Shown here: positions 1 through 64,000 of the stretch, piece after piece
Layout: the number at the start of each line of letters is the position of its first letter
How positions within the stretch are numbered: the first letter of the stretch is position 1
Assembly: GCA_905233625.1 (NCBI GenBank)
Contig: CAJOFJ010000009.1
Span: forward strand, 14,492-78,491
Source: an uncultured Bacteroidales bacterium
Lineage (GTDB): Bacteria; Bacteroidota; Bacteroidia; Bacteroidales; WCHB1-69
Length of the DNA stretch: 64,000 nucleotides
Reading direction: 5' to 3'
The notes under the pieces: model-generated
The model's input: only the letters and a program-made list of their open reading frames with translations
Database searches by the model: none
Told to the model about the DNA's origin: nothing
Translations under genes and position numbers: made by a program

Positions 1-3000
1 GGTCATATCCAGGTTGAGGCGCCATACAGCGTACATGGTGACGTTGGAGTTAGCGCTATATTCTGCGCCCAAAGCGTAATTGTCGCCACTTTCACCAGCA
101 GCGGTGTTCCAACGATAGAGCGTGCTGTCGGTTTTGGTGAACAGATAATTGCCAGCGCCGTCAGTACCGTCAGACAGGGTGATGGTTTCGTCAACAGCCT
201 TGTACTGGTTAGGAATGGTACCTACACCACCGTTGTTATCATAGAAAATGGTGTAACCCTCTTGCCAGATCACATATAAAGTGGTGTCGGAAGACAGGAT
301 GATATTGTCACCGGGACGTAAGGTGTCGCCGAGAGCGTTGGCTTTGGTGTTCCATGCCAAGAAGGAGTGGTCGGGCAACCAGGTGAAATTACAGTTGTCC
401 ACAACGAGTGTACGTTCGGCTTCGGTACCGCTCTGTTTTACAAAGAGGGTATCCATGGTGCCGGAAGCGCCTGCTTCGTTTTTGTCGTAGTAGAGGAACC
501 AAGCCTTGGTAACGGTCCAGGTTTCAGGATTGGTGCCGTTAGCGAAAGCGGCGTAGCCGGGAGCGCAGGGCTCACCAGACACGTCTTTGCTGTATGTACC
601 ACCAGAGATGTTGAAGAAATCGCTGCTGGCATTGTCATCAACTTCACCAATATAGAGACCACTGGTAATGTCGAGTGTACCACTGGTGCAAGAAGGATCC
701 AGCTTAAATGCCTTGGCAGCGTTCACCGTATCTTCAGCGAAATTAATGACGGCTCCTGTTGTCATACCTGTTACATAGAAACCGGCTTCATCTGCGGTGA
801 AGTTGTTGTTGTTAACGGTCATTGGACCATAATTGTTCACAATACGAATACCGTATGTCACATCTTCTGTTTTACAGCCTGTCACCTCGAATTCCGGAGC
901 GCTCTGGAGGGTAGCCAAGCCCAATGCGTTTTTAGCGGTACAATTAATGATGTCAAGATTATAAACAGTACCTGCAATGGAGCTGATGGCATAAATACTT
1001 TTGTTGCTTCCATCGGCGTCGAAATCACAATTGCTGATGGTAACATTGTGTGAATAGTTCAGTACATTACCAAAGGCACAATTCTTACAGAAATAAATCA
1101 AACCTGATTCGTCAGCACTACCGTTGTCATCGTAGTATGTCGGATCGTATTTCATGTTCAAATTGTCGATAGTAACTGTATTGGGAGCGGTATGGTCGCC
1201 CACGTAAGCAGGAGTTTCTTGTCTGTTACTGATGAAAATCTGACCGGTCAGGGTGCTGTCATTACCATTGATGGTGATACTAATACCGTCTTTTTGCAGG
1301 ATTTTCACAATTTCGGAGGTGTTTTGTACCAAGTCGATAGTTACATCGCCGGTCAGGTTGTCGTTAGCGTAGTCAACTGCGGCCTGCAGGCTGGAGAAAG
1401 CCTTGCCACCCACGGTAGCCACGATGTTCCACTGGGCGTAGAGGGTAGTATCGGAAGAGATGACCATGGGATCGCCTTCCGCGTAGGTGTCACCAGTGCC
1501 GTCGGCTTTGGTATTCCAGTTGGTGAAGGTCGTTGTCCAGGTGAACTCATTGTTTTTCGTCGTGAAAGAGCTGTTGGGGAACGGGGCCACGTAGCTTGGC
1601 TCCATGGAGCCGTCGCCACCATTGGCGTCGTAGGTCACCCAGTACATCTTCAGTACGGTCCAGCCAGCGGGATAAGTATCCACATTCTTGTAGCAGCCGT
1701 AACCGGTGGCGCACTTGCTCTTGACATTGTTGGAGTCAGCCTCATCGTCAGCACCACCGAGGTTGGTGAATGTACCGCCTGTGAAGGCGAAAGTGGCCGC
1801 ATCAGTATTTTCTATTGAAATTTTGCCCTTGTACAGACCGCTAGTTGCGCCAATCACACCCGTAGTATTATGTTTTGAAATAATGGCCTTGGGTGCTGTG
1901 AACAAGTTGTCCGCCAAAATGAAAGTATCCGTAGTATTGGTCATTTCTTGGATTCGGATAGAATATTCACCATCCGCATTGCAGGTCAGCGTATCATTAG
2001 CTATGGTATATACGTTGGTAACACCAGGAATGTGGTTGCTGCCGCCACCACTGATGTTAATACCATTTTTCACATTGTCCGTAGCCGTACAGTTGGTGAT
2101 GACCATACCGCTTACGCTGACAGCCTGCACCAAGCTGTGGCAGTTCTTAGCAACAAGGTGATCGAGGGTGATATCCCAAGACTGTGCACCTGAAGGATCT
2201 CTGTATGCACACATACCACCTGAAATGCCAGTAGCACCACCATCAAATGTACAATTGCTTACGGTTACATGGGCAGCGTATGACAAATTATTTGTAGAGT
2301 TGCAAATAAAGCCTTTGGTTGCATCTCCATAGGTAAGACTTGTATTATAGGTGAAATTCAAATTGGTGATAGTAACTTCGCCCACGGGGTTGGGGAAAAT
2401 TCTATCGCCATCCACAAAGATACGTCCGTTCAAAGTGTCGTTATTACCTTCGATTGTATAATTCAATCCGGCTTTTTGAAGGATGGTCGCATCCTCTTCA
2501 AAATTTCTCAGGATTTCAATCGTCACATCGCCCGTCATTTCGTGAGCGGCATCCAAAGCGGCTTGGAGGGTCTGGTAGTAGGTGTCGCCGATCTTGGCAA
2601 CGGGGTCGCAGGAACCTTGCTTGAGGATTTGCACACCATCTATATATAATGTAGTACCCACAGAACCTGACTTGTTGTTCACCAAATTCGCGTAGCCAGT
2701 AACAGTTGAACTATTATTGATATAGCCGTTCACCGTGCAGTTATTGATGTACACCACGAAACAAGGAGTCTTACTATTAACCACTCCGCTGTTAATTTGT
2801 ATAGCGGAATTCGTTTCTGTTGTCACAGCAGGATCGGAGTTGAATGCACAATCATTAAACGCGATGACTCTATATGTTGTTGGAGAATCCCAATACACAT
2901 TGATGGCTTTGCAATTACCATTATTGTAACTGTTGAACGTACAGTTGTTGAAGGTGCAGTTGGAGCCGTAGGTCCACATGTGATATTTATCCGTTTTGGT

Positions 3001-4671
3001 AAAGGTACAGTAGTTGCAGATGAAGTTTTCTGCATAACCCATCATAAAGCCAAGAATTTCACAATCGTTGATGGTGACCTTATTGGCATGGATGATACCA
3101 CGGTAAACGTCCGTAGTATTGTCATTCTTCAGCGTAATGCTTTCAAAGGTAAGGTCTGCACCATAGGCCGCAGTTTGTGCATGAGCGGTATTGGTCAGCG
3201 TCAGGGTATCGGTAGCCGTTCCTGTGAAAGTGATGGTTTTGTCGGTAAGGTTGCTACCTGTAATGTCGTAGAAGTTCAGGTTTTGGAGAATGGTGATAGT
3301 GGTGGGAGTGCCAACGGGAACTGCGGCGGCAGCGGCATCGAGGGTGGCGTATGGAGTCGTGCCGATCTTGGCCACACCAATGTACTCAGTAGTATAGGTA
3401 TATGTACCGTCTCCATTATTAGCTTCATTTACCTGATATAAAGGAACAGCTTTAAAGAAATTGGTTTGTCCATCTACGGTGAAGGAAGCATTTTCACCCA
3501 ACAGCACGGCCACATTTTCAAAATTAATTGTAGCACCTCCGCAGGTAAATGATGCTAAATCGCCAGTCACGGACAATACTCCATTGGTAGCCGTACAATT
3601 TGTAAAAGTAATGGTACTATCTCCATTATCACCTCCCTTAACATACAGAGAAGTGATAGCAGGGTTCAAATTGCCATCATATGCAAAATTTTGCGTCATT
3701 TGAGTATATACTGTTGCGGGGCCACTTGCAGCAGCGGCATCCATTTGTGCCTTGGAGCCTACTAGTATCACTTGGTTAACAGTGGTAACACAGTTATTCC
3801 ACACAGCGGGATTCGCAGGAAAGAGTTCTGTGAAGTTCAGGTTGGTTACCAACACTCCATTTTTTTCACAATCTGTCAGTGTGAAACCAAAACCCGACGT
3901 TTGCGCGTAGATATCGAAATTGGCATCCATCGTGCATTCATTAAAAGTGGTGTTTACGTAAGAGGCTACACAGTCATAACCTGAATTCGCTTTGCTGAAA
4001 GTAACATTTGTAAATGTCACTTGGTCTACTCCGCTGTATGAAGTCCATCCGTGCAAGGCACCGCCAGTAACGGTGACAGTACCACCGCTACCACCATCGA
4101 TATTGAAAGGATAAACAGCGTCAATATCACAGTTGTTAATTACGATATTGGCACTGCAACTTTCGCGCAAAACGCCGCGGAATGATCCACTGATAGTGGA
4201 GTTGCTTACGGTAAAGGTTTGGGTATCATTTAATGTTTCTACCAAGATGGAGGAGTTCCACGTGGAAGTACCACCTTTCTTCATGATAACGTTGTCGATA
4301 AGCACACCATCGGCACGCACATTTACCAGAGTTTTGTAGCCACCGGAAGTGACTTGAGTACCATCAATAGTCATGTCCTTCAGGGTGACATTGGCATTGT
4401 TAATGGTCAGACCTGAGCCGCTGGTGCTTTCAATCAGCATCGTCGTTGCAGTTTTTCCCTGGCCTTTGATGGTAATGCCAGCAGGAATAACGGTAGTGTT
4501 GGTAATGCCGCAGTTTGCGACAATGATTTCAACAACGTCACCGCTGGTAGCAGCTGCGATGGCCTCTTCCAGAGTCGGATACTCTGTCGTGCCGATTTTG
4601 GCCTCATTTTGTGCAAATGACATTCCCGCGCTGAGCAGGAAAAGTGTCAGAAAAAATAGAATTTTTTTCAT
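1..4671 (-). CDS. Giant secreted surface protein; N-terminus complete, C-terminus runs off the window (>=1557 aa): signal peptide, four beta-helix-like modules, Listeria-Bacteroides (InlB B-repeat type) repeats
   Basis: Not in the supplied track because no stop lies inside the window. Splitting positions 1-4680 into plus-strand triplets from position 1 shows no tta/cta/tca, so the minus frame is open for 1557 codons up to the ATG (cat at 4669-4671). The N-terminus MKKILFFLTLFLLSAGMSFAQ is signal-peptide-like. Four modules each open with an AKIG..Y.TL..A motif followed by NCT/NxT-rich turns. Three repeats end in TLYAQW, TLYVIW and TMYAVW. Confidence 0.85.
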   Translation of the reverse strand, partial: MKKILFFLTLFLLSAGMSFAQNEAKIGTTEYPTLEEAIAAATSGDVVEIIVANCGITNTTVIPAGITIKGQGKTATTMLIESTSGSGLTINNANVTLKDMTIDGTQVTSGGYKTLVNVRADGVLIDNVIMKKGGTSTWNSSILVETLNDTQTFTVSNSTISGSFRGVLRESCSANIVINNCDIDAVYPFNIDGGSGGTVTVTGGALHGWTSYSGVDQVTFTNVTFSKANSGYDCVASYVNTTFNECTMDANFDIYAQTSGFGFTLTDCEKNGVLVTNLNFTELFPANPAVWNNCVTTVNQVILVGSKAQMDAAAASGPATVYTQMTQNFAYDGNLNPAITSLYVKGGDNGDSTITFTNCTATNGVLSVTGDLASFTCGGATINFENVAVLLGENASFTVDGQTNFFKAVPLYQVNEANNGDGTYTYTTEYIGVAKIGTTPYATLDAAAAAVPVGTPTTITILQNLNFYDITGSNLTDKTITFTGTATDTLTLTNTAHAQTAAYGADLTFESITLKNDNTTDVYRGIIHANKVTINDCEILGFMMGYAENFICNYCTFTKTDKYHMWTYGSNCTFNNCTFNSYNNGNCKAINVYWDSPTTYRVIAFNDCAFNSDPAVTTETNSAIQINSGVVNSKTPCFVVYINNCTVNGYINNSSTVTGYANLVNNKSGSVGTTLYIDGVQILKQGSCDPVAKIGDTYYQTLQAALDAAHEMTGDVTIEILRNFEEDATILQKAGLNYTIEGNNDTLNGRIFVDGDRIFPNPVGEVTITNLNFTYNTSLTYGDATKGFICNSTNNLSYAAHVTVSNCTFDGGATGISGGMCAYRDPSGAQSWDITLDHLVAKNCHSLVQAVSVSGMVITNCTATDNVKNGINISGGGSNHIPGVTNVYTIANDTLTCNADGEYSIRIQEMTNTTDTFILADNLFTAPKAIISKHNTTGVIGATSGLYKGKISIENTDAATFAFTGGTFTNLGGADDEADSNNVKSKCATGYGCYKNVDTYPAGWTVLKMYWVTYDANGGDGSMEPSYVAPFPNSSFTTKNNEFTWTTTFTNWNTKADGTGDTYAEGDPMVISSDTTLYAQWNIVATVGGKAFSSLQAAVDYANDNLTGDVTIDLVQNTSEIVKILQKDGISITINGNDSTLTGQIFISNRQETPAYVGDHTAPNTVTIDNLNMKYDPTYYDDNGSADESGLIYFCKNCAFGNVLNYSHNVTISNCDFDADGSNKSIYAISSIAGTVYNLDIINCTAKNALGLATLQSAPEFEVTGCKTEDVTYGIRIVNNYGPMTVNNNNFTADEAGFYVTGMTTGAVINFAEDTVNAAKAFKLDPSCTSGTLDITSGLYIGEVDDNASSDFFNISGGTYSKDVSGEPCAPGYAAFANGTNPETWTVTKAWFLYYDKNEAGASGTMDTLFVKQSGTEAERTLVVDNCNFTWLPDHSFLAWNTKANALGDTLRPGDNIILSSDTTLYVIWQEGYTIFYDNNGGVGTIPNQYKAVDETITLSDGTDGAGNYLFTKTDSTLYRWNTAAGESGDNYALGAEYSANSNVTMYAVWRLNLDMT

Positions 4672-5293
4672 TGTAATTTGTTTTTGATTATTATTTGTTG
4701 TTTTTCGTTTTTTTGTCTTTTTTCACAGCCTTAAAATACCTAATTAAATCAAAAAGGTATCCTAAATATATCATAAACTGTCATTTTTCGTGTGAAAAAT
4801 GCGCATTTTTATTTTTAATATGCTTGTGTAAATATCTCTAAAACAGTATGTTAAATTTTACAATTATTCAATCTCTACTATACATCAATCAAAACAAAAA
4901 TAGAACATTTTTCAGTACAAAATTCAATTTTTTATAAAAATAACTAACATTTCATATAAGTTGTTGAAATACAATAAAATAATTTGATTTATTGTTTTTT
5001 CTTCGGAATTATTATATTCTCGCCTTGTTTGAATATAAGTGTATGAAACCGATTTGTGTGCTGAAGGCACATTCTTTCATGATTCATATCAAAACGCAAT
5101 ATAAATTTCATTTTTTGTTGTCTTTCAATAAAATGAATGTGCATATCAATAAGTTATTGCACCAGTATTAGTCATAAAAAACAAAAACATCAATAACATA
5201 CTTCGGGCGAATCAAATGGAAAATAGAATGATAAAATCAAAAATAATTTTCAAAATATTTTTCAACAATTATGTTTTGTATTAAATTGTTTTG

Positions 5294-5301
5294 TATTTTT
5301 G
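5294..5301 (+). promoter_or_regulatory. Bacteroidota sigma-A type -7 box (TATTTTTG = TAnnTTTG)
   Basis: Consensus TAnnTTTG lies 20 nt upstream of the ATG at 5321. The same TTGTATTTTTGCAG context recurs at 10121. Confidence 0.5.
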
Positions 5302-5320
5302 CAGCGAAAAGATCTAAAAA

Positions 5321-5920
5321 ATGAATGGAATTATGAAAGAATCAACGACACAAACAAAAAAAACGCCTTCATGGGAGGAGATAAGAGATTTGATTTCTGC
5401 CACTTCCGAGCAAATGAAGGAGACCGACCGAAGGTTGCAGGAGACAGATCGCATTGTGCAGGAAACCGCCAAACAACTCAAAGAAAGTAACAATCGATAT
5501 GACGGTTTTGCCAACGAGTTTGGCAAGATGGTGGAGGACTTGTGCAAACCGGCGGCTCTGGAAATTTTCAAGAAAGAAGTTCCTGGTATTGACCATATTT
5601 ATGAGGGACCCCGACACATGAGAAAGGACGAGGAGGAAATGGAGGTGGATATGCTGCTATGCAACTCTACGGCTGCTGTGGCTGTTGAAGTCAAGACTAC
5701 CTGTTTCAAGAAGGACATTGACCACTTCCTCAAGCAGATGAGAAATTTCAAAACCTTGTTCCATGAATTCAAAAACAAAACCTTGTATTTAGCCATCGCT
5801 GCCATGCGTTATGCCAACGGCTCGGACAAATATGCCCAGCGAAAAGGACTATACGTACTGACTCCCCACAGCGACGGATTATTCTCCATGGAGAGACCGA
5901 GAAACAGAAAAGAATTCTGA
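5321..5920 (+). CDS. Coiled-coil (DUF3782-like) plus PD-(D/E)XK nuclease-fold protein
   Basis: 199-aa ORF. N-terminal ETDRRLQETDRIVQETAKQLKE repeats are followed by a D...EVK core (MEVDMLLCNSTAAVAVEVKT), as in restriction-endonuclease-like folds. Confidence 0.55.
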   Translation: MNGIMKESTTQTKKTPSWEEIRDLISATSEQMKETDRRLQETDRIVQETAKQLKESNNRYDGFANEFGKMVEDLCKPAALEIFKKEVPGIDHIYEGPRHMRKDEEEMEVDMLLCNSTAAVAVEVKTTCFKKDIDHFLKQMRNFKTLFHEFKNKTLYLAIAAMRYANGSDKYAQRKGLYVLTPHSDGLFSMERPRNRKEF

Positions 5921-6068
5921 AATAAAGTAAAAAGTGAACCAATACTGACCAATGTACAATCGCCAACTTTTCGGAGTTTTGGAACAATTTTTTGCAAAAC
6001 ATGAAGGCGGAAAATCGGCTTTGGGAAGAAGGTGGTTTTTTGTGATGCCGTCTGTTTGACGCGGTATT

Positions 6069-6110
6069 TAAAAAACAAAAATCAGCAAAGTGTGTTTGGA
6101 ACTTGCTGAT
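6069..6110 (-). terminator. Rho-independent terminator downstream of tRNA-Ser
   Basis: Stem atcagcaa (6081-6088) pairs with ttgctgat (6103-6110). On the minus strand it is followed by TTTTGTTTTTTA (plus-strand A-run 6069-6080). Confidence 0.65.
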
Positions 6111-6133
6111 TCTGATTGTTTTGCATAGTGCTG

Positions 6134-6218
6134 CGGAGAGAGAGGGATTCGAACCCCCGGACCCGTGAGGGTCAACGGTTTTCAAGACCGCCGCAATCGA
6201 CCACTCTGCCATCTCTCC
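6134..6218 (-). tRNA. tRNA-Ser (anticodon TGA), class II with long variable arm
   Basis: Minus-strand sequence GGAGAGATGGCAGAGTGGTCGATTGCGGCGGTCTTGAAAACCGTTGACCCTCACGGGTCCGGGGGTTCGAATCCCTCTCTCTCCG. It has a 7-bp acceptor stem GGAGAGA/TCTCTCC, anticodon loop CTTGAAA, a T-loop TTCGAAT and a long variable arm. Confidence 0.9.
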
Positions 6219-6261
6219 GCCGGCAAAGTTATTGAATTTTTTTTTGAGAGATTATTATGTA

Positions 6262-6438
6262 GGGACGGGGAGACGCTCGCTGTGCTCGCTCGGGGAGTCA
6301 CTCGCTGCGCTCGTTCGTTAAGTCGTTCACTGCGTTCGCTCGGTTATACGATATCGTATTTCCGTCTTCCCGAGTACACGCAGTGTACGTCTCCACGAAT
6401 GCACGCAGTGCATGTCTCCCCGTATAACCGTATAACCG
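6262..6438. repeat. Palindromic array of GGGGAG(A/T)C-spaced ~25-nt bricks around a perfect ATACGATATCGTAT centre
   Basis: Three tandem units GGGGAGNC+NCTCGCTGNGCTCGNTC sit on the left. Inverted units (…CACGCAGTG…GTCTCC(CC)) sit on the right. The core GTTCGCTCGGTTATACGATATCGT is shared with 13520-13553. Confidence 0.8.
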
Positions 6439-6440
6439 AA

Positions 6441-7142
6441 CTACCGGAAGTCCTCAATCTTCCCCATATCTTTCCAATACCCTTCATTATGCAGGTAGCC
6501 CTTGAGATTGTGGTTTCGTGCCAAATCAACATATATCGGGGTGATGGACTGCTTCTCGGCAGAAGGGATCAGGTCTAACAGCTCTTTATGTATAATATGG
6601 ATGCCGCTGAAGGCAAGCTCTTGGTAGTTGGCGGCGGCTTGCGAGATGATTTCCTCGCCGGTTTTGTCATTGCGCCAGCCGCAAAGCCTCATTTCCTCGT
6701 CAAATAGGAAATAACGGCTGGTTTTGCGCTGTCGCACTACCAGGGTCGCCAGCGATTCATTTTTTTCGTGGTAAGCAATCAGTTGTTTCAGGTCTAGGTC
6801 AGACAGGATATCCACATTGTGCAGCAGGATGTTTTCACTGTCGGCCAACAATGGTGCGGCAAATTTCAGTCCGCCGCCAGTGTCCCTCAGATAGTCGCGT
6901 TCGTCGGAAATTTCAATCTCCGCCTCGTAAGGATGTTCTTTCAGGTAGTTGATAATCAGATCGGGGAAATGATGCACATTGACGACAATGTGCCAAATGC
7001 CAGCCTTGATGATTTTACGGAGCACATGGTCCAAGAGAGGTTTTCCTTGGAATTCAACCAAGGCTTTGGGCTTGTCGGCGGTGAGCGGATACAGGCGTGT
7101 GCCCAGTCCCGCTGCAAATATCATGGCAGAAATTTTCTTCAT
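6441..7142 (-). CDS. Sugar-phosphate nucleotidyltransferase family protein (MurU/GlmU-N-like)
   Basis: 233 aa. The N-terminal MIFAAGLGTRLYPLTADKPKALV is the G-x-G-T-R-L nucleotidyltransferase signature. Confidence 0.75.
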   Translation of the reverse strand: MKKISAMIFAAGLGTRLYPLTADKPKALVEFQGKPLLDHVLRKIIKAGIWHIVVNVHHFPDLIINYLKEHPYEAEIEISDERDYLRDTGGGLKFAAPLLADSENILLHNVDILSDLDLKQLIAYHEKNESLATLVVRQRKTSRYFLFDEEMRLCGWRNDKTGEEIISQAAANYQELAFSGIHIIHKELLDLIPSAEKQSITPIYVDLARNHNLKGYLHNEGYWKDMGKIEDFR

Positions 7143-7151
7143 CCGTATAAA

Positions 7152-8888
7152 TTATTCTTGTTCGTTTTGCAATTCCTTGGCATTCAGATTGTTCATGAAA
7201 TTGTCTTCAATTTTGGTGAATCTTCGGAGGGTACGGCGCGAGAAGAGGAAAAGCAACACGATGGCAATGCCTAAGAGGAAAATCACAAACTTGGTGAATC
7301 TGAAAGATTTGGATAAAATGACCATCACGAAGAAACCGGCGATGATAATCCTCAACACCGTCCATGCGACAATGCCCACACGGTTCAGCTGGTTTTCTCG
7401 CCAAAGCTGCGCATACAGGGCCTGGGTGGAATGCTTATTGCTCATCAGTCCGTACAGGAAGGGCGAGATGAAAGTCAACAATATCACTGCATTGATGGTG
7501 TTAATGAGAACCTCCGGCATGTGTCCTGAGAGCAGATTGTTCATGAAAGGATAGAAAAATTGGAAAGCGACAAAGGTGATGGAAAAGCAAAGAATGCCGA
7601 AAATGGCGGTTCGCAAGAGTGATTTTTTCAAGATTGTGCCCCAAGCGCCTGGGGTGCGGTTGTTATTGCCAACCAGACTGTACTCATCCAAGGTCTTTTT
7701 GACATTTGCCGGTAGTTTTCGCTCCACAAATCGTGTGAACGGATCGGCCAAACGGATGCAGTAGGGCGTGGTGAAAGTAGTGATGACCGATACCGCCACA
7801 ATGACGGGGTAGATGTAGTTGCTCAGCACGCCCAACGACACACCCAGGGAGGCGATGATGAAGGCGAACTCACCGATTTGCGACAGACTGAAGCCGGTCT
7901 TGACAGATACATTCAGCGACTCACCGGCCACCAGGACACTGCCTGCGGAAATGAAAGCCTTGACTACCAGTGTGATGAGGGTTAAAAAGAGGATGGGTTT
8001 CCAGTAATTGACCAAAATTGTGGGATCAACCATCATACCGACCGACACGAAGAAAATAGCGCCAAAAAGGTCTTTGGTGCCTTTGGTAATCTTCTCAATA
8101 TGTTCACTTTCAATGGTTTCGCATAGAATGGAGCCCATCACAAAGGCTCCCAAAGCGGAAGAAAAACCAACGTAATTGGCGAAGACCACCATGCCGAAAC
8201 AAAGTCCGATGGAAATGATGAGCAGAGTTTCGTCGTTGATGTATCTTTTGGCTTTCCGGAAGAAAGTTGGGATAATGGCGATACCCACCACAAACCATAA
8301 AATCAAGAAGAATGTCAGTTTAGCGATAACTGCCAACATCTCTTGTCCATGGAATTGCCGTGAGGCTGCGGCGGTGGAAAGCAACACCATCATCACAATG
8401 GCGACAATGTCCTGGATGATCAGGATGACCATAGTAAGGTCGGCAAAAGGCTCTTTTTTCAGCTTTAAATCTTCAAAGGCCTTGATAATGATGGTGGTGG
8501 ACGACATGGCCAGCATACCGCCGAGGAAGATGCATTCCATCAGGCTCCAATGCATTAGATAACCCGACAAGGCACCTATGCCTATCATCAGCACAATTTC
8601 GATGGCCGCTGCGATAATGGCGGTACTGCCCATTTTCAGCAGTTTTTTGAAGCTGAATTCCAAACCCAAGGCGAACATGAGGAAGATGATGCCTATTTCC
8701 GACCACTCTTCAATACTGTTGGTGTCGAAAACGGTTGGAAACAAACCGAAATGCGGTCCCACAATGAAACCGGCAACGATATAACCTAAGACCAATGGCT
8801 GTTTCAGCAGTTTAAAAATGATAGTGATGACACCCGCTGAAATCAATATCAGCGCCAGGTCTTCCACCAAGTTCATGTTTTCTCCCAT
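7152..8888 (-). CDS. Cation:proton antiporter (CPA2/Kef-type Na+/H+ exchanger family)
   Basis: 578 aa and polytopic. The N-terminus LALILISAGVITIIFKLLKQPLVLGYIVAGFIVGP is typical of the family. Confidence 0.75.
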   Translation of the reverse strand: MGENMNLVEDLALILISAGVITIIFKLLKQPLVLGYIVAGFIVGPHFGLFPTVFDTNSIEEWSEIGIIFLMFALGLEFSFKKLLKMGSTAIIAAAIEIVLMIGIGALSGYLMHWSLMECIFLGGMLAMSSTTIIIKAFEDLKLKKEPFADLTMVILIIQDIVAIVMMVLLSTAAASRQFHGQEMLAVIAKLTFFLILWFVVGIAIIPTFFRKAKRYINDETLLIISIGLCFGMVVFANYVGFSSALGAFVMGSILCETIESEHIEKITKGTKDLFGAIFFVSVGMMVDPTILVNYWKPILFLTLITLVVKAFISAGSVLVAGESLNVSVKTGFSLSQIGEFAFIIASLGVSLGVLSNYIYPVIVAVSVITTFTTPYCIRLADPFTRFVERKLPANVKKTLDEYSLVGNNNRTPGAWGTILKKSLLRTAIFGILCFSITFVAFQFFYPFMNNLLSGHMPEVLINTINAVILLTFISPFLYGLMSNKHSTQALYAQLWRENQLNRVGIVAWTVLRIIIAGFFVMVILSKSFRFTKFVIFLLGIAIVLLFLFSRRTLRRFTKIEDNFMNNLNAKELQNEQE

Positions 8889-8892
8889 AAAT

Positions 8893-9834
8893 CTATTTTT
8901 TACAAGTTACAAAACGGGGATTTCCGTTGAGGTCTTTTATTTTTTCAATATCTTGATAATGAAATTGAAGCAGCATAGACTCCAATTCATCATGATAGTT
9001 TTCGTGGGTCTCAAAAAACAACAGGCCGTTGTCTGCCAATAGTTCTCGTCCCAAGCTGGCGATGCGTTCGTAGAACAGCAAGGGTTTTTCGTCGGGAACA
9101 AACAGTGCTTCTGCTGGTTCGTGCTCTGTTACATTCTTGTGTAGCAGTGCTTTATGCGATTGCGGAATATAGGGTGGGTTGCTGATGATGGCCTGATAGC
9201 CATGAGCCAGTTTTGTTGTGTCTTCCCGCAAAACATCATGCTGGATAAAATGCACCTGGGCATGATTGTCTTCCGCATTTTGCTGTGCCAGTTCGAGAAT
9301 TTCGCGGCTATAGTCGGTGGCCCATACTTCCGCTTGCGGCAGATGTTTGGCCAAAGTGATGGCGATGGCGCCGCTGCCTGTGCAGAAATCCAGAATGCGG
9401 AGGGGTGGGGTGCCATGGTGTTCAATTGCGTCTTTGCAGTTTAATGAAGAATCGTGGAGTCCCACTGCGTCTTTGCAGTCGGGAGCTGTGGTATGGACAG
9501 CAAGGTGTTGCAGCAGCCGTTCTACCAGTTCCTCCGTTTCGGGGCGTGGAATCAGTACCAGGGGGTTCACCTGCAGAGTCAAACCGTAAAACTCCGATTT
9601 GCCGACCACGTATTGCACCGGTTCACCGTTTTGCAACCGTTGCAAGTCGTTTTGCATCTCTTCCCACTCATCGTTTTGGAAGGTTTTGTCGGGGAAAATG
9701 GCAAATTCATGAGCGGGAATTTCCCATTTCATTTCAAAATAAAAACGCGTAATCGCCTCAGCCTCCCTATTATCATATAATATATGTAAAGAGGAGAGAT
9801 ATAAACCCCTGATGTTGCGCAGTGTGAAATTCAT
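8893..9834 (-). CDS. prmC: Peptide chain release factor N5-glutamine methyltransferase
   Basis: 313 aa with an SAM motif LDFCTGSGAIA and the catalytic NPPY (ISNPPYIP). It contains an extra ~34-aa insert with a 13-codon duplication. Confidence 0.8.
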   Translation of the reverse strand: MNFTLRNIRGLYLSSLHILYDNREAEAITRFYFEMKWEIPAHEFAIFPDKTFQNDEWEEMQNDLQRLQNGEPVQYVVGKSEFYGLTLQVNPLVLIPRPETEELVERLLQHLAVHTTAPDCKDAVGLHDSSLNCKDAIEHHGTPPLRILDFCTGSGAIAITLAKHLPQAEVWATDYSREILELAQQNAEDNHAQVHFIQHDVLREDTTKLAHGYQAIISNPPYIPQSHKALLHKNVTEHEPAEALFVPDEKPLLFYERIASLGRELLADNGLLFFETHENYHDELESMLLQFHYQDIEKIKDLNGNPRFVTCKK

Positions 9835-9852
9835 GGTGCAAAAATACGAAAT

Positions 9853-9912
9853 TAATTAGCAAATTAGTCAATTAGTAGCTATGAGCTATGAGCTGTGAGC
9901 TGTGAGCTATGG
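9853..9912 (+). repeat. Word repeats ATTAGCAA/ATTAGTCA followed by the tandem heptamer TGAGCT(A/G) x4-5
   Basis: aattagcaaattagtcaattagtagc is followed by tatgagctatgagctgtgagctgtgagctatg (period 7, one TGA per unit). Confidence 0.8.
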
Positions 9913-9932
9913 GTTTTTCTTTAAAATCCATC

Positions 9933-10082
9933 ATCCTGTAATCTTGTAATCAAAAAAACTCCCCTCGAACACGCAGTGTGAGACTCCCCTTTGGACGAAG
10001 TCCACTCCCCTTGAGCGCAGCGAGACTCCCCCTCGAATGCGCAGCATGAGACTCCCCTTGAGCACATAATGTGAAACTCCCC
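9933..10082 (-). repeat. Dispersed element: ATCCTGTAATCTTGTAATCA leader plus 5-6 tandem ACTCCCC-spaced mini-hairpin bricks
   Basis: Units ACTCCCC+13-18 nt each contain a small hairpin (acac-gca-gtgt, tggac-gaa-gtcca, atgc-gca-gcat, caca-taa-tgtg). The first ~70 nt are about 88 percent identical by eye to 59237-59305. Confidence 0.8.
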
Positions 10083-10124
10083 GAAAAAAAATCAACACCC
10101 CGTTGTTCGTATCAAAAAAAGTTG

Positions 10125-10132
10125 TATTTTTG
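10125..10132 (+). promoter_or_regulatory. -7 box TATTTTTG for the rpsF-rpsR-rplI operon
   Basis: TAnnTTTG lies 48 nt upstream of the rpsF ATG. Confidence 0.5.
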
Positions 10133-10179
10133 CAGCCCCAAAAATTAACCATTTTAATAAACCAAAAAAAGTAAAAATT

Positions 10180-10527
10180 ATGTTGAATCAGTACGAAACC
10201 GTTTTCATTATGACGCCCGTTTTATCTGATGATCAGATGAAGGAAACGGTAAAGAAATTTGAGAACATTCTCACCAGCAATGGTGCAGAATTAGTTCACG
10301 AAGAGGACTGGGGTCTCCGCAAATTCGAGTATCCCATCCAGAAAAAGTCCTCCGGATTTTACCACCTGTTCGAATTCAAGGCAGAAGGTACAGTGGTGAA
10401 AGAACTCGAACTGCAGTATCGTCGTGACGAGAGAGTCCTGAGATACTTGACCGTAGCCATGGACAAACACGCTATCGCATACAGCGAGAAGAGACGTAAC
10501 CTGAAAAAAGAACCCAAAGCAGAATAA
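10180..10527 (+). CDS. rpsF: 30S ribosomal protein S6
   Basis: 115 aa. [19 protein letters not shown]…[12 protein letters not shown] is a classic S6 sequence. Confidence 0.95.
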
Positions 10528-10541
10528 GGAGGTAAAGAATT

Positions 10542-10817
10542 ATGGCAACAAATAACGAAATCAAATATTTGACCCCGATTGCGGTTGATATCAAGAAGAA
10601 AAAATACTGCCGTTTCAAAAAGAGCGGTATCAAATACATTGACTATAAAGATGCTGAATTTTTGAAGAAATTCGTCAACGAGCAAGGTAGAATCCTGCCC
10701 CGCCGTTTGACCGGTACTTCACTGAAATTCCAGAAGAAAGTGGCCCAGGCCGTGAAGAGAGCAAGACACCTTGCCTTACTTCCTTTCGTAACTGATAACT
10801 TAAAGTCAAACAACTAA
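10542..10817 (+). CDS. rpsR: 30S ribosomal protein S18
   Basis: 91 aa. [17 protein letters not shown]…ILPRRLTG…[19 protein letters not shown]. Confidence 0.95.
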
Positions 10818-10831
10818 AAGGAGGAACAGCA

Positions 10832-11266
10832 ATGGAAATTATATTGAAACAAGACGTTCAGAATCTCGGCTAAAAAGACGGCTATGCCAGAAATTACCTC
10901 ATCCCCCAGGGATTGGCTATCCTGGCTACCGAACCCAATAAGAAAATGTTGGCCGAAACGCTGAAACAGCGTGCTTTCAAGGCTGAGAAAATCAGAAAAG
11001 AAGCTGAATTTCTGGCTGGCAAGATCGATGGCCTCAACGTTAAGATTTACACCAAGGCTTCAGAAAAAGGCACTATCTTCGGTTCTGTAACCAATATCGC
11101 AGTGGCTCAGGCCCTGAAAGAACAGCACGATATTGACATCGACCGCAAGAAAATCATCATCAAGGAAGACCATATCAAGGAATTGGGCAACTACACCGCT
11201 GTGGTGAACTTGCACAAGGACTTCAACAAGGTGACCTTGAATCTTGAAGTTTTGGCAGAAGAGTAA
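10832..11266 (+). pseudogene. rplI: 50S ribosomal protein L9 interrupted by an in-frame TAA (10871-10873) and lacking ~7 N-domain codons; the remaining ORF is 10913..11266
   Basis: The ATG at 10832 gives [34 protein letters not shown], in frame with the track ORF, which starts at TTG 10913. Typical L9 has ~10 residues between NLG and GYARNF; here there are 3, one of them a stop. Confidence 0.7.
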
Positions 11267-11282
11267 TCTTTTGTAGTTTTGC

Positions 11283-11318
11283 AAAAAAAAAGGATGCCAA
11301 TCGGCATCCTTTTTTTTT
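11283..11318. terminator. Bidirectional rho-independent terminator between convergent rplI and the acyl-CoA synthetase gene
   Basis: A9-GGATGCC-aatc-GGCATCC-T9. Confidence 0.85.
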
Positions 11319-11322
11319 ATCC

Positions 11323-13395
11323 TTATTTTTCCAGTCGGATTCTGGCATCCACGGCGGTGACATAACGTGGGTTGCCCAAGAGCGGGTTGAGATCCATCTC
11401 GGCAATTTCCGGAGCGGCTAGCACCAATGCGCTGATACGGGCAATCTGGTCAGCATACAGGTCGATGTTGACGGGTTCCTGACCGCGAACGCCTTGCAGG
11501 ATTTTGTACCCGCGTAGCTTGGTGAGCATCACTTTGGCCTCATCAGCGGTGATAGGTGCCAATGCACTCTGTACGTCTTTAAGCACTTCGATAAAGATAC
11601 CTCCCAGGCCGAAGAAGATCTGATGTCCGAACTTGGCGTCCTTGATAGCGCCGATATATACATCAGTACCGTCGAGCATCGGGTACATTTCCACGGCGTA
11701 GGTATCTTTAATGGCCATCAGACGGTCGAACTCCTTGCTGACAGTATCCAAGTCCTTCACACCGAGGGTAACGCCGCCTACATCGGATTTGTGCAGTGGA
11801 CCGACCACCTTCATCACGAGAGGCACATCCTTGCTGCAGCCCACCTCTTTGGCGAAGGCCAGGGCATCCTCTTTCTTGGAAACTTCAATAGATTTTTTAC
11901 GGCTGATGCCGGCGGCATCCAGCAGTTCGTTGTAGTCGGCGATCTCCATGTATCCGTCCTTGCAGCGTTCAACAGTGGCGCGGATGCGGGCCACGTCAAT
12001 CTGCGGCAACTCCACATGCTCTGGCTGTGGTTTTGGGGTGTTATACACTTTGCAGATGGCATTGCCCAGTACACACTCTTCAGGGAAGTTGATGCGGCCT
12101 TTGGCGATGAAGTCGTTGATCTCGTCCTTCACGTTGATGATGGATGGCAGCACGGGGAAGATGGGCTTCTTGCAGGTTTTCATCTTCTCGTCGAGCAGGT
12201 CATAAACCTCCTTGTTGCTGAACAATCCAGGTGAGCCGAAGATGACCACGGAGAAATCGATTTCATCGTATTCGTTCTCAACGGTGTCGATGATATAGCC
12301 TAGCTGTTCGGCGGTGCCGGTAGCGAGGAAGTCGATGGGGTTACCCACTGAGGAGCCTCCGAATAGCTTGGCGAGCAGGGCGGGGCTGGCGGGGTGGTCC
12401 TTCAAAGAGGGCACTTCCATACCGCCGTTGCTGAGCACGTCGGTAAGCATCACCGCGGGACCACCGGCGTGGGTAATCACAGCGCAACGCTTGCCCTTGA
12501 TTTCGGGGTGCATGAACACGCCACACACGGTGGTCAGCTCCTGGCGATTGTGGCAGCGCACAATGCCCGCTTTCTGGAACAGGGCATCGACAGCGGCATC
12601 GTTGGTAGCCAAAGCACCAGTGTGTGAAGAAGCGGCACGTGAGCCGGCAGCACTGCCACCGCTCTTGATGGCGGCGATATGGCAACCCTTGTTGATGAGG
12701 CTTCGGCTGTGCTTGAGCAGACGCTGCGGGTCGCCAATCTTTTCCATATAAAGCATGATGACGTGTGAGGACTTTTCAGGATCGAAGGTCTCGTCGAGGT
12801 GCTCTAGCACGTCTTCGATGCCTAACTGGGCGCTGTTGCCCACTGCCCACACACTATTGAACTTTAAGCCGTTGCTCATGCCGTATTCCTTGATGAACAC
12901 GGCCGTGGCACCAGAACCCGTGATGAAATCGACACCCTTGGGGTCGAGTTTTGGGATCGGCGTGTCGAAACAGCCTGCGTAGTTCACGTTGAGGAAGCCG
13001 GTGCAGTTAGGACCGATGAGAGAGCCGCCCACGCTGTTGATGGTATCCACAATGTGCTTCTCGATTTCAGCACCTTCGTGGCTTTCTTCCGAGAAGCCAG
13101 CGCTGACGATGATGAAGCCTCGGCAGCCTTTTTCCTTGGCCAGCACATCGACGGTCTGGGCACAGAATTTGGCGGCGATACAGAGGATGGCGCAATCTAC
13201 TTGCGGCAGGTCATCGACTTTGGCATAGCACTTCACGCCTTGTACTTCGGTCTCTTTGGGGTTGACGGCGTAAATCTGGCCTTTGAAGGGGCTCTCCAAG
13301 AGATTCTTCAGTGATTTTCCGCCGGGTTTGTGAATGTCACTTGACGCACCGCACACCACGATGCTTTGAGGGTTTAAGAGTTTTGGGTTGATCAT
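11323..13395 (-). CDS. Acetate--CoA ligase family protein (ADP-forming acyl-CoA synthetase; fused CoA-binding and ATP-grasp domains)
   Basis: 690 aa. N-terminal CoA-binding fold (PQSIVVCGASSD..KPGG), succinyl-CoA-synthetase-like middle region and an ATP-grasp C-terminus. Confidence 0.8.
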   Translation of the reverse strand: MINPKLLNPQSIVVCGASSDIHKPGGKSLKNLLESPFKGQIYAVNPKETEVQGVKCYAKVDDLPQVDCAILCIAAKFCAQTVDVLAKEKGCRGFIIVSAGFSEESHEGAEIEKHIVDTINSVGGSLIGPNCTGFLNVNYAGCFDTPIPKLDPKGVDFITGSGATAVFIKEYGMSNGLKFNSVWAVGNSAQLGIEDVLEHLDETFDPEKSSHVIMLYMEKIGDPQRLLKHSRSLINKGCHIAAIKSGGSAAGSRAASSHTGALATNDAAVDALFQKAGIVRCHNRQELTTVCGVFMHPEIKGKRCAVITHAGGPAVMLTDVLSNGGMEVPSLKDHPASPALLAKLFGGSSVGNPIDFLATGTAEQLGYIIDTVENEYDEIDFSVVIFGSPGLFSNKEVYDLLDEKMKTCKKPIFPVLPSIINVKDEINDFIAKGRINFPEECVLGNAICKVYNTPKPQPEHVELPQIDVARIRATVERCKDGYMEIADYNELLDAAGISRKKSIEVSKKEDALAFAKEVGCSKDVPLVMKVVGPLHKSDVGGVTLGVKDLDTVSKEFDRLMAIKDTYAVEMYPMLDGTDVYIGAIKDAKFGHQIFFGLGGIFIEVLKDVQSALAPITADEAKVMLTKLRGYKILQGVRGQEPVNIDLYADQIARISALVLAAPEIAEMDLNPLLGNPRYVTAVDARIRLEK

Positions 13396-13424
13396 TTTTT
13401 TATTGTTGATTTGTTTTTATTGTT

Positions 13425-13610
13425 GATTCGTTTATACGTTGAGTCGCTCACTTTGTTCGCTCGAGGAGATACTCGCTACGCGAGCTCGGGGAGTCATTCG
13501 CTATGCTCATTCGGGGAGACGCTCACTTTGTTCGCTCGGTTATACGATATCGTTTAACCGTCTCCACGTCTAACCGAATGCACGCAGTGCATGTCTCCAC
13601 GTCTTCCCGT
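13425..13610. repeat. Second copy of the palindromic GGGGAGNC brick element
   Basis: Four left units (gagtcgctcactttgttcgctc, gaggagatactcgctacgcgagctc, ggggagtcattcgctatgctcattc, ggggagacgctcactttgttcgctc), the core ggttatacgatatcgt, and a right arm gaatgcacgcagtgcatgtctcc identical to 6398-6420. It fills the whole gap between two co-directional genes. Confidence 0.8.
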
Positions 13611-15335
13611 TTAAAGTTTCATCTCCTCAATAATCCCCTTGATTTTCGCCTGTAATGCGGCATTGGTCTCGTTGTATTGGGCTACATCGGGAAGCTCGCC
13701 TACCACACCGAAATAGAACTTGATTTTGGGTTCGGTGCCGGAGGGACGGACGGTGATTTTGGAGCCGTCGGCCGTGAAGAACTGCAGCACATTGGACTTG
13801 GGCAGAGCAATGGGTTCCTGCGTGCCTTTGTCCAAGTGATAGGCGATGCTGGCTTGGATGTCGTTCATCAGTACTACCTTCTGTCCGCCGATTTCTTTCG
13901 GAGGATTGTTGCGGTAGTTGACCATCATGGCGGCGATTTCCTCGGCACCGCTCTTGCCTTGTTTGGTCAGCGAGAGCAGGTCTTCTTTGTAGAAGCCATA
14001 TTCATGGTAGATTTCAAGCAGCATTTGGTAAAGGCTCTTGCCTTGGTTGGCGTAGAAAGCGGTCATTTCGGCGATGAGGCAGCAGGCGATAACCGCGTCT
14101 TTGTCTCTTACAAAGTCACCAGCTAAGTAGCCATAGCTTTCCTCGCCGCCTCCGATGAAGGTCATCTGGCCTTCGTGCTCTTTGATTTTCTCCGCAATGT
14201 ATTTGAAACCTGTCAATACATCGAAGCAAGGAACCTGATAGGCATCGGCCATACGCTTGATCAATTCGGTGGTGACGATGGTCTTTACGACAAACTGCTT
14301 GCCGTTGATTTTGTTGAGGGCCTTCCACTGTGATAGCAGATAGTGTACCAGCAGTGAGCCGGTCATGTTGCCGTTGAGCAGGATCATCTCGCCTTTGGAG
14401 TTGCGCACGGCGATACCTACACGGTCGGCATCGGGGTCAGTGGCCAGCACCAGGTCGGCTTTTTCGGCCTCTGCCTGGGCGATAGCCATCACGAGAGCGC
14501 TTTTCTCCTCGGGGTTGGGTGACTTCACGGTGGGGAAGTTACCGTCGCTGACAGCCTGCTCCTTGACGATGCTGATGTTTTCGAAACCGTACATCTTCAG
14601 CGCTTTGGGCACCATGGTGATACCGGTGCCGTGCAGCGGGGTGTAGATGATTTTCAGCTGTTTCTGGGCGGCGATGGCCTCGGGGTGCAGCGACAGTCCG
14701 TGAACCAGCTTCAGGTAAGCCTCGTCCAAGTTGCTGTCAATGATGTGCACTTTATCGGGATTGCGTTGCCATTTGGTGTCGTGCAAGGATTTGATTTTGT
14801 TGACCTCTGCGATGACATTCTTGTCATGGGGGGGCACCAGTTGTCCACCGTCATTCCAATATACTTTGTAGCCGTTGTATTCTTTCGGGTTGTGCGAGGC
14901 AGTCACCATCACACCCGATTGGCAGTGCAAGTAACGCACAGCGAAGGACAGCACCGGGGTAGGGCGCAGTTCTGGAAACAAGTGGCAGGTGATGCCATTG
15001 GCGGAAAGCACGTCAGCGGTGATGTCGGCGAAGTAGGCACTGTTGTTGCGTGAGTCGAAGGCGATGGCCACGCTGATTTCCTGGTTGGGGAACTGTTGTT
15101 TCAGATAGTTGGCCAGTCCCTGGGTGGCGGCGCCCACCGTGTATTTATTCATGCGGTTGGTACCTACGCCCATGATGCCGCGCAGACCACCTGTGCCGAA
15201 TTCCAGGTCACGGTAAAAGGCCTCGGTCAGCTCGTCGGGATTGTTTTGCTGGTATTCCCTGATTTTCGCTTTGGTATCGGCATCGTAGTCGTCGTTCAGC
15301 CACAGCGCCACGCGTTCTTCAATATATTTATCCAT
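13611..15335 (-). CDS. Phospho-sugar mutase (phosphoglucomutase/phosphomannomutase family)
   Basis: 574 aa with the active-site motif TASHNPKEYNGYKV. Confidence 0.9.
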   Translation of the reverse strand: MDKYIEERVALWLNDDYDADTKAKIREYQQNNPDELTEAFYRDLEFGTGGLRGIMGVGTNRMNKYTVGAATQGLANYLKQQFPNQEISVAIAFDSRNNSAYFADITADVLSANGITCHLFPELRPTPVLSFAVRYLHCQSGVMVTASHNPKEYNGYKVYWNDGGQLVPPHDKNVIAEVNKIKSLHDTKWQRNPDKVHIIDSNLDEAYLKLVHGLSLHPEAIAAQKQLKIIYTPLHGTGITMVPKALKMYGFENISIVKEQAVSDGNFPTVKSPNPEEKSALVMAIAQAEAEKADLVLATDPDADRVGIAVRNSKGEMILLNGNMTGSLLVHYLLSQWKALNKINGKQFVVKTIVTTELIKRMADAYQVPCFDVLTGFKYIAEKIKEHEGQMTFIGGGEESYGYLAGDFVRDKDAVIACCLIAEMTAFYANQGKSLYQMLLEIYHEYGFYKEDLLSLTKQGKSGAEEIAAMMVNYRNNPPKEIGGQKVVLMNDIQASIAYHLDKGTQEPIALPKSNVLQFFTADGSKITVRPSGTEPKIKFYFGVVGELPDVAQYNETNAALQAKIKGIIEEMKL

Positions 15336-15364
15336 AGTATATCAGATTAAAAATTATTAATCTG

Positions 15365-15372
15365 CAAACTTA
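15365..15372 (-). promoter_or_regulatory. -7 box TAAGTTTG (minus strand) for the phospho-sugar mutase gene
   Basis: The box is part of a 27-nt block, gcaaacttacaaaaagttttcggaatg, that is repeated at 20101-20127. Confidence 0.5.
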
Positions 15373-15408
15373 CAAAAAGTTTTCGGAATGTCAAAAGATA
15401 TTTTTTTG

Positions 15409-15416
15409 TATGTTTG
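15409..15416 (+). promoter_or_regulatory. -7 box TATGTTTG for the 15459 gene
   Basis: TAnnTTTG lies 43 nt upstream of the ATG. Confidence 0.45.
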
Positions 15417-15458
15417 CAAAAATTATCAACCCTTATTATTAATTAAATTTGTAAGATT

Positions 15459-15902
15459 ATGGAAGAAAAAGATTTACAACTCTTGGAAGAGTCAAAATTG
15501 TATGTGTCAAGCATGGGCAAATGGATGAAATTCTTTGCCGTGTTGATGACCATAGCTCTTGTGTTCATGGCATTAGGCTGCATAGGCATCGTGTCATTCG
15601 GTTCGCATATTCCAATGGAAGTATTTGGAGGGCTAAGTTTGAAATGGTTCGGTATTTTATACCTGATTTTGATAATCCTGTATATTTTTCCAACCCTTTA
15701 TTTGTATCGTTCCTCTGCCGCTGCAAGATTGGCGGTAGAATGCGATGACAATGTTCAAATGGTTGAATTCCTGAGGAATAACAAATCCTTCTGGAAATTC
15801 TGCGGAATATTGGCCATCGTGATGATAGTGCTGTATGTCGTGTTTGTCATTTGCATGATGATATTTGCGATGACCATGGGATCAAATATGCCGTTGTACT
15901 AA
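15459..15902 (+). CDS. Small integral membrane protein (three to four TM helices; family uncertain)
   Basis: 147 aa with hydrophobic segments FFAVLMTIALVFMALGCIGIV, WFGILYLILIILYIFPTLYLY and FCGILAIVMIVLYVVFVICMMIF. Confidence 0.6.
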   Translation: MEEKDLQLLEESKLYVSSMGKWMKFFAVLMTIALVFMALGCIGIVSFGSHIPMEVFGGLSLKWFGILYLILIILYIFPTLYLYRSSAAARLAVECDDNVQMVEFLRNNKSFWKFCGILAIVMIVLYVVFVICMMIFAMTMGSNMPLY

Positions 15903-15911
15903 ATTTTGCTA

Positions 15912-15965
15912 ATTAATCACGCTTCTTGTTTGCTGATATTCAGTGCCCGAAGGGGCGGGGTAGTG
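15912..15965 (+). repeat. 32-bp copy of the ftsW 3' end (15912-15943), fused to the 22-bp inverted-repeat arm GTGCCCGAAGGGGCGGGGTAGTG (15943-15965)
   Basis: attaatCacgcttcTtgtttgctgatattcag versus 20347-20378 attaatTacgcttcCtgtttgctgatattcag (30 of 32 identical). The arm is the inverse of 20185-20206. Confidence 0.85.
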
Positions 15966-15966
15966 G

Positions 15967-15992
15967 TAGAGACGTTTCATGAAACGTCTCTA
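15967..15992. terminator. Perfect 26-nt palindrome between convergent genes (hairpin terminator candidate)
   Basis: tagagacgtttc-at-gaaacgtctcta. Confidence 0.55.
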
Positions 15993-16004
15993 CTGGTTTA
16001 TCCT

Positions 16005-19000
16005 TTATCGTTTCACCACTTTTCCCACTCTGTTTCCTACTTTCACGATGTAGGTGCCAGAGGAATATGCACCTAAATTTATTTGCATGTGATTGTCAGT
16101 CAGTGGCATGTTTTGGAGCAGCTTGCCAAACATGTCGAAAACCATCACATATTCGTGTTTTTGAAGAAGTGCGTCGTCGTCAATCTCTATGGTAACAATT
16201 TGTGTTGTTGGGTTAGGATAAATCTTCAGAGAATGATTGTTGTTATGATTTTCGATACTGGCATCTACCCGTACATCAAGTAAAAGAACGACAGAACTGT
16301 CGCATCCGCTATGGGAGTTATAGGTCTCATAGAACATTTGTGTTCCTGGATTTGTGGTTTGTGAGGAAGAAATATTGAATCCGTTCTCATAATAGCCTTG
16401 TCCTGGCGTAATAGCCGCATAAATCAGTGTGTAGAGAGGCTCTATGGTTAGATAGAGCAGCCATACGGTATCTTGGAGATAGTTGTCATATTCCGCATTG
16501 CGTACACAGTGACGATATAAACCCGTAGTGTCGCAAATTTGGTCGAAGAAAGTGTATGTTTCTCCTTCGCAGATGGTGGCATGCTGAGTGTATGTGAAGG
16601 AGGGTGTAAATACTTTGTCGCGGTATTGGTTGTCCACGGACTGCAAACTTTCAATGGATACATCCCCACGGGTGACCGCTAGATAATGTGGAATGGTAGT
16701 CAGAGCAAATTCAAATTCTTGCATCTCACCAGCATTCAAATTGAAAGGACCGGCAGAGGCAAAACCAATTGAGGAAAAGTCTCCTACAGCTGCTGCTGTC
16801 CAACCGTCGGGTCCGTAGAGGCTATCGGGCACTTCCACTCCATACGTGGCGAAATTACAGGGACTGTCAGTATTGCCATAATATGAGAAACGACAATCTA
16901 TACCGGTTGCTCCCCAATTAGCAATACCTGTCGCCCCATAGGATAGATGAGTGCTATCAAACCAAAGGCTTTGCATGTATTTATAGATATGTTCTGCACT
17001 TTTAGGATCTCCGAATATGGAAGAACCATCACCGTGCCGTAAAAAGCCTGTTAATCCATATCGTTCATTGTCCACGATACTATCCCCGAAACCTGTGCCA
17101 TTGATGGCATATTCATTTAGACCATTATTGATGAATAAGGAGCAGTTGGCGGAATCTGTATAGGCGGGATTGTCAATGCTATCAGCCGGCATAAGTGGTC
17201 CGGAAAGAAGGGTCAAGGTCTGTACCGGCCAATCATAACCGTATGCATTATCGGGAACAATCCCTTCCTCTTCACCACTGATGCCATCCCAGGGGAATGC
17301 ATTATAGCAATAAGCGGTGTTCTTTTTGATGTCAAAGCCAACGTAATTGTCACGGTAATATCCTAAGTCCCAGTAGTTATCAATTCCAATATAGGTGTTG
17401 TGATAATTGTGTTGTGAACGATTATGTATTTTATATTTTATAAAAATCGTGTTGTTCATGATGGTGTCTTCAGGGGCATCGTAGGCATAGACCATTACAT
17501 GAGTTTCCACGCCGAGTGGGGCGCCATCGCTTTTATGTTGGGCATAGTTGTCGTTGAAAATGACAAACAACGCCATGTCACCGGGAAAGTCGGGGTAATC
17601 GCCGTGTTCGGGTTCATAGTGGTTATTGTTGTCCACATCTACAAATGGTGCCAGCAACCAAGCTTGTCCCTTGGAGGTGTCACCATGTGCGGGCCAGTCC
17701 AAAATACTTTGTGGTATTAGATATTCCGGATTTTGATAGTTGTCCAGGAATTCGGTAACTTCATCTCGCTTGATTTTGAAAGTTCGGTTCCATTTCATTA
17801 CAGTGGTATAATCCACAGAAGCGTCAACAGTTGATAAAGGACCCGGCCAGGAATCATATCGGGGGCGGGATGTCTCTCCCATTAGATGTAACTGTTCATT
17901 TTCATCAAGACCTCCTAAACTGAAACCATAATAAGAATAGGTGCACTTGTGGGTTCCTTTAGGAAAGAAGAAGCCACCTTCATTTATTGAACTAAGAAAC
18001 CAGCAACCTGCACTTGGTCTAATAAGCGCATCTATAGCGTTGATATCTATCCGGTTGGTGCGTTCCTCAATAATACTTTCTATATCAAACGAGCTGACCT
18101 CTTCCATTGTGTTTATGTTTTCCATGGAAAATTCAAATGTCGGCGCATTATTGTTGGTTACAATGTCTGGGTGGGTGCCGACTGCTGAGGAATAGAACAT
18201 GTAAGGTCTGGAGACCCGTATTTGCACAGTTGCGTCGTTGTCCAACCAGTTGGCCTCTTCACCTTCCGCAGGCATGGGGATGCTGGTCCACATCACATTG
18301 TTGAAGACTTGCATCTTACGAACTCTACGGTTCCTTTCGTTAAAATTGGTGTCTTGTGCAAAAGTCTTGAATTTCTCACTAAGCCATTTGCCTTCATCAT
18401 ATACCCCACATTCATAGTAAGGATATTCCACTCCGTCAGTTCCTGTAAATGTGCCACCTGCACCATTGTCGTTGTAATTTCTTTGACTATTGCTGGACCG
18501 GTAATAGGTGTTGGCGGTATTTCCTGAACTACCGCAAATATAAATGTAGTGTCTTCCACCATTCAGAGGTTCTCCCAAAAAATTTGCGGATAGACCACCG
18601 TCATAAATGCTTAAATATAGGGAATCGTACTCGCTTTGTTCCATTGGTATAGGCTGTCCGTTGGTCCCCAAAATACAAGCTCCAGTGTTGTCTTTCTTGA
18701 AGGCATATACATTGGTGGGATTGAATATCATGTCATTGCCACGATTGTATTCGTCTTCTGAATTTTCGGCAAACATGATGTTCAGTCGCTCGCCAGTCTC
18801 CACGTTGATGGCGTAGCCTGGGAACCAGCCGAATCCCGTAGTGCCGCTATTGTCAGGATTGCCGTTTTTATCTACTGACGGGCATGTTTTAGGTTCATGA
18901 CGGATATTGTAGTAGGTTTGCCCATTGAAATGCTGGGTGACTTTGTATCCGTTTGCTTCTGTGCCAGAGCCTGCCTCCAACACCAAAGCCCGTGTCCATT

Positions 19001-20072
19001 TATTTTGGTCGGGCGTGAATACGATATCCACAGAATACAGATTGGTAAGCGTCTGATTATAGCCTGTGGCGTTATCTGTTCCCGCTAACTCTCTGAAGTC
19101 ATAACAATATGGCTGTGGATATTCTAGGAAATCATAATTCAATGCTGTATCAGGTGTTATGTAATTGGCTTTAGGACCACCATCGTAAGGAGAAGTCATC
19201 ATATACGGAGCCCATAATCCGTCCGTTATATGTTCATATTGTCCGTGATAATCTATAAAGCCTCGAAGATACCAAGAATAGTTAAAATCGTTATCAGTGT
19301 ATTCCTCGCTGTCGTATGGAGTGAAAAAGTCTTCTTGCCGCCACTTTAAATAAAAAGCATTTGCACCGTCTCCCCATTCGGTGTGCATCCAGGTTTCCAG
19401 AGAGGAAATTTGGTGGCCTGCCCTAATCCAGTTATTGGGCGTGAATGTCTCTGCATCTTGTAATCCTCCCAGCCAATGATGCGTTCCTTCGTATTTCACT
19501 CTTGAACCCACTAAATCAGGTTGCGCATATTTTGAAATATTGGAGAAAAGCTGTTCCTTGTTGTAATTTTTCAGGTAAGTTTCTAATGGAACATCTTGTA
19601 TAGAAAAAGGATGGTTTTTAACAGTTATAGCGATACCATGGTCTTCAAGAATCTCCTCTATACCTTGGCCTATACTATATTGTGAGGTGTAACTGCCTGA
19701 TGTGGAGTCAATTTCGTTATACCATTCCAAAATCCAATGAGCAGAAGTGTCCACCAAAGAATTATCCATGGCGTTTTGCAGAGGAGCAATTTTCAGTTTG
19801 TACTTGTAATTCTGCAGGTGGGTTGGGTTGAACAGGCGTACAATGATCGGGGTGGTGCCGGCTTCATATTCCACATCTTGTACCTTCCATGGCGCTCCTG
19901 CCATGATGCGGTCACGTGTGTCAGCGGTTATGTTTAAGTAATTGCCACCATTGCCTTGTCCTTCAAGACGTTTCACTTTGACATAAAGTGGAGTGTCATC
20001 CTGTGCTGTAGCAGAGAAGATACAAGACAAGAACAACATGGAGAAACATACGATAGTATAAAATTTCTTCAT
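16005..20072 (-). CDS. Large secreted protein with a T9SS type A C-terminal sorting domain (function unknown)
   Basis: 1355 aa. Signal peptide MKKFYTIVCFSMLFLSCIFSATAQ. The C-terminal ~80 aa (LKIYPNPTTQIVTIEI…GTYIVKVGNRVGKVVKR) match the Por secretion tail pattern. Confidence 0.8.
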   Translation of the reverse strand: MKKFYTIVCFSMLFLSCIFSATAQDDTPLYVKVKRLEGQGNGGNYLNITADTRDRIMAGAPWKVQDVEYEAGTTPIIVRLFNPTHLQNYKYKLKIAPLQNAMDNSLVDTSAHWILEWYNEIDSTSGSYTSQYSIGQGIEEILEDHGIAITVKNHPFSIQDVPLETYLKNYNKEQLFSNISKYAQPDLVGSRVKYEGTHHWLGGLQDAETFTPNNWIRAGHQISSLETWMHTEWGDGANAFYLKWRQEDFFTPYDSEEYTDNDFNYSWYLRGFIDYHGQYEHITDGLWAPYMMTSPYDGGPKANYITPDTALNYDFLEYPQPYCYDFRELAGTDNATGYNQTLTNLYSVDIVFTPDQNKWTRALVLEAGSGTEANGYKVTQHFNGQTYYNIRHEPKTCPSVDKNGNPDNSGTTGFGWFPGYAINVETGERLNIMFAENSEDEYNRGNDMIFNPTNVYAFKKDNTGACILGTNGQPIPMEQSEYDSLYLSIYDGGLSANFLGEPLNGGRHYIYICGSSGNTANTYYRSSNSQRNYNDNGAGGTFTGTDGVEYPYYECGVYDEGKWLSEKFKTFAQDTNFNERNRRVRKMQVFNNVMWTSIPMPAEGEEANWLDNDATVQIRVSRPYMFYSSAVGTHPDIVTNNNAPTFEFSMENINTMEEVSSFDIESIIEERTNRIDINAIDALIRPSAGCWFLSSINEGGFFFPKGTHKCTYSYYGFSLGGLDENEQLHLMGETSRPRYDSWPGPLSTVDASVDYTTVMKWNRTFKIKRDEVTEFLDNYQNPEYLIPQSILDWPAHGDTSKGQAWLLAPFVDVDNNNHYEPEHGDYPDFPGDMALFVIFNDNYAQHKSDGAPLGVETHVMVYAYDAPEDTIMNNTIFIKYKIHNRSQHNYHNTYIGIDNYWDLGYYRDNYVGFDIKKNTAYCYNAFPWDGISGEEEGIVPDNAYGYDWPVQTLTLLSGPLMPADSIDNPAYTDSANCSLFINNGLNEYAINGTGFGDSIVDNERYGLTGFLRHGDGSSIFGDPKSAEHIYKYMQSLWFDSTHLSYGATGIANWGATGIDCRFSYYGNTDSPCNFATYGVEVPDSLYGPDGWTAAAVGDFSSIGFASAGPFNLNAGEMQEFEFALTTIPHYLAVTRGDVSIESLQSVDNQYRDKVFTPSFTYTQHATICEGETYTFFDQICDTTGLYRHCVRNAEYDNYLQDTVWLLYLTIEPLYTLIYAAITPGQGYYENGFNISSSQTTNPGTQMFYETYNSHSGCDSSVVLLLDVRVDASIENHNNNHSLKIYPNPTTQIVTIEIDDDALLQKHEYVMVFDMFGKLLQNMPLTDNHMQINLGAYSSGTYIVKVGNRVGKVVKR

Positions 20073-20101
20073 AATTTAATTTTTTGAAACAAAAGATGAT
20101 G

Positions 20102-20109
20102 CAAACTTA
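20102..20109 (-). promoter_or_regulatory. -7 box TAAGTTTG (minus strand) for the T9SS cargo gene
   Basis: It lies exactly 30 nt from the start codon, the same spacing and the same 27-nt block as at 15364-15390. Confidence 0.5.
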
Positions 20110-20127
20110 CAAAAACTTTTCGGACTG

Positions 20128-20351
20128 AAAAAAAATAATTAGCACATTAAAATAATTTGTACGGCTTCGCTGATATATTTACGTCACTACCCCGCCCTAC
20201 GGGCACCCCTTCTAACAGAAGGGGAATTAATGATTTGCTAATTCATTGGCACATTAATAATTAGCACATTAAAATATCATTTGCTAATTAACGAATTAAC
20301 TAATTTGCTAATTCATTAGCACATTAGCACATTGTCTCATTAGCACATTAA
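20128..20351. repeat. Mosaic intergenic repeat region: ATTAGCAC/TTTGCTAATT words plus an inverted copy of the CCCCTTCT..GAAGGGG-TGCCCG.AGGGCGGGG-TAGTGACGTAA hairpin module (20174-20224)
   Basis: The module at 20174-20224 is the reverse complement of 23434-23484, near-identical apart from loop differences. Word repeats run from 20226 to 20350. Confidence 0.8.
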
Positions 20352-21425
20352 TTACGCTTCCTGTTTGCTGATATTCAGCAGCACGCCGGTGGCGATGCCG
20401 GCGAAGAGCAGGGAGGCGCCGCCGCGACTGATGAAGGGCAGTGTCTGGCCGGTGGCGGGCAGGAGCCCGCAGTTAACGCCGATGTGCACCAAGCCCTGAC
20501 AGCAGAACCAGAATCCTATACCTACTGCCAATAGCATACCGAAGGGGCCTTCGCTTTGCTTGGCAATTTTCACGGAACGGATGAACAGCATCAGGTAACA
20601 GGCCAGAATAATGAGGCTGACGGTGACACCCAATTCCTCGGTAACGGTGGTAAAGACATAGTCCGTGTCTTTTTCGGGCAGTTTTTTGTTGATAACGCCT
20701 TGTCCTGGTCCCGCCGGCAGCAGCCCCGAACGGGCGATGGCCGCTTTCGACATGATCATCTGGTCACCATAGCCTTCGCTGTTATCGTTGGTGATATAAT
20801 AATGGCAGCGGTGGCGGAAAGTGCTGGAACGGCCTGAATTGGTGCCGAAAAGATAGATGGAACCGAAGAAGACCGCTACAAGGCAGAACAATAGCAAATG
20901 CTTGATTTTGACATTGCCGATAAACATGATGGCCAGGCTGGTGGCGAAAAAGATGATGGCGGTGGACATGTTGCTGATGGCCATGCCCCCCATGAAAAAC
21001 AGTACGACACAAAAGAGTCCTGACACCTCCTGCAGCGTCATCTCGGAACCATTGTTGATACGCACAGCCAAAAATTTGGCAATAAAAAAGATGGCTAAGA
21101 AACCGATAAAATAAAAGGTCTGGATTTCCATGGAGCCGATTTTGATACCACGGTGTTCGTCATTGCCGAACGCCAATGTGGCAATCAGCAGGATAGCGGC
21201 AGCAAGGAGGGAGAGAATTGCCAATCTCGATAAAGCCCTGTAATTGATTTTATAGGCAATAAACATTCCGATAAAACAAAGGGCGAGGTTGAATAGATGA
21301 TGAGTGAAAACAGAAGTCGATTTGGCTGAACTCAGCACCGCGAATATGGAAATCAGCGACAAGACGACAGTGATGATCAAAACAGCCTTGTCCCCTTTGA
21401 ATTTTATTTTCTCCTGCAGACTCAT
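20352..21425 (-). CDS. ftsW: SEDS family protein (FtsW/RodA homolog), short and divergent
   Basis: 357 aa at the dcw position. Conserved PEKDTDYVFTTVTEELG and GLLPATGQTLPFISRGGAS are present, but the R-W…Q-P-S-E…K loop motif reads HRGIKIGSMEIQTFYFIG. Confidence 0.7.
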   Translation of the reverse strand: MSLQEKIKFKGDKAVLIITVVLSLISIFAVLSSAKSTSVFTHHLFNLALCFIGMFIAYKINYRALSRLAILSLLAAAILLIATLAFGNDEHRGIKIGSMEIQTFYFIGFLAIFFIAKFLAVRINNGSEMTLQEVSGLFCVVLFFMGGMAISNMSTAIIFFATSLAIMFIGNVKIKHLLLFCLVAVFFGSIYLFGTNSGRSSTFRHRCHYYITNDNSEGYGDQMIMSKAAIARSGLLPAGPGQGVINKKLPEKDTDYVFTTVTEELGVTVSLIILACYLMLFIRSVKIAKQSEGPFGMLLAVGIGFWFCCQGLVHIGVNCGLLPATGQTLPFISRGGASLLFAGIATGVLLNISKQEA

Positions 21426-21429
21426 TTTC

Positions 21430-21504
21430 TATTTAATTAAGAACTAAGAATTAAGAGTTAAGAATAAATCGCAGTTCTTAATTCTTAGTTTTTAGTTCTT
21501 AGTT
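21430..21504. repeat. TTAAGAA heptamer array and its inverted copy (hairpin) between ftsW and the murD remnant
   Basis: Left arm ttaagaactaagaattaagagttaagaat (21436-21464). Right arm ttcttaattcttagtttttagttcttagtt (21475-21504). Confidence 0.8.
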
Positions 21505-22062
21505 TTATAACTGTGCTACTGCGTCTTTGAACTTGTCACCTCTCTCACGGTAGGTGCGGTACATGCCGAAGCTGGTGGTGCCTGGGGCGAAAAGGATGGC
21601 ATCGCCAGGGGCTGAGGCGTAATAGGCGGTACGCACAGCGTCTTCCATATTCATGCAGCAATCTACCTGTTTGTCAAGATTGGAAAAGAATTCCATGATT
21701 TCGGGGTTGTAAACGCCCAAAAGGATGATGTGTTTCACTTTCTCGTTGATAATGTCCACGAGGCTGTCGCTGATGCTTTCGCGATTCTCAATGCTCATGA
21801 TCCAGGTGGTGGGTTTGGACATGCTTTCCAAAGCGAACCACACGGCATTGATATTGGTGGAACGGGAGTCGTTGATGAAATCTTTGCCTTCGATGGTTTT
21901 GACCAGCTCCAGATTGTTGGCACTGCCCTCGAAGTCGGACATGGATTCGTTCAAGCTTTCGTTACGTGCGTGGAGCAGTCTGCCCGCTACGGCAGCGGCC
22001 ATGCTGCTGCGGTTGTCTGTGGTTGGGAATACGTTGTACCCGATGTTTTTGTTTGCTGCCAT
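21505..22062 (-). CDS. murD: MurD C-terminal-domain-only ORF (remnant of UDP-N-acetylmuramoylalanine--D-glutamate ligase; N-terminal and ATPase domains absent)
   Basis: 185 aa at the murD position, 21 nt after the mraY stop. GKDFINDSRSTNINAVWFALESM and RTYRERGDKFKDAV align to the MurD C-domain. There is no GxGxxG Rossmann motif and no GTNGKT P-loop, and several conserved C-domain residues are changed. Confidence 0.65.
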   Translation of the reverse strand: MAANKNIGYNVFPTTDNRSSMAAAVAGRLLHARNESLNESMSDFEGSANNLELVKTIEGKDFINDSRSTNINAVWFALESMSKPTTWIMSIENRESISDSLVDIINEKVKHIILLGVYNPEIMEFFSNLDKQVDCCMNMEDAVRTAYYASAPGDAILFAPGTTSFGMYRTYRERGDKFKDAVAQL

Positions 22063-22083
22063 ATCTTTTTATCTTTTAATATT

Positions 22084-23340
22084 TTATCTTACTTTGAGTG
22101 TTAATAATGAAACTATTGCCAGCATGATGCCGATGACGATGAAGCGCTGTACGATTTTGGCTTCATGCAGGCCTTTTTTCTGGAAATGATGATGGATAGG
22201 CGTCATCAGGAAGACACGCCGGCCTTCACCGTATTTTTTCTTGGTGTATTTGAAATAGCTTACTTGGATGATGACGGAGATGGACTCCATGAGATAAATG
22301 CCGCAGAGGATGGGAATCAGCAGTTCCTTTCTGATGATGATACACAATACGGCGATGATACCACCCAAACTCAGACTGCCGGTGTCACCCATGAATACCT
22401 GCGCGGGGAAGCAGTTCCACCAGTAGAAACCGATGCAGGCTCCAATCAGGGCAGCGATGAAGACTACCAATTCGCCGATGTTGGGGATGTACATGATGTT
22501 CAGATAATCGGCGAAAATGCTGTTGCCCGACAGATAGGCGAAAATGGCTATGCCAACGGCGATGACCGCCGCTGTTCCTGTTGCCAAGCCGTCCAACCCG
22601 TCGGTGAGATTGGCACCGTTGGAGACTGCCGCGATGATGAAAATGATGATGAGAATGTAAACCAGCGAAGACAGAATACCAGATTTGTCACCTATCCAGT
22701 TGGTGAGCCATGCGTAGTCAAACTCGTTGTTTTTGACAAATGGAATGGTGGTTTTGGTGGAGTGCTGAGCAGGACTGTTGCTGAAAGCGGTGGTGGTGCG
22801 GTTCACATTGTCCACTTTGAACACTTCCTCGGTTTTGACGAGCTTTTCGCTTTCCGTGCTTTTTTCTTTGATGACCACATCAGGATGGAAACACATCACC
22901 AAGCCTACGATGAGACCCAAAATAATTTGTCCTATGAGTTTCTTTTTTCCAGAAAGACCTTCTTTGTTTTTCTTGAATACTTTGATATAATCATCGATAA
23001 ATCCTAAGCATCCTAACCATATAGTGGTGAATATCATCAGGATAATGTAGATGTTGCTCAACTTGTTCAGCAACAAAACCGGTATTATGATGGAGGCGAT
23101 AATGATGATGCCGCCCATGGTGGGGGTGCCTTTTTTCTGCAGTTGTCCTTCCAAACCGAGGTCGCGAACGGTCTCGCCAATCTGGGCTTTTTGCAGTTTC
23201 TTGATAACGCTTTTGCCGATGATCAGAGAGATGAACAACGACAGCACAATGGCGGTGGCTGCTCTGAATGAGATGTATTGGAACATTCCCGCACCGGGGA
23301 AATTGTGTCCATGAAGCCAGTCGAAAAGGTAGTACAACAT
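22084..23340 (-). CDS. mraY: Phospho-N-acetylmuramoyl-pentapeptide transferase
   Basis: 418 aa. MLYYLFDWL…GTPTMGG…GFIDDYIKV…[10 protein letters not shown]…FMGDTGSL motifs, plus a Bacteroidota-type insertion. Confidence 0.95.
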
Positions 23341-23544
23341 AGGGATTAGTTTTTAGTGATTAGAGTTTAGTGTTTAGAGTTTACGGTTTAGTTGGGGGAG
23401 TTTAGTACTTCGTACTCAAGGGAAGTTTAAATTCCCCTTCTTCAAGAAGGGGTGGCCGAAGGCCGGGGTAGTGACGTAAGTGTAATTCAAAATTCAAAGT
23501 TCAAAATTCAAGAATGTAGGGACGCAATTTATTGCGTCCGTCTG
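23341..23544. repeat. 204-bp hairpin and word-repeat cluster inserted between murE and mraY
   Basis: TTAGNGN heptamers (23341-23395), gtac-ttcg-gtac, gggaa…ttccc, ccccttc-ttcaa-gaagggg, ggcc-gaa-ggcc, GGGGTAGTGACGTAAG, TTCAAAR heptamers (23484-23514) and ggacgcaat-tt-attgcgtcc. Confidence 0.8.
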
Positions 23545-25020
23545 TTATAGGTTAAAGTTTGCTTTTATCTCTTCCGTGTCATCAAAATGATGCTTTACAT
23601 GATTGATTTCCTGATAGTTTTCGTGACCTTTGCCAGCTACTAGCAAAACATCTTTGCCTTGCATCAGCATGCAGGCGGTTTTGATGGCCTCGTGGCGGTT
23701 CTCGATGACCAACACTTTGCGTTTCTGGTCAGCACTGACTCCGGTGAGCATGTCGTTGAGGATGTCTTCAGGTTTCTCGGTGCGGGGGTTGTCGGAAGTC
23801 AGGATGACCTTGTCGCTGTATTCGCAGGCGATGGCAGCCATCTCGGGGCGTTTCAGTTTGTCGCGGTCACCACCGCAACCCACCACCGTGATGATGTTCA
23901 CACTGTGTTGCGTGATGTCGGTGATGGTGGAGAGTACATTCTTCAGTGCATCGGGAGTATGGGCGTAATCTACGATGGCAGAACCTCCTTCGTTGTTGCG
24001 GATCAGCTGGAAACGGCCAGCGGCACTTCCAAGGCCGCTCATTTGTTTCAGTACTTCGGCGGAATTCATGCCCAGGAGGATGGCGGCACCATAAATGGCC
24101 AGCAGGTTATAGGCGTTGAAGCGTCCGCACAGGTTGAAAAACACTTCTTGTCCGTTGATGGTCATTTGCAGGCCGGTGAAGTCATTGTCTAAAATCACTC
24201 CTTTGAAATCAGCGGCTTTCAATAGGCTGTATGTGTGCACCTTAGCTTTGCTGTTCTGGGTCATCACCAAGCCGTTTTTGTCGTCGATGTTAGTCAGGGC
24301 AAAGGCGCTTTCCGGCAGATCGTCAAAGAATTTCTTCTTGGCCTTGATGTATTCGGCGAAGGTTTTGTGATAGTCCAGATGGTCGTGGGTGATGTTGCTG
24401 AAGAGGCCTCCGGCAAAGTGCAATCCCGCAATACGGTGTTGGCAGATGGCATGTGAGCTGACCTCCATGAAGCAGTACTGGCAGCCAGCATCTACCATGC
24501 GGTGCAACAGCTCGTTCAGGACGATGGCGTCAGGGGTGGTATGTGTGGTGGGAATCACCTCGTTTTCAATACGGTTCTCAATGGTGGAGAGCAATCCCGT
24601 GGGGTAGCCCATACTGTTGAACAAACGGTACAGCAGGGTAACGGTAGTGGTTTTGCCGTTGGTGCCGGTAATGCCTACCAAGTGCAGTTTCTGGCTGGGA
24701 AAATCATAAAAGGCGCTGGCCAAAAGACCTAAGGCAATGTCGCTGCTGGGAACCTTGATGAAGGTAACATCTTTAGGTAGAGACATTTCATGAAACGTCT
24801 CTACAGGGATTTCCTCGCAGACAATCATTCTGCCGCCCTGTTCAATGACTTTACCAATGAAGCTGTGGCCGTCGACGTGGGTACCGCGCTGGGCGACAAA
24901 CAAGGTGTTGGGATCATTCACCTTGCGTGAGTCAAAAGTGATGGCCTCCACCTGACGGTCAGCGGAACCGATAAGTTCGTATTTTCCAATATGTTGCAAT
25001 AAAAAAGACAGTGTTTTCAT
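23545..25020 (-). CDS. murE: UDP-N-acetylmuramoyl-L-alanyl-D-glutamate--2,6-diaminopimelate ligase
   Basis: GITGTNGKTTT P-loop and the DNPRTE motif. The start is set at the ATG at 25020 (MKTLSFLL), 16 nt after the ftsI stop; the track ORF extends further upstream to 25101. Confidence 0.9.
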   Translation of the reverse strand: MKTLSFLLQHIGKYELIGSADRQVEAITFDSRKVNDPNTLFVAQRGTHVDGHSFIGKVIEQGGRMIVCEEIPVETFHEMSLPKDVTFIKVPSSDIALGLLASAFYDFPSQKLHLVGITGTNGKTTTVTLLYRLFNSMGYPTGLLSTIENRIENEVIPTTHTTPDAIVLNELLHRMVDAGCQYCFMEVSSHAICQHRIAGLHFAGGLFSNITHDHLDYHKTFAEYIKAKKKFFDDLPESAFALTNIDDKNGLVMTQNSKAKVHTYSLLKAADFKGVILDNDFTGLQMTINGQEVFFNLCGRFNAYNLLAIYGAAILLGMNSAEVLKQMSGLGSAAGRFQLIRNNEGGSAIVDYAHTPDALKNVLSTITDITQHSVNIITVVGCGGDRDKLKRPEMAAIACEYSDKVILTSDNPRTEKPEDILNDMLTGVSADQKRKVLVIENRHEAIKTACMLMQGKDVLLVAGKGHENYQEINHVKHHFDDTEEIKANFNL

Positions 25021-25036
25021 TGCTTTTTTTTTTTGA

Positions 25037-27271
25037 TTATTCCAAATAGAGAGTAACAGTGTTGGTGCTGGCATCCAGCTCTTGGCGGCGTACCACACCA
25101 TAGCCTTTGATTTTTACTTTATAGCCTGCTCTGGTCAGTTCGCTCACGGCATCAGAGGCAATCATCTCCGACACATTCGGCAGTTTGTCGCCCTGTTTGA
25201 AGGGGGCAGATTTCAGGATGACGGCATAGTCTTTGTTCAGTCCGGAGTTTACGTAGGGAACTGGTAGCTGATTCTTGGGATAGTCGATACCCAAATGTTC
25301 CATGATGAGCTGATATTGCTGTGAGTTAACCACGTGTGTACGGGGTAGTTTGGTGCCGTTATCATGTTTGACATTTTGAAGGGCGCCGTAGCTGGTGTGA
25401 ATCATGATGTTTCGGGCGATGCGTGCAAAAACATCCACGGCGATATAACTTTTTTTGGAAACGTTATACATGAACACCAGACAAGTATATTGTGGGTTTT
25501 CGCTGGGAAAATAGCCGCAGAAGGAGACGCTGTTTTTGCTGTAGTTGTAGGCTTTGAGGTCTTCGTCCCAGATGTCGCGGGTACCGGTTTTGCCAGCGAA
25601 GTTGAAATTGGGATCGCGGTAGCGGCGTGCTGTTCCGTGTTCGCCTGTGACAACTGCTTCCAAATAGCTTTTCGCTTTGGCGATGGTTTGTGGACTGCAG
25701 ATCCGTTCGTTGAGGACTTCTGCCTGATAAGTCTTGATAGGCTCGGTTTCGTGAGCTTTGGTAATGTATTTGACAAACAGTGGTGCGATCATTTTGCCAT
25801 TGTTGGCAATGGCATTGTAATACACCAGCGTCTGTATCGGTGTCATGGTGAAACCTGCGCCGAAACAGGTGTTGTAGTATGTGTGGAAGTCTTTGGCAGT
25901 ACGTTTGAGGTTAGGAGCCTGCACCTTGCCCAACTGGGTGGAGAAAGAGGTAGTGATATAAAGTTGGTCGATTTTATTCAGATAGAGCTTGTAATTGTTA
26001 TCGCCAAAGGCGTCGAAAATCATGGAGGCGATACCTACATTGGAAGAACGCTGTATGATGTCAATGGGATAACCGTATTCAGTATTTCTGTCTTTCTCAT
26101 CGTATTTTGGGAATTCGTAAGTTTTGCTGCCATCCTTGCTTTTCCGTTTGAAAACGCGGTAAAGCATCTCATAGGACTGGCTGTCGTCGCCGTTTCTCTG
26201 TTCAAGATAGGCGAGGGCGGAGGCAATTTTGAATGTGGAACCTGGCTCCACCATCTTGTGCAACACGTACTCGTCGCTTTCGGTGTAGTCGCTGCCGTCA
26301 CGGTTGGCACGGCGCAGGTTGCAGAGGGCCTTGATCTCACCCGTTTGAGTTTCCATGACCACAGCGCAACCCCATTCTGCGTTTTGTTCTATCAGCTTGG
26401 CTTTCAATTCATTATGAACAATATTCTGAATCTCAAGATTCAGTGTGGTATGCACATCGCAGCCATCAACGGGTTCTACATAATCGTTCATGGGCAATTG
26501 CGCATTGTTGACATATAAGTATTTACTTGCGCCTTTCACCCCGGCCAGCTGCTCATCGAAGTAATATTCCAGTCCGTACTGACGACCGTCGAGGTTCATT
26601 CCCAGGGTGCGTTTGGCCAAGTCGCCGTAAGGATTGGTACGAACCGCAAGAGAAGTGTAGTTGACACAGCTTTTGCAAGGCCTTTCGGAAAACATCGGCA
26701 GTTTTTTGATAAAGGCGGTGTCTTCCTCTGTAATCCATTGGCGCTCATTCTCCTTTTTGGATTGAAGAATAAGCATGTTGCGCTGGTCAATCAGGGCTGA
26801 TTTGAATTTTTTGCGGTAGTATTCGAGAGAATAATTTGGAAATCTATGATTGAAGTGATTATAGAATTCAACACTCAGATCCTCGACAAGTTTGTTCAGT
26901 TTGGCGGCCGAATGGGTGTAAATGGTGTCTTTTTTCCCGAAAACGCGACCGTCGATGGTAATGTCGAAAACGATAACATTGCTGACCAGCACGTGGTTCA
27001 TGTCGTCGTAGATCTCGCCTCTCACGGGGTTCTCGTTGAAGGCCTTAACATAGCAGTTGCAGTTGGGATCTTGGGCAAGCGGGTTGTTTTCCCATCCTTC
27101 TTGGGTCTTGTCGAGGCACTTGGAAGAGGTACCGTTGTATAAGCTGCGCTGAAAAATGACCAAATGCAGAATTTTGCCGAAGCAAAGAATGCCCAGCAAC
27201 AACACCAAAAACAGGACTACTCCCATTTTCACGTTGAAGAGCCTTTGCTGCGTGTTGTCGTTATTCTGCAT
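25037..27271 (-). CDS. ftsI: Penicillin-binding protein (class B transpeptidase, FtsI/PBP3-like)
   Basis: 744 aa with an N-terminal TM anchor. SxxK (GSTFK), SxN (SSN) and KTG (GKTGT) motifs. Confidence 0.85.
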   Translation of the reverse strand: MQNNDNTQQRLFNVKMGVVLFLVLLLGILCFGKILHLVIFQRSLYNGTSSKCLDKTQEGWENNPLAQDPNCNCYVKAFNENPVRGEIYDDMNHVLVSNVIVFDITIDGRVFGKKDTIYTHSAAKLNKLVEDLSVEFYNHFNHRFPNYSLEYYRKKFKSALIDQRNMLILQSKKENERQWITEEDTAFIKKLPMFSERPCKSCVNYTSLAVRTNPYGDLAKRTLGMNLDGRQYGLEYYFDEQLAGVKGASKYLYVNNAQLPMNDYVEPVDGCDVHTTLNLEIQNIVHNELKAKLIEQNAEWGCAVVMETQTGEIKALCNLRRANRDGSDYTESDEYVLHKMVEPGSTFKIASALAYLEQRNGDDSQSYEMLYRVFKRKSKDGSKTYEFPKYDEKDRNTEYGYPIDIIQRSSNVGIASMIFDAFGDNNYKLYLNKIDQLYITTSFSTQLGKVQAPNLKRTAKDFHTYYNTCFGAGFTMTPIQTLVYYNAIANNGKMIAPLFVKYITKAHETEPIKTYQAEVLNERICSPQTIAKAKSYLEAVVTGEHGTARRYRDPNFNFAGKTGTRDIWDEDLKAYNYSKNSVSFCGYFPSENPQYTCLVFMYNVSKKSYIAVDVFARIARNIMIHTSYGALQNVKHDNGTKLPRTHVVNSQQYQLIMEHLGIDYPKNQLPVPYVNSGLNKDYAVILKSAPFKQGDKLPNVSEMIASDAVSELTRAGYKVKIKGYGVVRRQELDASTNTVTLYLE

Positions 27272-27632
27272 TTTCGGTAGTGTTGTGGACGATGATTTTA
27301 TAGATATTTTTTTCGTTTTTTTCGAAGCCCTGTCTGTTCAGCATCTGAACCAGTTCTTGGTTTTCTTCATAAAGAATGTACTGGTTGTTGTGTTTCAGAG
27401 TACTGATGACTTTTTTATATTCTGTTTCCAACTGCTTGATACGCTGTCTTTTGGAGTTCATGTTATGCTCGTTAAGCACAGTCAGTATCATGAGGAAAAA
27501 AACAAAGCCGATGAAAGGGTACCAGCGGATGGTTTCCTTGGCAAAGAGGAAGTCACCGGAAATCAGTTGTTTCCAGATGCTGTCGCCCTTGGTTTTGGGC
27601 TCTTTGGGTTCCTGTTTGCTGGTGGTTATCAT
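27261..27632 (-). CDS. FtsL-like cell division protein (Bacteroidota type)
   Basis: 123 aa from the ATG at 27632 (MITTSKQEPKEPK…). One TM helix (WYPFIGFVFFLMILTVL) then a coiled coil. It sits between rsmH and ftsI. The upstream part of the track ORF overlaps rsmH and is not counted. Confidence 0.7.
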   Translation of the reverse strand: MITTSKQEPKEPKTKGDSIWKQLISGDFLFAKETIRWYPFIGFVFFLMILTVLNEHNMNSKRQRIKQLETEYKKVISTLKHNNQYILYEENQELVQMLNRQGFEKNEKNIYKIIVHNTTENAE

Positions 27633-27637
27633 GCTTG

Positions 27638-28573
27638 TTATTTTTTCTCTGCCACTCTTAATTTTGCGCTGCGGGCGCGCGGGTTCACAGCTATTTCGTC
27701 TTCGTCGGGAGTGATGGCTTTGCGGGTAATCAGCGTGAACGGGGTCATCAGGTTGCCGAAGAAGTCTTTTTCGGCCTCGCCCTCGAACTTGCCGGATCGC
27801 ATGAAGTTCTTGACCAAGCGGTCTTCCAGCGAATGGTAGGCGATGACGACGAGGCGTCCGCCGGGTTTCAGGCACTCAACGCTCTGGCTCAGAAATTCCT
27901 TCAACACCGACATTTCGTCGTTCACTTCAATTCTGATGGCTTGGAACAGCTGCGACAGCACCTTGTTTTCCTTGTCTCTGGGCAGTAGGGGGTTCACAGC
28001 GGCGACAAGCTGGGCGGTGGTGGCAATTTCGGCTTTCTCGCGCTCATTCACAATTTGACGTGCCAGTTGTTTGCCGTTGGGCAGCTCACCGTAGGTGTAG
28101 AAAATGGAAGCCAGACGTTCGGGGGCATAACCGTTGATAATCTCGCGTGCGGAAACCCCTTTCTGCTGGTTCATGCGCATGTCCAGAGCTCCGTCGAAAC
28201 GGTGCGAAAAGCCACGTTCTGCGGTGTCGAACTGGTACGACGACACCCCAAGATCTGCCAAGATACCGTCGGCGGGACAGCATTTGTAGTACTGGGCGAA
28301 TTTTTTGAGGTGGCGGAAGTTGCTGGGAACAAATTGGAAACGCTCGTCGTCAATAATATTACTATGGGCGTCAGGGTCCTGGTCGAAAGCCAGCAAACGG
28401 CCGTCGGGGGACAGTGTTTCCAAAATTTTCCGGGAATGGCCGCCACCGCCAAAGGTGACATCGATATACAGACCGGAAGGGTTAGTGACAAGCTGCTGGA
28501 TGGATTCCGCAAGGAGGACCGGATTATGGTAACTCATTGGTTTCCTCCTTTCGCGCAGTGTTAAATTGGCCAA
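27638..28573 (-). CDS. rsmH: 16S rRNA (cytosine1402-N4)-methyltransferase
   Basis: HNPVLL…DVTFGGGGHS…DLGVSS…SLEDR motifs. An alternative start is the ATG at 28537 (MSYHNPVL). Confidence 0.9.
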   Translation of the reverse strand: MANLTLRERRKPMSYHNPVLLAESIQQLVTNPSGLYIDVTFGGGGHSRKILETLSPDGRLLAFDQDPDAHSNIIDDERFQFVPSNFRHLKKFAQYYKCCPADGILADLGVSSYQFDTAERGFSHRFDGALDMRMNQQKGVSAREIINGYAPERLASIFYTYGELPNGKQLARQIVNEREKAEIATTAQLVAAVNPLLPRDKENKVLSQLFQAIRIEVNDEMSVLKEFLSQSVECLKPGGRLVVIAYHSLEDRLVKNFMRSGKFEGEAEKDFFGNLMTPFTLITRKAITPDEDEIAVNPRARSAKLRVAEKK

Positions 28574-29012
28574 GGTGGATGGCCTCGTTCAACTTGTTCA
28601 ATTCTTCTGGGGTCATGTCGAACTCTTTGTGGTATTCCTCGCTGTTCCACAGCTCGATCTTGCCGTTGTCAAGAATCAAAACCACTTCACGGTCAATATG
28701 ATACAGCTCCATGAAGGGCTTGGGAATCACGAGACGGTCTTGCGAGTCACATTCCACAAAGGTATTGCGCGTAAGAAATGCGTTGCGGTATTTCTTGATA
28801 GCTATGATGTTTCTGTCCAAAGAGTTGAGATAGTCCATCTGTTGCTGATAAGCCTTGACGGTCCATAGGGCAATATGATTACCGAAACCGGGGGTGACCA
28901 CAAAACTCTTGCGGTCGTCTTCGGCCAACGACTTGAGCAGCATGGTGGGCAATTTGATACGCCCATGCTTCTCAATGGCAACTTCCCAATAACCGTAATC
29001 GAATGCAGACAT
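28524..29012 (-). CDS. mraZ: Division/cell wall cluster transcriptional regulator MraZ
   Basis: 162 aa, first gene of the dcw cluster. Two SpoVT/AbrB-like halves (KHGRIKLP and SQDRLVIP). Confidence 0.8.
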   Translation of the reverse strand: MSAFDYGYWEVAIEKHGRIKLPTMLLKSLAEDDRKSFVVTPGFGNHIALWTVKAYQQQMDYLNSLDRNIIAIKKYRNAFLTRNTFVECDSQDRLVIPKPFMELYHIDREVVLILDNGKIELWNSEEYHKEFDMTPEELNKLNEAIHLGQFNTARKEETNELP

Positions 29013-29038
29013 CTTTTTTTCTTTGGTTTTATCAATGG

Positions 29039-29046
29039 CAAAAATA
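29039..29046 (-). promoter_or_regulatory. -7 box TATTTTTG (minus strand) upstream of mraZ
   Basis: Plus strand reads caaaaata, 27 nt from the mraZ start. Confidence 0.4.
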
Positions 29047-29352
29047 TAGAAAATAATAATAGGTTTTCCACATTTTTATATTTTTGATTGAAAAAAGATG
29101 AAAAATAGATTTAACTTATTGAAAATCAGTGTGGAAAAAAATGGCAAAAATTTTTAGTCAATGTATAAATTTGTCTAAAATATTGATTTTCAGCATATAA
29201 ATTCCAATTTTTGTAATTAAATATAAAAAGCTGTAAATCAATAATATATAATAATAAAAAGGATGTAATTCCAAAATTTTCCACAGAAAGATGTTGATTT
29301 TCGGATAAATTTGGAAAAAAAAGGAAATTTTGGGAGAAAAAAGGAGTTATTA

Positions 29353-29376
29353 ACAAAAAAACGACCCGAAGGTCGT
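29353..29376 (-). terminator. Canonical rho-independent terminator on the minus strand (ACGACC-UUCG-GGUCGU followed by U8)
   Basis: Minus strand reads cgacgaccttcgggtcgttttttttg. No annotated minus-strand gene lies upstream of it for 1.5 kb. Confidence 0.65.
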
Positions 29377-29399
29377 CGTGCTTTCCACAGGGGAATGTT

Positions 29400-29477
29400 G
29401 ATTTAGGGATTAGGGGTCAGGGGTTAGGGGACAGGGGACAGAATAATGAATTCAAAGTTCAAGATTCAAAATTCAAC
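29400..29477 (+). repeat. TNAGGGG heptamer array (G-quadruplex motif 29406-29437) followed by a TTCAARR heptamer array
   Basis: ggg-atta-gggg-tca-gggg-tta-gggg-aca-gggg, then gaattcaaagttcaagattcaaaattcaac. Confidence 0.85.
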
Positions 29478-29717
29478 TGAAAAATTGCACAGATATTGAA
29501 TTCTGGATTCAAATCAGTATTAATGCGCCAATTACAGTCTGCTGAGCCAGATGCCGAGGAAACGGTCATAAACAATGTATTTGTCAGGCAATCTTTCATA
29601 TTTCAGACACTATTAATTTTATTTTCATTGCGTAAATTACGCTACGTAATTCCGTAATGAAAATGCACAAAAAATTATTGAAATGCAAAAAAAAAAAGTT
29701 TTTGACATATCAGTATT

Positions 29718-29725
29718 CAAAAATA
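29718..29725 (-). promoter_or_regulatory. -7 box TATTTTTG (minus strand), back-to-back with the plus-strand box at 29732
   Basis: Plus strand reads caaaaata. It would drive a ~355-nt minus-strand transcript ending at the 29353-29376 terminator. Confidence 0.4.
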
Positions 29726-29731
29726 ATGTTG

Positions 29732-29739
29732 TATGTTTG
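29732..29739 (+). promoter_or_regulatory. -7 box TATGTTTG in the context TTGTATGTTTGCAG
   Basis: The extended context matches the promoters at 5291 and 10121. Confidence 0.5.
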
Positions 29740-29744
29740 CAGAC

Positions 29745-30011
29745 GAAAAACATAGAAATGAATAGTAACGAAAATAGAACGCCTATGAGTAAATCCGCAT
29801 AATTCAGTTATGCACATCATAGAATAAGAAAAAGCGAAGTAGCTTGTACACTGGTTATTCTGAAACTTGGACACTTTCAGTTAATCTACCCAGAGTAAAG
29901 CAACGACGTTCCCGCCAACTGGCGTGGGCTTTACTCGTTGTAATTGGGTAGATTAGGTAGTCCAAGACCTCAGAATAGCCAATGAAAGCGAAAAAGTGCC
30001 ACGCTTTTTTT
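29745..30011 (+). ncRNA. Candidate structured noncoding RNA (or 5' leader of the 30111 gene) with a 128-nt nested hairpin; family unrecognised
   Basis: Promoter at 29732. Stems: 29853-29872/29960-29980, 29882-29892/29945-29955, 29893-29901/29928-29936, and an apical ccgcc-aact-ggcg(t)gg. A smaller hairpin tgcataa-ttcag-ttatgca lies at ~29797-29815. A weak stem plus T7 sits at 29985-30011. There is no ORF of 60 aa or more. Confidence 0.45.
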
Positions 30012-30110
30012 GTGTGCATAAATATCCTTCAGCTGGCACAAAACAATAATCAAATTTAATTTACCAAAACCGATGGAGCCGGATGGGATATAACGCGGCT
30101 GAAAAAAAGT

Positions 30111-30530
30111 ATGAAGAAAATAATTTTTTTAGGAATAGTTTGTTGTATGATTCTGAGTTCTTTTAAAGCAAATGCAAACCAAGTTACTGTTTATAATGAA
30201 GTAAACGACACGATTTGTTTCCAAGTGCTAGAAGTTAATAGTCGGACAATGGAAGTCCTTTTGTATGCTACTAGTACTGTGGATGAATTTTGTAAGGTGT
30301 TATCTAGAAAAGAGGTATCAGTGCCAATTGGTTTAATGTGTGCATTCGCAGGAGCAGGTAATCCAGTATGTTATGTTTATGGTGCTGTTATGGCAGCTTG
30401 TGCAATAAATGGTGCGGTGAAATTGGCAATAGAAGGTGATTTTACCAATGCGATATTAGAATCGGTTTCGGCAGGAACAAAAGTCTATAAGATGAGTAAG
30501 GTTAATACGTCAACGTATAAAATAGAATAA
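30111..30530 (+). CDS. Small secreted or membrane-associated hypothetical protein
   Basis: 139 aa. Signal peptide MKKIIFLGIVCCMILSSFKANA and a Gly/Ala/Cys-rich hydrophobic segment IGLMCAFAGAGNPVCYVYGAVMAACAINGAV. Confidence 0.55.
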   Translation: MKKIIFLGIVCCMILSSFKANANQVTVYNEVNDTICFQVLEVNSRTMEVLLYATSTVDEFCKVLSRKEVSVPIGLMCAFAGAGNPVCYVYGAVMAACAINGAVKLAIEGDFTNAILESVSAGTKVYKMSKVNTSTYKIE

Positions 30531-30793
30531 CTTAGGATAACCTAGGAATGTGCTTGTTATGTTGTGGTTGATTCCACAAATTTAAAAACTATTTATTAGG
30601 AGAGTGTTTTTTACACACCCTCCTATTTTATTATTATACCACTCCATTCCACTGGCAATGAAATAGTATTGGGATTTTGTGAAAGATTGATACGTCTCAA
30701 AATGGGTTGGGAAGTCAACGTATGTAATGGCTTTTGAGATGTAGTTAGGAGATATTTATTTCAATAGTATTTCACTATTGAACAATATTTAAC

Positions 30794-30847
30794 GTTGAGT
30801 TTTTTCCAAAACTATCAATTTTTGGGTGGTTTTGGAAAAAACTCAAC
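30794..30847. terminator. Perfect 19-bp inverted repeat hairpin downstream of the ATPase gene
   Basis: gttgagttttttccaaaac (30794-30812) pairs with gttttggaaaaaactcaac (30829-30847), followed by ttttta on the plus strand. Confidence 0.55.
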
Positions 30848-30876
30848 TTTTTATAGCAAACAGATAAACGGATGTT

Positions 30877-32313
30877 TTATAGGAATAAGTCGTTCATGTT
30901 CAGTGACTTCTGAACACGGCTGCTATATGCGTTGGGGTGAAGACCAAATGTGGTGATGAAGGTGAGATGGATATTCCTTTTATTTTTAGTCAGCTCGCGA
31001 ACTTTGTCAGCCCGCTGGCGCAACTTCTCTTCATAATTCTTGTCGATGACAAATTCCTTATTGGCAAATTTGATTTCGCAGAGATTAAGAACCCTGTCGG
31101 CACGGTCAATGAGCAGGTCAATCTGAGAACCTTGACTCTGGTCATTATTAGGGATTATCAGTGAGGATATGCTTGTCTGCACTCCTGCTATGCCCAAGGC
31201 AGCCTTGATTTGGCGGATGTGGACAAAGCATACCTCTTCGAAAGCGAAACCTTGCCACGAGTATATGGAGGGAGATGTAATGGTGTTTTGCCAATATGAC
31301 TCATCTGAGATGTTTTTTTTGCCTATGAAATTAAGATGAAAGAGACAGAAGTTGTCGACCAGTTTGTAATATGTTTCGCGTTTTTCATTCAAGGGGGTGA
31401 AGGGAACGATAAAATCACTGTTGACAAGGGAAGCCAATGTTTTGGTTAAAGTGCCGCCAGAGGCATGACCTGTTTTCTGTGCTATCTCTTTGCGTGTGAA
31501 GCCATAACGTCGTGTTGCCAATAAGCGTACTATCTCTTTAGAATCATTATTGTCGCCAAACAATGAGGTGAAAAGTCGATCGTACTCATCGTGCAGAGGA
31601 GCATTGGAAGCAAAAAACAAACGGTCGATATTTTGGGCAAGAGAGAAACCGGGTCGGAAATAATTCATATAATAAGGAATCCCGCCAATAGCCATATAGC
31701 TTTGAATGATGTCGTAGCGGTCTAGTTCTATGCCTTTGTGTTTGTAGAACATCTCGCATTCGTTCAAAGTGAATTGAGACAACTTCATATTATAGGTTGT
31801 ACGTCCGTATAGTCCGCCTTTGTTGTTCAAGAGCTTGTCTTTCATCCATGAGGTGGCTGAACCGCAAACAATGAAAAGCAAGTTTGGACGAGAGGATGCC
31901 CAACCATTCCAGAAATGTTCAAAAGCAGTGATGAAGCCAGATCTAGGAGTATCCATCCAAGGAAGCTCGTCAAGAAAAACCACTTGTCTCTCTGTGGTGG
32001 AATTCTCCTCAAGTAGTTTGCGCAACATTCGGAACGCTTCTGGCCACGAGGCTGGACAAGCGGTTTCATTTAGTCCGTATTCGCGCAAGGAAACATAAAA
32101 CTCATCCAATTGGCGTTTTAAGAGTTGCGTTCCTGAAATCTCTAAAGGAGAAACTCCTGTGTGATAGAATGCGAATTCGTTATGGAAAAATTCTCTGATA
32201 AGAAATGTTTTCCCAACCCTTCTGCGGCCATATACAGCTACCAATTCAGGTGAGGTGCTCTCATAAAGTCTCTGTAATTCAGCTTTTTCGTATGCTCGTC
32301 CAATAATTTCCAT
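30877..32313 (-). CDS. AAA-type ATP-binding protein (archaeal-ATPase-like with a DUF234-type C-terminus)
   Basis: The start is set at the ATG at 32313 (MEIIGRAYEKAELQ), 29 nt downstream of a -7 box. Walker A GRRRVGKT and Walker B VVFLDELPW. Confidence 0.75.
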   Translation of the reverse strand: MEIIGRAYEKAELQRLYESTSPELVAVYGRRRVGKTFLIREFFHNEFAFYHTGVSPLEISGTQLLKRQLDEFYVSLREYGLNETACPASWPEAFRMLRKLLEENSTTERQVVFLDELPWMDTPRSGFITAFEHFWNGWASSRPNLLFIVCGSATSWMKDKLLNNKGGLYGRTTYNMKLSQFTLNECEMFYKHKGIELDRYDIIQSYMAIGGIPYYMNYFRPGFSLAQNIDRLFFASNAPLHDEYDRLFTSLFGDNNDSKEIVRLLATRRYGFTRKEIAQKTGHASGGTLTKTLASLVNSDFIVPFTPLNEKRETYYKLVDNFCLFHLNFIGKKNISDESYWQNTITSPSIYSWQGFAFEEVCFVHIRQIKAALGIAGVQTSISSLIIPNNDQSQGSQIDLLIDRADRVLNLCEIKFANKEFVIDKNYEEKLRQRADKVRELTKNKRNIHLTFITTFGLHPNAYSSRVQKSLNMNDLFL

Positions 32314-32341
32314 AGCTCTTGATTTATATTTAATACAGCCG

Positions 32342-32349
32342 CAAAGATA
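32342..32349 (-). promoter_or_regulatory. -7 box TATCTTTG (minus strand) for the ATPase gene
   Basis: Plus strand reads caaagata. This supports the 32313 start rather than 32394. Confidence 0.5.
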
Positions 32350-32526
32350 CAAATTATTATTGAAACGGCTGAATAAAAAATTATATTCAGCCAAATTTAT
32401 ATATTTTAGGTGTGATTTGGCTGAATAAGCAATAAAAATGACTTTGCCGGAAAAGAATTGACAGAATTTGGAAGATAAAACTAAAGTGGGTTACATTGTT
32501 TTGTTCGTAATCCTGAAAGCGGAAAC

Positions 32527-32856
32527 CTAGAACGCCACCATTTTCAGGTATTCGACGAGCACGGCGGCGGCGACGGCACCGATAGCGACGGTGAGCAGAT
32601 CGCGCTTGCGCCACGACATGATAAGTGCTACCACCGTGGCAACCACACCCGAGGTGAGGCTCTTGGTGGAATAGATGACATCGGGGAAGGTCATGGCAGC
32701 CAGCACGCAGAAGGGAATGTAGAACATGAAGTCCTTGAACCAGCGGTTCTCTAATTTGCGGTGGAACACAGCCATTGGTGTCACCCTGATGAAATAGGTG
32801 GTCAATGCCATGACTGCCAGCATGATGCCTGCGGTGGAGAAGGTGAACAAACTCAT
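32527..32856 (-). CDS. azlD: Branched-chain amino acid transport protein AzlD
   Basis: 109-aa hydrophobic protein that overlaps the azlC stop by 4 nt. Confidence 0.8.
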   Translation of the reverse strand: MSLFTFSTAGIMLAVMALTTYFIRVTPMAVFHRKLENRWFKDFMFYIPFCVLAAMTFPDVIYSTKSLTSGVVATVVALIMSWRKRDLLTVAIGAVAAAVLVEYLKMVAF

Positions 32857-33785
32857 CGTGCCACCTCCTTTCTCTCTGCCTCATCGGCAACTTCGTTGGT
32901 CTTGAAGAAAGTGGCGCAGAGGGAGGCCGCTCCGATAGCGGAGATGATCAGCGACCAGCCACCGCCATTCTGCGATATTTGGTTGATGCCGGGCACATAT
33001 TTGAATATGCACGACAGGGCCGAGGCAATCAGGATGGCGTAGAATATTTTCTTGTTTGTTTTGGAGGGCGGTACAATGATGGCGATGAACATGCAGTACA
33101 AGGCAATGCCCATGCAGGCCTGTACCATGGCGGGCATCAGCTCGGCGGCAAAAGCGCCCAGCACCGTGCCTAAGGTCCAACCGACAATAGGGCAGGTCAT
33201 CAGGCCTGTGAAGAAACGGAAGCTGACGTCCTCTTTCTCCATGGCAGCCAGCGCAAAAATTTCGTCCGTCACGCCAAAAGCCATGATACAGCGTTTATAG
33301 GTGGGCAGTTTGGGATCTATTTTTTGTGTCAGCGAGAGGCTCATCAAAAAGTAGCGGATGTTCACCACCAGGGTAGTCATGGCCAGCTCGATGGCAGGGG
33401 CACCCCCGGCAATCATGCGGATGCCGGCAAACTGACCGGCGGAGGCCAGGTTGGTGAGGGAGATGAAGACCGCCACCCACGGGTCGAAGCCCATCTGCAC
33501 GGCTACCAAACCAAAAGTGAAGGATACGGGTACATAGCCCAAACCGATGGATTTGCCCAACAATAAGCCTCGCATATAGTCGCTTTGCGGCTGGTTCTTG
33601 CGGGACTTGCGTTTCATGACCTTGAGCAAGCGGGGAAGACGGCGCACAATCAAGAGGTCGTTGACCTGTTCGCGCAAACGCCGGTTGAACTTGTCGCGTC
33701 TCCATTTCATGGCGCGCAAGGTTGCTTTTCGGCGCGAACCGCGTCGGCTGCTTACACTCTTGATTTTTTTATTTTCTTCTACCAC
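32853..33785 (-). CDS. azlC: AzlC family branched-chain amino acid permease component with a ~70-aa highly basic N-terminal extension
   Basis: The core from RGLLLGKSIGLGYVPVSFTFG onward is AzlC-like. The extension MVEENKKIKSVSSRRGSRRKATLRAMKWRRDKFNRRLRE… begins ~40 nt downstream of a -7 box. Confidence 0.75.
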   Translation of the reverse strand: MVEENKKIKSVSSRRGSRRKATLRAMKWRRDKFNRRLREQVNDLLIVRRLPRLLKVMKRKSRKNQPQSDYMRGLLLGKSIGLGYVPVSFTFGLVAVQMGFDPWVAVFISLTNLASAGQFAGIRMIAGGAPAIELAMTTLVVNIRYFLMSLSLTQKIDPKLPTYKRCIMAFGVTDEIFALAAMEKEDVSFRFFTGLMTCPIVGWTLGTVLGAFAAELMPAMVQACMGIALYCMFIAIIVPPSKTNKKIFYAILIASALSCIFKYVPGINQISQNGGGWSLIISAIGAASLCATFFKTNEVADEAERKEVAR

Positions 33786-33825
33786 AATTGTTTAGGTCCT
33801 TTTTGAGACTGAAATTTTCAGTCTG

Positions 33826-33833
33826 CAAAGGTA
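33826..33833 (-). promoter_or_regulatory. -7 box TACCTTTG (minus strand) for azlCD
   Basis: Plus strand reads caaaggta. A perfect palindrome agactgaaa/tttcagtct lies in the predicted 5' UTR (33806-33825). Confidence 0.45.
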
Positions 33834-33845
33834 GTGAATTTTTCA

Positions 33846-33946
33846 ATGTGCTAATTAACAATGTGCTAATGTGCCAATGATTTTAGGGAATAGGGATTAG
33901 TGGATAGGGGTTGGTATTGAATTTTGAATTCTGAATTTTGAATTCT
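33846..33946. repeat. Mosaic word repeats: GTGCTAAT/GTGCCAATGA, TAGGGAAT/TAGGGATTAG, TTGAATT heptamers
   Basis: atgtgctaattaacaatgtgctaatgtgccaatga…tagggaatagggattagtggatagggg…ttgaattttgaattctgaattttgaattc. Confidence 0.8.
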
Positions 33947-33966
33947 ATAGAATGCTCCAATTGAAA

Positions 33967-34944
33967 TTAAAACCTCAATCTCACAAATACCGGATAATGA
34001 TCCGAGGGGTTGCGGCGGGTATAGGGACTGAAGGAGATTTCCTGCGGTGCGTCAGAAGACTTCTGGCTCACATCCGAGCGTTCGTTGGGGGTCCAATAAC
34101 TGTTGGTGAGCACACCGTAAGCCTCCACCTGAGTGGAAGGCGACACAAACACATGGTCGATACGGCTCTGGGTGAAGTATTCCGTTTTGAATGCGTTGAA
34201 CGTGCCGTTCTCCGCAAAGCGTATGCGGGCGGCATCGTAGGAGTCTTTCAGCAGTCCCGACTGGGTGAAGATGGTGTAGATTTCATCGTTTTGGTCCACA
34301 TTGAAATCGCCGGTGAGGATGACAGGAAGTCCATTGGTCATTTCTTTGATGCGCTTCACCACCAGCTTGGCCGCTTCGCGCCGGGCCACTACACCCACAT
34401 GGTCCATGTGCAGGTTGAAGTAGTAAAAAGTTTTGGCATTCTCATTGTGACTGCCATGCTGCTTGTCGCTTGCGTCGTTTTGTGCGCTCTTCACCGAGAA
34501 TTTACCCCAAGTGCATATACGGATGCAGGCCGCATCCCAGCCTAATGCGGGTTTGTCGGGGGTTTCGTTGAGCCAGAAGTCACCATGGTCGAGGAGTTGA
34601 AGCATGTCTTTTTTGTAAAAGATGGCCTCATGTTCTCCTCCATGTTTGCCGTCGTCGCGCCCAATGCCGATATAGTCGTAGCCGTCCAAAGCATTGTGCA
34701 TGTCGAGTAGCTGGCTATAAAGCACTTCCTGGGTGCCGAAAATGACGGGGGCCATGAAGTTCACCTGATCGCAAATCACCTGGCAGCGTTTTGGCCACTG
34801 GTTGCCCTGCACACTGTCGTTCCAGTTCTTGTAGCGTATGTTGTAGCTGCCGACAAGCATTTCCTGGGCAGAGACGGAAAAGACAAGAAACAGAAGAATA
34901 CTTGAAAATAGAAAGCTTTTCAAAAGAATAGGGTGTTTTTTCAT
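33967..34944 (-). CDS. Endonuclease/exonuclease/phosphatase (EEP) family protein, secreted
   Basis: The start is set at the ATG at 34944 (MKKHPILLKSFLFSSILLFLVFSVSAQ signal peptide). SYNIRY, GTQEV, LTGDFN and SDHYPV motifs. Confidence 0.8.
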   Translation of the reverse strand: MKKHPILLKSFLFSSILLFLVFSVSAQEMLVGSYNIRYKNWNDSVQGNQWPKRCQVICDQVNFMAPVIFGTQEVLYSQLLDMHNALDGYDYIGIGRDDGKHGGEHEAIFYKKDMLQLLDHGDFWLNETPDKPALGWDAACIRICTWGKFSVKSAQNDASDKQHGSHNENAKTFYYFNLHMDHVGVVARREAAKLVVKRIKEMTNGLPVILTGDFNVDQNDEIYTIFTQSGLLKDSYDAARIRFAENGTFNAFKTEYFTQSRIDHVFVSPSTQVEAYGVLTNSYWTPNERSDVSQKSSDAPQEISFSPYTRRNPSDHYPVFVRLRF

Positions 34945-34996
34945 GTTGGTCATTTTATTTCTCGCAAAAATACATAAAAAACACACATATTAAAAA

Positions 34997-35077
34997 GACT
35001 CCCCTCGAACACGTAGTGTGAGACTCCCCCTTCATGCGCAGCATGACTCCCCTTGAGCACGCAGTGCGAGACTCCCC
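34997..35077 (-). repeat. ACTCCCC-spaced mini-hairpin brick array (three to four units)
   Basis: gactcccc-tcgaacacgtagtgtgag-actccccc-ttcatgcgcagcatg-actcccc-ttgagcacgcagtgcgag-actcccc. Confidence 0.8.
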
Positions 35078-35165
35078 AAAAGTTAAATCTATTTGCTAAT
35101 TATCTTCAACATTCCCCTGTGTATAAATACTATCCTCTTATTGAAAATCGAGGATAATATCTTTT

Positions 35166-35173
35166 TAATTTTG
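35166..35173 (+). promoter_or_regulatory. -7 box TAATTTTG for the M23 peptidase gene
   Basis: 32 nt upstream of the ATG at 35205. Confidence 0.45.
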
Positions 35174-35204
35174 TAAGTTATAGTAAAGTAGTAAATTAAC
35201 GCTG

Positions 35205-36509
35205 ATGAAAAACCATAAATTTTCCCGTTTGCTATTTGTGTTGGCGGTGTTGGCGGTGACGCTGATGCTCGCCCCTATCGACGCATTTTCGCAGTCGAAA
35301 AGCGCAAAGTTGAAAAATGACAAGAAGAAAATTGAGACAGAAATCGCCAATACCCAGAAACTGCTGAAGCAGACCGAAAAGAACAAGAATGCCTCTCTGC
35401 AGCAAATCAGTGTTTTGCGTCAGCAGATTTCCAATCGTGAGGCGTTGATTACTACCCTGAACACCGAAATCTTCCAGCTGGAGGAGGAACTGGCCCTGAA
35501 TGTGAAGCTGTCGCAGGATTTGAGCAAAAAGCTCGAATACATGAAGTCAGATTATTCCCGCGTGGTCTATCTGGCCTACAAAAACCGTAAACTCATCGAC
35601 AAGGTGACCTTTCTGCTTTCATCGGATAACTTCTCGCAGATGTTCAGAAGAATAAAATACTATTCGGTCTTTGCCAACAATGTGAAGCGTCAAGTGGAGT
35701 TAATAGAGAAAACACAGGAGGAGATAAGGGTTAAAAATGAAGAGATTGTGCAGATGAAAGCGGAAAAACTGGCTTTGTTGGAAGGTAAGGAAGTGGAAAT
35801 CAAAAAGTTGGAGCTAGACAGAACGGAAACAACCAAGAAGGCCCAGGAGCTGAAGCAGAAAGAGAAACAGCTGGCCAGCACACTTCAGGAAAAACAGAAA
35901 AAGAGAAAAGAACTGGATATTGCTATCAAGAAAGCTATTGAGGCTGAAATTGTCGCTGCCAATAAGAAAAAGGCCGAGGAAGCCGCTAAGGCCGCCAAGG
36001 CGAAAAGCAATAAAAACGCCAACACGTCTTCTGGCAGCAGCGAGAAGACAACTGCCAAGAATGAGATTGTGCTGACTCCCGACGAGCAGTTGGTGAGCAA
36101 TTCTTTCGTCAACAACAAAGGCAAACTGCCATGGCCGGTAGCCAAGGGGGCGAAGGTGGGTGATTTTGGTAGCTATCCACATCCCGATGTGCCTTCGGTA
36201 ATGATTGAAAACCGTGGTATCGATATTTTGGTTGAACCGAATACCCCTGTCAGGGCCATCTTCCAGGGCGAGGTGACGGGTATTCTTGATGTGATGGGCA
36301 CCAAGGTGCTGATGATTCGTCATGGTGAATATCTTTCCGTATACCAGAATCTTGCATCGGTAAATGTGAAGAAAGGCGACAAGGTAAGCACCAAGCAGAA
36401 CATCGGAACGGTGGCCAAGTCATCGACCAACAATACCTACGAGCTTCATTTTGAAGTGTGGAAAAACAATGTCTATTTGAACCCGAACCAGTGGTTATCG
36501 GGCAGATAA
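35205..36509 (+). CDS. Murein hydrolase activator / peptidase M23 family protein (EnvC-like coiled coil plus LytM domain)
   Basis: 434 aa with a signal peptide, a long coiled coil and a C-terminal M23 region (GIDILVEPNTPVRAIFQGEV…YELHFEVW). Confidence 0.8.
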   Translation: MKNHKFSRLLFVLAVLAVTLMLAPIDAFSQSKSAKLKNDKKKIETEIANTQKLLKQTEKNKNASLQQISVLRQQISNREALITTLNTEIFQLEEELALNVKLSQDLSKKLEYMKSDYSRVVYLAYKNRKLIDKVTFLLSSDNFSQMFRRIKYYSVFANNVKRQVELIEKTQEEIRVKNEEIVQMKAEKLALLEGKEVEIKKLELDRTETTKKAQELKQKEKQLASTLQEKQKKRKELDIAIKKAIEAEIVAANKKKAEEAAKAAKAKSNKNANTSSGSSEKTTAKNEIVLTPDEQLVSNSFVNNKGKLPWPVAKGAKVGDFGSYPHPDVPSVMIENRGIDILVEPNTPVRAIFQGEVTGILDVMGTKVLMIRHGEYLSVYQNLASVNVKKGDKVSTKQNIGTVAKSSTNNTYELHFEVWKNNVYLNPNQWLSGR

Positions 36510-36520
36510 AACCATCGATT

Positions 36521-37330
36521 ATGCAGCTGAGTGTTGCCAAGGCATTGCAAGACAAGAACCCCGGCCTCTACAAGAAATTGCCGGCTTTCGTTATCCGTTG
36601 GATAGAGCGTATGATCTGTCAGGATGAGATGAATATGCTACTCAGGGAGCATGGTCATTTGTCTTCGCTGGAATTCGCCAATGCTGTGGTCGATTATTTG
36701 GATAATGAGCTGGTGGTGCATCATGAGGAGCGGATTCCTGAAACAGGTCGCTATATCATTGTGTCCAACCACCCACTCGGCGGCTTGGACGGCATGGTAC
36801 TTATCAGTGTTTGCGGACGGCATCGTAGCGACATCAAGTTTCCTGTCAACGATTTGCTGTATTATGTGGAGCCGTTGCGCGAGATTTTTGTTCCTATCAA
36901 CAAACATGGGAAAACGGGAGAAGAGGCGCGTCAGATGTTCCACGATGCGTTCGATTCGGATAGTCTGCTGCTGTATTTTCCGGCGGGTTTGTGTTCGCGT
37001 CGCAAAAACGGAGTAATTCAGGATCTGGAATGGAAGAAGACCATCATCACCAAAGCCAGACAAACGCAGCGGGACATCATTCCCTGTTATTTCGACGCGC
37101 GCAATTCCAACACTTTTTACAGGGTGGCCAATTTGCGCGAAAAGTTGGGAATCAAGTCGAATTTAGAGATGACCTTGCTGCCTCGCGAAATGATGAAAAA
37201 GAAAAAATCGCATTTTGAGCTTTTTTTCGGCGAACCGATATCTTATAGTCGCTTTGATGACTCGAAAAAAGACAAGGAATGGGCGGCATGGCTGAAAGAA
37301 CAGGTTTATCAGTTGAAAAACAAACAATAG
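36521..37330 (+). CDS. Lysophospholipid (PlsC-type) acyltransferase; O-acyltransferase partner of the glycine-lipid pair (GlsA-like)
   Basis: The ATG at 36521 is 12 nt after the upstream stop. H(X)4D motif NHPLGGLDG. Confidence 0.7.
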   Translation: MQLSVAKALQDKNPGLYKKLPAFVIRWIERMICQDEMNMLLREHGHLSSLEFANAVVDYLDNELVVHHEERIPETGRYIIVSNHPLGGLDGMVLISVCGRHRSDIKFPVNDLLYYVEPLREIFVPINKHGKTGEEARQMFHDAFDSDSLLLYFPAGLCSRRKNGVIQDLEWKKTIITKARQTQRDIIPCYFDARNSNTFYRVANLREKLGIKSNLEMTLLPREMMKKKKSHFELFFGEPISYSRFDDSKKDKEWAAWLKEQVYQLKNKQ

Positions 37331-37335
37331 GGAGT

Positions 37336-38271
37336 ATGGAAAGTATTATCAAACCTGTCAGTGTGGACGTGCTCAAACAGGAGTTGACCGACGATAAGAT
37401 TCTGCGGAAGACAAATGCGTTGGATAACGTCATTTATATGGTGGATATTCATGATTCTCCCAATGTTTTGCGCGAGATAGGCCGCTTGCGCGAGCTGACT
37501 TTCAGAGCAGCGGGGGGCGGCACTGGCAAGGAACTCGATTTAGACGAGTTTGACCAAGGCCCCCATGCGTGGAAGCAACTGATTGTGTGGAATCCGAGGG
37601 AGGAGGAGATTGTGAGTGCCTATCGCTTTGTGAAGGGCATTGATGCGCCGGTGGACGAAAAGGGTTATCCGCAAACGGCGACTTCGGAATTGTTCGAATT
37701 TTCTCCGCAATTCATTCAGAACCAATGGCAGCGCACCATCGAGCTGGGTCGCAGTTTTGTACAGCCGAAATATCAGGTGTCGGCCGATCCGCGAAAAGGA
37801 CTTTTTGCGTTGGATAACATCTGGGATGGACTGGGAGCCTTGTCGGTGAAATACCCTGAAATAGAGTATTTCTTCGGCAAAATGACCATGTACAACAGTT
37901 ACAGCCGATTGGCTCGCCGACTGATTATTGATTTCCTGAAAAGATATTTCCAAGGAGATGAAAATTTGGTAAAGCCTTTTCATTCCACTGATAAAATTAA
38001 GAAAGTAAGCAAGAAAAACACCCCTATTTTTAAGGAAAAAAGTTTAGGCGACAGCCTGGCTATCGTGAAGAAAAAAGTCAGAGCGATGGGAACAGTCATC
38101 CCTCCGCTCATCAAATCATACATGTCGATATCGCCTTCCTTGAAGTATTTCGGCATTTCCGATAATCCGAGTTTCGGCGAGGTGGAAGAACTCGCCATCA
38201 TGATTCATATACCGGAAATATACGAAAACAAAAGGGAGCGCCATATAACGTCATTCATCAAACCTAAATAA
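37336..38271 (+). CDS. GNAT/hemolysin-like N-acyltransferase (OlsB/GlsB-like)
   Basis: The ATG at 37336 is 6 nt after the upstream stop. ~311 aa with the REIGRLRELTFRAAGGGTG motif, adjacent to the PlsC-type acyltransferase. Confidence 0.65.
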   Translation: MESIIKPVSVDVLKQELTDDKILRKTNALDNVIYMVDIHDSPNVLREIGRLRELTFRAAGGGTGKELDLDEFDQGPHAWKQLIVWNPREEEIVSAYRFVKGIDAPVDEKGYPQTATSELFEFSPQFIQNQWQRTIELGRSFVQPKYQVSADPRKGLFALDNIWDGLGALSVKYPEIEYFFGKMTMYNSYSRLARRLIIDFLKRYFQGDENLVKPFHSTDKIKKVSKKNTPIFKEKSLGDSLAIVKKKVRAMGTVIPPLIKSYMSISPSLKYFGISDNPSFGEVEELAIMIHIPEIYENKRERHITSFIKPK

Positions 38272-38273
38272 TC

Positions 38274-38903
38274 ATGGATTACCAAATCAAGAGTGTGAAA
38301 TTTCTCAAGTCCGAGGTAGATTACAAAAAATGCCCAGCGGACCGTTTACCTGAAGTTGCCTTTATTGGCCGTTCTAATGTGGGTAAGTCTTCATTAATCA
38401 ACATGTTAGCAAATCATAAGGATTTGGCAAAGACTTCGTCAAAACCCGGCAAAACCCAAACCATCAATCATTATGAGGTGGATAAACGTTGGTATCTGGT
38501 GGACCTGCCAGGCTATGGTTATGCTTCTATTTCTAAAACTATGCGTGAGAAATGGGAAAAGATGATAGAGAATTATCTCAAATTCCGTGAGAATCTCCAA
38601 ACGGTGTTTGTGTTGGTGGATATTCGACTGGAACCGCAAGCTATTGATATTGATTTTATTAATAAATTGGGAGAAATGGGTATACCTTTTTCCCTGGTTT
38701 TCACCAAGGCGGATAAAATCGGAAAAAACAAGGGAGCGCTCAGTGTACGCGCTTTCTGCCGCAAACTGATGGAAACCTGGGAGGACTTGCCCCCGTTTTT
38801 CGTTTGTTCTTCTGTGGATGGCAGAGGAAAAAACGATTTGCTGAATTATATCGAACAAATCAATGAATACTATTATAATCAACTAAAACAGGCTAAAGAA
38901 TGA
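38274..38903 (+). CDS. engB: Ribosome biogenesis GTP-binding protein YihA/EngB
   Basis: P-loop GRSNVGKSS, DLPGYG and TKADK motifs. Confidence 0.9.
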   Translation: MDYQIKSVKFLKSEVDYKKCPADRLPEVAFIGRSNVGKSSLINMLANHKDLAKTSSKPGKTQTINHYEVDKRWYLVDLPGYGYASISKTMREKWEKMIENYLKFRENLQTVFVLVDIRLEPQAIDIDFINKLGEMGIPFSLVFTKADKIGKNKGALSVRAFCRKLMETWEDLPPFFVCSSVDGRGKNDLLNYIEQINEYYYNQLKQAKE

Positions 38904-39352
38904 AAAATGTTTTTTGTTTTAACGTGCTGATTATTGGGTTGTTAGTGGCTATAGCGCTCACGATGTCCGCATGTATGACTGCTAAAAAGAAGGCTGAAAT
39001 GGCGCAGAATAAGCCGTTAGTGGATACGTATTGGGTATTAAAATCTGTTAAAGGTGAAGATATTCCCAAGTGTATTATTACTCCCAATATTGTATTTCAT
39101 GCCGACGGAAAATTCACAGGCAATCTGGGTTGTAATATCTTTTATGGTAATTATTATTCAGGCAAGAAGAAAATCAGAATGGAATTTGAGGGAGCGACCA
39201 AAAAGTTGTGTGAGAATATGAAAGTGGAGAAGCTGTTTCTTCAACAGCTGCATAGTGAGTTCAGGCAATACGAAATCGACAAAGATGTCCTGATCCTGAA
39301 AGACAAGGATGGAGAAGTGATGCGCTTCTTCGCCGGCGTAAAACCGGAATAG
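38900..39352 (+). CDS. META domain-containing lipoprotein (HslJ-like)
   Basis: Lipobox LTMSAC, W.L pattern and GNLGCN motif. Confidence 0.7.
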   Translation: MKNVFCFNVLIIGLLVAIALTMSACMTAKKKAEMAQNKPLVDTYWVLKSVKGEDIPKCIITPNIVFHADGKFTGNLGCNIFYGNYYSGKKKIRMEFEGATKKLCENMKVEKLFLQQLHSEFRQYEIDKDVLILKDKDGEVMRFFAGVKPE

Positions 39353-39497
39353 GGAATAGTGATTAGGGGATAGGGATTAGTGATTAGAATTTAGGGGGTA
39401 ATATGTTATTATGGACTACAATGTGGAATAGTTGTAACTAATTGTCTAACCACTAACCACTAATTCCTAATCACTATTCACTAATCACTAATCCCTA
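39350..39497. repeat. TAGGGAN/TAGTGAT heptamer array and its inverted copy, forming a long hairpin between convergent genes
   Basis: Left arm tagggaatagtgattaggggatagggattagtgattag. Right arm ctaatcactattcactaatcactaatcccta. The outermost TAG/cta triplets are the stop codons of the two flanking genes. Confidence 0.85.
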
Positions 39498-41090
39498 TAA
39501 AAGGTCGTGCGTGCTTTGCGACTCGTCACGATGTCCTTGGTAATCCAAAGAATAATGCAAACCGCGGCTTTCGTGGCGGTTCATGGCGTGACGGATAATC
39601 AGATAGCCGATATTGATCATATTACGCAATTCACAGATTTCCGGAATCAGAATGGATTTCTTGTACAGGTCTTCGGTCTCGCGGTATAGAATCTCGAGGC
39701 GGTCGAAGGCGCGCTGCAAGCGGACGTTGGAGCGGACAATGCCCACATAATTGCACATGATGGTCTGCAGTTCCTTGCGTGACTGGGTAATCAGCACCAT
39801 TTCCTCATTGAGTACAGTGCCTTCGGTGTTCCATTCGGGCACATCGTCGCAGAAATCTATGTTTTTGAAACGCTCCACGGCCTTGAGACAGGCACGGTGA
39901 GAGAAGACCAAAGCTTCGAGCAAAGAATTGGAAGCCAGTCGGTTGGCGCCATGCAAACCGGTAGAGGCGCATTCGCCCGAGCTGAACAGGTTGATAATAG
40001 AGCTTTCTCCCCATTCGTCCACTTTGATACCGCCGCAGGAATAGTGGGCTGCGGGTACCACGGGAATCATGTCCTTGGTGATGTCCACACCGATGCTCAG
40101 ACACTTGGCGTAGATATTGGGAAAATGGTTGAAAATTTCTGTTTTGCTAATATGTGTCGCGTCCAGATAGACATGGTCGCAGCCTTTCTGCTTCATCTCA
40201 TTGTCGATGGCGCGGGCCACAATGTCGCGGGGTGCCAGGGAGCCTCGCTTGTCGTATTTGCTCATAAACTCCACGCCATTTTCATCTTTCAGGATGGCGC
40301 CAGCGCCACGCAGGGCTTCGGTAATCAGGAAAGAGGGCGACTCTTTGGGGTTGTAAAGAGAAGTGGGGTGGAACTGGACGAATTCCATGCCGTTGACTGC
40401 ACCCTTGGCGCGATACACCATGGCGATGCCGTCGCCGGTGGCGATGGTGGGGTTGGTGGTGTTGCCATACACGGTGCCGATGCCGCCTGTGCACATCATG
40501 GTGATACGCGACAGGATGGTCTGTACCTTGTTGGTGTTGGGGTTATACACGTAGGCCCCGTAGCAGGTGATGTCGGGTGTGCGGCGGCTCACCTCTATGC
40601 CCAGATGGTGCTGGGTGATGATTTCGATGGCCAAGTGATTTTCCAGGATTTCGATATTGGGATGTTGCTTGGCGGCGATAATCAGTTTTTCCTCGATTTC
40701 CAGACCTGTGATGTCCTTGTGGTGCAGCACGCGGAATTCGGAGTGGCCGCCTTCTTTGGCCAGGGCAAACTTGCCGCTTTTGGTCTTGTCGAAATCCACG
40801 CCCCATTCCACCAGTTCCATTACACGGGCGGTGGATTCGCGGATGGTGAGTTCCACGATGTGGCGGTCTGACAGCTCGTCGCCGGCAATCATCGTGTCTT
40901 GGATATGTTTCTCATAGGTATCGGGTTGATAGACCACGGCGGCGATACCGCCCTGGGCGTATTTGGTGGAGGTGTCATCCACCTTGGCTTTGGTAACCAT
41001 GCAAACTTTGCCGTAGTTGGCGGCTTTCAAGGCGAAGCATAGGCCTGCTACACCTGATCCGATAACCAGAAAATCAACTTTTTTTCTCAT
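39495..41090 (-). CDS. nadB: L-aspartate oxidase
   Basis: The start is set at the ATG at 41090 (MRKKVDFLVIGSGVAGL, FAD-binding GxGxxG), 26 nt downstream of a -7 box. Fumarate reductase/succinate dehydrogenase flavoprotein-like. Confidence 0.9.
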   Translation of the reverse strand: MRKKVDFLVIGSGVAGLCFALKAANYGKVCMVTKAKVDDTSTKYAQGGIAAVVYQPDTYEKHIQDTMIAGDELSDRHIVELTIRESTARVMELVEWGVDFDKTKSGKFALAKEGGHSEFRVLHHKDITGLEIEEKLIIAAKQHPNIEILENHLAIEIITQHHLGIEVSRRTPDITCYGAYVYNPNTNKVQTILSRITMMCTGGIGTVYGNTTNPTIATGDGIAMVYRAKGAVNGMEFVQFHPTSLYNPKESPSFLITEALRGAGAILKDENGVEFMSKYDKRGSLAPRDIVARAIDNEMKQKGCDHVYLDATHISKTEIFNHFPNIYAKCLSIGVDITKDMIPVVPAAHYSCGGIKVDEWGESSIINLFSSGECASTGLHGANRLASNSLLEALVFSHRACLKAVERFKNIDFCDDVPEWNTEGTVLNEEMVLITQSRKELQTIMCNYVGIVRSNVRLQRAFDRLEILYRETEDLYKKSILIPEICELRNMINIGYLIIRHAMNRHESRGLHYSLDYQGHRDESQSTHDLL

Positions 41091-41115
41091 AGTGGCAATT
41101 ACTAAATTAAGTATG

Positions 41116-41123
41116 CAAAAATA
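41116..41123 (-). promoter_or_regulatory. -7 box TATTTTTG (minus strand) for nadB
   Basis: Plus strand reads caaaaata. Confidence 0.45.
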
Positions 41124-41219
41124 AGAAAAAACAAGATATGCACGGCATACCATTATCTTAGGGTATTCTTATGTCCTGAAAAAAATTTCTCAACCCTTAT
41201 TCAACTGAAAAAAAAAATG

Positions 41220-41227
41220 TATTTTTG
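41220..41227 (+). promoter_or_regulatory. -7 box TATTTTTG for topA
   Basis: 60 nt upstream of the ATG at 41287. Confidence 0.45.
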
Positions 41228-41286
41228 CCGCCGCAAATTTTTTGAATGTACAATATAATATATACTATTTATAGGAGCTATAAAAA

Positions 41287-43779
41287 ATGAGTAAGGATTT
41301 GATAATTGTGGAGTCTCCGGCCAAAGCCAAGACCATCCAAAAGTTTATCGGTAAGGATTTTACGGTTGTTTCCAGCAAGGGACATGTCCGTGACCTGCCC
41401 CAGAAAGATTTGGGTATCGACATTCCCAAGGGTTTCCAACCCAAATATGAGATTTTGGACGAAAAAAAGAAATTAATCCAAGATATCAAGAAATTGGCGA
41501 ATGAGGCAGACACTGTCTGGCTTGCTACCGATGATGACCGCGAGGGCGAGGCTATCTCGTGGCACCTGATGGAAGTGGCTGATATCGCCCCAGCCAAGAC
41601 CAAGCGTATCGTCTTTCACGAAATCACTAAGTCTGCCATTGAAGCAGCTTTGGCTAATCCGCGTCAGCTGGATGTGGATTTGGTGAACGCCCAGCAGGCC
41701 CGCCGTATTCTGGACCGCCTTGTGGGTTTCGAACTGTCTCCTGTGCTTTGGCGCAAAGTGAAACCACAACTTTCTGCTGGCCGTGTGCAGTCGGTAGCTG
41801 TCAAGCTGATTGTGGAGAGAGAACATGAAATCAAGGATTTCAAAGTGACTTCTTCTTACAGAATCACAGGAAATTTCGCCTCAGAAAAGGATAATGGCAA
41901 TGAATTTGAAGCTGAACTGGACACCCGTTTCGCCGACAAAGATAAAACTTTGGCTTTCTTGGAAGATTGCAAAACCGCCACGTATTCCATTTCGGCGGTG
42001 GAGAAAAATCCTGGCAAGAAAGTGCCGGCAGCACCTTTCACCACCTCCACTTTGCAGCAGGAAGCTTCTCGTAAATTGGGCTTCTCGGTGAGCAAAACCA
42101 TGGTTATCGCACAACAACTGTATGAGCAAGGTTACATCACTTACATGAGAACCGACTCGGTCAATTTGTCGGAGTTTGCCATTCAAGGTGCCAAGGAGGA
42201 AATCGTCAAGCAGTATGGCGAGGAGTATTCACATCCTCGTCGTTATGCTACCAAGATCAAAGGAGCTCAAGAGGCTCACGAAGCTATCCGTCCTACTTCC
42301 ATGAGCAACCATACGATTCCTGGTGATACTTTCGCCAAGCGTTTGTATGAGCTGATTTGGAAACGTACCATCGCTTCGCAGATGAGCGACGCCAAGACAG
42401 AGAAAACGGTCATCACTATTCCAATGTCCAACCGTCCTGAAAAATTCGTTGTGACCGGTGAGGTGATATTGTTCCACGGCTTCTTGAAAGTATATATTGA
42501 GTCGAAGGATGAGGAAGATGAGGAAGTAAAGGGTTGGTTGCCGAATCTGTCTGTAGGAGAGACGGTTAAGGCTTCTGAAATCATTGCTACGCAGAAATAT
42601 ACCCAACCGCCGGTGCGCTACACCGAGGCTAGTTTGGTGAAAAAACTGGAAGAGTTGGGCATTGGCCGTCCTTCAACATTTGCGCCCACTATCTCCACTA
42701 TCCAGAAACGTGAGTATGTGGTCAAAGAGACCCGTCCTGGCTCCGAAAGAGAATATGTGCAGCTGAAACTGAAAAACGGCAGTGTGCACGAGTCGGTGAA
42801 AAAAGAGAAATACGGTTTCGAGAAAGATAAGATTTTCCCGACAGATATCGGTATTGTGGTGAATGACTACTTGCAGGACAATTTCCAGGAGATTATGGAT
42901 TATGGATTCACGGCCAATGTGGAGAAGGAATTTGATGAGATTGCTGAGGGAAAGATGAAATGGCAGGAAATGATGAACGAGTTCTATGGCGATTTTCATC
43001 ATTCTATAGAAAATGCCATCACCTATTCCACCAAGGCCAGTGGCGAGCGTCTGTTGGGTGCTGACCCGAAAACCAACGCCAACGTTTATGCCAAGTTGGG
43101 TAAGTACGGTCCCATGGTACAGATTGGCGAGAATTATGAAGACGAGAAACCTCGTTACGCCCGTATGAAGAAAACCCAGTCTATTGAAAGCATCACGCTT
43201 GAGGAAGCGCTTGACTTGTTCAAGCTGCCCAAAACTTTGGGAGAATACGAGGGTGAGCCTTTGGTGATTGGTATCGGTCGTTTCGGTCCATACGTGAAAT
43301 ATCATAATAATTTTGTGTCAATTCCCAAGACAGAAGAACCTACAGATATTAGCTATGAGAGAGCTGTGGAGTTGATCGAGTTGAAGAAAAAAGGTGACCA
43401 GGACCATGCACCTCGCATATTGGGTGAGCATAATGGCAAAGAAGTGTCCGTTGCAGCTGGCAGATATGGCCCCTATCTGAAATATGACGGCAAAAATATT
43501 ACTCTGGACAAGGGTACAGTGGTGGCGGAAATGACCTTGGAGCAAGCCGCTGCAATAATAGATGGTGCAGCTACCCGTAATGTGTTGGTGGATTTCAAGG
43601 AGAATGAAAACATCAAGGTGCTGAATGGCCGCTATGGTGCTTATATTTCAGATGGTACCAACAATTATAAAATTCCAAAAGGCCGTATCGCTGAAAATTT
43701 GACATACGAGGATTGTATGGAGATTATCAATAATACCACGCCGACCGCCAAGAAAACATCATACAGAAGGAAAAAATAA
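41287..43779 (+). CDS. topA: DNA topoisomerase I (type IA)
   Basis: 830 aa. Toprim N-terminus LIIVESPAKAKTI, the active-site region ITYMRTDS, and C-terminal repeats. Confidence 0.95.
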   Translation: MSKDLIIVESPAKAKTIQKFIGKDFTVVSSKGHVRDLPQKDLGIDIPKGFQPKYEILDEKKKLIQDIKKLANEADTVWLATDDDREGEAISWHLMEVADIAPAKTKRIVFHEITKSAIEAALANPRQLDVDLVNAQQARRILDRLVGFELSPVLWRKVKPQLSAGRVQSVAVKLIVEREHEIKDFKVTSSYRITGNFASEKDNGNEFEAELDTRFADKDKTLAFLEDCKTATYSISAVEKNPGKKVPAAPFTTSTLQQEASRKLGFSVSKTMVIAQQLYEQGYITYMRTDSVNLSEFAIQGAKEEIVKQYGEEYSHPRRYATKIKGAQEAHEAIRPTSMSNHTIPGDTFAKRLYELIWKRTIASQMSDAKTEKTVITIPMSNRPEKFVVTGEVILFHGFLKVYIESKDEEDEEVKGWLPNLSVGETVKASEIIATQKYTQPPVRYTEASLVKKLEELGIGRPSTFAPTISTIQKREYVVKETRPGSEREYVQLKLKNGSVHESVKKEKYGFEKDKIFPTDIGIVVNDYLQDNFQEIMDYGFTANVEKEFDEIAEGKMKWQEMMNEFYGDFHHSIENAITYSTKASGERLLGADPKTNANVYAKLGKYGPMVQIGENYEDEKPRYARMKKTQSIESITLEEALDLFKLPKTLGEYEGEPLVIGIGRFGPYVKYHNNFVSIPKTEEPTDISYERAVELIELKKKGDQDHAPRILGEHNGKEVSVAAGRYGPYLKYDGKNITLDKGTVVAEMTLEQAAAIIDGAATRNVLVDFKENENIKVLNGRYGAYISDGTNNYKIPKGRIAENLTYEDCMEIINNTTPTAKKTSYRRKK

Positions 43780-43780
43780 T

Positions 43781-44956
43781 ATGGATATCTCGCCTTATTT
43801 CAATCCGGTTGATTTCGAGACCATAGGTTTCACCAAGGACAGCTATGAGGCATCGCTGTTGATCAGCAATGTATGCTTCTTTCATCCTGAAGGAGAGTTG
43901 GATTTGACAGGTGTGGAGTTTGCCATTATCGGTGTGCCGGAATCCCGTAACGCTTTCCGCAACAGCTCATGCTCGTTGGCCCCGGACGAAATCCGCAGCC
44001 AGTTTTACCAGCTGTATCGCTGGGAGAAGGAGGTGAAAATCATCGATATGGGGAATCTGATTATTGGAAAGACGGTGGAGGATACCTATCAGGTGTTGTC
44101 GGATATTCTGGCTTTTTTCATTGAAAATAAAATCATCCCCATTATTCTGGGCGGTAGTAATGATCTGGCATACGCCAATTATAGGGCTTACGAGAAGTTG
44201 GAGCAGGTGGTGAATATTGTGGCGGTGGACTCCCGCTTCGACCTGACACAGGAAGAGAATGAAATCCGTTCCGACCGTTATCTTAACAGAATTGTGTTGC
44301 AACAGCCTAATTATCTGCTGAATTACGCCAATATCGGTTATCAAACCTATCTGAACAGTCCCGAGAATATCAGCCTGATGAATCAGTTGTTTTTCGAGAC
44401 TTATCGTGTGGGCATCATGCGCAAAGACATGGAGGAGATTGAGCCCATTGTGCGTAATGCCGAGATGATGAGTATCGACATCTCCGCAGTTCGCCGTGCC
44501 GATGCACCGGGTAATCCCAATGCCTCTGCCAATGGCTTCTACGGCGAAGAGATTTGCCAAGTGGCACGTTATGGCGGGGTGAGCGATAAATTAAGCTCTT
44601 TCGGTATCTATGAATATGACCCTACTTTGGACACCTCGTTCCAGACCGCTCAGATGATCAGCCATATTCTTTGGTATTTCGTGGATGGATACATTCACCG
44701 TCAAGGGGATACCTTGTTCAAAGATAAGAATATGTACACCCGTTACAGTGTTACGGTGTCGGAAGGCGTGCATGAACTGGAGTTCTATTGCAGCAAGAAA
44801 ACCGGTCGCTGGTGGGTGGTGGTGCCAGTCATCAATATCAAAAAAGATATGGAACAGAAGTATTTTCTGCCCTGTTCACGCCGTGATTATGACATAGCCT
44901 GCCAGGATAAGATTTCCGAACGGTGGTGGCGTGCCTATCATAAATTGAATCGTTAA
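43781..44956 (+). CDS. Arginase/formimidoylglutamase-fold family protein, probably lacking the metal ligands
   Basis: 391 aa. The family-like blocks ILGGSNDLAY, AVDSRFDL and SIDISAVRRADAPG sit where GGDHS, DxHxD and SxDxD are expected. Confidence 0.55.
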   Translation: MDISPYFNPVDFETIGFTKDSYEASLLISNVCFFHPEGELDLTGVEFAIIGVPESRNAFRNSSCSLAPDEIRSQFYQLYRWEKEVKIIDMGNLIIGKTVEDTYQVLSDILAFFIENKIIPIILGGSNDLAYANYRAYEKLEQVVNIVAVDSRFDLTQEENEIRSDRYLNRIVLQQPNYLLNYANIGYQTYLNSPENISLMNQLFFETYRVGIMRKDMEEIEPIVRNAEMMSIDISAVRRADAPGNPNASANGFYGEEICQVARYGGVSDKLSSFGIYEYDPTLDTSFQTAQMISHILWYFVDGYIHRQGDTLFKDKNMYTRYSVTVSEGVHELEFYCSKKTGRWWVVVPVINIKKDMEQKYFLPCSRRDYDIACQDKISERWWRAYHKLNR

Positions 44957-44983
44957 ATAATCAAAGGTTTAAATATTTTTATT

Positions 44984-46048
44984 ATGAGAAAAATTTTACT
45001 TGTTACATGTTTGTTTCTGGTATCAACTTTGATGTTGAATGCAGAAGGATTTGTGGGTAAAACTTTTTATGCCCCGGAATTCAATCAGCTTTTAAAAAAG
45101 AAAAATGTTGACCCGAATCTTCCAAAGGATTCCACCGATTGGCAGAAATATTGGAAACTGACCGGTGTGGTGGGATTGAATCTTACGCAGACTTCTTTTA
45201 CCAACTGGGCTGCCGGTGGTCAGAACAATGCCAACGGCGTTCTTTTCGCCAATTTGAACCTGGCTTATCAGAAAGGCTTGCATTCATGGGAGGCCAACTT
45301 GATTTCTGAAATCGGTATGATGTACACGATGGGAGCGCGTGATATTGAAACAGAGACCGGTGTCCTTTTGGGTAAGACCAATTGGAGAAAGTCAAGTGAT
45401 AAGATTGATTTCAGTACCAAATATGGTTTTGAGTTCAAGAAAACATGGTTTGTGACAGTAATGGCTTCTTTCAAAACACAGTTTGCAAGAGGCAAGGAAT
45501 ATGCGAAATTTGACAAAGGGGATGTGAGTAAACCAGCATACATATCCAACTGGATGACACCTGCCTATGCTGATTTCTCAGTGGGTATCGACTGGAAACC
45601 GAAAACTTTTTTGTCTTTGTATCTGTCTCCTGTCGCCGGCCGTATTACAGCATGTACGGTTCCTGAAATCGAGAGGGAGCTTGTTTCGGATTATACGGTG
45701 AATTCCATAAGACATTCGTATGGTATTGATACCACGACAGGAAAGGCCTTTAAGGCAGATCTCGGTTTAACCTTCAAAGCTCAGGTGAATTATACGTACA
45801 AGAACCTGACCATCATGACGAGTCTGGTATTATTTACACCGTATACCTCTAAACATCAGAAATTCGGCAACTTCGATGTAGACTGGGATTTCTCCATTTC
45901 CTATCAGTTCCTGAAAGTGTTGAATGTGAGCTTGATGACTTCGTTGAAGTACTATGACCAGGTGATGATTACCGACAAAAAAGGCAATACTGGTCCAAGA
46001 GTACAGTTCAAGGAAGTGCTGGGTTTGGGTATTGGATATAGCTTCTAA
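44984..46048 (+). CDS. DUF3078-like outer-membrane beta-barrel protein
   Basis: Signal peptide, the LNLTQTSFTNWAAGGQNN motif, alternating beta-strand pattern and a C-terminal aromatic residue (GYSF). Confidence 0.65.
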   Translation: MRKILLVTCLFLVSTLMLNAEGFVGKTFYAPEFNQLLKKKNVDPNLPKDSTDWQKYWKLTGVVGLNLTQTSFTNWAAGGQNNANGVLFANLNLAYQKGLHSWEANLISEIGMMYTMGARDIETETGVLLGKTNWRKSSDKIDFSTKYGFEFKKTWFVTVMASFKTQFARGKEYAKFDKGDVSKPAYISNWMTPAYADFSVGIDWKPKTFLSLYLSPVAGRITACTVPEIERELVSDYTVNSIRHSYGIDTTTGKAFKADLGLTFKAQVNYTYKNLTIMTSLVLFTPYTSKHQKFGNFDVDWDFSISYQFLKVLNVSLMTSLKYYDQVMITDKKGNTGPRVQFKEVLGLGIGYSF

Positions 46049-46473
46049 TATCTGCGACGATGAACATCCGAAGAATCCCACGACTGGAATAACAAAATGT
46101 CGTGGATTCTTTGGATAATCATGATAAAGAGCTTCAAATCATTTTGGACGAACCATTTGATGGCTTCGTCATCTTTACGGCAAGCCAGTGCGAATTTCAA
46201 GAGAAAATCGCACTGGTATTTTTTTAGCCATTCAATCGCATTCTCCTCTCCGTCGATGGCGTTGCTGAGCACGCCGAATTCGGGGTAATTGCTTTTTTTG
46301 AGAAGCCAGTCCAAAGCTTCGGTGTCCGAATTGATGGCATTGGCCAAAGCGGCCAGCTCAGCAAAGTTGTTGGCAATAAGGAAGTCCAAGAATTGCTTAT
46401 CGCCCTTCAGCCCTTCCAAAAAGGCCAAAAGGAGTTTGGTGTCGTAGTCTGTTAGAGAGTGCAGTTGTGCCAC
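46045..46473 (-). CDS. Hypothetical helical-repeat protein
   Basis: 142 aa with three (D/E)EA(L/I).W(L/F).(K/Q) repeats. Its stop overlaps the convergent DUF3078 stop by 3-4 nt. Confidence 0.5.
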   Translation of the reverse strand: MAQLHSLTDYDTKLLLAFLEGLKGDKQFLDFLIANNFAELAALANAINSDTEALDWLLKKSNYPEFGVLSNAIDGEENAIEWLKKYQCDFLLKFALACRKDDEAIKWFVQNDLKLFIMIIQRIHDILLFQSWDSSDVHRRRY

Positions 46474-46494
46474 TTTGTCAATGTGTCAGACTGA

Positions 46495-48120
<1,626 letters not shown>

Positions 48121-48177
48121 AGTGTCAAATATTTAGGATAAAAAGCGAGCCTTTGCCCGCAAAATAGTTTTAACTTG

Positions 48178-48185
48178 CAAAGATA
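48178..48185 (-). promoter_or_regulatory. -7 box TATCTTTG (minus strand) for glnS
   Basis: Plus strand reads caaagata. The context TGTATCTTTGCAAGTTA is mirrored at 48385-48401 on the plus strand. Confidence 0.5.
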
Positions 48186-48196
48186 CACAATTTTTC

Positions 48197-48297
48197 AATT
48201 AGCAAATTAGTTAATTAGCAAATTAGCAAATGATTTTAATGTGCCAATGAGATAATGTGCTAATGAAATTAAGAATTAAAAATTAAGAGTTAAGAAT
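48197..48297. repeat. Mosaic word repeats: ATTAGCAA, GTGCCAATGA/GTGCTAATGA, TTAAGAA heptamers
   Basis: aattagcaaattagttaattagcaaattagcaaatga…gtgccaatgagataatgtgctaatga…aattaagaattaaaaattaagagttaagaatg. Confidence 0.8.
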
Positions 48298-48386
48298 GTT
48301 GATGTAAATTTTTTGGAAGAATGTAGGGCTGTCACATTGTGGCAGCCGTGCGAAAAAATGTACAGGGGTATGTTGTGAAATTATTG

Positions 48387-48394
48387 TATCTTTG
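48387..48394 (+). promoter_or_regulatory. -7 box TATCTTTG for the sialidase gene
   Basis: It lies inside the track ORF (48392), which argues for the ATG at 48413 as the true start. Confidence 0.5.
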
Positions 48395-48412
48395 CAAGTT
48401 ACTACAAATATT

Positions 48413-49636
48413 ATGAAACATAGAGATTTATATTTTGTTGCTTTGATGTTTTGCTTGCTGCTGACGGACATTCTTCCCACGGTCCAAGCCCAGGTGGATG
48501 ATTTGCGCCGTGTCTCCGACAGGGTAGGGCTCTCCACGATTTACCAGCAACGGCCTTCAACGAAGACTACTGTTGTGTATCCGCGTCATGGGTTGAATAC
48601 CGACACCTCATTTTTTTACCGCCAACGGCTGTATGCACCAGGCGACTATAACTCGACCAACTGGCGTATTCCGGCTATACTTGCCCTTGCTGTGAACGAC
48701 AAGCGGAAATACAACGAGGGGGATCTGCCGCAGGATATTGACATTGTGGCCCGACGTAGTACAGATAATGGCCGAACATGGAGCGAGCCGGTGACTATTG
48801 CTGCGGGACAAGGAGTGAAAAAGGGCTTTGGTGATCCTGCTTTGGTGGTGACCGAAAAGGGGGAGGTGATTTGTGCTTTTGCAGGTGGTAACGGCTATTT
48901 TCAATCTACGGAGGATGACCCCATCCGTTTGTTTGTCACCCGCAGTCTTGACGGCGGTAAAACATGGTCAAAGCCGGAGGATATCACCTTCCAAATATGG
49001 GGGACAAAGGCGTTGAATTCGGCTTGTCAGAAGTATAGGGCTTCGTTTTTCTCTTCGGGCAATGGTTTGCGGCTGACTCGCGGGGCGCACAAAGGGCGCA
49101 TTATGTTTGCCGTTCCTATGCTCCGCAAGGACGAGTGGGTGTCGGATAATTTTGTGGTGTATTCCGATGATGACGGTCATAGCTGGCAGGTGTCGGAGTG
49201 CGCTTTCAGCGGTGGTGACGAGGCTAAACTGGTGGAGCTGGTGGATGGCCGGGTACTGCTCAGCACGCGGCAGAGTGGTCCCAGGGGTTACAATATCTCT
49301 GAAGATGGCGGGGTTCATTGGGGCACCCAAGGCTACTGGCCCGAGATGACCACCAACGCCTGCAACGGTGATATCATACGCCTTTCCGCCACTGACCGAG
49401 GAGGTGAACGGAATGTGCTGATGCACTCCATTCCCAACTCCATGCATCGGGAAAATGTTACCATCTTCTTCAGTTATGATGAAGGAAAAACTTGGCAGGA
49501 TCCTCTGCTCTTGTTCAATGGTCCGTCGGTGTATTCCTCTTTAACGGTTTTGCCTGACGGCTCTGTGGGTGCTTACATCGAACAGAACCCCAACGGTGCT
49601 TGCGAATTGTGGTTTATCAATATACCGAAGAAATAA
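48413..49636 (+). CDS. Exo-alpha-sialidase (GH33, BNR/Asp-box repeats)
   Basis: Signal peptide, an RIP motif (NWRIPAI) and five Asp-boxes (STDNGRTW, SLDGGKTW, SDDDGHSW, SEDGGVHW, SYDEGKTW). Confidence 0.85.
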   Translation: MKHRDLYFVALMFCLLLTDILPTVQAQVDDLRRVSDRVGLSTIYQQRPSTKTTVVYPRHGLNTDTSFFYRQRLYAPGDYNSTNWRIPAILALAVNDKRKYNEGDLPQDIDIVARRSTDNGRTWSEPVTIAAGQGVKKGFGDPALVVTEKGEVICAFAGGNGYFQSTEDDPIRLFVTRSLDGGKTWSKPEDITFQIWGTKALNSACQKYRASFFSSGNGLRLTRGAHKGRIMFAVPMLRKDEWVSDNFVVYSDDDGHSWQVSECAFSGGDEAKLVELVDGRVLLSTRQSGPRGYNISEDGGVHWGTQGYWPEMTTNACNGDIIRLSATDRGGERNVLMHSIPNSMHRENVTIFFSYDEGKTWQDPLLLFNGPSVYSSLTVLPDGSVGAYIEQNPNGACELWFINIPKK

Positions 49637-49647
49637 TAAATTGTTGC

Positions 49648-49990
49648 TCGTGTGCCAAAGGCACATTCTGAATGAATATCGGAATTATCCCTTATAGTCT
49701 TGCTGAATTTTAGATTTATGGCGAGAGATTTATAGCATCAGCTTTGGGTTTTCCTTTCGCGTCGGTCAGGTGTTATGCTTCGGTGTATACCATACTCGCG
49801 CCGCGACCATAATGGTATAATGCCACCATTCTATTGATATTAAATCCCTTACGGGATATTGATATTGTGGTTATGCTATCGTCTATTGAAATAGAATCCC
49901 TGACGGGATATTATTTCCCCGTTACGTTAGGGGAATCAATATCAATAGAAGGATGTTTCACATTTTTTTAATTACCCTCGGCAGAGGGTT
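49648..49990. repeat. ORF-free cluster of short GC-rich hairpins and ATTGATATT/CTATTGA words
   Basis: tgtgcc-aaa-ggcaca, tataccat…atggtata, aatccc-ttac-gggat, aatccc-tgac-gggat, ttcccc-gttacgtta-ggggaa and accctc-ggca-gagggt. Confidence 0.7.
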
Positions 49991-50142
49991 TAATATTGAT
50001 TCATATGCGAAAAATGTATGGTATGAGAAATAGGTAAGGTCATTCGATAAAATGCAAGACCAAAAGGGATAATTCCGAAAAATTTCATGCGTTAGCCGTG
50101 GTTCAAACAAGGTGAGACTATTTGTAATTCAAAAATTATATG

Positions 50143-50150
50143 TAACTTTG
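50143..50150 (+). promoter_or_regulatory. -7 box TAACTTTG for the FISUMP gene
   Basis: 48 nt upstream of the ATG at 50198. Confidence 0.45.
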
Positions 50151-50197
50151 CAAGCACTATAATATATTGCGATAATATAATCACAAAATAAACCATT

Positions 50198-52183
50198 ATG
50201 AAAAAGACATTTTTACTACTTATCTGTCTGCTGGTGTGTTGCGTCGCTGCATTCTCCCAAAGCGTAACCCTTACCTTTACCGCCAAAGATGTAGCCAACC
50301 ACTATGTGCAACTCAACAGGGTTACTATTACCAACCTGACCAAAAGCTGGCAGGAGACGATATATTGGCCTGACACCACGCTAACCATGCAGAATGGCAC
50401 AGGAATCGGTGATGTAGAGACGCACGGCCGTGCGTCTCTACAATTGTCCCAAAATAACCCCAATCCTTTCACCGGCACCACCGAGGTGAGCCTTACGGTA
50501 GAGGAAGAGGATGAGGTGATGTTGGATATTGCGGATGTAAACGGAAAAACCGTAGGGACGCATCGCATGCGTCCGCAGGCGGGTATCCACCAATTCCGCG
50601 TTACCTTGTCTACCTCTGGCACATACATTATGACCGCCCGCCAGAACGGGCAGACTTCTTCCATCAAGATGGTATGCAACGGTGGCGGGGATGGCAATAG
50701 GATTGAATATACGGGAAACGGCGGTGATGCATCGCATGCGTCCGCAACCCAATCCAAAAACGGTCCCAAATATACCACCACCCACCCTTTCAATTTCGGG
50801 GATCAGATGGAATATGTGGGCTATGCCACCATTAATGGCAGCGAGGTAGAAAGCCAGCGCATCTCACAGCCACAAGGTGCTTCCCAGACCTTTACTTTGC
50901 AGTTTGCCGAAATAGATGGCTCGGTCATTACCGTGATAACCAATCTTGCTACTGAAATATCCTATTACTCAGCCATTTGCGGTGGCAATGTTATTTATGA
51001 CGGGGAAGAAAATATAATAGTGCGAGGAATTTGTTGGAACACATTGCATAATCCCACTGCCAACCATAATCATATTAGTTGTGGTAGTGGTGTGGGCAGT
51101 TATAACTGTAATATCTATTCTCTAAATCCTGGTACTACTTATTATGTGCGTGCTTACGCAACGAGCGTATTAGGAACTGTATATGGTAATGAGGTGGAAT
51201 TTGCCACAATGCCATTGACTATACCAACAGTATCCACTTCTGCCGTGACCGACATTACTCCATTTTATGCAAATAGTGGTGGGACGGTGATAGATGATGG
51301 GGGGTATTTTAACGAAACAATCCGTGGCGTATGCTGGAGCACCTCGCAAAACCCAACAATAAGTAACAGCCACACTACTAATGGTAGTGGTACGGGCATT
51401 TTTACCAGTCAACTGACAGGACTAAATCCTGGCACCACCTATTATGTGCGTGCATATGCCACTAACAGTGCAGGTACATCATATGGAGAACAACAGATAT
51501 TTACTACCTATACACTGATTCCTTGTCCAGGTGCTGCCACTGTGACCGATATTGACAATAACACATACAACACGGTGCAAATCGGCAACCAGTGCTGGAT
51601 GAAGGAAAACTTGCGGACGACCCGTTATTCCAATGGCACAAGCATTGCTTTGGGGAGTAGCACAAGCACCACAACGGCTTATCGTTATTATCCCAATGAT
51701 GACCAATCCAATGTATCCACCTACGGTTATTTGTACAATTGGAAGGCGGTGATGGGGAACTCATCCTCCAGTAGTGCCAATCCCAGTGGGGTGCAAGGCA
51801 TTTGTCCTACTGGTTGGCATGTTCCGAGTGATGCGGAGTGGACGCAGTTGACCGATTATGTGAGCGGTCAGAGCCAGTATGTGTGCGGTGTTAGTAACAG
51901 CCATATAGCCAAGGCCTTGGCATCTACAACGGGATGGCAAAGCAGTTCCCAAATTTGTGCAGTGGGCAATAATCCAAATGCCAATAATGCGACTGGTTTC
52001 TCGGTCCTTCCCTCTGAAGGAGGAGGTTATGGCGACTACGCCTACTTTTGGAGTGCTACGGAGGTTGGTTCTTTTTCCGCATACTGTATGGGTCTTGCTT
52101 ACGATATGCCTGATGTATACAGAGGAGGGGACTTAGAAATATACAAGTACCTCGGTTTCTCAGTTCGTTGTCTTCGCGATTAG
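50198..52183 (+). CDS. Secreted multidomain protein: internal T9SS-CTD-like domain, two Fn3-like repeats, C-terminal FISUMP (Fibrobacter succinogenes major paralogous) domain
   Basis: 661 aa with a signal peptide. LSQNNPNPFTGTTEVSL…GTYIMTARQNGQTSSIKMV resembles a Por secretion tail. There are two ~95-aa repeats (ICWNT…GTTYYVRAYAT). The C-terminus has QCWMKENL…YGYLYNW…CPTGWHVPSDAEW…FSVRCLRD. Confidence 0.75.
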   Translation: MKKTFLLLICLLVCCVAAFSQSVTLTFTAKDVANHYVQLNRVTITNLTKSWQETIYWPDTTLTMQNGTGIGDVETHGRASLQLSQNNPNPFTGTTEVSLTVEEEDEVMLDIADVNGKTVGTHRMRPQAGIHQFRVTLSTSGTYIMTARQNGQTSSIKMVCNGGGDGNRIEYTGNGGDASHASATQSKNGPKYTTTHPFNFGDQMEYVGYATINGSEVESQRISQPQGASQTFTLQFAEIDGSVITVITNLATEISYYSAICGGNVIYDGEENIIVRGICWNTLHNPTANHNHISCGSGVGSYNCNIYSLNPGTTYYVRAYATSVLGTVYGNEVEFATMPLTIPTVSTSAVTDITPFYANSGGTVIDDGGYFNETIRGVCWSTSQNPTISNSHTTNGSGTGIFTSQLTGLNPGTTYYVRAYATNSAGTSYGEQQIFTTYTLIPCPGAATVTDIDNNTYNTVQIGNQCWMKENLRTTRYSNGTSIALGSSTSTTTAYRYYPNDDQSNVSTYGYLYNWKAVMGNSSSSSANPSGVQGICPTGWHVPSDAEWTQLTDYVSGQSQYVCGVSNSHIAKALASTTGWQSSSQICAVGNNPNANNATGFSVLPSEGGGYGDYAYFWSATEVGSFSAYCMGLAYDMPDVYRGGDLEIYKYLGFSVRCLRD

Positions 52184-52541
52184 AGCAGACCGCACAAGTG
52201 CGAAGCGCCCAGGCGGTCTGAAAGGAAATTCCCGCCGTAAGGCGGGCGAAGATACCTATAGGTGTTTTGTAGGTGTCAGCCGAATTTGTGTTGGCGTGCT
52301 GAAAGCACACCATCCTATTAACCCCTAACAAGGCCGCAGGCCGCAGTTTGGGGTGATGAGGTGTAAGGTAGAATACAGCGTGCCGAAGGTATGCAACTAT
52401 TGTGTCATTGTAGCGTGCCTTTGGCACGCAGCTGTGAGGGCTGTGCTTACTACCCCACACTGCACGACTTCGTCGTTTAGTGCGGGGTTAATAGAATATT
52501 GTGCCTTCGGCACATTTTGCAGGCAGCAATACTATTTATTC
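52184..52541. repeat. 358-bp ORF-free cluster of at least 8 GC-rich hairpins enclosed by an 11-bp long-range stem
   Basis: cagaccgc…gcggtctg, cccgcc-gtaa-ggcggg, gtgct-gaa-agcac, gcgtgcc-ttt-ggcacgc, acgac-ttc-gtcgt and tgtgcc-ttc-ggcaca. ctattaacccc (52315-52325) pairs with ggggttaatag (52484-52494). Confidence 0.7.
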
Positions 52542-54320
52542 TTATTTCTGTGATAAAGCCTCCAACACTGTTTTGGCTTTCGCCGGACCGATGACCGCTG
52601 CCAACTCCTCTAAACTGGCATTCTCGATGTTTTTGACACTCTTGAAGTGGGTAAGGAGTTTTGTTTTCAGCACTTCGCCGATGCCGGGGATTTCGTCTAA
52701 GCGTGAGGCGATGCTGTGTTTAGCTCGGCGCTTGCGGTGATGCGTGATGCCGAAGCGGTGGGCCTCGTCGCGCAGGTGTTGCAGTAGCTTTTGCGCCTCC
52801 GATTTCTTGTCGATGAAAGTGGGCAGTTCATCTCCCACTTTGTAAATATCTTCCAGCCTCTTGGCGATGCCGATAATCATCAGCTGGTCCTCAATATGCA
52901 GGGCTTTCAGGGCACTGTAGCCTGCATTGAGCTGGCCTTTGCCGCCATCCACCATCAGCAGGTCGGGCAGCTCTTTGCCTTCTTCCAGAAGACGGTGATA
53001 ACGGCGATAGACCACCTCTTCCATAGAACCGAAGTCATCGGGACCGACCACGGTTTTGATGAGGAAATGGCGGTATTCTTTCTTGGCGGGCTTGCCGTCG
53101 ATGAAGCAGACCATTGAGGCCACAGGCTCCTCGCCTTGGGTATTCGAGTTATCGAAACACTCAATACGCCGTGGCAGCTTGTCCATATTCAGGGCTTTCT
53201 GCAGAGCGGTCAGCACCCGCAGATGTCGCCGCTCGGGATCCACCAACTCCTGGCGTTTTTTCTTTTCTAATTTATAATACTGGGCGTTTTTGTGAGAGAG
53301 TTCCAGCAGTTTGTATTTGTCACCACGCTGCGGCACAATGAAGTTGGTGCCTTCGGGAACCAGTTCAGGCATAAAGGGTACCACCACATCGGGAAACAGC
53401 GGCCCGAATTTATCCTCCACCGTCAGCATGCCCGTCAGCAACAAATCTTCTTCTGTCTTGTCTAATTTATTATTGATTTCAAAAGTATAAGATTGAATAA
53501 TCGCCCCATGCATAATGCGCAGGAAGTTGATGTAGCCGCTTTCTTCGTCGGTGTCCAACGACAAAACATCCAGGCGTGTGAGGTCAGGATTCACCACTAC
53601 CGACTTGCCGATGTAGTTGTCGAGTACTTCTAATTTTCGCTTGACGACCTGGGCTTTCTCAAATTCCCATTTTTCAGCATACTCCATCATCTGGTCTTTC
53701 AGCTTCTGCTGAACAATCTTGCTGTTGCCCTTGATGATGTCGATGATGCTTTTGATTTCCTCCTGATAATCCTCCTTGCTGATGAGTTTGGCGCAAGGGG
53801 CGGGGCATTTCCCGATTTGATGCTGGATGCAGGGACGGCTGTTCTGGGTCAGCCGGCGGCAAGTGCGCAGCGGAAACAGCTCCCGGATGGTATCCATCAG
53901 GGTGTTCAGATAATGCACAGAGGCATACGGCCCGAACAGCTGCATGGTGTTTTTGTCGGGATTGCGGGTGGAAAAAATGCGGGGGAAATCTTCTTTGGAG
54001 ACGGCTAACCAAGGATAGGTCTTGTCATCCTTGAGCATGATATTGTAGCGGGGTTTGTACTCCTTGATCATGCTGTTTTCCAACAGCAAAGCCTCCCATT
54101 CGCTGTTGACGACTGTGGTTTGGATATCCCTGATTTTGGAGACCATCACCCGCACTTTCCGGTTGTCGTGCTGCTTGTTGAAGTACGACGATACGCGGCG
54201 TTTGAGCTTCTTAGCCTTGCCGACATAAATGATGGTTCCTTCGTCATCAAAAAAACGATAAACCCCCGGCTTGTCGGGCAGGCTCTTCAAAATCAGAGAT
54301 ATCTTCTCACCATAGTCCAT
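52542..54320 (-). CDS. uvrC: Excinuclease ABC subunit C
   Basis: 592 aa with a GIY-YIG N-terminus (PGVYRF…IIYVGKAKKLKRR), a UVR domain and a C-terminal (HhH)2. Confidence 0.95.
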   Translation of the reverse strand: MDYGEKISLILKSLPDKPGVYRFFDDEGTIIYVGKAKKLKRRVSSYFNKQHDNRKVRVMVSKIRDIQTTVVNSEWEALLLENSMIKEYKPRYNIMLKDDKTYPWLAVSKEDFPRIFSTRNPDKNTMQLFGPYASVHYLNTLMDTIRELFPLRTCRRLTQNSRPCIQHQIGKCPAPCAKLISKEDYQEEIKSIIDIIKGNSKIVQQKLKDQMMEYAEKWEFEKAQVVKRKLEVLDNYIGKSVVVNPDLTRLDVLSLDTDEESGYINFLRIMHGAIIQSYTFEINNKLDKTEEDLLLTGMLTVEDKFGPLFPDVVVPFMPELVPEGTNFIVPQRGDKYKLLELSHKNAQYYKLEKKKRQELVDPERRHLRVLTALQKALNMDKLPRRIECFDNSNTQGEEPVASMVCFIDGKPAKKEYRHFLIKTVVGPDDFGSMEEVVYRRYHRLLEEGKELPDLLMVDGGKGQLNAGYSALKALHIEDQLMIIGIAKRLEDIYKVGDELPTFIDKKSEAQKLLQHLRDEAHRFGITHHRKRRAKHSIASRLDEIPGIGEVLKTKLLTHFKSVKNIENASLEELAAVIGPAKAKTVLEALSQK

Positions 54321-54341
54321 GATTTTTGAGGTAAGAATATT

Positions 54342-54455
54342 GATTCGTTTATACGTTAAGGCGTTAAGGCGTTAAGGCGTTAAGGCGATTTTTCTCGTCT
54401 TGACGAACGCACATAGTGCGTGACTTCACGCCTCCACGTCTTAACGTTTCTACGA
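54342..54455. repeat. Brick-type element: GATTCGTTTATACGTT leader (shared with 13425), CGTTAAGG x4 tandem octamer, imperfect inverted right arm
   Basis: gattcgtttatacgttaaggcgttaaggcgttaaggcgttaaggcg…cacgcctccacgtcttaacg. It fills the gap between uvrC and the DUF1015 gene. Confidence 0.8.
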
Positions 54456-54468
54456 CAAAATCAATTCT

Positions 54469-55740
54469 TTAAGCATTTAATTCGTGAATCACCAGACCTG
54501 ATCTCAGTTTCGGTTCGAACCAAGTGGTCTTCGGAGGCATGATGTTGCCAGAGTCGGCGATGTCGATAATCTGCTGCATGGAGACAGGATAGAGGGCGAA
54601 AGCCACCTTCATCTCGCCATTGTCCACGCGGCGTTTCAGTTCGCCCAAACCGCGGATACCGCCCACGAAGTCGATGCGCTTGTCGGTACGGAGGTCCTTG
54701 ATGCCGAGCACAGCGTCCAAAGCGTGGTCGCTCAGAATCTTCACATCCAATACGCCGATAGGATCCTTGTCATCGTAGGTGCCTTCCTTGGCAGTCATCT
54801 TGTACCATTTACCATCCAGGTACATGCTGAACTCGTGCAATTTGGCGGGCTTGTAAATTTCGGTACCCATTTCTTCCACCACGAATGCTTTGGTAAGGGC
54901 TTTCAGGAAGTCTTCCTTGCTGAGGCCATTGAGGTCTTTCACCACGCGGTTGTAGTCGATAATCTTCAGCTGATTGTCGGGGAAAATCACCGTCATGAAG
55001 AAGTTGTATTCCTCTTTGCCAGTGTGGTTGGGGTTGTGTTCTTTCTTTTCCTGTCCTACCAATGCGGCAGCGGCGCTACGGTGGTGACCGTCGGCGATGT
55101 ACATGGCGGGAACCTTGGTGGCGAACAACTCAACCAAACGGGCAATGGTAGCCTTGTCGTTGATGACCCAGAAACGGTGGCCGAAGCCGTCTTCCTTGGC
55201 GATGAAGTCGTATTCGGGAGCTTCGTGGCGAACGATGTTGTTCACGATAGCGTCGATTTCATCCACAGCGGGATAAGCGAAGAAAACGGGTTCCACATTG
55301 GCATTGGTGATGCGCACGTGTTTCATACGGTCTTCCTCTTTGTCCTTACGGGTCAACTCATGTTTCTTGATGATTTTGTTGACATAGTCTTCGCTGTAAG
55401 CGCAAGCCACGATACCATACTGCCAGTGAGCATCGGCATCTTTGGGGTTCATGCTCTGAGCGTAGATATACAGTTTGTCTTCCTCATCGCGTTTCAGCCA
55501 GCCGTAATCCTTGAAGCTGTTGAAGTTCTTCACCACCTGAAGATAAACTTCGGGAGAGTGCTCGTCGGTGCCAACGGGCAGGTCAATCTCAGCCTTGGTG
55601 ACATGCAGCAGGCTGTACGGATTGCCTTCGGCTTCCTTGCGTGCTTCTTCGGAGTTCAGCACGTCGTAGGGACGTGAGGCTAACTTTTCTACGATTTCTT
55701 TGGGAGGACGTAATCCCTTAAAAGCTTTGATAACTGACAT
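54469..55740 (-). CDS. DUF1015 family protein
   Basis: 423 aa. N-terminus MSVIKAFKGLRPPKEIVEKLASRPYDVL and the internal IADGHHR motif are typical of the family. Confidence 0.65.
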   Translation of the reverse strand: MSVIKAFKGLRPPKEIVEKLASRPYDVLNSEEARKEAEGNPYSLLHVTKAEIDLPVGTDEHSPEVYLQVVKNFNSFKDYGWLKRDEEDKLYIYAQSMNPKDADAHWQYGIVACAYSEDYVNKIIKKHELTRKDKEEDRMKHVRITNANVEPVFFAYPAVDEIDAIVNNIVRHEAPEYDFIAKEDGFGHRFWVINDKATIARLVELFATKVPAMYIADGHHRSAAAALVGQEKKEHNPNHTGKEEYNFFMTVIFPDNQLKIIDYNRVVKDLNGLSKEDFLKALTKAFVVEEMGTEIYKPAKLHEFSMYLDGKWYKMTAKEGTYDDKDPIGVLDVKILSDHALDAVLGIKDLRTDKRIDFVGGIRGLGELKRRVDNGEMKVAFALYPVSMQQIIDIADSGNIMPPKTTWFEPKLRSGLVIHELNA

Positions 55741-55774
55741 AATACTTATATTTAAGGTTGATAAATTCTGCTGG

Positions 55775-55782
55775 CAAAGATA
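55775..55782 (-). promoter_or_regulatory. -7 box TATCTTTG (minus strand) for the DUF1015 gene
   Basis: Plus strand reads caaagata, 35 nt from the start codon. Confidence 0.45.
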
Positions 55783-55790
55783 CGAATTAT

Positions 55791-55920
55791 TTTAATGTGC
55801 CAATGAGTTAATATGCTAATGTGCCAATGAATAATTCAAAATTCAAAGTTCAAGATTCAGAATATGTAACATATTGTCTATTTTTGAATTCTGAATTTTG
55901 AATTCTGAATTTTGAATTTC
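55791..55920. repeat. GTGCCAATGA words plus a TTCAAAR heptamer array and its inverted copy (hairpin) in a divergent promoter region
   Basis: Left arm aattcaaaattcaaagttcaagattcagaat (55834-55863). Right arm tttttgaattctgaattttgaattctgaattttgaattt (55881-55919). Confidence 0.8.
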
Positions 55921-55953
55921 AATAGAAGAATCCCATGTAACCGAAAATTTTTG

Positions 55954-55961
55954 TACTTTTG
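55954..55961 (+). promoter_or_regulatory. -7 box TACTTTTG for recG, within the block CCGAAAATTTTTGTACTTTTG
   Basis: The block matches the reverse complement of the 15364-15390 and 20101-20127 promoter blocks. Confidence 0.5.
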
Positions 55962-55981
55962 TAAGTTATTTTTAGAAATAT

Positions 55982-58096
55982 ATGATGACCCAGGTCGATT
56001 TATTGGAAACCCCTATAGAATTCCTGAAAGGAGTGGGACCGAAGCGTGCAGATATTCTGCGAAAGGAGTTCAATATCTTCACCTTTGGTGACCTGTTGTT
56101 GTATTATCCTTATCGCCATATCGATAAGTCGAAGATTTATCATATCGCTGATATTCAGTCGGAAGGAGCGTATATTCAGCTGAAAGGAAAAATTGTGTCG
56201 GTGGAACTGGTGGGACAGCAGAGAGGGAAAAGGTTGGTGGCGCAGTTTGCGGATGAGACTGGTTCCATAGAGTTGGTGTGGTTCAACGGTATCAAGTGGG
56301 TGGAGGATATGCTGAGGGAAAACCGGGAGTTCATCGTTTTCGGGAAGCCGACGCAGTTCAACCGCCGCTGGAATATCACCCATCCGGAGCTGATAGACCC
56401 CAAAAACCAGCCACAGTCGCTGGTGCCGACCAATTTCCAGCCACTGTATAACACCTCCGATAAGGCCAAGCGTGCCGGATTGGACTCCAAGGCGATTTCG
56501 AAGATGGTGATGTCGTTGCTGCCTCAAGTGAAAGATGTCATCGGTGAGCGTCTGTCGGGAGAGATTCTGGCGAAACTGAAGCTGATGCCGCTGAAGGAGG
56601 CCATGTGCAATATTCACTATCCTGCTGACATGCAGGCCCTTTCTCAGGCACAGTTGCGACTCAAATTCGACGAGTTGTTTTTTACACAGTTGAAATTATT
56701 GAAGTTAAAGCTGTTAAACTCAAAGAAATACAAGGGTCATGTGTTTTCAGTGGTGGGCGATTATTTCAATACTTTCTATAAAAATTATCTGCCTTTCCCG
56801 TTGACGAATGCGCAAAAGCGCGTAATCAAAGAAATCCGGGCGGATATGGGCAGCGGAAGGCAGATGAACCGCCTGCTGCAAGGCGATGTGGGTAGCGGCA
56901 AGACCATCACGGCATTGCTGCTGATGCTGATTGCCAAGGACAATGGCTTCCAGTCGTGCTTGATGGCCCCGACCGAAATTCTGGCCACCCAGCATTTCGA
57001 GACAATCAAGCGCTTCTTGTCCTCTATGAACATGAGAGTCGAATTCCTGTCGGGTTCAACGAAAAGTGCCAAACGGCGTGAGTTGCACGAGGCTCTGCGA
57101 AGCGGGGAAATAGACATTTTGATAGGTACACATGCTTTGATAGAGGATGAGGTGCAGTTCAAGAACCTGGGTTTTGTGGTGATTGACGAGCAGCACCGCT
57201 TCGGGGTGGAGCAGCGGGCCAAGTTGTGGAAGAAAAATCTGATACCTCCTCATATTTTGGTGATGACCGCCACGCCGATTCCGAGAACCTTGGCCATGAC
57301 TTTATATGGAGACCTCGATTTGTCTGTTATTGATGAATTGCCTAAAGGTCGAAAGCCAATTATCACCGCCCATTATTTCGAGAAGGACCGCTTGCGCCTG
57401 AATGGTTTTCTGGCGAAGGAAATAGCGAAAGGTCGGCAGGTGTTTGTGGTGTATCCGCTCATCAAGGAATCGGAGAAAATGGACTTGCAGGACCTGATGG
57501 CGGGTTATGAGGCCATGTCGCAGGCTTTTCCGTTGCCGAAATATGCTTTGGGCATTGTGCATGGCAAGATGAAACAGGAGGAGAAGGATTTCGAGATGCA
57601 GCGCTTTATCCGGAAAGAAACCCAGATATTGCTTTCCACCACGGTGATAGAGGTGGGCATCGATGTGCCCAATGCCACAGTGATGGTGGTGGAGAATGCC
57701 GAGCGTTTCGGTCTGTCGCAGTTGCATCAGCTGCGCGGCAGGGTAGGGCGTGGTGGCGAGCAGTCGTACTGCATCCTCATGTCCGGCAACAAACTGTCCA
57801 ACGAGAGCAAACAGCGCCTCAACGCCATGGTGTCCACGAACGACGGTTTTGAGATTGCCAATATCGACCTCAAGTTGCGTGGTCCCGGCGACTTGCAAGG
57901 TACGCAGCAGAGCGGCATTCTGGATTTTAAGATTGCTGATTTGGTGAGGGATGAGAAGCTGGTGGTGTACACCCGCAACTTAGCCATGAGCCTGCTCGAT
58001 AACGACCCCGACTTGTCCAAGCCTCAAAACGCTCCTATCGCCCGCCACCTCGCCGAGCTGATGAAGAGAAATGTTTATTGGGGGATGATAAGCTGA
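55982..58096 (+). CDS. recG: ATP-dependent DNA helicase RecG
   Basis: 704 aa with a wedge domain, helicase motifs GDVGSGKT and DEQHRFG, and TATPIPRT. Confidence 0.95.
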   Translation: MMTQVDLLETPIEFLKGVGPKRADILRKEFNIFTFGDLLLYYPYRHIDKSKIYHIADIQSEGAYIQLKGKIVSVELVGQQRGKRLVAQFADETGSIELVWFNGIKWVEDMLRENREFIVFGKPTQFNRRWNITHPELIDPKNQPQSLVPTNFQPLYNTSDKAKRAGLDSKAISKMVMSLLPQVKDVIGERLSGEILAKLKLMPLKEAMCNIHYPADMQALSQAQLRLKFDELFFTQLKLLKLKLLNSKKYKGHVFSVVGDYFNTFYKNYLPFPLTNAQKRVIKEIRADMGSGRQMNRLLQGDVGSGKTITALLLMLIAKDNGFQSCLMAPTEILATQHFETIKRFLSSMNMRVEFLSGSTKSAKRRELHEALRSGEIDILIGTHALIEDEVQFKNLGFVVIDEQHRFGVEQRAKLWKKNLIPPHILVMTATPIPRTLAMTLYGDLDLSVIDELPKGRKPIITAHYFEKDRLRLNGFLAKEIAKGRQVFVVYPLIKESEKMDLQDLMAGYEAMSQAFPLPKYALGIVHGKMKQEEKDFEMQRFIRKETQILLSTTVIEVGIDVPNATVMVVENAERFGLSQLHQLRGRVGRGGEQSYCILMSGNKLSNESKQRLNAMVSTNDGFEIANIDLKLRGPGDLQGTQQSGILDFKIADLVRDEKLVVYTRNLAMSLLDNDPDLSKPQNAPIARHLAELMKRNVYWGMIS

Positions 58097-58105
58097 AATT
58101 TTTTG

Positions 58106-58113
58106 TATCTTTG
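58106..58113 (+). promoter_or_regulatory. -7 box TATCTTTG for moxR
   Basis: 62 nt upstream of the ATG at 58175. Confidence 0.45.
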
Positions 58114-58174
58114 TAAAATATTTCAGTAGGAAATATCGTTTGTAATCTTTGGAAAAAAACAATTACAATATACT

Positions 58175-59170
58175 ATGAATAGCACAATTGATATCAGAGA
58201 ATTGAACGAGCGCATACAGCGCGAAAGCTCCTTCGTTGACATGATCAACATGGAGATGGGCAAGGTGATTGTGGGACAAAAAGCTATGGTGGAACGCCTG
58301 CTTATCGGCTTGCTGTCCAATGGCCATATCTTGCTGGAAGGTGTTCCTGGTTTGGCAAAAACATTGGCTATCAAATCTTTGTCAAATGTGATTGATGCCA
58401 AGTTTAGCCGTATCCAGTTTACTCCCGACCTCTTGCCGGCCGACTTGCTGGGTACCATGATTTACAGTCAGAAAAATGAGAACTTCGTGGTGAAAAAAGG
58501 CCCTATTTTCGCCAATTTCATCCTCGCCGACGAAATCAACCGTGCTCCCGCCAAGGTGCAGAGCGCCTTGCTTGAAGCCATGCAGGAGCGTCAGGTGACC
58601 ATCGGCGAAACGACCTTCAAACTGGAGGAACCTTTCCTCGTGATGGCTACGCAGAACCCCATTGAGCAGGAAGGTACTTATCCGCTGCCCGAAGCCCAGG
58701 TGGACCGTTTCATGATGAAGGTGGTGATTTCTTATCCTTCGAAAGCTGAGGAGAAAGACATTCTGTTCCAGCATCTGGAAAACAAATTCCCCACTACCAA
58801 TACCGTCTTGAAACCGGAAGATATCATCAAGGCCCGCCAGGTGGTGAAAGAGGTGTATATCGATGAGAAAATCTCCAATTATATTGCCGATATCGTATTT
58901 GCAACCCGTTATCCTGCTGATTATAAGCTGGATAAGTTCGCTAACATGATTTCCTATGGCGCCTCTCCGCGTGCCACCATCAATCTGGCTTTGGCAGCTC
59001 AGGCATACGCCTTCATCAAGCGCCGTGGTTATGTGATTCCAGAGGATATTCGCGCCATCTGCCACGATGTGATGCGTCATCGTATCGGTTTGTCGTACGA
59101 GGCTGAAGCTGAGAACATCACCAGCGACAATATCATCAGCGAAATCCTGAATACTGTAGAAGTTCCGTAA
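58175..59170 (+). CDS. MoxR family AAA+ ATPase
   Basis: 331 aa. Walker A GVPGLAKT, Walker B LADEINRA and the PEAQ.DRF motif. Confidence 0.9.
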   Translation: MNSTIDIRELNERIQRESSFVDMINMEMGKVIVGQKAMVERLLIGLLSNGHILLEGVPGLAKTLAIKSLSNVIDAKFSRIQFTPDLLPADLLGTMIYSQKNENFVVKKGPIFANFILADEINRAPAKVQSALLEAMQERQVTIGETTFKLEEPFLVMATQNPIEQEGTYPLPEAQVDRFMMKVVISYPSKAEEKDILFQHLENKFPTTNTVLKPEDIIKARQVVKEVYIDEKISNYIADIVFATRYPADYKLDKFANMISYGASPRATINLALAAQAYAFIKRRGYVIPEDIRAICHDVMRHRIGLSYEAEAENITSDNIISEILNTVEVP

Positions 59171-59342
59171 TAGGGATTAGGTGTTAGGGATCAGGGGTTA
59201 GTCATTAAGAATTCAAAATTCAAAGTTCAAAATTCATTATCCTATAATCTTGTAATCATAAAAACTCCCCTCGAGCACAAAGTGCGAGACTCCCCTTTGG
59301 ATGCGTGCATCCAACTCCCCTCGAACGAAGTGAGACTCCCCC
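59171..59342. repeat. Composite repeat inserted between moxR and the DUF58 gene: TAGGGAT heptamers, TTCAAAR heptamers, ATCCTATAATCTTGTAATCA leader, ACTCCCC bricks
   Basis: All four repeat vocabularies occur in series. 59237-59305 is a near copy of 9933-10005. Confidence 0.85.
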
Positions 59343-59379
59343 AACCCTTCTAACCATACAAAACCACTAAGCTTAAAAC

Positions 59380-60243
59380 ATGGATTCAACGGAATTACTA
59401 AAGAAAGTTCGAAAGATAGAAATCCGCACCAAGGCGCTGTCGCAGCAGATTTTTGCGGGCGAGTACCATAGTGCGTTCAAGGGGCGTGGTATGGCGTTCA
59501 GCGAGGTGCGCGAGTACCAGTATGGCGACGATGTGCGCTTTATCGACTGGAATGTGACCGCCCGTCTGAACCATCCGTATGTCAAGATTTTCGAGGAGGA
59601 ACGCGAGCTGACGGTTATGCTGCTCATCGACGTGAGCGGCTCCAACCTTTTCGGTACCCGCAATGAGTTCAAGGCTGACCTGATTACCGAGTTGGCTGCG
59701 GTGCTGTCATTTTCGGCTATCAACAACAACGACAAAGTGGGCGTTATTTTCTTCAGTGACAGGGTGGAGAAATTCATTCCCCCTAAGAAAGGCCGTTCGC
59801 ATATTTTGCGTATCATCAGAGAGTTGGTGGATTATAAACCCTCGCAGGTCAAGACTGATTTGGCGGAGCCGTTGCGCTACCTCACCAATGCCATCAAGAA
59901 AAAATGCACCGCTTTTGTCATTTCAGACTTTGTGAACTGTGACTTCGAGCAGGCTTTAAAAATTGCCTCCAAGAAGCATGACATTGTGGCTTTGCATGTT
60001 ATGGATCGTGGCGAGTCGCAATTGCCCGATTTGGGCCTCATGCAACTCAAAGACCCTGAAACCGGCAAGTACAGCCTGACCGATACTTCCGACCGCCTGA
60101 CCCGTATGGCTTACGAGCATTGGTGGAAGCGCCAGCAGGAAAAGAATGCCGAGCTGTTCAGGAAGGTAGGGGTGGATGTGGCCGATTTCTATACCGATCG
60201 CGATTATGTAAAAGAGCTGATCGCTTTGTTCAAAAGAAGATAA
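59380..60243 (+). CDS. DUF58 domain-containing protein (MoxR-associated)
   Basis: 287 aa. GEYHSAFKGRGMAFSEVREYQYGDDVR.IDW is the DUF58 signature. Confidence 0.85.
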   Translation: MDSTELLKKVRKIEIRTKALSQQIFAGEYHSAFKGRGMAFSEVREYQYGDDVRFIDWNVTARLNHPYVKIFEEERELTVMLLIDVSGSNLFGTRNEFKADLITELAAVLSFSAINNNDKVGVIFFSDRVEKFIPPKKGRSHILRIIRELVDYKPSQVKTDLAEPLRYLTNAIKKKCTAFVISDFVNCDFEQALKIASKKHDIVALHVMDRGESQLPDLGLMQLKDPETGKYSLTDTSDRLTRMAYEHWWKRQQEKNAELFRKVGVDVADFYTDRDYVKELIALFKRR

Positions 60244-60259
60244 ATCTGATTTCAAGAAT

Positions 60260-61000
60260 ATGATTGAAGAAGGTCGTTTTTTAATGCCGATACAGGTGCC
60301 GATTCACATGGTGGACAGCCGTGTGGAGATGACGCCGGTGTCCCTTTTTTGCATTCTGCAGGAATCCGCTGCCGCCCATTGCGACTACTTTCATCTGAGT
60401 GGTATTGATTTGAAACCCTATAACCTTTTTTGGGTGCTTACTCGCATGCATGTGCAGATTGAGCGAATGCCGAAATGGCATGAGAAACTGACCATCAAAA
60501 CCTGGGAGAAACCCCATAGTTTCATCTCCCAGCCCCGTGATTTTTTGGTGTTTGATGAAGCGGGAGAGATTGTTGTCAGGGGCACTTCCATTTGGGCTAT
60601 TATCGATAAGGAGTCGAAACCCGTGCAACTGGAGGACTTTGACCGGCCCGACCGTTTTCCCCTCAAAGACGATGCCATGACGGTCAAGGCATTTCCCCGC
60701 CTGCCGGGTGCTCCATTGTCTGAAAATCCGGTGCTCCACGAAGTACAGCATTCAGACATCGACCTCAATGAGCATGTCAACAACACAAAATACCTGCAAT
60801 GGATGATGGACGATATGGGGCATGATTTCTTCCTGCACCACGATGTCAGGGAGGTGTCCGTGCATTTCATCTCGCAGCTTTTTCCCAATGACCAGTATTC
60901 CATCAGTCATCAGTCCATCGACGAGAACGGTTCGGTTCACTCCATCTATGCCGCCGACGACCAGCGCGAGGTCTGCCGCATTTGGATGAAAGTTAAATAG
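60260..61000 (+). CDS. Acyl-[acyl-carrier-protein] thioesterase family protein
   Basis: 246 aa with a double hot-dog layout. The N-terminal half has W.LTRM.V…P.W, and the C-terminal half has D.D.N.HVNN.KY. Confidence 0.65.
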   Translation: MIEEGRFLMPIQVPIHMVDSRVEMTPVSLFCILQESAAAHCDYFHLSGIDLKPYNLFWVLTRMHVQIERMPKWHEKLTIKTWEKPHSFISQPRDFLVFDEAGEIVVRGTSIWAIIDKESKPVQLEDFDRPDRFPLKDDAMTVKAFPRLPGAPLSENPVLHEVQHSDIDLNEHVNNTKYLQWMMDDMGHDFFLHHDVREVSVHFISQLFPNDQYSISHQSIDENGSVHSIYAADDQREVCRIWMKVK

Positions 61001-61148
61001 CCGTTGCGCCATTCGAGAACTGTTTTACACTTTTCCATACCCTTTTTCATCTTTTCCAATCACTGCGTATACTATCTTCCTTTATTTCCTTTTTATTCTC
61101 TTCGAGAATAAGATTATTCTTTATAGTTTCCGTATCAATAAAAATGTG

Positions 61149-61156
61149 TATATTTG
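61149..61156 (+). promoter_or_regulatory. -7 box TATATTTG upstream of a small plus-strand ORF region
   Basis: TAnnTTTG lies 49 nt upstream of the ATG at 61205. Confidence 0.4.
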
Positions 61157-61204
61157 TGTTTTTTTTAAGGAGTACAATTACTGACACGAAAATAGAAAGG
61201 AAAT

Positions 61205-61364
61205 ATGGACAATCAAGTGCGAGTACGAGACGAAGGATTTTTACGACCGTTGTTTCGGAAGCATCAGCGACAGAACGATAACCATGCCTGATGAGTTTAA
61301 GCCCAATCAGGATTTTCTGGTGTACTATCGGGATCATTTGTTTGTAGTAATTTCAGAAAGGTGA
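61205..61364 (+). other. Possible frameshifted or non-ATG-initiated small ORF (MDNQ… then …KCEYETKDFYDRCFGSISDRTITMPDEFKPNQDFLVYYRDHLFVVISER*)
   Basis: The ATG frame stops after 28 codons. The adjacent frame (open from 61185 to 61364) reads protein-like but has no ATG before 61284. Confidence 0.25.
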
Positions 61365-61435
61365 AAGAAGTAAATCCCGTTAAAGTTTGTCAATGGTGAA
61401 GTGCTGAGGTAGATGTCGTATGAACATTTGAGAGG

Positions 61436-63859
61436 GTGATAAATAGAGAAAACAAGAACAATATGGAGTATTATCAATCAAAAGAGATGAATATTAATCA
61501 AGTCCTGAAAGTAAATTTCGGGTATGATTCATTCCGACCAATGCAGGAAGACATAATACTCCATACTATTAATGGCGGAGATTCCCTGGTCTTGATGCCG
61601 ACGGGTGGCGGGAAGTCATTGTGTTTTCAGATGGCAGCCTTACTAATGGACGGAATGGCGGTTGTTGTTTCACCGCTGATCTCTTTGATGAAAGATCAAG
61701 TGGGCAGTTTGAAGGCAAATGGCATTGCAGCAGAAGCCTTGAACAGTAGCAATGATGAGGACTTGAATCGTGACATCATCAATCGCTGCATTACAAGGGA
61801 AATTAAACTTCTTTATATTTCTCCAGAACGTCTTGTCAGTGGCATGCTTCATATACTTCAACAAGCGAATGTCTCTCTATTTGCGATAGATGAAGCTCAT
61901 TGTATTTCCAGTTGGGGACATGATTTTCGACCAGAATACACTCAGTTGGGGCAATTACGGGATTTATTCCCTGGGGTCCCCATCATGGCGCTTACAGCTA
62001 CTGCCGACAAGATAACGAAACAAGATATTCTAAAACAGCTGCATATAGAACAAGGGAAAATTTTTGTTGGTTCGTTTGACCGCCCGAACTTGAGCCTTGA
62101 CGTGAAACGAGGTTATTCGGCTCGTGAGAAACTGCGCTCTATTATTGACCTTATTAGAAGGCACCCGCTGGAAAGCGGTATCATATACTGTTTGGCAAGG
62201 AAAACTACGGAAGAGTTGGCCGAGAAACTCAAGAAAGAAGGAATTGCTGCCGCTGCGTATCATGCTGGATTACCTAATTATGAACGAAACCAAGTGCAGG
62301 ATGATTTTGTGGCTGACAGGTTACAAGTAATATGTGCAACCATTGCATTTGGTATGGGGGTCGACAAGAGTAATGTGCGTTTTGTGGTGCATTACAATCT
62401 GCCCAAAAGCATTGAGAGTTTTTTTCAAGAAATTGGACGCGGAGGACGCGATGGGCTGCCCTGTGAAACCATCCTCTATTACAATTTAGGAGACATCATC
62501 ACCCTGCGAAAGTTTGCCGATGAAAGCGGGCAGCAAGGAATAAACCTGGAAAAACTTCAGCGGATGCAGGAGTATGCAGAGGCGCAGGTTTGTCGTCGAC
62601 GAATTTTGTTGAACTATTTTGGTGAGACCAGCGATAAGAATTGTGATAATTGTGATGTGTGCCATATGCCCTCACAATTATTTGATGGCACTACAATTGT
62701 GCAAAAAGCTATGTCTGCTATTTCTAGAACAGGGGAAAATGTCGGTTTCACCACAACTATCGATATCTTACGTGGCAGTATGTCTTCCGATGTTATAGCA
62801 CAGGGGTACAATCAGTTAAGAACCTTTGGCGCTGGGAGGGATATTTCCTATCGTGATTGGCACGACTATCTGCTGCAGATGTTGCAGATGGGATTTATCG
62901 AGATTGCCTATAACGAAGATCGCCATATCCACATTACAGATATGGGCAAAGATATTCTTTATGGCAAGCGCACTGTGCAATTGGCTGTGATCAATCGTGA
63001 GGATTTTAGCGTGAAGGCTCGGAAAAAGATGCTTAAAGAAGAGTTTGCTAGGCAGGAATCAGCGATGCGAAAAGATGAAAATGTCGAGCTTTTCAACAAA
63101 TTGAAAGAAATCCGTAAACGAATAGCTGATGAACATCAATGGCCAGCTTATATAGTTTTGTCTGACCGTTCGCTTCATCATCTTTCCACCGAACGTCCGA
63201 TCACTTTGGAAGCTTTTGGAAACATTTTTGGTGTTGGAGAACACAAACGAGATGCATTTGGTAAAGAGTTCATTGAGGTGATAAAAGAATATGTATCCCC
63301 AGAGGTCGAATCTCCGTTTTCATCAGAAACTTCTATTCCCGATTATAGTGTTAAGAATTCAATATCCTATATGGACCAGCAGAAACTGCTTCACTCCAAA
63401 GCCTATACTCCATGGGAAGACAATGATGATAATCAGCTAAGACACTATGTTCAGGATGGTTTTTCCGTCGACGAAATTTCATCTTTGATGGGAAGAAATA
63501 ATGGAGCCATACGATCTCGCATCAAAAAACTAGAACTCCAAATAAAAACTAAGAAGTGTCAATCCGAAGAGGACTGGTTTGGAGAATACGAAAAAGAATT
63601 GTATGATCTCCAAACAGAGAAAGCCAATATTGAAGAAAAAATAGGGATTGTCCGAGACAAAATATTGAAGCAAATGGAAGAGCGGGGCGTGGATAAAATA
63701 GAAACAGCCAAGTTTAGCATCAACTATTATCCCCCGAGAACTATCATGCAGTTCGACAGCAAAGCCTTCAAGGAAGAACATGAGGATATGTATTCCGAGT
63801 ATTGTACACTGAAAGAAAAAGAAGCTTCGATTGTGGTGAGGCGGAATAAAGAGGATTAA
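61436..63859 (+). CDS. recQ: ATP-dependent DNA helicase RecQ with a ~200-aa C-terminal extension beyond the HRDC domain
   Basis: FGYDSFRPMQ, MPTGGGKS, DEAHC, zinc-binding CRR…CDNCDVC, RQC and HRDC (WPAYIVLSDRSL…GVGE.K) motifs. The start could be an internal Met at 61463 or 61487. Confidence 0.9.
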   Translation: MINRENKNNMEYYQSKEMNINQVLKVNFGYDSFRPMQEDIILHTINGGDSLVLMPTGGGKSLCFQMAALLMDGMAVVVSPLISLMKDQVGSLKANGIAAEALNSSNDEDLNRDIINRCITREIKLLYISPERLVSGMLHILQQANVSLFAIDEAHCISSWGHDFRPEYTQLGQLRDLFPGVPIMALTATADKITKQDILKQLHIEQGKIFVGSFDRPNLSLDVKRGYSAREKLRSIIDLIRRHPLESGIIYCLARKTTEELAEKLKKEGIAAAAYHAGLPNYERNQVQDDFVADRLQVICATIAFGMGVDKSNVRFVVHYNLPKSIESFFQEIGRGGRDGLPCETILYYNLGDIITLRKFADESGQQGINLEKLQRMQEYAEAQVCRRRILLNYFGETSDKNCDNCDVCHMPSQLFDGTTIVQKAMSAISRTGENVGFTTTIDILRGSMSSDVIAQGYNQLRTFGAGRDISYRDWHDYLLQMLQMGFIEIAYNEDRHIHITDMGKDILYGKRTVQLAVINREDFSVKARKKMLKEEFARQESAMRKDENVELFNKLKEIRKRIADEHQWPAYIVLSDRSLHHLSTERPITLEAFGNIFGVGEHKRDAFGKEFIEVIKEYVSPEVESPFSSETSIPDYSVKNSISYMDQQKLLHSKAYTPWEDNDDNQLRHYVQDGFSVDEISSLMGRNNGAIRSRIKKLELQIKTKKCQSEEDWFGEYEKELYDLQTEKANIEEKIGIVRDKILKQMEERGVDKIETAKFSINYYPPRTIMQFDSKAFKEEHEDMYSEYCTLKEKEASIVVRRNKED

Positions 63860-63890
63860 AATTGATATAGAAAACACATTTTACGACAAT

Positions 63891-64000
63891 ATGGCCATAC
63901 CCAGTTTTTTCATAATAGTAAAAGGACAACCCAAAGCACTTTTGATTGAGAAGATGGAGTTGGATGAACGTGGTGTGTATGCTATAAAATACAAGAACAG
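63891..64000 (+). CDS. Partial ORF running off the right edge (MAIPSFFIIVKGQPKALLIEKMELDERGVYAIKYKN…)
   Basis: ATG at 63891, open to position 64000, 31 nt after the recQ stop. Not in the track because it has no stop. Confidence 0.3.
   Translation, partial: MAIPSFFIIVKGQPKALLIEKMELDERGVYAIKYKN

Follow-up and report, generated by a model that had tools for sequence, protein, structure and literature searches.

MurD is generally seen as universal and essential, an enzyme of one chain with three domains, and it has long been an antibiotic target. It is the UDP-N-acetylmuramoyl-L-alanine:D-glutamate ligase (EC 6.3.2.9) represented by the E. coli structures 1UAG to 4UAG. Domain 3 of the canonical enzyme binds D-Glu and the ATP ribose, and the closure of this domain as a rigid body drives Mur-ligase catalysis. 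To our knowledge, split Mur ligases are without precedent; a search of the full-text literature found no report of a split, truncated or C-terminal-domain-only (C-only) murD.

The lipid II isoglutamine amidotransferase MurT/GatD offers, by analogy, a precedent for a domain-reduced Mur-ligase homologue that works in a complex: MurT lacks the N-terminal domain and is active only within the two-protein complex. Unlike the protein described here, MurT has retained the central ATP-binding domain, and its C-domain is of the DUF1727 type; the two proteins share no specific sequence similarity. GatD, unlike the partner that a two-piece MurD would have, is a glutaminase and not a Mur-ligase fragment. 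The MurE-like subunit of the plant plastid-encoded RNA polymerase uses the Mur-ligase fold as a non-enzymatic structural part and can serve as a model for repurposing, but it is a full-length MurE homologue in a eukaryotic, unrelated complex.

Stand-alone copies of MurD domain 3 also occur next to a complete murD. At two loci (L080, ORF 654-1181, + strand; L120, ORF 1579-2148, + strand), an extra MurD-C-like ORF of 170-190 aa follows the complete gene. These ORFs resemble the gene described below in encoding MurD domain 3 alone, just upstream of the (expected) ftsW, but they differ from it in adjoining a complete murD and are 28-32% identical to its product. Their identity to canonical C-domains is 38-51%. 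The extra L080 protein, of which P0395 is a database copy (98% identical), lacks the domain-2 helix. Judging from these sequences, the extra ORFs look like independent tandem partial duplications.

The window, by which we mean the whole 64-kb stretch of DNA analysed here, carries an ATG-initiated ORF of 185 codons plus stop in the slot between mraY and ftsW (Table 1). The preliminary description had placed a 185-aa ORF at the murD position, 21 nt after the mraY stop, and had aligned it to the last third of MurD. Its coordinates and the spacer were exact, and the motifs that it quoted (NRSSMAAAVAGRLL, DFEG, GKDFINDSRSTN and YRERGDKFKDAV) were all found in the ORF. The variants NNLE, SIENRE and APGTTSFG, which it had read as alterations of conserved C-domain positions, were also verified.

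Table 1. Coordinates of the short murD gene, its segments and its neighbours in the window
Feature	Position	Strand	Evidence
Stand-alone MurD C-terminal piece gene (short murD)	21505..22062	-	TIGR01087 E=3e-37; >130 homologues; dN/dS ~0.09
Residues 1-19, variable N-terminal tail	22006..22062	-	pLDDT <50; dN/dS 0.154; highest column entropy
Residues 20-48, remnant of last MurD domain 2 helix and inter-domain linker	21919..22005	-	dN/dS 0.030
Residues 49-185, MurD domain 3 (predicted)	21508..21918	-	pLDDT ~90; Foldseek; PDB profile search; residue map; dN/dS 0.061
Spacer between mraY stop and short murD start, 21 nt	22063..22083	-	Sequence
mraY, 418 aa, directly upstream in operon	22084..23340	-	Pfam Glycos_transf_4, MraY_sig1
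ftsW, 357 aa, directly downstream; last dcw gene of region	20352..21425	-	Pfam FTSW_RODA_SPOVE, E=2e-47
Spacer between short murD and ftsW, 79 nt, long AU-rich hairpin	21426..21504	-	MFE, shuffles
murE ORF (as called: 491 aa, 23545-25020)	23545..25101	-	Pfam Mur_ligase, Mur_ligase_M, Mur_ligase_C
ftsI	25037-27271	-	Gene call and Pfam on identical contig L001
ftsL	27261-27632	-	Gene call and Pfam on identical contig L001
rsmH	27638-28537	-	Gene call and Pfam on identical contig L001
mraZ	28524-29012	-	Gene call and Pfam on identical contig L001
1355-aa protein with T9SS sorting tail, in place expected for murG	16005..20072	-	Pfam Por_Secre_tail

Residues 16-183 of the ORF matched positions 273-440 of the 441 positions of the murD profile TIGR01087. 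The score of 128.8 bits lies below the curated full-length (equivalog) cut-off of 211.95 bits. Pfam Mur_ligase_C scored 23 bits, under its gathering score, which fits the divergence of the ORF. An AF2 model of the 185-aa protein, built on a 19-sequence alignment, reached high confidence over residues 50-185. Residues 1-19 were disordered, and residues 20-45 formed a helix of low confidence (pLDDT ~50) in the isolated protein. The top 33 Foldseek matches in the PDB were all MurD (7ti7, 4buc and 3lk7 at E 1e-10 to 1e-9), and weak matches to the plant MurE-like subunit (8r6s_Q, 8qma_O; TM ~0.42) were also obtained. A profile search of PDB sequences likewise returned MurD C-domains. The model and Foldseek confirmed the MurD domain-3 fold, and the TIGR01087 match and the PDB profile search likewise gave a MurD C-domain.

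The rest of MurD was missing. The alignment begins at profile position 273, and the MurD-like_N (PF21799) region is absent from the ORF; the central ATP-binding domain (PF08245) gave no match in it. Across the whole 64 kb, MurE was the only hit of a six-frame regular-expression search for the Mur-ligase P-loop (G-x-x-G-K-T/S), of phmmer with E. coli MurD, and of an HMM of the MurD N-terminal plus central (N+M) region built from four Bacteroidota MurD N+M regions. Therefore, the window holds no MurD N-terminal or central domain in any frame, in agreement with the preliminary description. We also considered an overlapping or frameshifted N+M frame inside mraY and rejected it, as neither an ORF nor an HMM match was found there. 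Nor did the ORF resemble MurT: neither PF08245 nor DUF1727 matched it, and its neighbours are mraY and ftsW.

The 185-aa protein is not a MurD, as two of the three defining domains are missing and the curated cut-off is missed, but it is clearly derived from MurD and sits in the place of murD. It shares with MurD the slot between mraY and ftsW, the domain-3 fold, and residues D317, T321, S415, F/Y422, R425 and G426 (E. coli numbering). Unlike MurD, it has neither the UDP-binding N-domain nor the ATP-binding central domain (P-loop, K198 and the H183 region), and it lacks N271, K348 and the GG.DKG loop. On the sequence evidence, the protein cannot be a ligase alone. We are probably dealing either with an essential enzyme made in two pieces or with a MurD remnant that has a new job.

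A more trivial reading is that a full-length murD has been broken by sequencing error or by an assembly or gene-calling artefact. Such cases do exist: the murD of L087 is frameshifted, that of L168 may be, and many database entries of ~182 aa are contig-edge fragments, P0119 being an example. At the locus in the window, the mraY stop lies 21 nt upstream, which leaves no sequence to encode the missing 265 residues. Moreover, the identical 185-aa protein was found on contigs from three independent samples, and the same architecture recurs in the assemblies of 68 species. The chance that an artefact explains the short gene is practically negligible.

We then examined how widely the gene is conserved. 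A protein search returned >130 clusters of homologues from Bacteroidales and 'Lentimicrobiaceae' MAGs, nearly all of them 185-186 aa long and reaching down to ~40% identity. Scanning one genome per GTDB species detected the gene in at least 68 species; this is a minimum, as the scan used patterns tailored to the sub-family of the window. The 68 carriers are all MAGs, obtained from rumen, termite gut, horse faeces, soil and digesters; among them is the complete 3.47-Mb chromosome OW818690.1, with the gene at about 421.5 kb. Contigs that carry the gene include JAKSMI010000001.1 (773 kb), CAKUVI010000001.1, OMYJ01000002.1 and JAFXSR010000011.1 (RGIG6710), the last with a 90% identical protein. 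The ~185-aa ORF was intact in 65 of the 68 extractable loci, and the gap between mraY and the short murD ranged from 2 to 130 nt in relatives. The median pairwise Nei-Gojobori dN/dS of the short gene, 0.09, compares with 0.11 for ftsW, 0.11 for rsmH, 0.13 for ftsI, 0.09 for mraZ and 0.06 for mraY in the same loci, values to be read with the caveat that dS is close to 1 in many of the pairs and that a few out-of-frame murE extractions are to be disregarded. The short murD gene is under purifying selection, and decay is excluded. This result bears out the earlier argument that the open frame speaks against simple decay.

The surrounding gene cluster turned out to be less complete than the preliminary description had supposed. 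The gene order in the 68 loci is mraZ-rsmH-ftsL-ftsI-murE-mraY-[short murD], followed by ftsW in all except L018 and L019. The dcw cluster had been called otherwise intact, but it stops after ftsW: murG, murC, ftsQ, ftsA and ftsZ were not found within the 64-kb window, and none of the 68 species had murG, murC or ftsQAZ within 10 kb. In the window, the 1355-aa T9SS protein takes up the place expected for murG after ftsW and so forms the boundary of the cluster. The gene beyond ftsW differs by sub-lineage, being a T9SS protein, a phosphoglucomutase, an ABC-F ATPase, a GH92 protein or a Fer4 protein. Since both flanking genes, mraY and ftsW, are in place, the short murD itself does not lie at the breakpoint. 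In the termite-gut lineages L027-L030, an insertion of 1-5 kb with a 69-aa ORF separates the short murD from ftsW.

C-only murD genes were also found in dcw clusters that have not been broken. An exhaustive profile search of 1.84 billion representatives returned roughly twelve clusters (50% identity) of family members, with canonical MurDs after them. A search seeded with the most divergent members returned many more proteins of 181-182 aa on long contigs. The genomic context was inspected for five of them: P0440 (L081-L083), P0398 (L084-L086), P0397 (L169-L171), P0471 (L172-L173) and P0394 (L174). For the first four, the C-only gene lies in a complete dcw cluster with the order murE-mraY-[C-only]-ftsW-murG-murC-ftsQ-ftsA-ftsZ. 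For P0394, whose contig is short, the order is identical from murE to ftsA, and the start of a gene that is probably ftsZ follows. The C-only genes of these intact clusters encode 181-182 aa, start 1-48 nt past mraY, and are the sole murD-like genes of the clusters, in P0394 as in the four other lineages.

We considered whether all 181-182-aa entries might be contig-edge fragments and rejected this, as the five that were checked are genuine C-only genes; the database class of ~182-aa entries is a mixture of genuine genes and fragments. Public annotations of C-only proteins range from 'hypothetical' to 'MurD' and even 'cyanophycin synthetase'.

In a crude neighbour-joining tree, the window's family was monophyletic, with P0126 and P0394 basal. 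Because the dcw cluster is intact around the basal P0394 and in other lineages, the truncation predates the dcw break and the gene is not a breakpoint relic. Gene order and tree together indicate that the N-terminal two-thirds of murD was lost before, and independently of, the break in the window's clade. The preliminary description had raised a relic at a rearrangement breakpoint as one explanation. A decaying relic would account for the end of the dcw cluster right after ftsW in the window's clade and for the altered canonical motifs. It fails to account for a dN/dS of ~0.09, an intact frame and a presence in at least 68 species, or for the same truncation in intact clusters, that of a basal family member included. 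We therefore consider a relic highly improbable.

The first residue of every C-only protein is a Met that has a conserved internal counterpart in canonical Bacteroidota MurD, within a shared motif (M-x-I/L-E-x-L-A-L-x-G-x-H-N...S-M-A-A). This common start means that they hold the last domain 2 strand, helix and linker in addition to domain 3. In the window protein, residues 20-48 (SMAAAVAGRLL...DFEG) align to residues ~272-300 of E. coli MurD. When dN/dS was calculated by segment (Table 1), this helix-linker region showed the strongest constraint in the window's family, yet AF2 could not place it when the protein was modelled in isolation.

Among the C-only proteins, P0440 has diverged least. 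It retains HN, HRLE, NDSKATN, GGQDKG and SPACASFD, and its similarity to full-length MurDs (60-64%) matches theirs to each other. To follow these positions through the window's family, we mapped 111 members onto E. coli MurD numbering, using a sequence 100% identical to PDB 8v8w_A. In the E. coli MurD structures, N271, H301, R302, D317, K319, T321, K348, S415 and F422 are contacts to ATP and D-Glu, K348 contacting the D-Glu carboxylate. D317 was invariant (111/111), and S318, T321, N322, S415, Y422, R425 and G426 were also retained across the members. R302 and K319 showed conservative swaps, to K and R, respectively. H301 is mostly retained in the family, and the window's sub-lineage has Asn at both 301 and 302.

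Other positions of the window's family have changed. N271 is gone, V, I, L or R takes the place of K348, the GG.DKG loop has given way to other sequence, and position 417 is Gly instead of Asp. A family-specific Arg stands in place of E423, beside the D-Glu pocket, and the long branch leading to the family carries its own conserved features, for example TYRERG.KFK.AVAQL and two invariant Trp.

A second C-only clade (P0231, P0130, P0398, P0399 and P0389; 181-186 aa) is degenerating along its own path. HN is lost, HR.E has become HQ.E or HK.E, and NDSKATN has become NDSRACT or NDSHACS; P0398, a member of this clade, lies in an intact dcw cluster. This pattern suggests that the same catalytic positions were relaxed in parallel after truncation.

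These changes raise the question of whether the protein has left catalysis altogether. It could be a non-catalytic paralogue (a pseudoenzyme, accessory or regulatory protein) in a genome that has a complete murD elsewhere, and this is in keeping with the 'repurposed ligase C-domain' that the preliminary description had listed as a possibility. Its role might be, for example, that of a scaffold linking the cytoplasmic Mur enzymes to MraY/FtsW, or of a ligand-sensing regulator co-expressed with mraY and ftsW. The loss of N271, K348 and the GG.DKG loop, the change of D417 to Gly and, in the window's sub-lineage, the H301N and R302N changes all point in this direction, as does the family-specific conservation on the long branch. 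In addition, L080 and L120 pair an extra C-only protein with a full-length murD, and structural Mur-ligase-like proteins are known, with the plastid RNA polymerase MurE-like subunit being among the fold matches (8r6s_Q). However, a non-catalytic role leaves unexplained why the domain-2 elements are retained and are the most constrained part of the protein, why P0440-type proteins keep all catalytic residues, and why D317, T321, S415, Y422 and R425 are conserved. Furthermore, no second murD was seen in the loci examined around the gene. We regard a non-catalytic paralogue as the main rival to the reading that follows, at roughly one chance in three.

We tentatively favour, at a little short of an even chance, the reading that MurD is made in two pieces here and that the 185-aa protein supplies domain 3 in trans, an option that the preliminary description had not raised. 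The ORF is best explained as a working gene, passed on vertically, that encodes MurD 'domain 3' on its own; it arose when murD lost codons 1 to ~265 in an old deletion and a pre-existing in-frame Met was left as the start. As a subunit, the protein may still take part in the addition of D-glutamate to UDP-MurNAc-L-Ala. Its retained domain 2 strand and helix (residues ~1-45) would dock into a putative partner, a separately encoded N-terminal plus central module that would bind UDP-MurNAc-L-Ala and ATP. Domain 3 (residues 49-185) would close over the active site and position the incoming amino acid.

The state of the rest of the pathway is relevant here. MurE, MraY, FtsW and FtsI, together with MurG and MurC in relatives, are intact and constrained, which implies that peptidoglycan is made and that UDP-MurNAc-L-Ala-D-Glu must be supplied. 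By the same token, MurD activity should be needed in organisms with C-only clusters, where the remaining pathway is intact and constrained as well. The domain-2 elements would be unneeded by a free domain 3, yet they are kept and constrained, and we count this in favour of a two-piece MurD. Although we hold it with somewhat less than even confidence, a two-piece enzyme is the simplest model for the constrained domain-2 elements, the canonical C-only proteins and the conserved ligand-facing residues taken together.

Several observations count against a two-piece MurD. No N+M partner was found in the window, the flanks or 80 metagenome loci. The loss of K348, N271 and the GG.DKG loop, with Asn at both H301 and R302 in the sub-lineage, would also seem to weaken it, and C-domain paralogues coexist with full-length murD in L080 and L120.

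The search for the partner covered both the immediate neighbourhoods and wider databases. In the 68 GTDB loci, phmmer and HMM searches found no MurD N+M region, murC or murF within ±10 kb. In the intact clusters L081-L086, no N+M partner gene was found within ±6 to 10 kb, where MurE and MurC were the only matches. The MurC of intact clusters has the usual three domains (450-460 aa) and matched positions 11-201 of the MurD N+M profile (E ~1e-18). When the N+M part of P0131, the canonical MurD with the best score against the family profile, served as a protein query, only MurDs of Flavobacteriales and Crocinitomicaceae were returned, the query being too distant from the clade. A metagenome scan with an N+M alignment returned 80 loci, all of them canonical full-length murD, with no orphan N+M.

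Two N+M-only hits of the P0131 search were considered as orphan N+M genes and rejected. P0305 belongs to a canonical murD (L087:8001-9341, + strand) that appears in three pieces (303, 99 and 43 aa) on a long-read contig of 206 kb, almost certainly through frameshift errors. In long-read assemblies, short Mur-ligase ORFs should be checked in this respect before they are interpreted. For P0295, on a TARA marine scaffold, the C-part follows 12 nt later: the locus (L168:102-1465, + strand) comprises a murD N+M ORF of 293 aa, a gap of 12 nt and a separate C-domain ORF of 156 aa. Two explanations come into question: a true split into neighbouring ORFs, close to the junction seen in the C-only proteins, or an error of scaffolding or sequencing.

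The absence of a partner allows a further reading, in which the genome has no MurD N-terminal/central module at all. Domain 3 would then use the core of another Mur ligase, most plausibly MurC, or D-Glu would be added by an unrelated route with the protein assisting. MurC is the only candidate whose N-terminal domain is of the same type as that of MurD, and it is conceivable, if improbable, that domain 3, free but anchored through its domain-2 helix, makes use of the MurC catalytic core to add the second stem-peptide residue. In the intact clusters, MurC and MurE were the only proteins to match the MurD N+M profile, and no orphan N+M gene appeared among the searches run; both points count in favour of this reading. 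However, this is an argument from absence within small genomic neighbourhoods, and the MurC of C-only clusters is a normal three-domain protein. We know of no biochemical precedent for domain 3 working with the core of another Mur ligase. Overall, a genome lacking the module altogether seems unlikely to us.

Whichever of these readings applies, a large, entirely uncultured group of gut and anaerobic-digester Bacteroidales has kept domain 3 only at its murD locus over a long evolutionary time. The trait spans at least 68 species-level genomes of the window's family and several further lineages. An obligate two-gene MurD, if true, would itself be new; it would amount to a natural experiment on domain-3 closure and provide a ready-made system for studying domain assembly. 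If domain 3 does borrow the MurC core, an essential step of peptidoglycan synthesis that is targeted by drugs would have a modular architecture not known before. If a full-length copy is present elsewhere, the fragment would represent a new accessory protein that derives from a Mur ligase and is co-expressed with MraY and FtsW. For the scoring of pathway completeness in MAGs, the consequence is that MurD will be misjudged as present or absent.

The spacer between the short murD and ftsW also showed unusual features. The hairpin of the 79-nt spacer has an MFE of -18.6 kcal/mol (z = -4.3 vs shuffles), and an Rfam search of 20-30 kb of the window gave no match. At the same site, the closest relatives (L007-L009, L012, L013 and L015) carry different, longer hairpin-forming inserts of short repeated motifs, and in more distant relatives the spacers are 17-44 nt long and have no hairpin. 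This suggests that palindromic inserts within the operon are evolving fast at this spacer.

Elsewhere in the window, positions 50198-52183 (+ strand) encode a large secreted protein in which a Fibrobacter succinogenes major paralogous domain occurs along with a Por_Secre_tail-like match at an internal position. Together with the 1355-aa protein and the sample sources, this second large secreted protein fits a fibre-associated gut or rumen Bacteroidales.

Follow-up and report, generated by a model that had tools for sequence, protein, structure and literature searches.

Features of the locus

Within the 64,000-nt window, the whole stretch of DNA analysed here, a 3.1-kb segment lies between azlD and an intrinsic terminator upstream of mraZ. 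The segment carries the structured RNA described below, an open reading frame (ORF) for a 139-aa protein with an N-terminal signal peptide (30111–30530, plus strand) and, convergent with the latter, a gene for a PDC-S27 ATPase. A 60-nt palindrome between the two convergent genes (30790–30851), recognised as a self-complementary match, probably terminates transcription in both directions and closes the unit. The locus had been described as AT-rich and accessory. Both attributes hold: its GC content is 32%, compared to 46% for the whole window, and the entire segment is absent from a relative (L002) with an identical MraZ protein.

According to the original prediction, two noncoding transcripts start from back-to-back TAnnTTTG boxes at this locus. 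The sequence contains the plus-strand box TATGTTTG at 29732–29739, the minus-strand box at 29718–29725 (reading TATTTTTG on the minus strand), a G-rich array (29403–29437), a 44-nt palindrome (29621–29664), open frames of 46 codons (29459–29599) and 14 codons (29758–29802), the four helices of a rod-like structure, and the T7 stretch at 30005–30011, all as described. A hairpin reported to have 7 bp has in fact 6 bp, with GCATAA (29797–29802) pairing with TTATGC (29808–29813). TAnnTTTG boxes on their own are weak evidence, with 62 in the window versus 47 ± 6.5 expected. Of all the features listed, only the rightward unit exceeds chance.

The intrinsic terminator on the minus strand, which was called by the terminator scan and has a folding energy of −10.2 kcal/mol, has the UUCG loop originally described; its actual extent is 29353–29377, with 7 pairs in the stem and a U7 tract. 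It had been regarded as having no gene to serve. The terminator is retained at the empty site of L002, where it follows azlD on the same strand at a distance of approximately 220 nt, whereas in the window the inserted segment separates the two, and we assign it as the ancestral azlCD terminator or insulator ahead of the mraZ promoter, not as part of the RNA. It would have been stranded when the accessory segment arrived, which explains the "orphan" terminator of the window.

That a second noncoding transcript of ~355 nt runs leftward from the minus-strand box to this terminator is hardly credible. In the right order and orientation, there is indeed a match to TAnnTTTG followed by a strong terminator, with no credible ORF between them. 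However, the predicted fold of this unit on the minus strand is no better than that of shuffled sequences (z = −1.5), and the segment is found in near-identical strains only. It consists mostly of heptamer arrays with variable numbers of copies, the G-rich array being one of many in the intergenic regions of this genome. Other copies of the RNA that bear a promoter do not share the minus-strand box, such boxes occur at near chance frequency, and the terminator is accounted for by azlCD. The stretch from 29404 to 29731, which includes the heptamer arrays, the 46-codon ORF, the 44-nt palindrome, an A-run, and the minus-strand box, is thus regarded as lineage-specific filler outside the RNA family. 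The 46-codon ORF shows no third-position bias and carries a frameshift at 29496 in a 98.6% identical relative (L003). We rejected it as a gene, which removes a spurious 46-aa gene call.

Homologues and covariation of the rightward RNA

The rightward unit turned out to be a genuine structured RNA, with a fold that beats shuffled sequences and covariation over ~60 homologues. The MFE of nucleotides 29740–30015 was −86 kcal/mol, compared to −55.4 ± 4.7 kcal/mol for shuffled sequences (z = −6.6), and the slightly larger interval 29757–30045 gave −92.3 kcal/mol (z = −6.4). An nhmmer profile of the family matched 29757–30025 with an E value of 4.8e-83, and this is the sole copy in the 64-kb window. 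The family comprises 59 copies from ~49 species-level Bacteroidales MAGs and 4 further divergent copies from metagenomes. All carriers are uncultured Bacteroidales from the rumen, the horse gut, and the human gut, known as MAGs throughout; each genome has 1–3 copies, sometimes two of them within 3 kb.

The original prediction had called for a comparison of covariation with strict palindromy among relatives of the rod, and compensating mutations were indeed found. RNAalifold returned 63 pairs, 19 of them with compensatory changes, and the rod helices ranked first in an unbiased analysis of mutual information. In the structure named below, 96.3% of the cells are paired and 21 pairs covary. Double-change cells numbered 272, versus 101 ± 8 in shuffled alignments (0 of 500 shuffles), a comparison that overstates the significance because the members are related sequences. 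We consider the slid controls, in which only 31–47% of the cells are paired, and the occurrence of several pair types at one position (UA/GC/AU/CG) to be the stronger evidence in this alignment.

The asymmetry between the strands is pronounced. G·U or U·G combinations occupy 284 cells and A·C or C·A combinations 57, a ratio of ~5:1, and the plus strand folds more stably in 49 of 55 members. The length of the domain varies from 200 to 213 nt across the members, by increments not divisible by three. We rejected the 14-codon mini-ORF as a conserved peptide; relatives keep only its internal ATG, which lies within CCTATGAG at 29782–29789, and the ATG of CCUAUGAG is followed by 1–5 variable codons. 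Antisense ORFs over the rod were dismissed as by-products of the palindrome.

Covariance models gave no indication of a known RNA. A scan of the whole window with Rfam 15 (4227 models) recovered only a tRNA elsewhere, and at E ≤ 10 the interval 29000–30300 gave four chance-level matches of 17–20 bits, against thresholds of 45–100. No model matched the rod in 33 further family loci (34 members in all). The unit is thus not a 6S, SRP, tmRNA, RNase P, or retron RNA or a known riboswitch, in agreement with the original remark that no signatures of these were recognised. The rod sequence was not found in a text search of the literature, nor did it match any of the 200 supplementary files covered, out of 408, of a structured-RNA survey of the human microbiome. 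Relative to Rfam 15, the sequence data place the RNA in a previously uncatalogued family.

Architecture of the conserved domain

The 128-nt rod of the original prediction is real, but the conserved RNA domain is larger. According to the nhmmer profile, the MFE, and the family alignment, it spans ~280 nt (29757–30040, plus strand) and is composed of a 5′ block, a hairpin designated H1, a closed rod, the U-tract, and a downstream GGCAC strand. The 5′ block, TAGTAACGAAA ... GCCTATGAG (29762–29796), consists of conserved alignment columns and reads TAACnAAA...GCCUAUGAG in the family. Its CUAUG (29783–29787) can tentatively be paired with CAUAG (29818–29822), with CCAAUG/CAUUG in one subgroup, a pairing that has weak support and depends on the alignment. 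The position of H1 (29797–29813; GCATAA-TTCAG-TTATGC) holds hairpins with different stems across the members, for example, CGCTT/AAGCG or ACGTAA/TTACGT.

The rod is closed by an outer helix of 7 pairs, UGCACAU/GUGUGCA (29811–29817/30012–30018), whose 3′ strand directly follows the U-tract. In this helix, 97.9% of the cells are paired and three pairs show compensatory changes. The closed domain encompasses ~208 nt, with the U7 tract inside. Its 5′ side continues with a highly conserved, purine-rich bulge, CAUAGAAUAAG (29818–29828), and a small hairpin, P1a (AAGC-GAAGUA-GCUU, 29832–29845), which is paired in 100% of the cells and whose place is taken by AGCG-UUU-CGCU in two divergent members, L080 and L081. 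The A-run on the 5′ side, AAAAAGCG, might pair with CGCUUUUU, but GCG is changed to GCA in eight members without compensation, a change that is neutral for P1a. The rod proper (29852–29981) is formed by the helices 29852–29863/29970–29981, 29866–29872/29960–29966, and 29883–29892/29945–29954 together with the apex, and compensatory changes affect 16 pairs of the rod helices. The largest internal loops are found near the base of the rod, not in its centre.

The most conserved sequence resides in the apex (29893–29944), for which two mutually exclusive pairings can be drawn, either GAGUAAAGC/GCUUUACUC or GCAAC/GUUGU plus GCUC/GGGC. Both are 99–100% compatible with all the variation in the family and, for the window copy, near-isoenergetic (−31.3 versus −30.4 kcal/mol). 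A double change, GCGAC/GUCGU, occurs in L084. The invariance of the apex is partly a matter of construction, because most members were gathered with an 18-mer taken from it; the unbiased sample is small, since a metagenome scan gave five stretches, of which four were real.

On the 3′ side, a weak local hairpin, GAAAGCG/CGCUUUU, precedes the U7 tract (29984–30011; −7.2 kcal/mol, z = −1.65). The terminator scan of the window did not call this hairpin, which together with U7 might constitute a weak or conditional terminator. The U-tract itself comprises 5–9 U in every member of the alignment. It is spanned by a further helix, GUGCCA/UGGCAC (29996–30001/30034–30039), which forms a pseudoknot with the local hairpin and is compensated in other members (GCACC/GGUGC in L025, GUUCCA/UGGAAC in L013); a strand resembling GGCAC could be identified in 37 of 40 spacers. 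Because conserved helices span the T7 stretch, it is not simply the 3′ end of the RNA, as had been proposed. Alternative pairings exist at the apex and around the U-tract, and no terminator/antiterminator alternative joining the two was demonstrated.

Promoters and downstream genes

The plus-strand box TATGTTTG is an exact match to a Bacteroidetes-type −7 promoter element and the putative promoter of the leader. In 24 of 53 family loci, a TAnnTTTG box precedes the AAAAGCG block by 87–116 nt, in the conserved context TTGTAnnTTTGCAG; such copies with a promoter of their own were designated class P. This conserved position supports the plus-strand box as a promoter, a support that the minus-strand box lacks. 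The remaining copies adjoin an upstream gene on the same strand, for example, tdh, HepT, or PIN.

Downstream of the RNA, 52 of 56 evaluable copies have an ORF on the same strand that starts 60–115 nt past the U-tract, corresponding to 110–260 nt from the search anchor. At least 43 of these ORFs encode signal-peptide-like N-termini, a signal peptide or lipobox being the rule with few exceptions, and they belong to unrelated protein families; PEGA-like lipoproteins are among the products. As noted originally for the 139-aa gene, the downstream gene lacks a promoter box, and TAnnTTTG occurs in none of 40 distinct U-tract-to-ORF spacers. The downstream genes would therefore be expressed only through the RNA. 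The start site of the RNA, its 3′ termini, and its read-through are predictions from the sequence.

The spacer contains a further module ahead of the start codon (30066–30100), composed of AAAACCGAUG and a hairpin, AGCCG-GAUGGGAUAUAACG-CGGCU (30077–30100). In the family loci, 46 instances of this module were found on the rod strand, and in some arrays it recurs before successive genes. The hairpin is located ~12 nt ahead of the start codon in many copies, with the stem variants UGCCG/CGGCA, AGCCG/CGGCU, UCCCA/UGGGA, and AGUCG/CGACA.

The 139-aa protein, whose gene would be served by the leader, belongs to no Pfam or PADLOC family and has only three homologues in two clusters. One cluster, 62% identical, is encoded in a different genomic context (L017) with the same RNA in front. 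Compared with the window, the RNA of L017 is 86% identical, the downstream proteins are 62–63% identical, and the flanks are unrelated. A point against the leader interpretation is that L003 keeps the rod but no longer has the promoter, H1, or the 5′ block. A link between the RNA and the PDC-S27 ATPase was rejected, as related ATPases are near only ~5 of 57 loci.

Interpretation and alternative explanations

The RNA is most likely a cis-acting leader, because the spacing to the ORF is fixed, the spacers are promoterless, and covarying helices span the U-tract, which implies that the read-through RNA is under selection. The original suggestion that the RNA could be the leader of the secreted-protein gene is in line with these results: both are on the same strand, at a fixed short distance and with no promoter between them, and the structure is supported by covariation. 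We consider it probable, on comparative grounds, that the rightward unit belongs to a new family of structured plus-strand RNAs of ~270–290 nt that constitute the 5′ leaders of genes for exported proteins. Transcription would start at a TAnnTTTG promoter belonging to the RNA itself, the arrangement of the window, or read through into the RNA from the adjacent upstream gene. The domain would then act in cis to gate the passage of this transcription into one or more genes for exported proteins. At the weak hairpin and the U-tract, a fraction of the polymerases may stop or pause, and the conserved apex and bulges may bind some protein or ligand, setting the amount of full-length mRNA or else its stability and translatability. 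Regulated termination is one of several possible cis mechanisms, since the hairpin that precedes the U-tract has little stability and was not called by the scan.

Attenuation and riboswitch leaders, as well as the processive-antitermination RNAs EAR and put, place a structured leader and a U-tract between promoter and ORF. The family RNA shares with attenuation and riboswitch leaders the promoterless downstream gene, the conserved core, and the alternative pairings. It differs from them by its weak hairpin before the U-tract and by helices that enclose the U-tract, and the shape and size of its rod are unusual for an aptamer.

Alternatively, the RNA could be a stand-alone trans-acting sRNA or RNP scaffold of ~265 nt that ends at U7 and is either transcribed from a promoter of its own or cut out of the upstream gene's 3′ UTR. 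The exported-protein genes would then merely share the locus or receive leak-through transcription. The tract of 5–9 U in every member fits such an RNA, as does the conservation of rod length and apex, which is reminiscent of the protein-binding SRP, 6S, and Y RNAs. Moreover, many copies directly follow an upstream gene without a terminator between them, and the RNA could therefore be the 3′ UTR and terminator of that gene. Nevertheless, we regard the trans-acting sRNA as unlikely. Two compensatory helices need sequence past the U-tract, the hairpin before it is weak, none of the spacers contains a promoter, and the distance and orientation of the next ORF are fixed in 52 of 56 copies even though the ORFs are unrelated. 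The RNA resembles 6S RNA, which has ~200 nt, in that the 5′ and 3′ parts pair into a long interrupted rod, but it lacks the large central bubble and is tied to a downstream ORF. The 6S and 6S-Flavo models did not match the window locus, and 6S RNA was rejected on account of the 1–3 accessory copies per genome and their absence from L002, which has an identical MraZ. SRP RNA was rejected for want of an Rfam match. A retron ncRNA was likewise rejected; the neighbours are signal-peptide proteins without Pfam families, ATPase_2, AzlC/D, and MraZ, with no adjacent reverse transcriptase. Less probable still is a passive processing or insulating element without sensing, that is, a site cleaved by an enzyme of the RNase III type or a 5′ structure with a stabilising effect that uncouples the acquired gene from upstream transcription and protects its mRNA. 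The long, near-continuous intercistronic duplex, its location directly behind unrelated upstream genes, and the preservation of helix lengths while helix sequences vary would all agree with such a role. The conservation of the apex, the bulges, and the 5′ block over ~50 species, however, goes far beyond the needs of a duplex-specific nuclease and partly holds in members found with a different anchor. The extra conserved modules and the pseudoknot-like helix also speak against a passive element.

At the DNA level, the rod might be a MITE- or ERIC-like palindrome or an attC-like site bounding mobile gene cassettes. It is an imperfect palindrome in variable accessory contexts, near toxin–antitoxin and small orphan genes; the same RNA-plus-gene module occurs in two unrelated genomic contexts; and in L003/L013 an allele replacement is limited to the RNA segment. 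We nonetheless judge a DNA-level element very unlikely. The coding strand folds better, with the 5:1 excess of G·U over A·C; the rod keeps one orientation to the ORF; conservation is found at its centre and not at its base; and arrays contain one rod each, not one per gene. With 1–3 copies per genome, one in the window, and a single orientation relative to the ORF, the rod is not one copy of a multi-copy MITE, an outcome that would have refuted the original prediction. It was not found by BLAST in phage and plasmid collections or in two pattern scans of viral contigs, and a scan of viral contigs for the loop of the pre-start hairpin gave only chance matches inside coding sequence. Integron attC sites are likewise imperfect palindromes among small accessory genes of the same orientation. 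This class was rejected, as the base helices covary freely, the centre is most conserved, there is one rod per array, and it is the coding strand that folds; furthermore, no integrase or XerD-type or other recombinase family recurs within ±3.5 kb of the family loci. ERIC, REP, and Correia-type repeats are imperfect palindromes of 100–200 nt in transcribed intergenic regions, too, but the family RNA differs from them in its low copy number, its fixed ORF orientation and distance, the invariant apex, the G·U strand asymmetry, and the additional non-palindromic conserved modules. Terminal repeats could be seen in the outer helix; the window locus shows no flanking duplication, and the only empty site found (L002) lacks the 3.1-kb segment, not the rod alone.

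Within the leader interpretation, a more specific and speculative idea is that the RNA serves as the "head" of a modular expression cassette, in which the rod with its two-state apex binds a dedicated protein or metabolite and thereby gates the entry of transcription from any upstream gene into arrays of horizontally acquired exported-protein genes, each with a small pre-start hairpin. If so, it would represent a new class of riboswitch or ribonucleoprotein for envelope and secreted cargo, and the limits of cassettes with some means of mobility might be marked by it as well. Large, strongly covarying RNAs without an assigned function are rare, and earlier examples gave new biochemistry. The present RNA is restricted to abundant uncultured rumen and gut Bacteroidales, tied with unusual consistency to one class of genes, whose products are lipoproteins and other exported proteins from many families without relation to one another, and located at hot spots of accessory genes, which include those for orphan secreted proteins, toxin–antitoxin modules, and a candidate defence ATPase. 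Should the RNA gate surface or secreted proteins that have been acquired, it would provide a handle on the control of new envelope functions and a defined 280-nt RNA with a testable two-state apex.

Related elements in Bacteroidales

Arrays of rAID-1 immunity genes in Bacteroidales carry "repetitive intergenic sequences" (Ross et al., bioRxiv 10.1101/471110). Going by that description in the text, not by motif sequence, they resemble the family arrays in having repeated intergenic elements with toxin–antitoxin genes nearby.

The orphan cis-regulatory motif DUF805b (RF02914) of the Bacteroidota is, like the family RNA, a conserved 5′ UTR structure on the gene strand. It is a hairpin of 35 nt, whereas the family RNA has ~280 nt with a closed rod of 208 nt, and it has no match in the window; Weinberg 2017 contains no text on DUF805. 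Three members of the family (L030, L049, and L058) carry DUF805b in the equivalent spacer, with scores of 39–43 bits, which adds to the evidence for a leader role; the window copy has a different pre-start hairpin.

An intergenic gap with one predicted structured transcript

The 1.1-kb intergenic gap at 29013-30110 lies between mraZ (28524-29012, minus strand), which opens the dcw cluster, and a plus-strand ORF (30111-30530) for a 139-aa protein with a signal peptide. An ATPase_2/DUF234 gene (30877-32394, minus strand) follows on the right, as do, further on, azlD and azlC. The G+C content of the gap is 32%, compared with 46% for the window. According to the original prediction, two divergent noncoding transcripts arise here, and the elements on which it was built exist in the sequence: two TAnnTTTG boxes, a 44-nt palindrome, a G-rich array, ORFs of 46 and 14 codons, and a long interrupted hairpin (the rod) with four helices and a T7 run, the latter at 30005-30011 (a minor correction). 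The small hairpin is also real but has six pairs instead of seven (GCATAA 29797-29802 with TTATGC 29808-29813). Since TAnnTTTG occurs 62 times in the window (47±6.5 expected), a lone box carries little weight. The region 29740-30015 folds with -86 kcal/mol versus -55.4±4.7 kcal/mol in shuffles (z=-6.6), whereas the leftward 381 nt reach only z=-1.5. Thus, the rightward unit alone stands out statistically.

The proposed leftward RNA was not borne out, as nothing pointed to a functional transcript besides the rightward one. The leftward fold is no better than in shuffles, the sequence at 29404-29731 occurs only in near-identical strains, and the minus-strand box is not conserved among the other promoter-bearing copies of the RNA family. 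The 46-codon ORF is frameshifted in a related locus (L003) and is devoid of codon-position bias. Most of 29404-29731 consists of heptamer arrays (TTAGGGG, AATTCAA), whose copy number differs among strains and which are common in the intergenic regions of this genome; the G-rich array, proposed as a G4 array, is one of many and not specific to the locus. Arrays with a 7-nt period (also CTAATCA, AATTAAG, and others) were observed at 29403-29476, 23346-23511, 33917-33946, 39346-39497, 55833-55919, 59171-59236, and elsewhere. The 44-nt three-stem palindrome (29621-29664) is real, lineage-specific, and single in the window, with a U-run on neither strand.

Related loci delimit an accessory segment

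Relatives of the locus were gathered by exact-protein look-ups, which led to rumen and gut metagenome contigs. One of them, L002 (GCA_024712465.1), encodes an MraZ protein identical to that of the window and aligns with 28000-29403 at 90% and with 32527-33000 at 87%. As only ~190 nt separate these parts in L002, window 29404-32526 represents an accessory segment that holds, besides lineage-specific filler and the RNA, a palindrome and the genes for the 139-aa protein and the ATPase. L002 keeps the minus-strand terminator (29353-29377 in the window), which there follows azlD by ~220 nt on the strand of that gene, close upstream of the mraZ promoter region. The terminator, described originally as having no gene to serve, is therefore the ancestral azlCD terminator, parted from azlD by the insertion.

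In L003, the left flank is 98.6% identical to the window, 29729-29822 is missing (94 nt with the plus-strand box/promoter, 5' block, mini-ORF, and first hairpin), and the rod allele shows only 85% identity. Together with the matching 3' arm from contig L013, this allele carries compensatory changes, for example from CTTGGAC/GTCCAAG to CTTCGAC/GTCGAAG and from GTGCCA/TGGCAC to GTTCCA/TGGAAC. The allele-replacement tract (L003 1-130 and L013 1-200, corresponding to 29729-30040 in the window) matches the RNA domain in extent. Contig L017 encodes the sole distant homologue (62-63% identity) of the 139-aa protein; its gene is flanked by gcvP/DUF2442 and other genes, a setting unrelated to that in the window. 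The same noncoding sequence precedes this gene, with 86% identity over 342 nt; the noncoding part is thus better conserved than the gene.

A family of covarying RNAs

Family members were mostly collected from a species-representative genome collection with the apex 18-mer GGGCTTTACTCGTTGTAA (window 29926-29943). At least 61 stretches matched, 57 of which are real (59 copies); the other four are chance matches in other taxa. The copies reside in at least ~49 Bacteroidales MAGs, among them Candidatus Limimorpha, that derive from rumen, horse faeces, and human gut. Several genomes contain two or three copies, and both copies per genome and taxonomic range are lower bounds. The sheep rumen MAG RGIG6710, for example, has a locus 97% identical to that of the window (L047) and a second copy elsewhere (L038). 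According to a profile search, the window harbours a single copy (29757-30025, E=5e-83), and the retrieved loci contain no additional diverged ones. At least four further divergent members (L080, L081, L083, L084), with the gene arrangement of the other copies, came from a metagenome scan whose anchor lay outside the apex. Nothing similar to the rod was detected in phage, plasmid, and viral collections. In agreement with the original prediction, no Rfam 15 model matched the rod in the 34 members scanned, and no match to the RNA appeared in published text and part of the supplements of one survey.

The conserved stretch extends from ~29762 to GGCAC at 30036-30040. Of the 63 pairs predicted by RNAalifold, 19 show compensatory changes, and a structure-blind mutual-information scan ranked the basal rod helices first (pair 29857/29976, UA:15, GC:11, AU:10, CG:10). 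On the plus strand, the structure consists of outer helix a (UGCACAU 29811-17 with GUGUGCA 30012-18), hairpin P1a (b, 29832-45), three rod helices (c, 29852-63/29970-81, 29866-72/29960-66, and 29883-92/29945-54), the apex on top (d), a weak hairpin before the U-run (e, GAAAGCG/CGCUUUU, -7.2 kcal/mol), and helix f (GUGCCA 29996-30001 with UGGCAC 30034-39), which crosses e and a. In this explicitly specified structure, standard pairs occupy 96.3% of 3794 cells, and pairing drops to 31-47% when partners are slid by 1-3 columns. Twenty-one pairs change on both sides, and there are 272 double-change cells versus 101±8 in shuffles (0/500), which overstate independence owing to the kinship of the sequences. 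The rightward unit is hence a structured RNA, as proposed.

The structure contains 284 G·U/U·G cells versus 57 A·C/C·A cells, the plus strand gives the more stable fold in 49 of 55 members (mean -79.8 vs -75.4 kcal/mol for its complement), and domains of different members range in length between 200 and 213 nt, with steps other than triplets. These properties point to selection on a plus-strand transcript. The strand asymmetry and the length steps argue against a double-stranded DNA palindrome and a coding sequence.

Two mutually exclusive pairings fit the apex: GAGUAAAGC/GCUUUACUC plus CCCGCC/GGCGUGGG, as originally described, or a continuous form (GCAAC/GUUGU, GG/UU, GCUC/GGGC, CGCC/GGCG). 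Substitutions in the 5' strand are each compatible with both in 99-100% of cells; the 3' strand is fixed by the search pattern in most members, so that covariation there cannot be judged. For the window sequence, the two differ by 0.9 kcal/mol. The divergent L084, in which GCAAC/GUUGU became GCGAC/GUCGU, and member L036 prefer the continuous form. Given this compatibility and near-equal energy, a two-state apex is possible.

A fixed position before exported-protein genes

About half of the copies, including that of the window (box 29732-29739), have a TAnnTTTG box in conserved context 87-116 nt before the AAAAGCG block. The remaining copies begin ~0-25 nt from the stop codon of a same-strand gene, such as tdh of the kbl-tdh operon (14-19 species), HepT or PIN toxin genes, DUF2442, and mreB-like or mutase genes. 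Toxin-antitoxin genes often lie directly upstream on the same strand; we observed HepT/MNT in L019, L026, L034, L036, L037, L046, and L081, PIN in L024, L038, L052, L063, L071, and L075, and DUF2442 in L017. L026 and L078 each have two RNA-led units, spaced by 2.7-3.6 kb and arranged as tdh, RNA, lipoprotein, MNT-HepT, RNA.

Downstream, 52 of 56 evaluable copies are followed on the same strand by an ORF (at least 60 aa) that begins 110-260 nt beyond the search anchor, ~60-115 nt past the U-tract. At least 43 of these ORFs begin with a signal peptide or lipobox, and several apparent exceptions reflect a start mis-set at an ATG inside a small pre-start hairpin. The originally noted lack of a promoter box for the secreted-protein gene held across the family, with TAnnTTTG in none of 40 distinct spacers between U-tract and ORF. 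The proteins form many unrelated clusters without a Pfam family, the largest being a ~290-aa lipoprotein family, often in tandem. PEGA-domain-like motifs (e.g., TPSTAKIYIDG, SRPQGADIFW) recur in otherwise unrelated lipoproteins (L025, L026, L043, L067, L070, L074, and others), for which a Pfam search gave no match at E<=0.001.

The pre-start hairpin (30077-30100, plus strand, loop GAUGGGAUAUAACG) lies ~12 nt before the ATG and occurs 46 times in family loci; its stem varies while the pairs are preserved, and some arrays have one before each successive gene. The hairpin module (loop AUGGGAUAUAAC) also recurs, with no rod, before successive genes in L063 (three copies), L073/L076 (three), L069 (two), L074 (two), L078, L056, and L023. 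The repetition indicates arrays of small exported-protein genes, each with the same short element, downstream of the rod. The Rfam cis-regulatory motif DUF805b was detected within the spacer in L030 (7369-7401), L049 (4338-4372), and L058 (3652-3686); similar unscored sequences (GGAG...CCGAAAGCC...AGUGGAGGCAUGAU) occur in L019, L056, L071, and L074.

Possible mode of action

All carriers are uncultured, and transcription and read-through are predicted from sequence. The RNA is conserved, covarying, and strand-specific, and it holds a fixed position before exported-protein genes without their own promoter box. Helices a and f each rely on nucleotides 3' of the U-tract, and both show compensatory changes; pairings possible in read-through RNA alone are thus under selection. 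We infer that the RNA acts in cis on the downstream gene(s). The U-tract with its weak hairpin might serve as a partial or conditional stop, and the conserved apex and bulges might bind some factor that sets the outcome. Alternatively, a stand-alone RNA could end at the U-tract, or the duplex could be passive, serving in processing or stabilisation. Least compatible with the data is a DNA-level repeat, which is at odds with the strand asymmetry, low copy number, and fixed orientation.

Compared with known systems, the RNA would be closest in its mode of working to a structured leader or attenuator. It shares only the closed rod with 6S RNA and only the intergenic palindrome with attC or ERIC elements; the defining features of 6S RNA and attC sites, and the copy number and variable orientation of ERIC-like repeats, were tested and are absent. 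We rate it as a new family of unusual architecture within the known general kind of structured leader RNAs; its link to one gene class, exported proteins, is unusually clean.

Further features of the locus

The ATPase_2/DUF234 gene matches the PADLOC candidate defence family PDC-S27 (E=6e-196). Contigs L008-L012 carry another allele without DNA similarity, with copies of a 60-nt palindrome on both flanks. In the window, this near-perfect palindrome (GTTGAGTTTTTTCCAAAAC...GTTTTGGAAAAAACTCAAC, 30790-30851) separates the 139-aa and ATPase genes, which converge on it, and probably terminates transcription in both directions. On either side of the azlCD terminator is a copy of the direct repeat TTCCACAG(N4-5)ATGTTGATTT (29278-29306 and 29382-29410). 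Recurring boxes upstream of mraZ (GTGGAAAAA, TTGGAAAAAAAA, and TGGGAGAAAAAA, 29100-29345), kept in L002, are possible MraZ operator repeats. Finally, a tandem repeat with a 25-nt period (CTCGCTGCGCTCGCTCGGGGAGACA-like) occurs in several intergenic regions (6266-6426, 13447-13539, 34996-35077), and the empty site of L002 (3530-3600) is filled by a related array, GGGGAGTCTCGCTTCGTTCGA.

Follow-up and report, generated by a model that had tools for sequence, protein, structure and literature searches.

The convergent META-domain gene (38900–39352, plus strand) and nadB (39495–41153, minus strand) are separated by a spacer that the arms of a long hairpin fill entirely, both arms ending exactly at the stop codons. 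The left arm (39350–39398) consists of seven degenerate heptamers in the order TAGGGAA, TAGTGAT, TAGGGGA, TAGGGAT, TAGTGAT, TAGAATT and TAGGGGG, and its first triplet is the TAG stop codon of the META-domain gene (39350–39352). After a non-repetitive loop (39399–39445), which separates the arms, the right arm (39446–39497) carries 7.4 copies of CTAATCA-type heptamers, the reverse complement of the left-arm words, and its last triplet, CTA (39495–39497), is the stop codon of nadB. An earlier note on this DNA had read the outermost triplets of the hairpin as these two stop codons, and this was correct. The region 39350–39497 folded at −51 kcal/mol (z −5.4 against shuffles) and its minus strand at −46.6 kcal/mol (z −6.6). 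The stem of about 45 bp is AT-rich, with no T-run after either arm. A terminator scan of 38800–41400 did not flag the spacer as an intrinsic terminator, the hairpin being without a U-tract, and a sigma-70 promoter scan of the same interval found nothing at the spacer. Canonical terminators do occur in this organism, for example at 11285–11322. The hairpin most likely would form the 3′-end structure of both the META and the nadB mRNAs, where it may act as a partial terminator or as an exonuclease block.

The window, which is the whole stretch of 64 kb analysed here, contained 25 arrays of period 7 or 8 in 7.9 kb of intergenic DNA as determined by TRF, against a mean of 0.19 and a maximum of 3 in dinucleotide shuffles (n = 100). 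No such array lay fully inside coding DNA, and two overlapped a gene end (22062–22090 and 39346–39387). The units are contiguous and without spacers, TRF copy numbers range from 3 to 7.4 per array, and the median unit match of 84% shows that the arrays are degenerate. At least eight words coexist within the 64 kb, AT-only words among them; AATTCAA and the TTAGGGA type each recur in five regions and the AATTAGCA octamer in four to five. The array coordinates listed in the earlier note all hold by TRF and by inspection of the intergenic sequence, and TRF bore out the small recurring vocabulary and the 7/8-nt periods. The figure of at least 12 intergenic regions has to be lowered, as 11 had arrays of at least three units and the twelfth (35092–35104) retains only some 1.5 units. 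The idea that modules always have four units found no support, since copy numbers fall off from the threshold of TRF detection onwards. The sequences were assembled from short metagenomic reads, and a number of contigs stop near repeats, so that the arrays could have been artefacts of assembly or have arisen by chance in AT-rich DNA of low complexity. This explanation is already refuted and we give it practically no credit: the 142-nt META/nadB spacer was identical in three independent assemblies (including Logan ERR3525319 and ENA ERZ28573570), the shuffles produced next to none of the arrays, and array position is conserved across many species.

The arrays are present inside the dcw cluster, in the moxR-DUF58 pair and in divergent promoter regions, as had been stated. 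Between truncated murD and ftsW, 4.4 copies of AATTAAG and their inverted copy form a hairpin (21436–21504; arms 21436–21464 and 21475–21504) that abuts the murD stop codon (21505–21507), and the same word pair was found in locus L076 (18614–18697). An octamer zone of AATTAGCA and AATGTGCT in both orientations (20128–20350) starts one base past the ftsW stop codon (20352–20354). TTAGNGN heptamers (6.7 copies, 23341–23395) lie flush with the longest-ORF start of mraY (23340). The AATTCAA block at 23484–23514, with the unit order AATTCAA, AATTCAA, AGTTCAA, AATTCAA, matches those at 55827 and 59204 with 88–91% identity. Upstream of mraZ lies a long region in which TTAGGGG/CAGGGGA heptamers precede an AATTCAA block (29400–29477; TTAGNGA type 29400–29442, AATTCAA 29449–29477). 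Three blocks adjoin one another at 33846–33945, namely AATGTGCY octamers (at 33846), TAGGGAW heptamers of the TTAGNGA type (33886–33915) and TTGAATT heptamers of the AATTCAA type (33917–33945). The region 48197–48297 combines 4.4 copies of AATTAGCA, 3.6 of AATGTGCY and 4.4 of AATTAAG (48269–48297). At 55791–55919, AATGTGCY octamers are followed by an AATTCAA/TTGAATT inverted pair, situated between two divergent promoters, whose arms, 55834–55863 and 55881–55919, form a hairpin. Directly after the moxR stop codon (59168–59170), TAGGGAT heptamers of the TTAGNGA type (59171–59209) lead into an AATTCAA block (59210–59236), and the copy number of this composite was the same in two other assemblies (L163 and L169). 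A divergent region carries three copies of AATTAGCA and then five of GAGCTRT (9853–9912; GAGCTRT 9877–9912). Two other kinds of element were seen beside the arrays. A related family of arrays with a 25-nt unit, which the earlier note did not list, adjoins the heptamer blocks and shares a conserved leader (9920–9995 and 59226–59301), and REP-like elements of GTAGGG and a stem-loop adjoin the arrays but are separate from them.

Hairpin-forming inverted doublets occur at four loci of the window (21436–21504, 39350–39497, 54340–54468 and 55834–55919). The long imperfect hairpins that had been proposed are real, with z values from −5.4 to −6.6 against shuffles at the three loci folded for this purpose; besides the META/nadB spacer, 21430–21510 gave −18.6 kcal/mol (z −5.9) and 55828–55925 gave −32 kcal/mol (z −6.1). 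The four copies of CGTTAAGG at 54354–54385, all units 100% identical, had been listed as a plain array, but they are also the left arm of the long hairpin 54340–54468, where they pair with the words CCTCCACG and TCTTAACG (z −7.4). Single arrays fold poorly (33880–33950, −5.2 kcal/mol; 29400–29520, z −0.5). A scan of the window at Rfam gathering thresholds returned tRNA-Ser only and no known RNA family over the arrays.

The octamer blocks of the TGCTAATT / RGCACATT type are a functionally distinct subset. They end 10–11 nt before TAnnTTTG at four independent loci (P about 1e-6; this and the other p-values are approximate, because the gene calls were ORF heuristics and the loci are phylogenetically related), and unlike the heptamers they are phase-locked to the −7 boxes, which were recognised with the Bacteroidetes promoter consensus of PMC7366714. 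The −7 boxes TATCTTTG (48178–48185, minus strand, with TTTG at −33) and that at 55775–55782 (minus strand) are each 11 nt from their octamers, and TACCTTTG (33826–33833, minus strand) lies beside the blocks at 33846–33945. It suggests that these octamer blocks may form the −33 region and the upstream DNA of predicted promoters of the sigma-ABfr type. A change in unit number would leave the −33/−7 spacing intact, because the blocks lie upstream of −33. The arrays differ from phase-variable contingency SSRs in their median unit match of 84% and in a copy number that is fixed in three assemblies.

The window and 80 related species loci made up a comparative set of 1.41 Mb. In this set, period 7 was represented by 101 intergenic and 23 coding arrays and period 8 by 56 and 11, and periods 6, 9 and 10 by 8 and 22, 8 and 17, and 2 and 3, respectively. 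Thus 157 of the 191 period-7/8 arrays lay in the 9.7% of the sequence that is intergenic (binomial p 2e-123), a density 43-fold higher than in coding DNA, and the notion of an equal frequency in coding DNA is refuted. The words change between species, while the 7/8 period is kept. The closest relatives had 3.17 arrays per 10 kb, relatives at 78–85% nadB identity had 0.9, and those at 72% or less had 0.04.

A metagenome DNA-pattern scan with a 24-nt anchor from the META 3′ end gave zero matches, and relatives in metagenomes were found by a protein-seeded scan in place of the anchor. The comparison of orthologous intergenic regions, which had been proposed to reveal insertions, showed the inverted heptamer pair at the META/nadB junction in eight relatives, with differing words and lengths, and its absence in one close relative, which has no spacer and whose stop codons stand back to back as TAA-TTA. 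All eight orthologous spacers folded into long hairpins as judged by per-sequence fold z-scores (z −2.2 to −6.7), which were used since spacers that differ in words and unit number do not align reliably. The inverted pair used the words TAGGGAT, CAGTGGT/CTGACCA, CAGGTGT/CTGTAAC or AGGTAGC/CTGATAC depending on the relative, and the spacers that carry it were 55 to more than 230 nt long. Within one lineage, which keeps the same words and loop, the right arm had about 4, 5, 12 or more than 20 units. Inverted pairs were also found in co-directional and divergent regions. Hairpins as terminators of convergent genes were therefore rejected as a general rule, and an RNA role cannot be general, because the divergent regions are probably untranscribed.

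The earlier note held that every unit carries a stop codon and that successive units close all three frames. The second point stands, as each of the 23 window arrays closes three frames on one strand or more, 11 of them on both. The first has an exception: in its pure form the AATGTGCC unit is free of stops on both strands, and the stops in AATGTGCC arrays come from variant units. In the units, TAG/CTA was enriched 3.0-fold, TAA/TTA 2.2-fold and the TTAG core 6.9-fold; TGA was not enriched (1.13-fold), and ATA, GTA and ATG were depleted (0.6–0.7-fold). About half of the words carry stop trinucleotides because their core is TTAG or TTAA. Stops on both strands were found in 46% of heptamers and 70% of octamers, compared with 16–18% of background k-mers. 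Arrays abutted a stop codon in 17 cases against 6.6 expected (p about 1e-4) and a start codon in 6 against 5.0, which refutes a random distribution relative to gene ends, and examples from many species show that they are commonly in register with the adjoining stop codon.

An adaptive explanation of this composition would be that arrays were selected for putting stops into all three frames right behind genes, in many cases on both strands, so as to end read-through or frameshifted translation and insulate tightly packed neighbours. The specific enrichment of TAG and TAA rather than of other TA-containing triplets is consistent with it, as are the depletion of ATG, the both-strand stops at about 3–4 times the background frequency, the closure of three frames throughout the window and the position at stop codons (2.6 times expectation, often in register). 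However, stop-bearing words show no strand bias (69 of 97 sense, 72 of 97 antisense) and are equally enriched in divergent, untranslated promoter regions, TGA is left out, arrays of more than 20 units exist although three would do, and a close relative manages with back-to-back stops and no array. AATTCAA blocks, moreover, leave every frame open on one strand, and they are found both along and against the direction of transcription. We consider selection for this purpose distinctly unlikely, and the three-frame translational stop function implied by the earlier note is at best weakly supported. Seeding of arrays purely from stop codons was likewise insufficient, given that the antisense strand and divergent regions are equally stop-rich, and it is an incomplete explanation because TGA, though used as a stop codon about as often as TAG, is not enriched.

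Blocks at separate loci share the order of their variant units, with identities of 94% over 31 nt, 88–91% over 33 nt and 100% over 27 nt, and a 76-nt composite block is present at more than one locus. Because of this common unit order, the blocks appear from their sequence to be dispersed copies. They could be bricks similar to MITEs or REPINs, in which a transposase from another part of the genome moves a block or an inverted pair in trans. If this enzyme preferred TTAG/TTAA targets, as it may, insertions would often fall on stop codons. The shared unit order argues for such movement, together with short-loop inverted pairs that resemble the REPIN architecture, the GTAGGG stem-loop elements beside the arrays, the lineage-specific array density and a moxR-DUF58 spacer that has been swapped whole between lineages with an identical MoxR protein. 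Nevertheless, the block edges, which are sharp and have unrelated flanks, showed neither terminal inverted repeats nor target-site duplications, and a Pfam scan of 30 window ORFs detected no transposase, RAYT or reverse transcriptase. Moreover, the gradual drift of words at one orthologous site, together with unit numbers that vary inside a lineage, points to evolution in place and not to repeated insertion, and the META/nadB arms end exactly at both stops with no original spacer DNA left. We therefore regard mobile bricks as unlikely. Viral contigs scanned for AATTCAAAATTCAAAGTTCAA gave four matches, which were AATTCAA arrays in unrelated AT-rich contexts and do not inform on a vector.

REP units are palindromic and share a conserved GTAG head, and RAYT transposases move them; their hairpins, many of which are found at 3′ ends or separate convergent genes, stabilise the upstream mRNA and serve as binding sites for gyrase or IHF. 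REP/REPIN/BIME mosaics in Enterobacteria and Pseudomonas were reportedly described by Bertels and Rainey in 2011 and by Gilson et al. Our arrays share with them short intergenic modules in mosaics, inverted pairs as hairpins and a frequent location at 3′ ends or between convergent genes, but they are non-palindromic tandem repeats, and RAYT is missing from the Pfam-scanned window ORFs. CRISPR repeats are 24–48 nt long, with unique spacers between them and cas genes nearby, whereas the units here are contiguous without spacers and the Pfam-scanned window ORFs contained no cas domains. The arrays are thus neither CRISPR nor classical REP, in agreement with the earlier note.

The record of intergenic heptamer repeats goes back to 1990 for cyanobacteria; Xanthomonas, Burkholderia and Beggiatoaceae were added later, and to our knowledge the repeats have no accepted mechanism or function to date. 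The blocks described here, which account for much of the DNA between genes in this uncultured rumen Bacteroidales bacterium, are a lineage-specific case of this known phenomenon and not a new system, as they show the head-to-tail 7/8-nt units, the confinement to non-coding DNA, the recurring words and the locus variation of the STRR/LSSR class. According to Mrazek (2007, as cited in PMC4679880), long simple sequence repeats have units of 5–11 nt, heptamers are their commonest unit in bacteria, and polymerase slippage was proposed as the cause of heptamer repeats. Rehm et al. (2015, PMC4692102) listed as heptameric repeats the cyanobacterial STRR, GGGAATC of Xanthomonas and GGGGA(C/T)T of Nostoc. 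Common to those repeats and ours are head-to-tail 7-nt units that are about 90% intergenic, one word at many loci, a position 0–50 bp from or overlapping the stop codon of the upstream gene, inverted pairs, and conserved loci at which close relatives differ in length and sequence. The resemblance extends to the words (GGGAATC and GGGGATT in Xanthomonas/Nostoc; GGGAATA, GGGATTA and GGGGTTA here). The present arrays differ in their rumen Bacteroidales host, in having at least eight words in 64 kb, in their strong promoter-tied 8-nt class and in AT-only words that, unlike those of the STRR/Xanthomonas/Nostoc type, cannot form G-quadruplexes. In the literature found on those repeats, there was no report of both-strand TAG/TAA enrichment with a TTAG core, of stop register or of a shared variant-unit order.

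MacGregor (2015, PMC4679880) reported TAACTGA direct repeats in Beggiatoaceae, Cyanobacteria and five Bacteroidetes, which also are intergenic, stop-bearing heptamer arrays with a sporadic phylogenetic distribution. In Gramella and Aequorivita, TAACTGA forms long arrays beside other heptamer repeats, and close relatives are without them; the word AACTGAT of our locus L028 is a rotation of TAACTGA. In 'Maribeggiatoa', translational control was suggested because the repeats directly precede start codons and always have one orientation, whereas the arrays here favour stops and follow no orientation rule. Klein et al. (2015, PMC4596501) described the BrickBuilt MITE of Porphyromonas gingivalis, which the earlier note had named as the nearest analogue. 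Its tandem unit measures 23 nt, and the array is flanked by leader and tail segments that can reach about 300 nt and have terminal inverted repeats at their ends. BrickBuilt shares with our arrays a Bacteroidales host, strictly intergenic location, spacerless tandem units, variable copy number and promoter elements. The analogy fails for the heptamer and octamer blocks, whose units are 7 or 8 nt and which are without leader, tail or terminal inverted repeats, but it suits the neighbouring 25-nt arrays with their conserved leader, which match BrickBuilt better. The heptameric intergenic repeats of cyanobacteria, Xanthomonas and Beggiatoaceae are closer analogues.

The arrays might also be binding sites, on DNA or RNA, for a lineage-specific factor that binds heptamers cooperatively and regulates neighbour genes, such as a nucleoid protein, a cold-shock-type protein binding one heptamer per monomer, or gyrase, as with the BIMEs of E. 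coli. Binding of heptamers by cold-shock proteins was discussed for the TAACTGA repeats (PMC4679880), and a period kept across species while words change, a fairly uniform block size of about four units and octamer blocks at fixed phase to promoters would fit this idea. However, the words are so diverse in a single genome, and at one site in closely related species, that a sequence-specific binder would have to co-evolve with many words; the copy-number decay resembles that of a slippage product, and no candidate protein was identified. We hold this explanation to be very improbable.

Taken together, the data suggest, with a probability of roughly 0.55, that the arrays are lineage-specific, slippage-prone and block-copied repeats of the STRR/LSSR type that have been filtered by selection, with some copies co-opted as 3′-end hairpins or promoter-upstream modules. 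Each module spans about 30 nt and is a degenerate tandem array in which a 7- or 8-nt word is usually repeated 3–7 times. Replication slippage would make and resize the arrays, whole blocks would then be copied between intergenic regions, and an occasional inverted duplication of a block would give a long imperfect hairpin. Purifying selection would keep the blocks in non-coding DNA and filter the words, so that only frame-closing, ATG-poor words could sit flush against genes; the arrays would therefore often start at, and in register with, a stop codon. Any slippage still going on must be slow, because the arrays are degenerate and three assemblies agree in their copy number. The preference for periods 7 and 8 over 5, 10 or 11 is not accounted for by slippage alone, and neither is the arrival of whole blocks at new loci. 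A bolder idea, to which we assign little probability, is that dedicated lineage-specific machinery, either transposase-like or a templated-synthesis enzyme, copies TTAG-core cassettes of about 30 nt into TAA/TAG sites, where they are kept as full-stop modules acting on two strands and in three frames. If this were true, the cassettes would let genes sit back to back and would represent a novel class of mobile element that has a translational function built in and lacks both terminal inverted repeats and target-site duplications.

This clade of rumen Bacteroidales offers hundreds of metagenome-assembled relatives at graded distances, which makes it an unusually good comparative system for heptamer repeats. 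It shows that the period is conserved rather than the word, that the words are rich in TAG/TAA on both strands and often in stop register, and that blocks have been copied from locus to locus. One class of octamers appears to belong to the Bacteroidetes promoter architecture, to which it would contribute the −33 TTTG. These findings extend a known phenomenon and provide testable leads on how compact bacterial genomes generate and recycle non-coding DNA.

In the 7.9 kb of intergenic DNA in the window, where gene calls are ORF heuristics, 25 arrays of period 7 or 8 were found against 0.19 expected from dinucleotide shuffles. None lies inside coding DNA of the window, and 2 overlap a gene end. 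With TRF and inspection of the complete intergenic sequence we recovered every array that the earlier note had listed besides the one at 39350-39497, and counted 11 regions with arrays instead of the at least 12 it had claimed. Stops do fall in all three frames, as it had proposed: 23/23 listed arrays close three frames on at least one strand, and 11/23 on both. Its claim that each unit carries a stop was too broad, as a pure AATGTGCC unit has none on either strand. The spacer between the META-domain gene and nadB was present in identical form in the Logan ERR3525319 assembly and in ENA ERZ28573570, and an artefact of assembly or of chance is hardly credible as the origin of the arrays.

Uncultured Bacteroidales MAGs are the source of the nadB homologues and of 160 retrieved loci; they derive from the rumen of yak, sheep, goat, buffalo and cattle, from horse faeces and from similar habitats. 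A clade census of the window and 80 species-representative loci (1.41 Mb, 9.7% intergenic by a greedy ORF call) counted non-redundant arrays of at least 3 copies. Intergenic and coding counts were 2 and 4 for period 5, 8 and 22 for period 6, 101 and 23 for period 7, 56 and 11 for period 8, 8 and 17 for period 9, 2 and 3 for period 10, and 1 and 0 for period 11; therefore, periods 7 and 8 are specifically favoured. It was suggested earlier that unit lengths are never a multiple of 3; the 7- and 8-nt periods indeed dominate, but avoidance of multiples of 3 is insufficient to explain this pattern. The arrays are not equally frequent in coding DNA (1.15 arrays/kb intergenic vs 0.027/kb coding). 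Species differ in their words (AAACCTT, AATCTCT, AACCAAT, TAGCCAT, TAACCTAC and others) and retain the period. Density relative to the window species was 3.17/10 kb in the closest loci, 0.9/10 kb at 78-85% nadB identity and 0.04/10 kb at 72% identity or less. The units are degenerate (median unit match 84%). Copy numbers tail off above the detection threshold (49 arrays have 3 copies, 63 have 4 and 19 have 5), with longer arrays rarer still (6 copies, 12; 7, 8; 8, 4); TRF thresholds cut off short arrays.

Set against random 7- and 8-mers drawn from intergenic DNA outside the arrays, the units are rich in stop codons. Heptamer units carry a stop on at least one strand in 92% of cases (background 57%) and on both strands in 46% (16%); the octamer values are 84% (61%) and 70% (18%). 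Among trinucleotide classes, TAG/CTA (3.0-fold) and TAA/TTA (2.2-fold) show the strongest enrichment; TGA is neutral, and ATA, GTA and ATG occur less often than in the background. Enrichment of the core tetranucleotide TTAG/CTAA reaches 6.9-fold. Arrays were also biased toward stop codons, 17 abutting one (distance -3 to 0) against 6.6 expected when arrays were placed randomly within their own spacer (p ~1e-4, approximate because the loci are related to each other), with no such bias for start codons (6 vs 5.0 expected). In many species the stop of the gene is the opening triplet of the first unit, and in-register examples include TAA-CCTAC-TAA-CCTAC, TAG-CCAT-TAG-CTGT, TAG-CAGT-TAG-TAGT and TAA-ACCT-TAA-ACCC. 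Such enrichment could be read as an adaptive three-frame stop cassette. However, stop-bearing words showed no strand preference (sense 69/97, antisense 72/97), divergent promoter regions are equally enriched in them, and TGA gains nothing in the units though it is a gene stop about as often as TAG (187 vs 211 genes). This explanation is rather unlikely.

The META-domain gene (38900-39352, plus strand, Pfam PF03724) and nadB (39495-41153, minus strand, FAD_binding_2 and Succ_DH_flav_C) converge with 142 nt between their stop codons. About 7 degenerate heptamers (TAGGGAA TAGTGAT TAGGGGA ...) form the left part of the spacer, 47 nt without repeats the centre, and about 7 heptamers of the complementary word (CTAATCA ...) the right part; the first TAG is the stop of the META-domain gene and the last CTA that of nadB. 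As RNA, these 148 nt fold into a single long imperfect hairpin (plus strand -51 kcal/mol, z -5.4; minus strand -46.6 kcal/mol, z -6.6), and as DNA the fold has -26 kcal/mol (z -6.0). All relatives with the spacer have an inverted pair of heptamer arrays at this junction, and 8/8 folded orthologues form a long hairpin (z -2.2 to -6.7), while the words change (TAGGGAT; CAGTGGT/CTGACCA; CAGGTGT/CTGTAAC; AGGTAGC/CTGATAC) and the length ranges from 55 to >230 nt. In one lineage with the same words and loop, unit number in the right arm is about 4, 5, 12 or >20 and the left arm is steady at about 6; a second lineage has CTGATAC once or three times. In one relative (L084/L085) the spacer is absent and the stops stand back to back as TAA-TTA, the nadB stop being at the same codon position as in array-bearing species. 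We conclude that the arrays themselves supply the DNA of the spacer, that they are dispensable, and that the arm lengths are not kept equal.

The hairpin at 39350-39497 may provide both convergent mRNAs with a 3'-end structure, because a hairpin is kept at the junction despite word turnover; this role is weakened because it has no U-tract and one relative lacks the spacer. At 11285-11322, convergent genes have a textbook bidirectional intrinsic terminator between them (A-run, GC stem GGATGCC...GGCATCC, T-run), so ordinary terminators are in use elsewhere in this organism. Convergent, co-directional and divergent regions all contain inverted pairs; therefore, hairpin formation is at least partly structural or mutational and not only a matter of RNA function.

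Arrays at different loci have the order of variant units in common: identity is 94% over 31 nt between 21435-21465 and 48267-48297, 88-91% over 33 nt among the blocks at 23478, 55827 and 59204, and 95% over 22 nt between 9854 and 48197, and the 27 nt of 33918-33944 match 55892-55918 exactly. The blocks appear to have been copied between loci and not to have been born independently. Mobilisation in trans as MITE or REPIN-like elements overlaps the copying step of the explanation we favour and is possible, if on the unlikely side; neither terminal inverted repeats nor target-site duplications are visible at the sharp block edges, whose flanks are unrelated, and no transposase was found among the Pfam-scanned ORFs of the window. 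In the moxR-DUF58 spacer, unit numbers are equal in three assemblies from different samples, with point differences only. Between 59171-59379 and the related loci L164-L168 and L170, an identical 331-aa MoxR is followed by two unrelated spacers of 209 and 170 nt (TAGGGAT + AATTCAA + 25-mer vs CGTGGAG/CGTTAAG-type), with no nucleotide stretch in common from stop codon to start codon. The arrays are stable over short time, and their turnover is complete over longer time.

Bacteroidetes promoters have a -7 box TAnnTTTG and a -33 TTTG (PMC7366714), and promoters of this type are visible in intergenic regions of the window. Octamer blocks (strand spelling TGCTAATT or RGCACATT) end 10-11 nt before the -7 box at 4 independent loci, and likewise in orthologues of these; the loci are 48197, 55794, that seen in the orthologues of 33860, and, in the related locus L076, the promoter of nadB. 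Chance would give 0.18 hits (P ~1e-6, counting independent loci only). The last TTTG or TTG of the block precedes the -7 box by 17 nt and thereby falls on position -33 of the Bacteroides consensus. Octamer units added or removed upstream would leave the -33/-7 spacing unchanged, so these are not classical phase-variation repeats. By their sequence placement, the octamers appear to be a functional class apart from the heptamers. That the arrays serve as protein-binding arrays is very unlikely in our estimation.

A second repeat family, with a unit of about 25 nt in which an 8-nt word (GAGACTCC or CCACGTCT type) is joined to a 17-nt mini-hairpin, forms direct arrays at 9957-10086, 34997-35081 and 59263-59345 and inverted forms at 6266-6440, 13437-13614 and 54340-54468; CGTTAAGG x4 is one arm of the last hairpin (z -7.4). 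A conserved leader, ATCCTRTAATCTTGTAATC with an A-run, precedes the direct arrays 9957-10086 and 59263-59345 (9920-9995 vs 59226-59301, 88% identity over 76 nt). REP-like elements, (T)GTAGGG with a perfect stem-loop (e.g. GTAGGGACGCAATTTATTGCGTCC), at 23516-23544 and 48321-48352 adjoin heptamer blocks, as in the relatives L004, L034 and L076, and two similar copies (50547-50577, 50716-50746) lie inside coding ORF 50198-52183. On the minus strand at 29350-29400, upstream of mraZ, ATCAACATTCCCCTGTGGAAAGC precedes a canonical UUCG-loop terminator (ACGACC-TTCG-GGTCGT + T7); a related box is at 35115-35135, and the element, a candidate small RNA or leader by sequence, is kept in L002, L076 and L082, always directly after a repeat block. 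GC-rich hairpin clusters with GAAG, TTCG or AAAG loops (52184-52541, 15940-16004, 20185-20235, 23420-23480), include six hairpins in one 358-nt convergent spacer; CCCGAAGGGGCGGGGTAGTG-type elements also recur. The murD gene (21505-22062, minus strand) encodes only 185 aa, covering positions 273-440 of the 441-position MurD model and lacking the central and N-terminal domains; two independent assemblies have the gene in this truncated form, and repeat arrays lie on either side of it. The dcw cluster ends after ftsW, followed by a gene for a 1355-aa T9SS cargo protein. The region 1-4687 has no long ORF listed yet is coding-like, with internal 45-nt repeats at 2557, 3331 and 4561, and probably belongs to a very large gene for a repetitive surface protein, encoded on the minus strand and running off the window.

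Nearest to these arrays are the heptameric intergenic repeats known from Xanthomonas (GGGAATC) and Nostoc (GGGGA[C/T]T). Those repeats are 89-93% intergenic, sit 0-50 bp from the upstream stop codon or overlap it, have inverted pairs among them and differ from one close relative to another (PMC4692102). At 29403-29441, TTAGGGATTAGGGGTCAGGGGTTAGGGGACAGGGGACAG has five G3-4 tracts with 3-4 nt loops, a canonical G-quadruplex motif as described for those heptamers; the AT-only words here cannot form one. Cyanobacterial STRRs and TAACTGA repeats (PMC4679880) are further analogues, together with the long SSRs of Mrazek, whose commonest unit is the heptamer (cited in PMC4679880). BrickBuilt, which the earlier note had named as the nearest analogue, consists of a 23-nt unit together with TIR-bearing leader and tail segments (PMC4596501) and does not match the heptamers; the 25-nt arrays of the window do resemble this minisatellite MITE.

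We estimate a probability of roughly 0.55 that the arrays are a lineage-specific, slippage-prone, block-copied intergenic repeat family of the STRR/long-SSR kind. Slippage, block copying and inversion would be the mutational steps, because of the copy-number variation, shared variant order and inverted pairs, and the enrichment statistics suggest a selective filter that would favour non-coding location and frame-closing, ATG-poor words flush against genes. This is an already known kind of repeat, for which the TTAG core, stops on both strands, stop-codon register, block copying and -33 octamers are newly quantified here.
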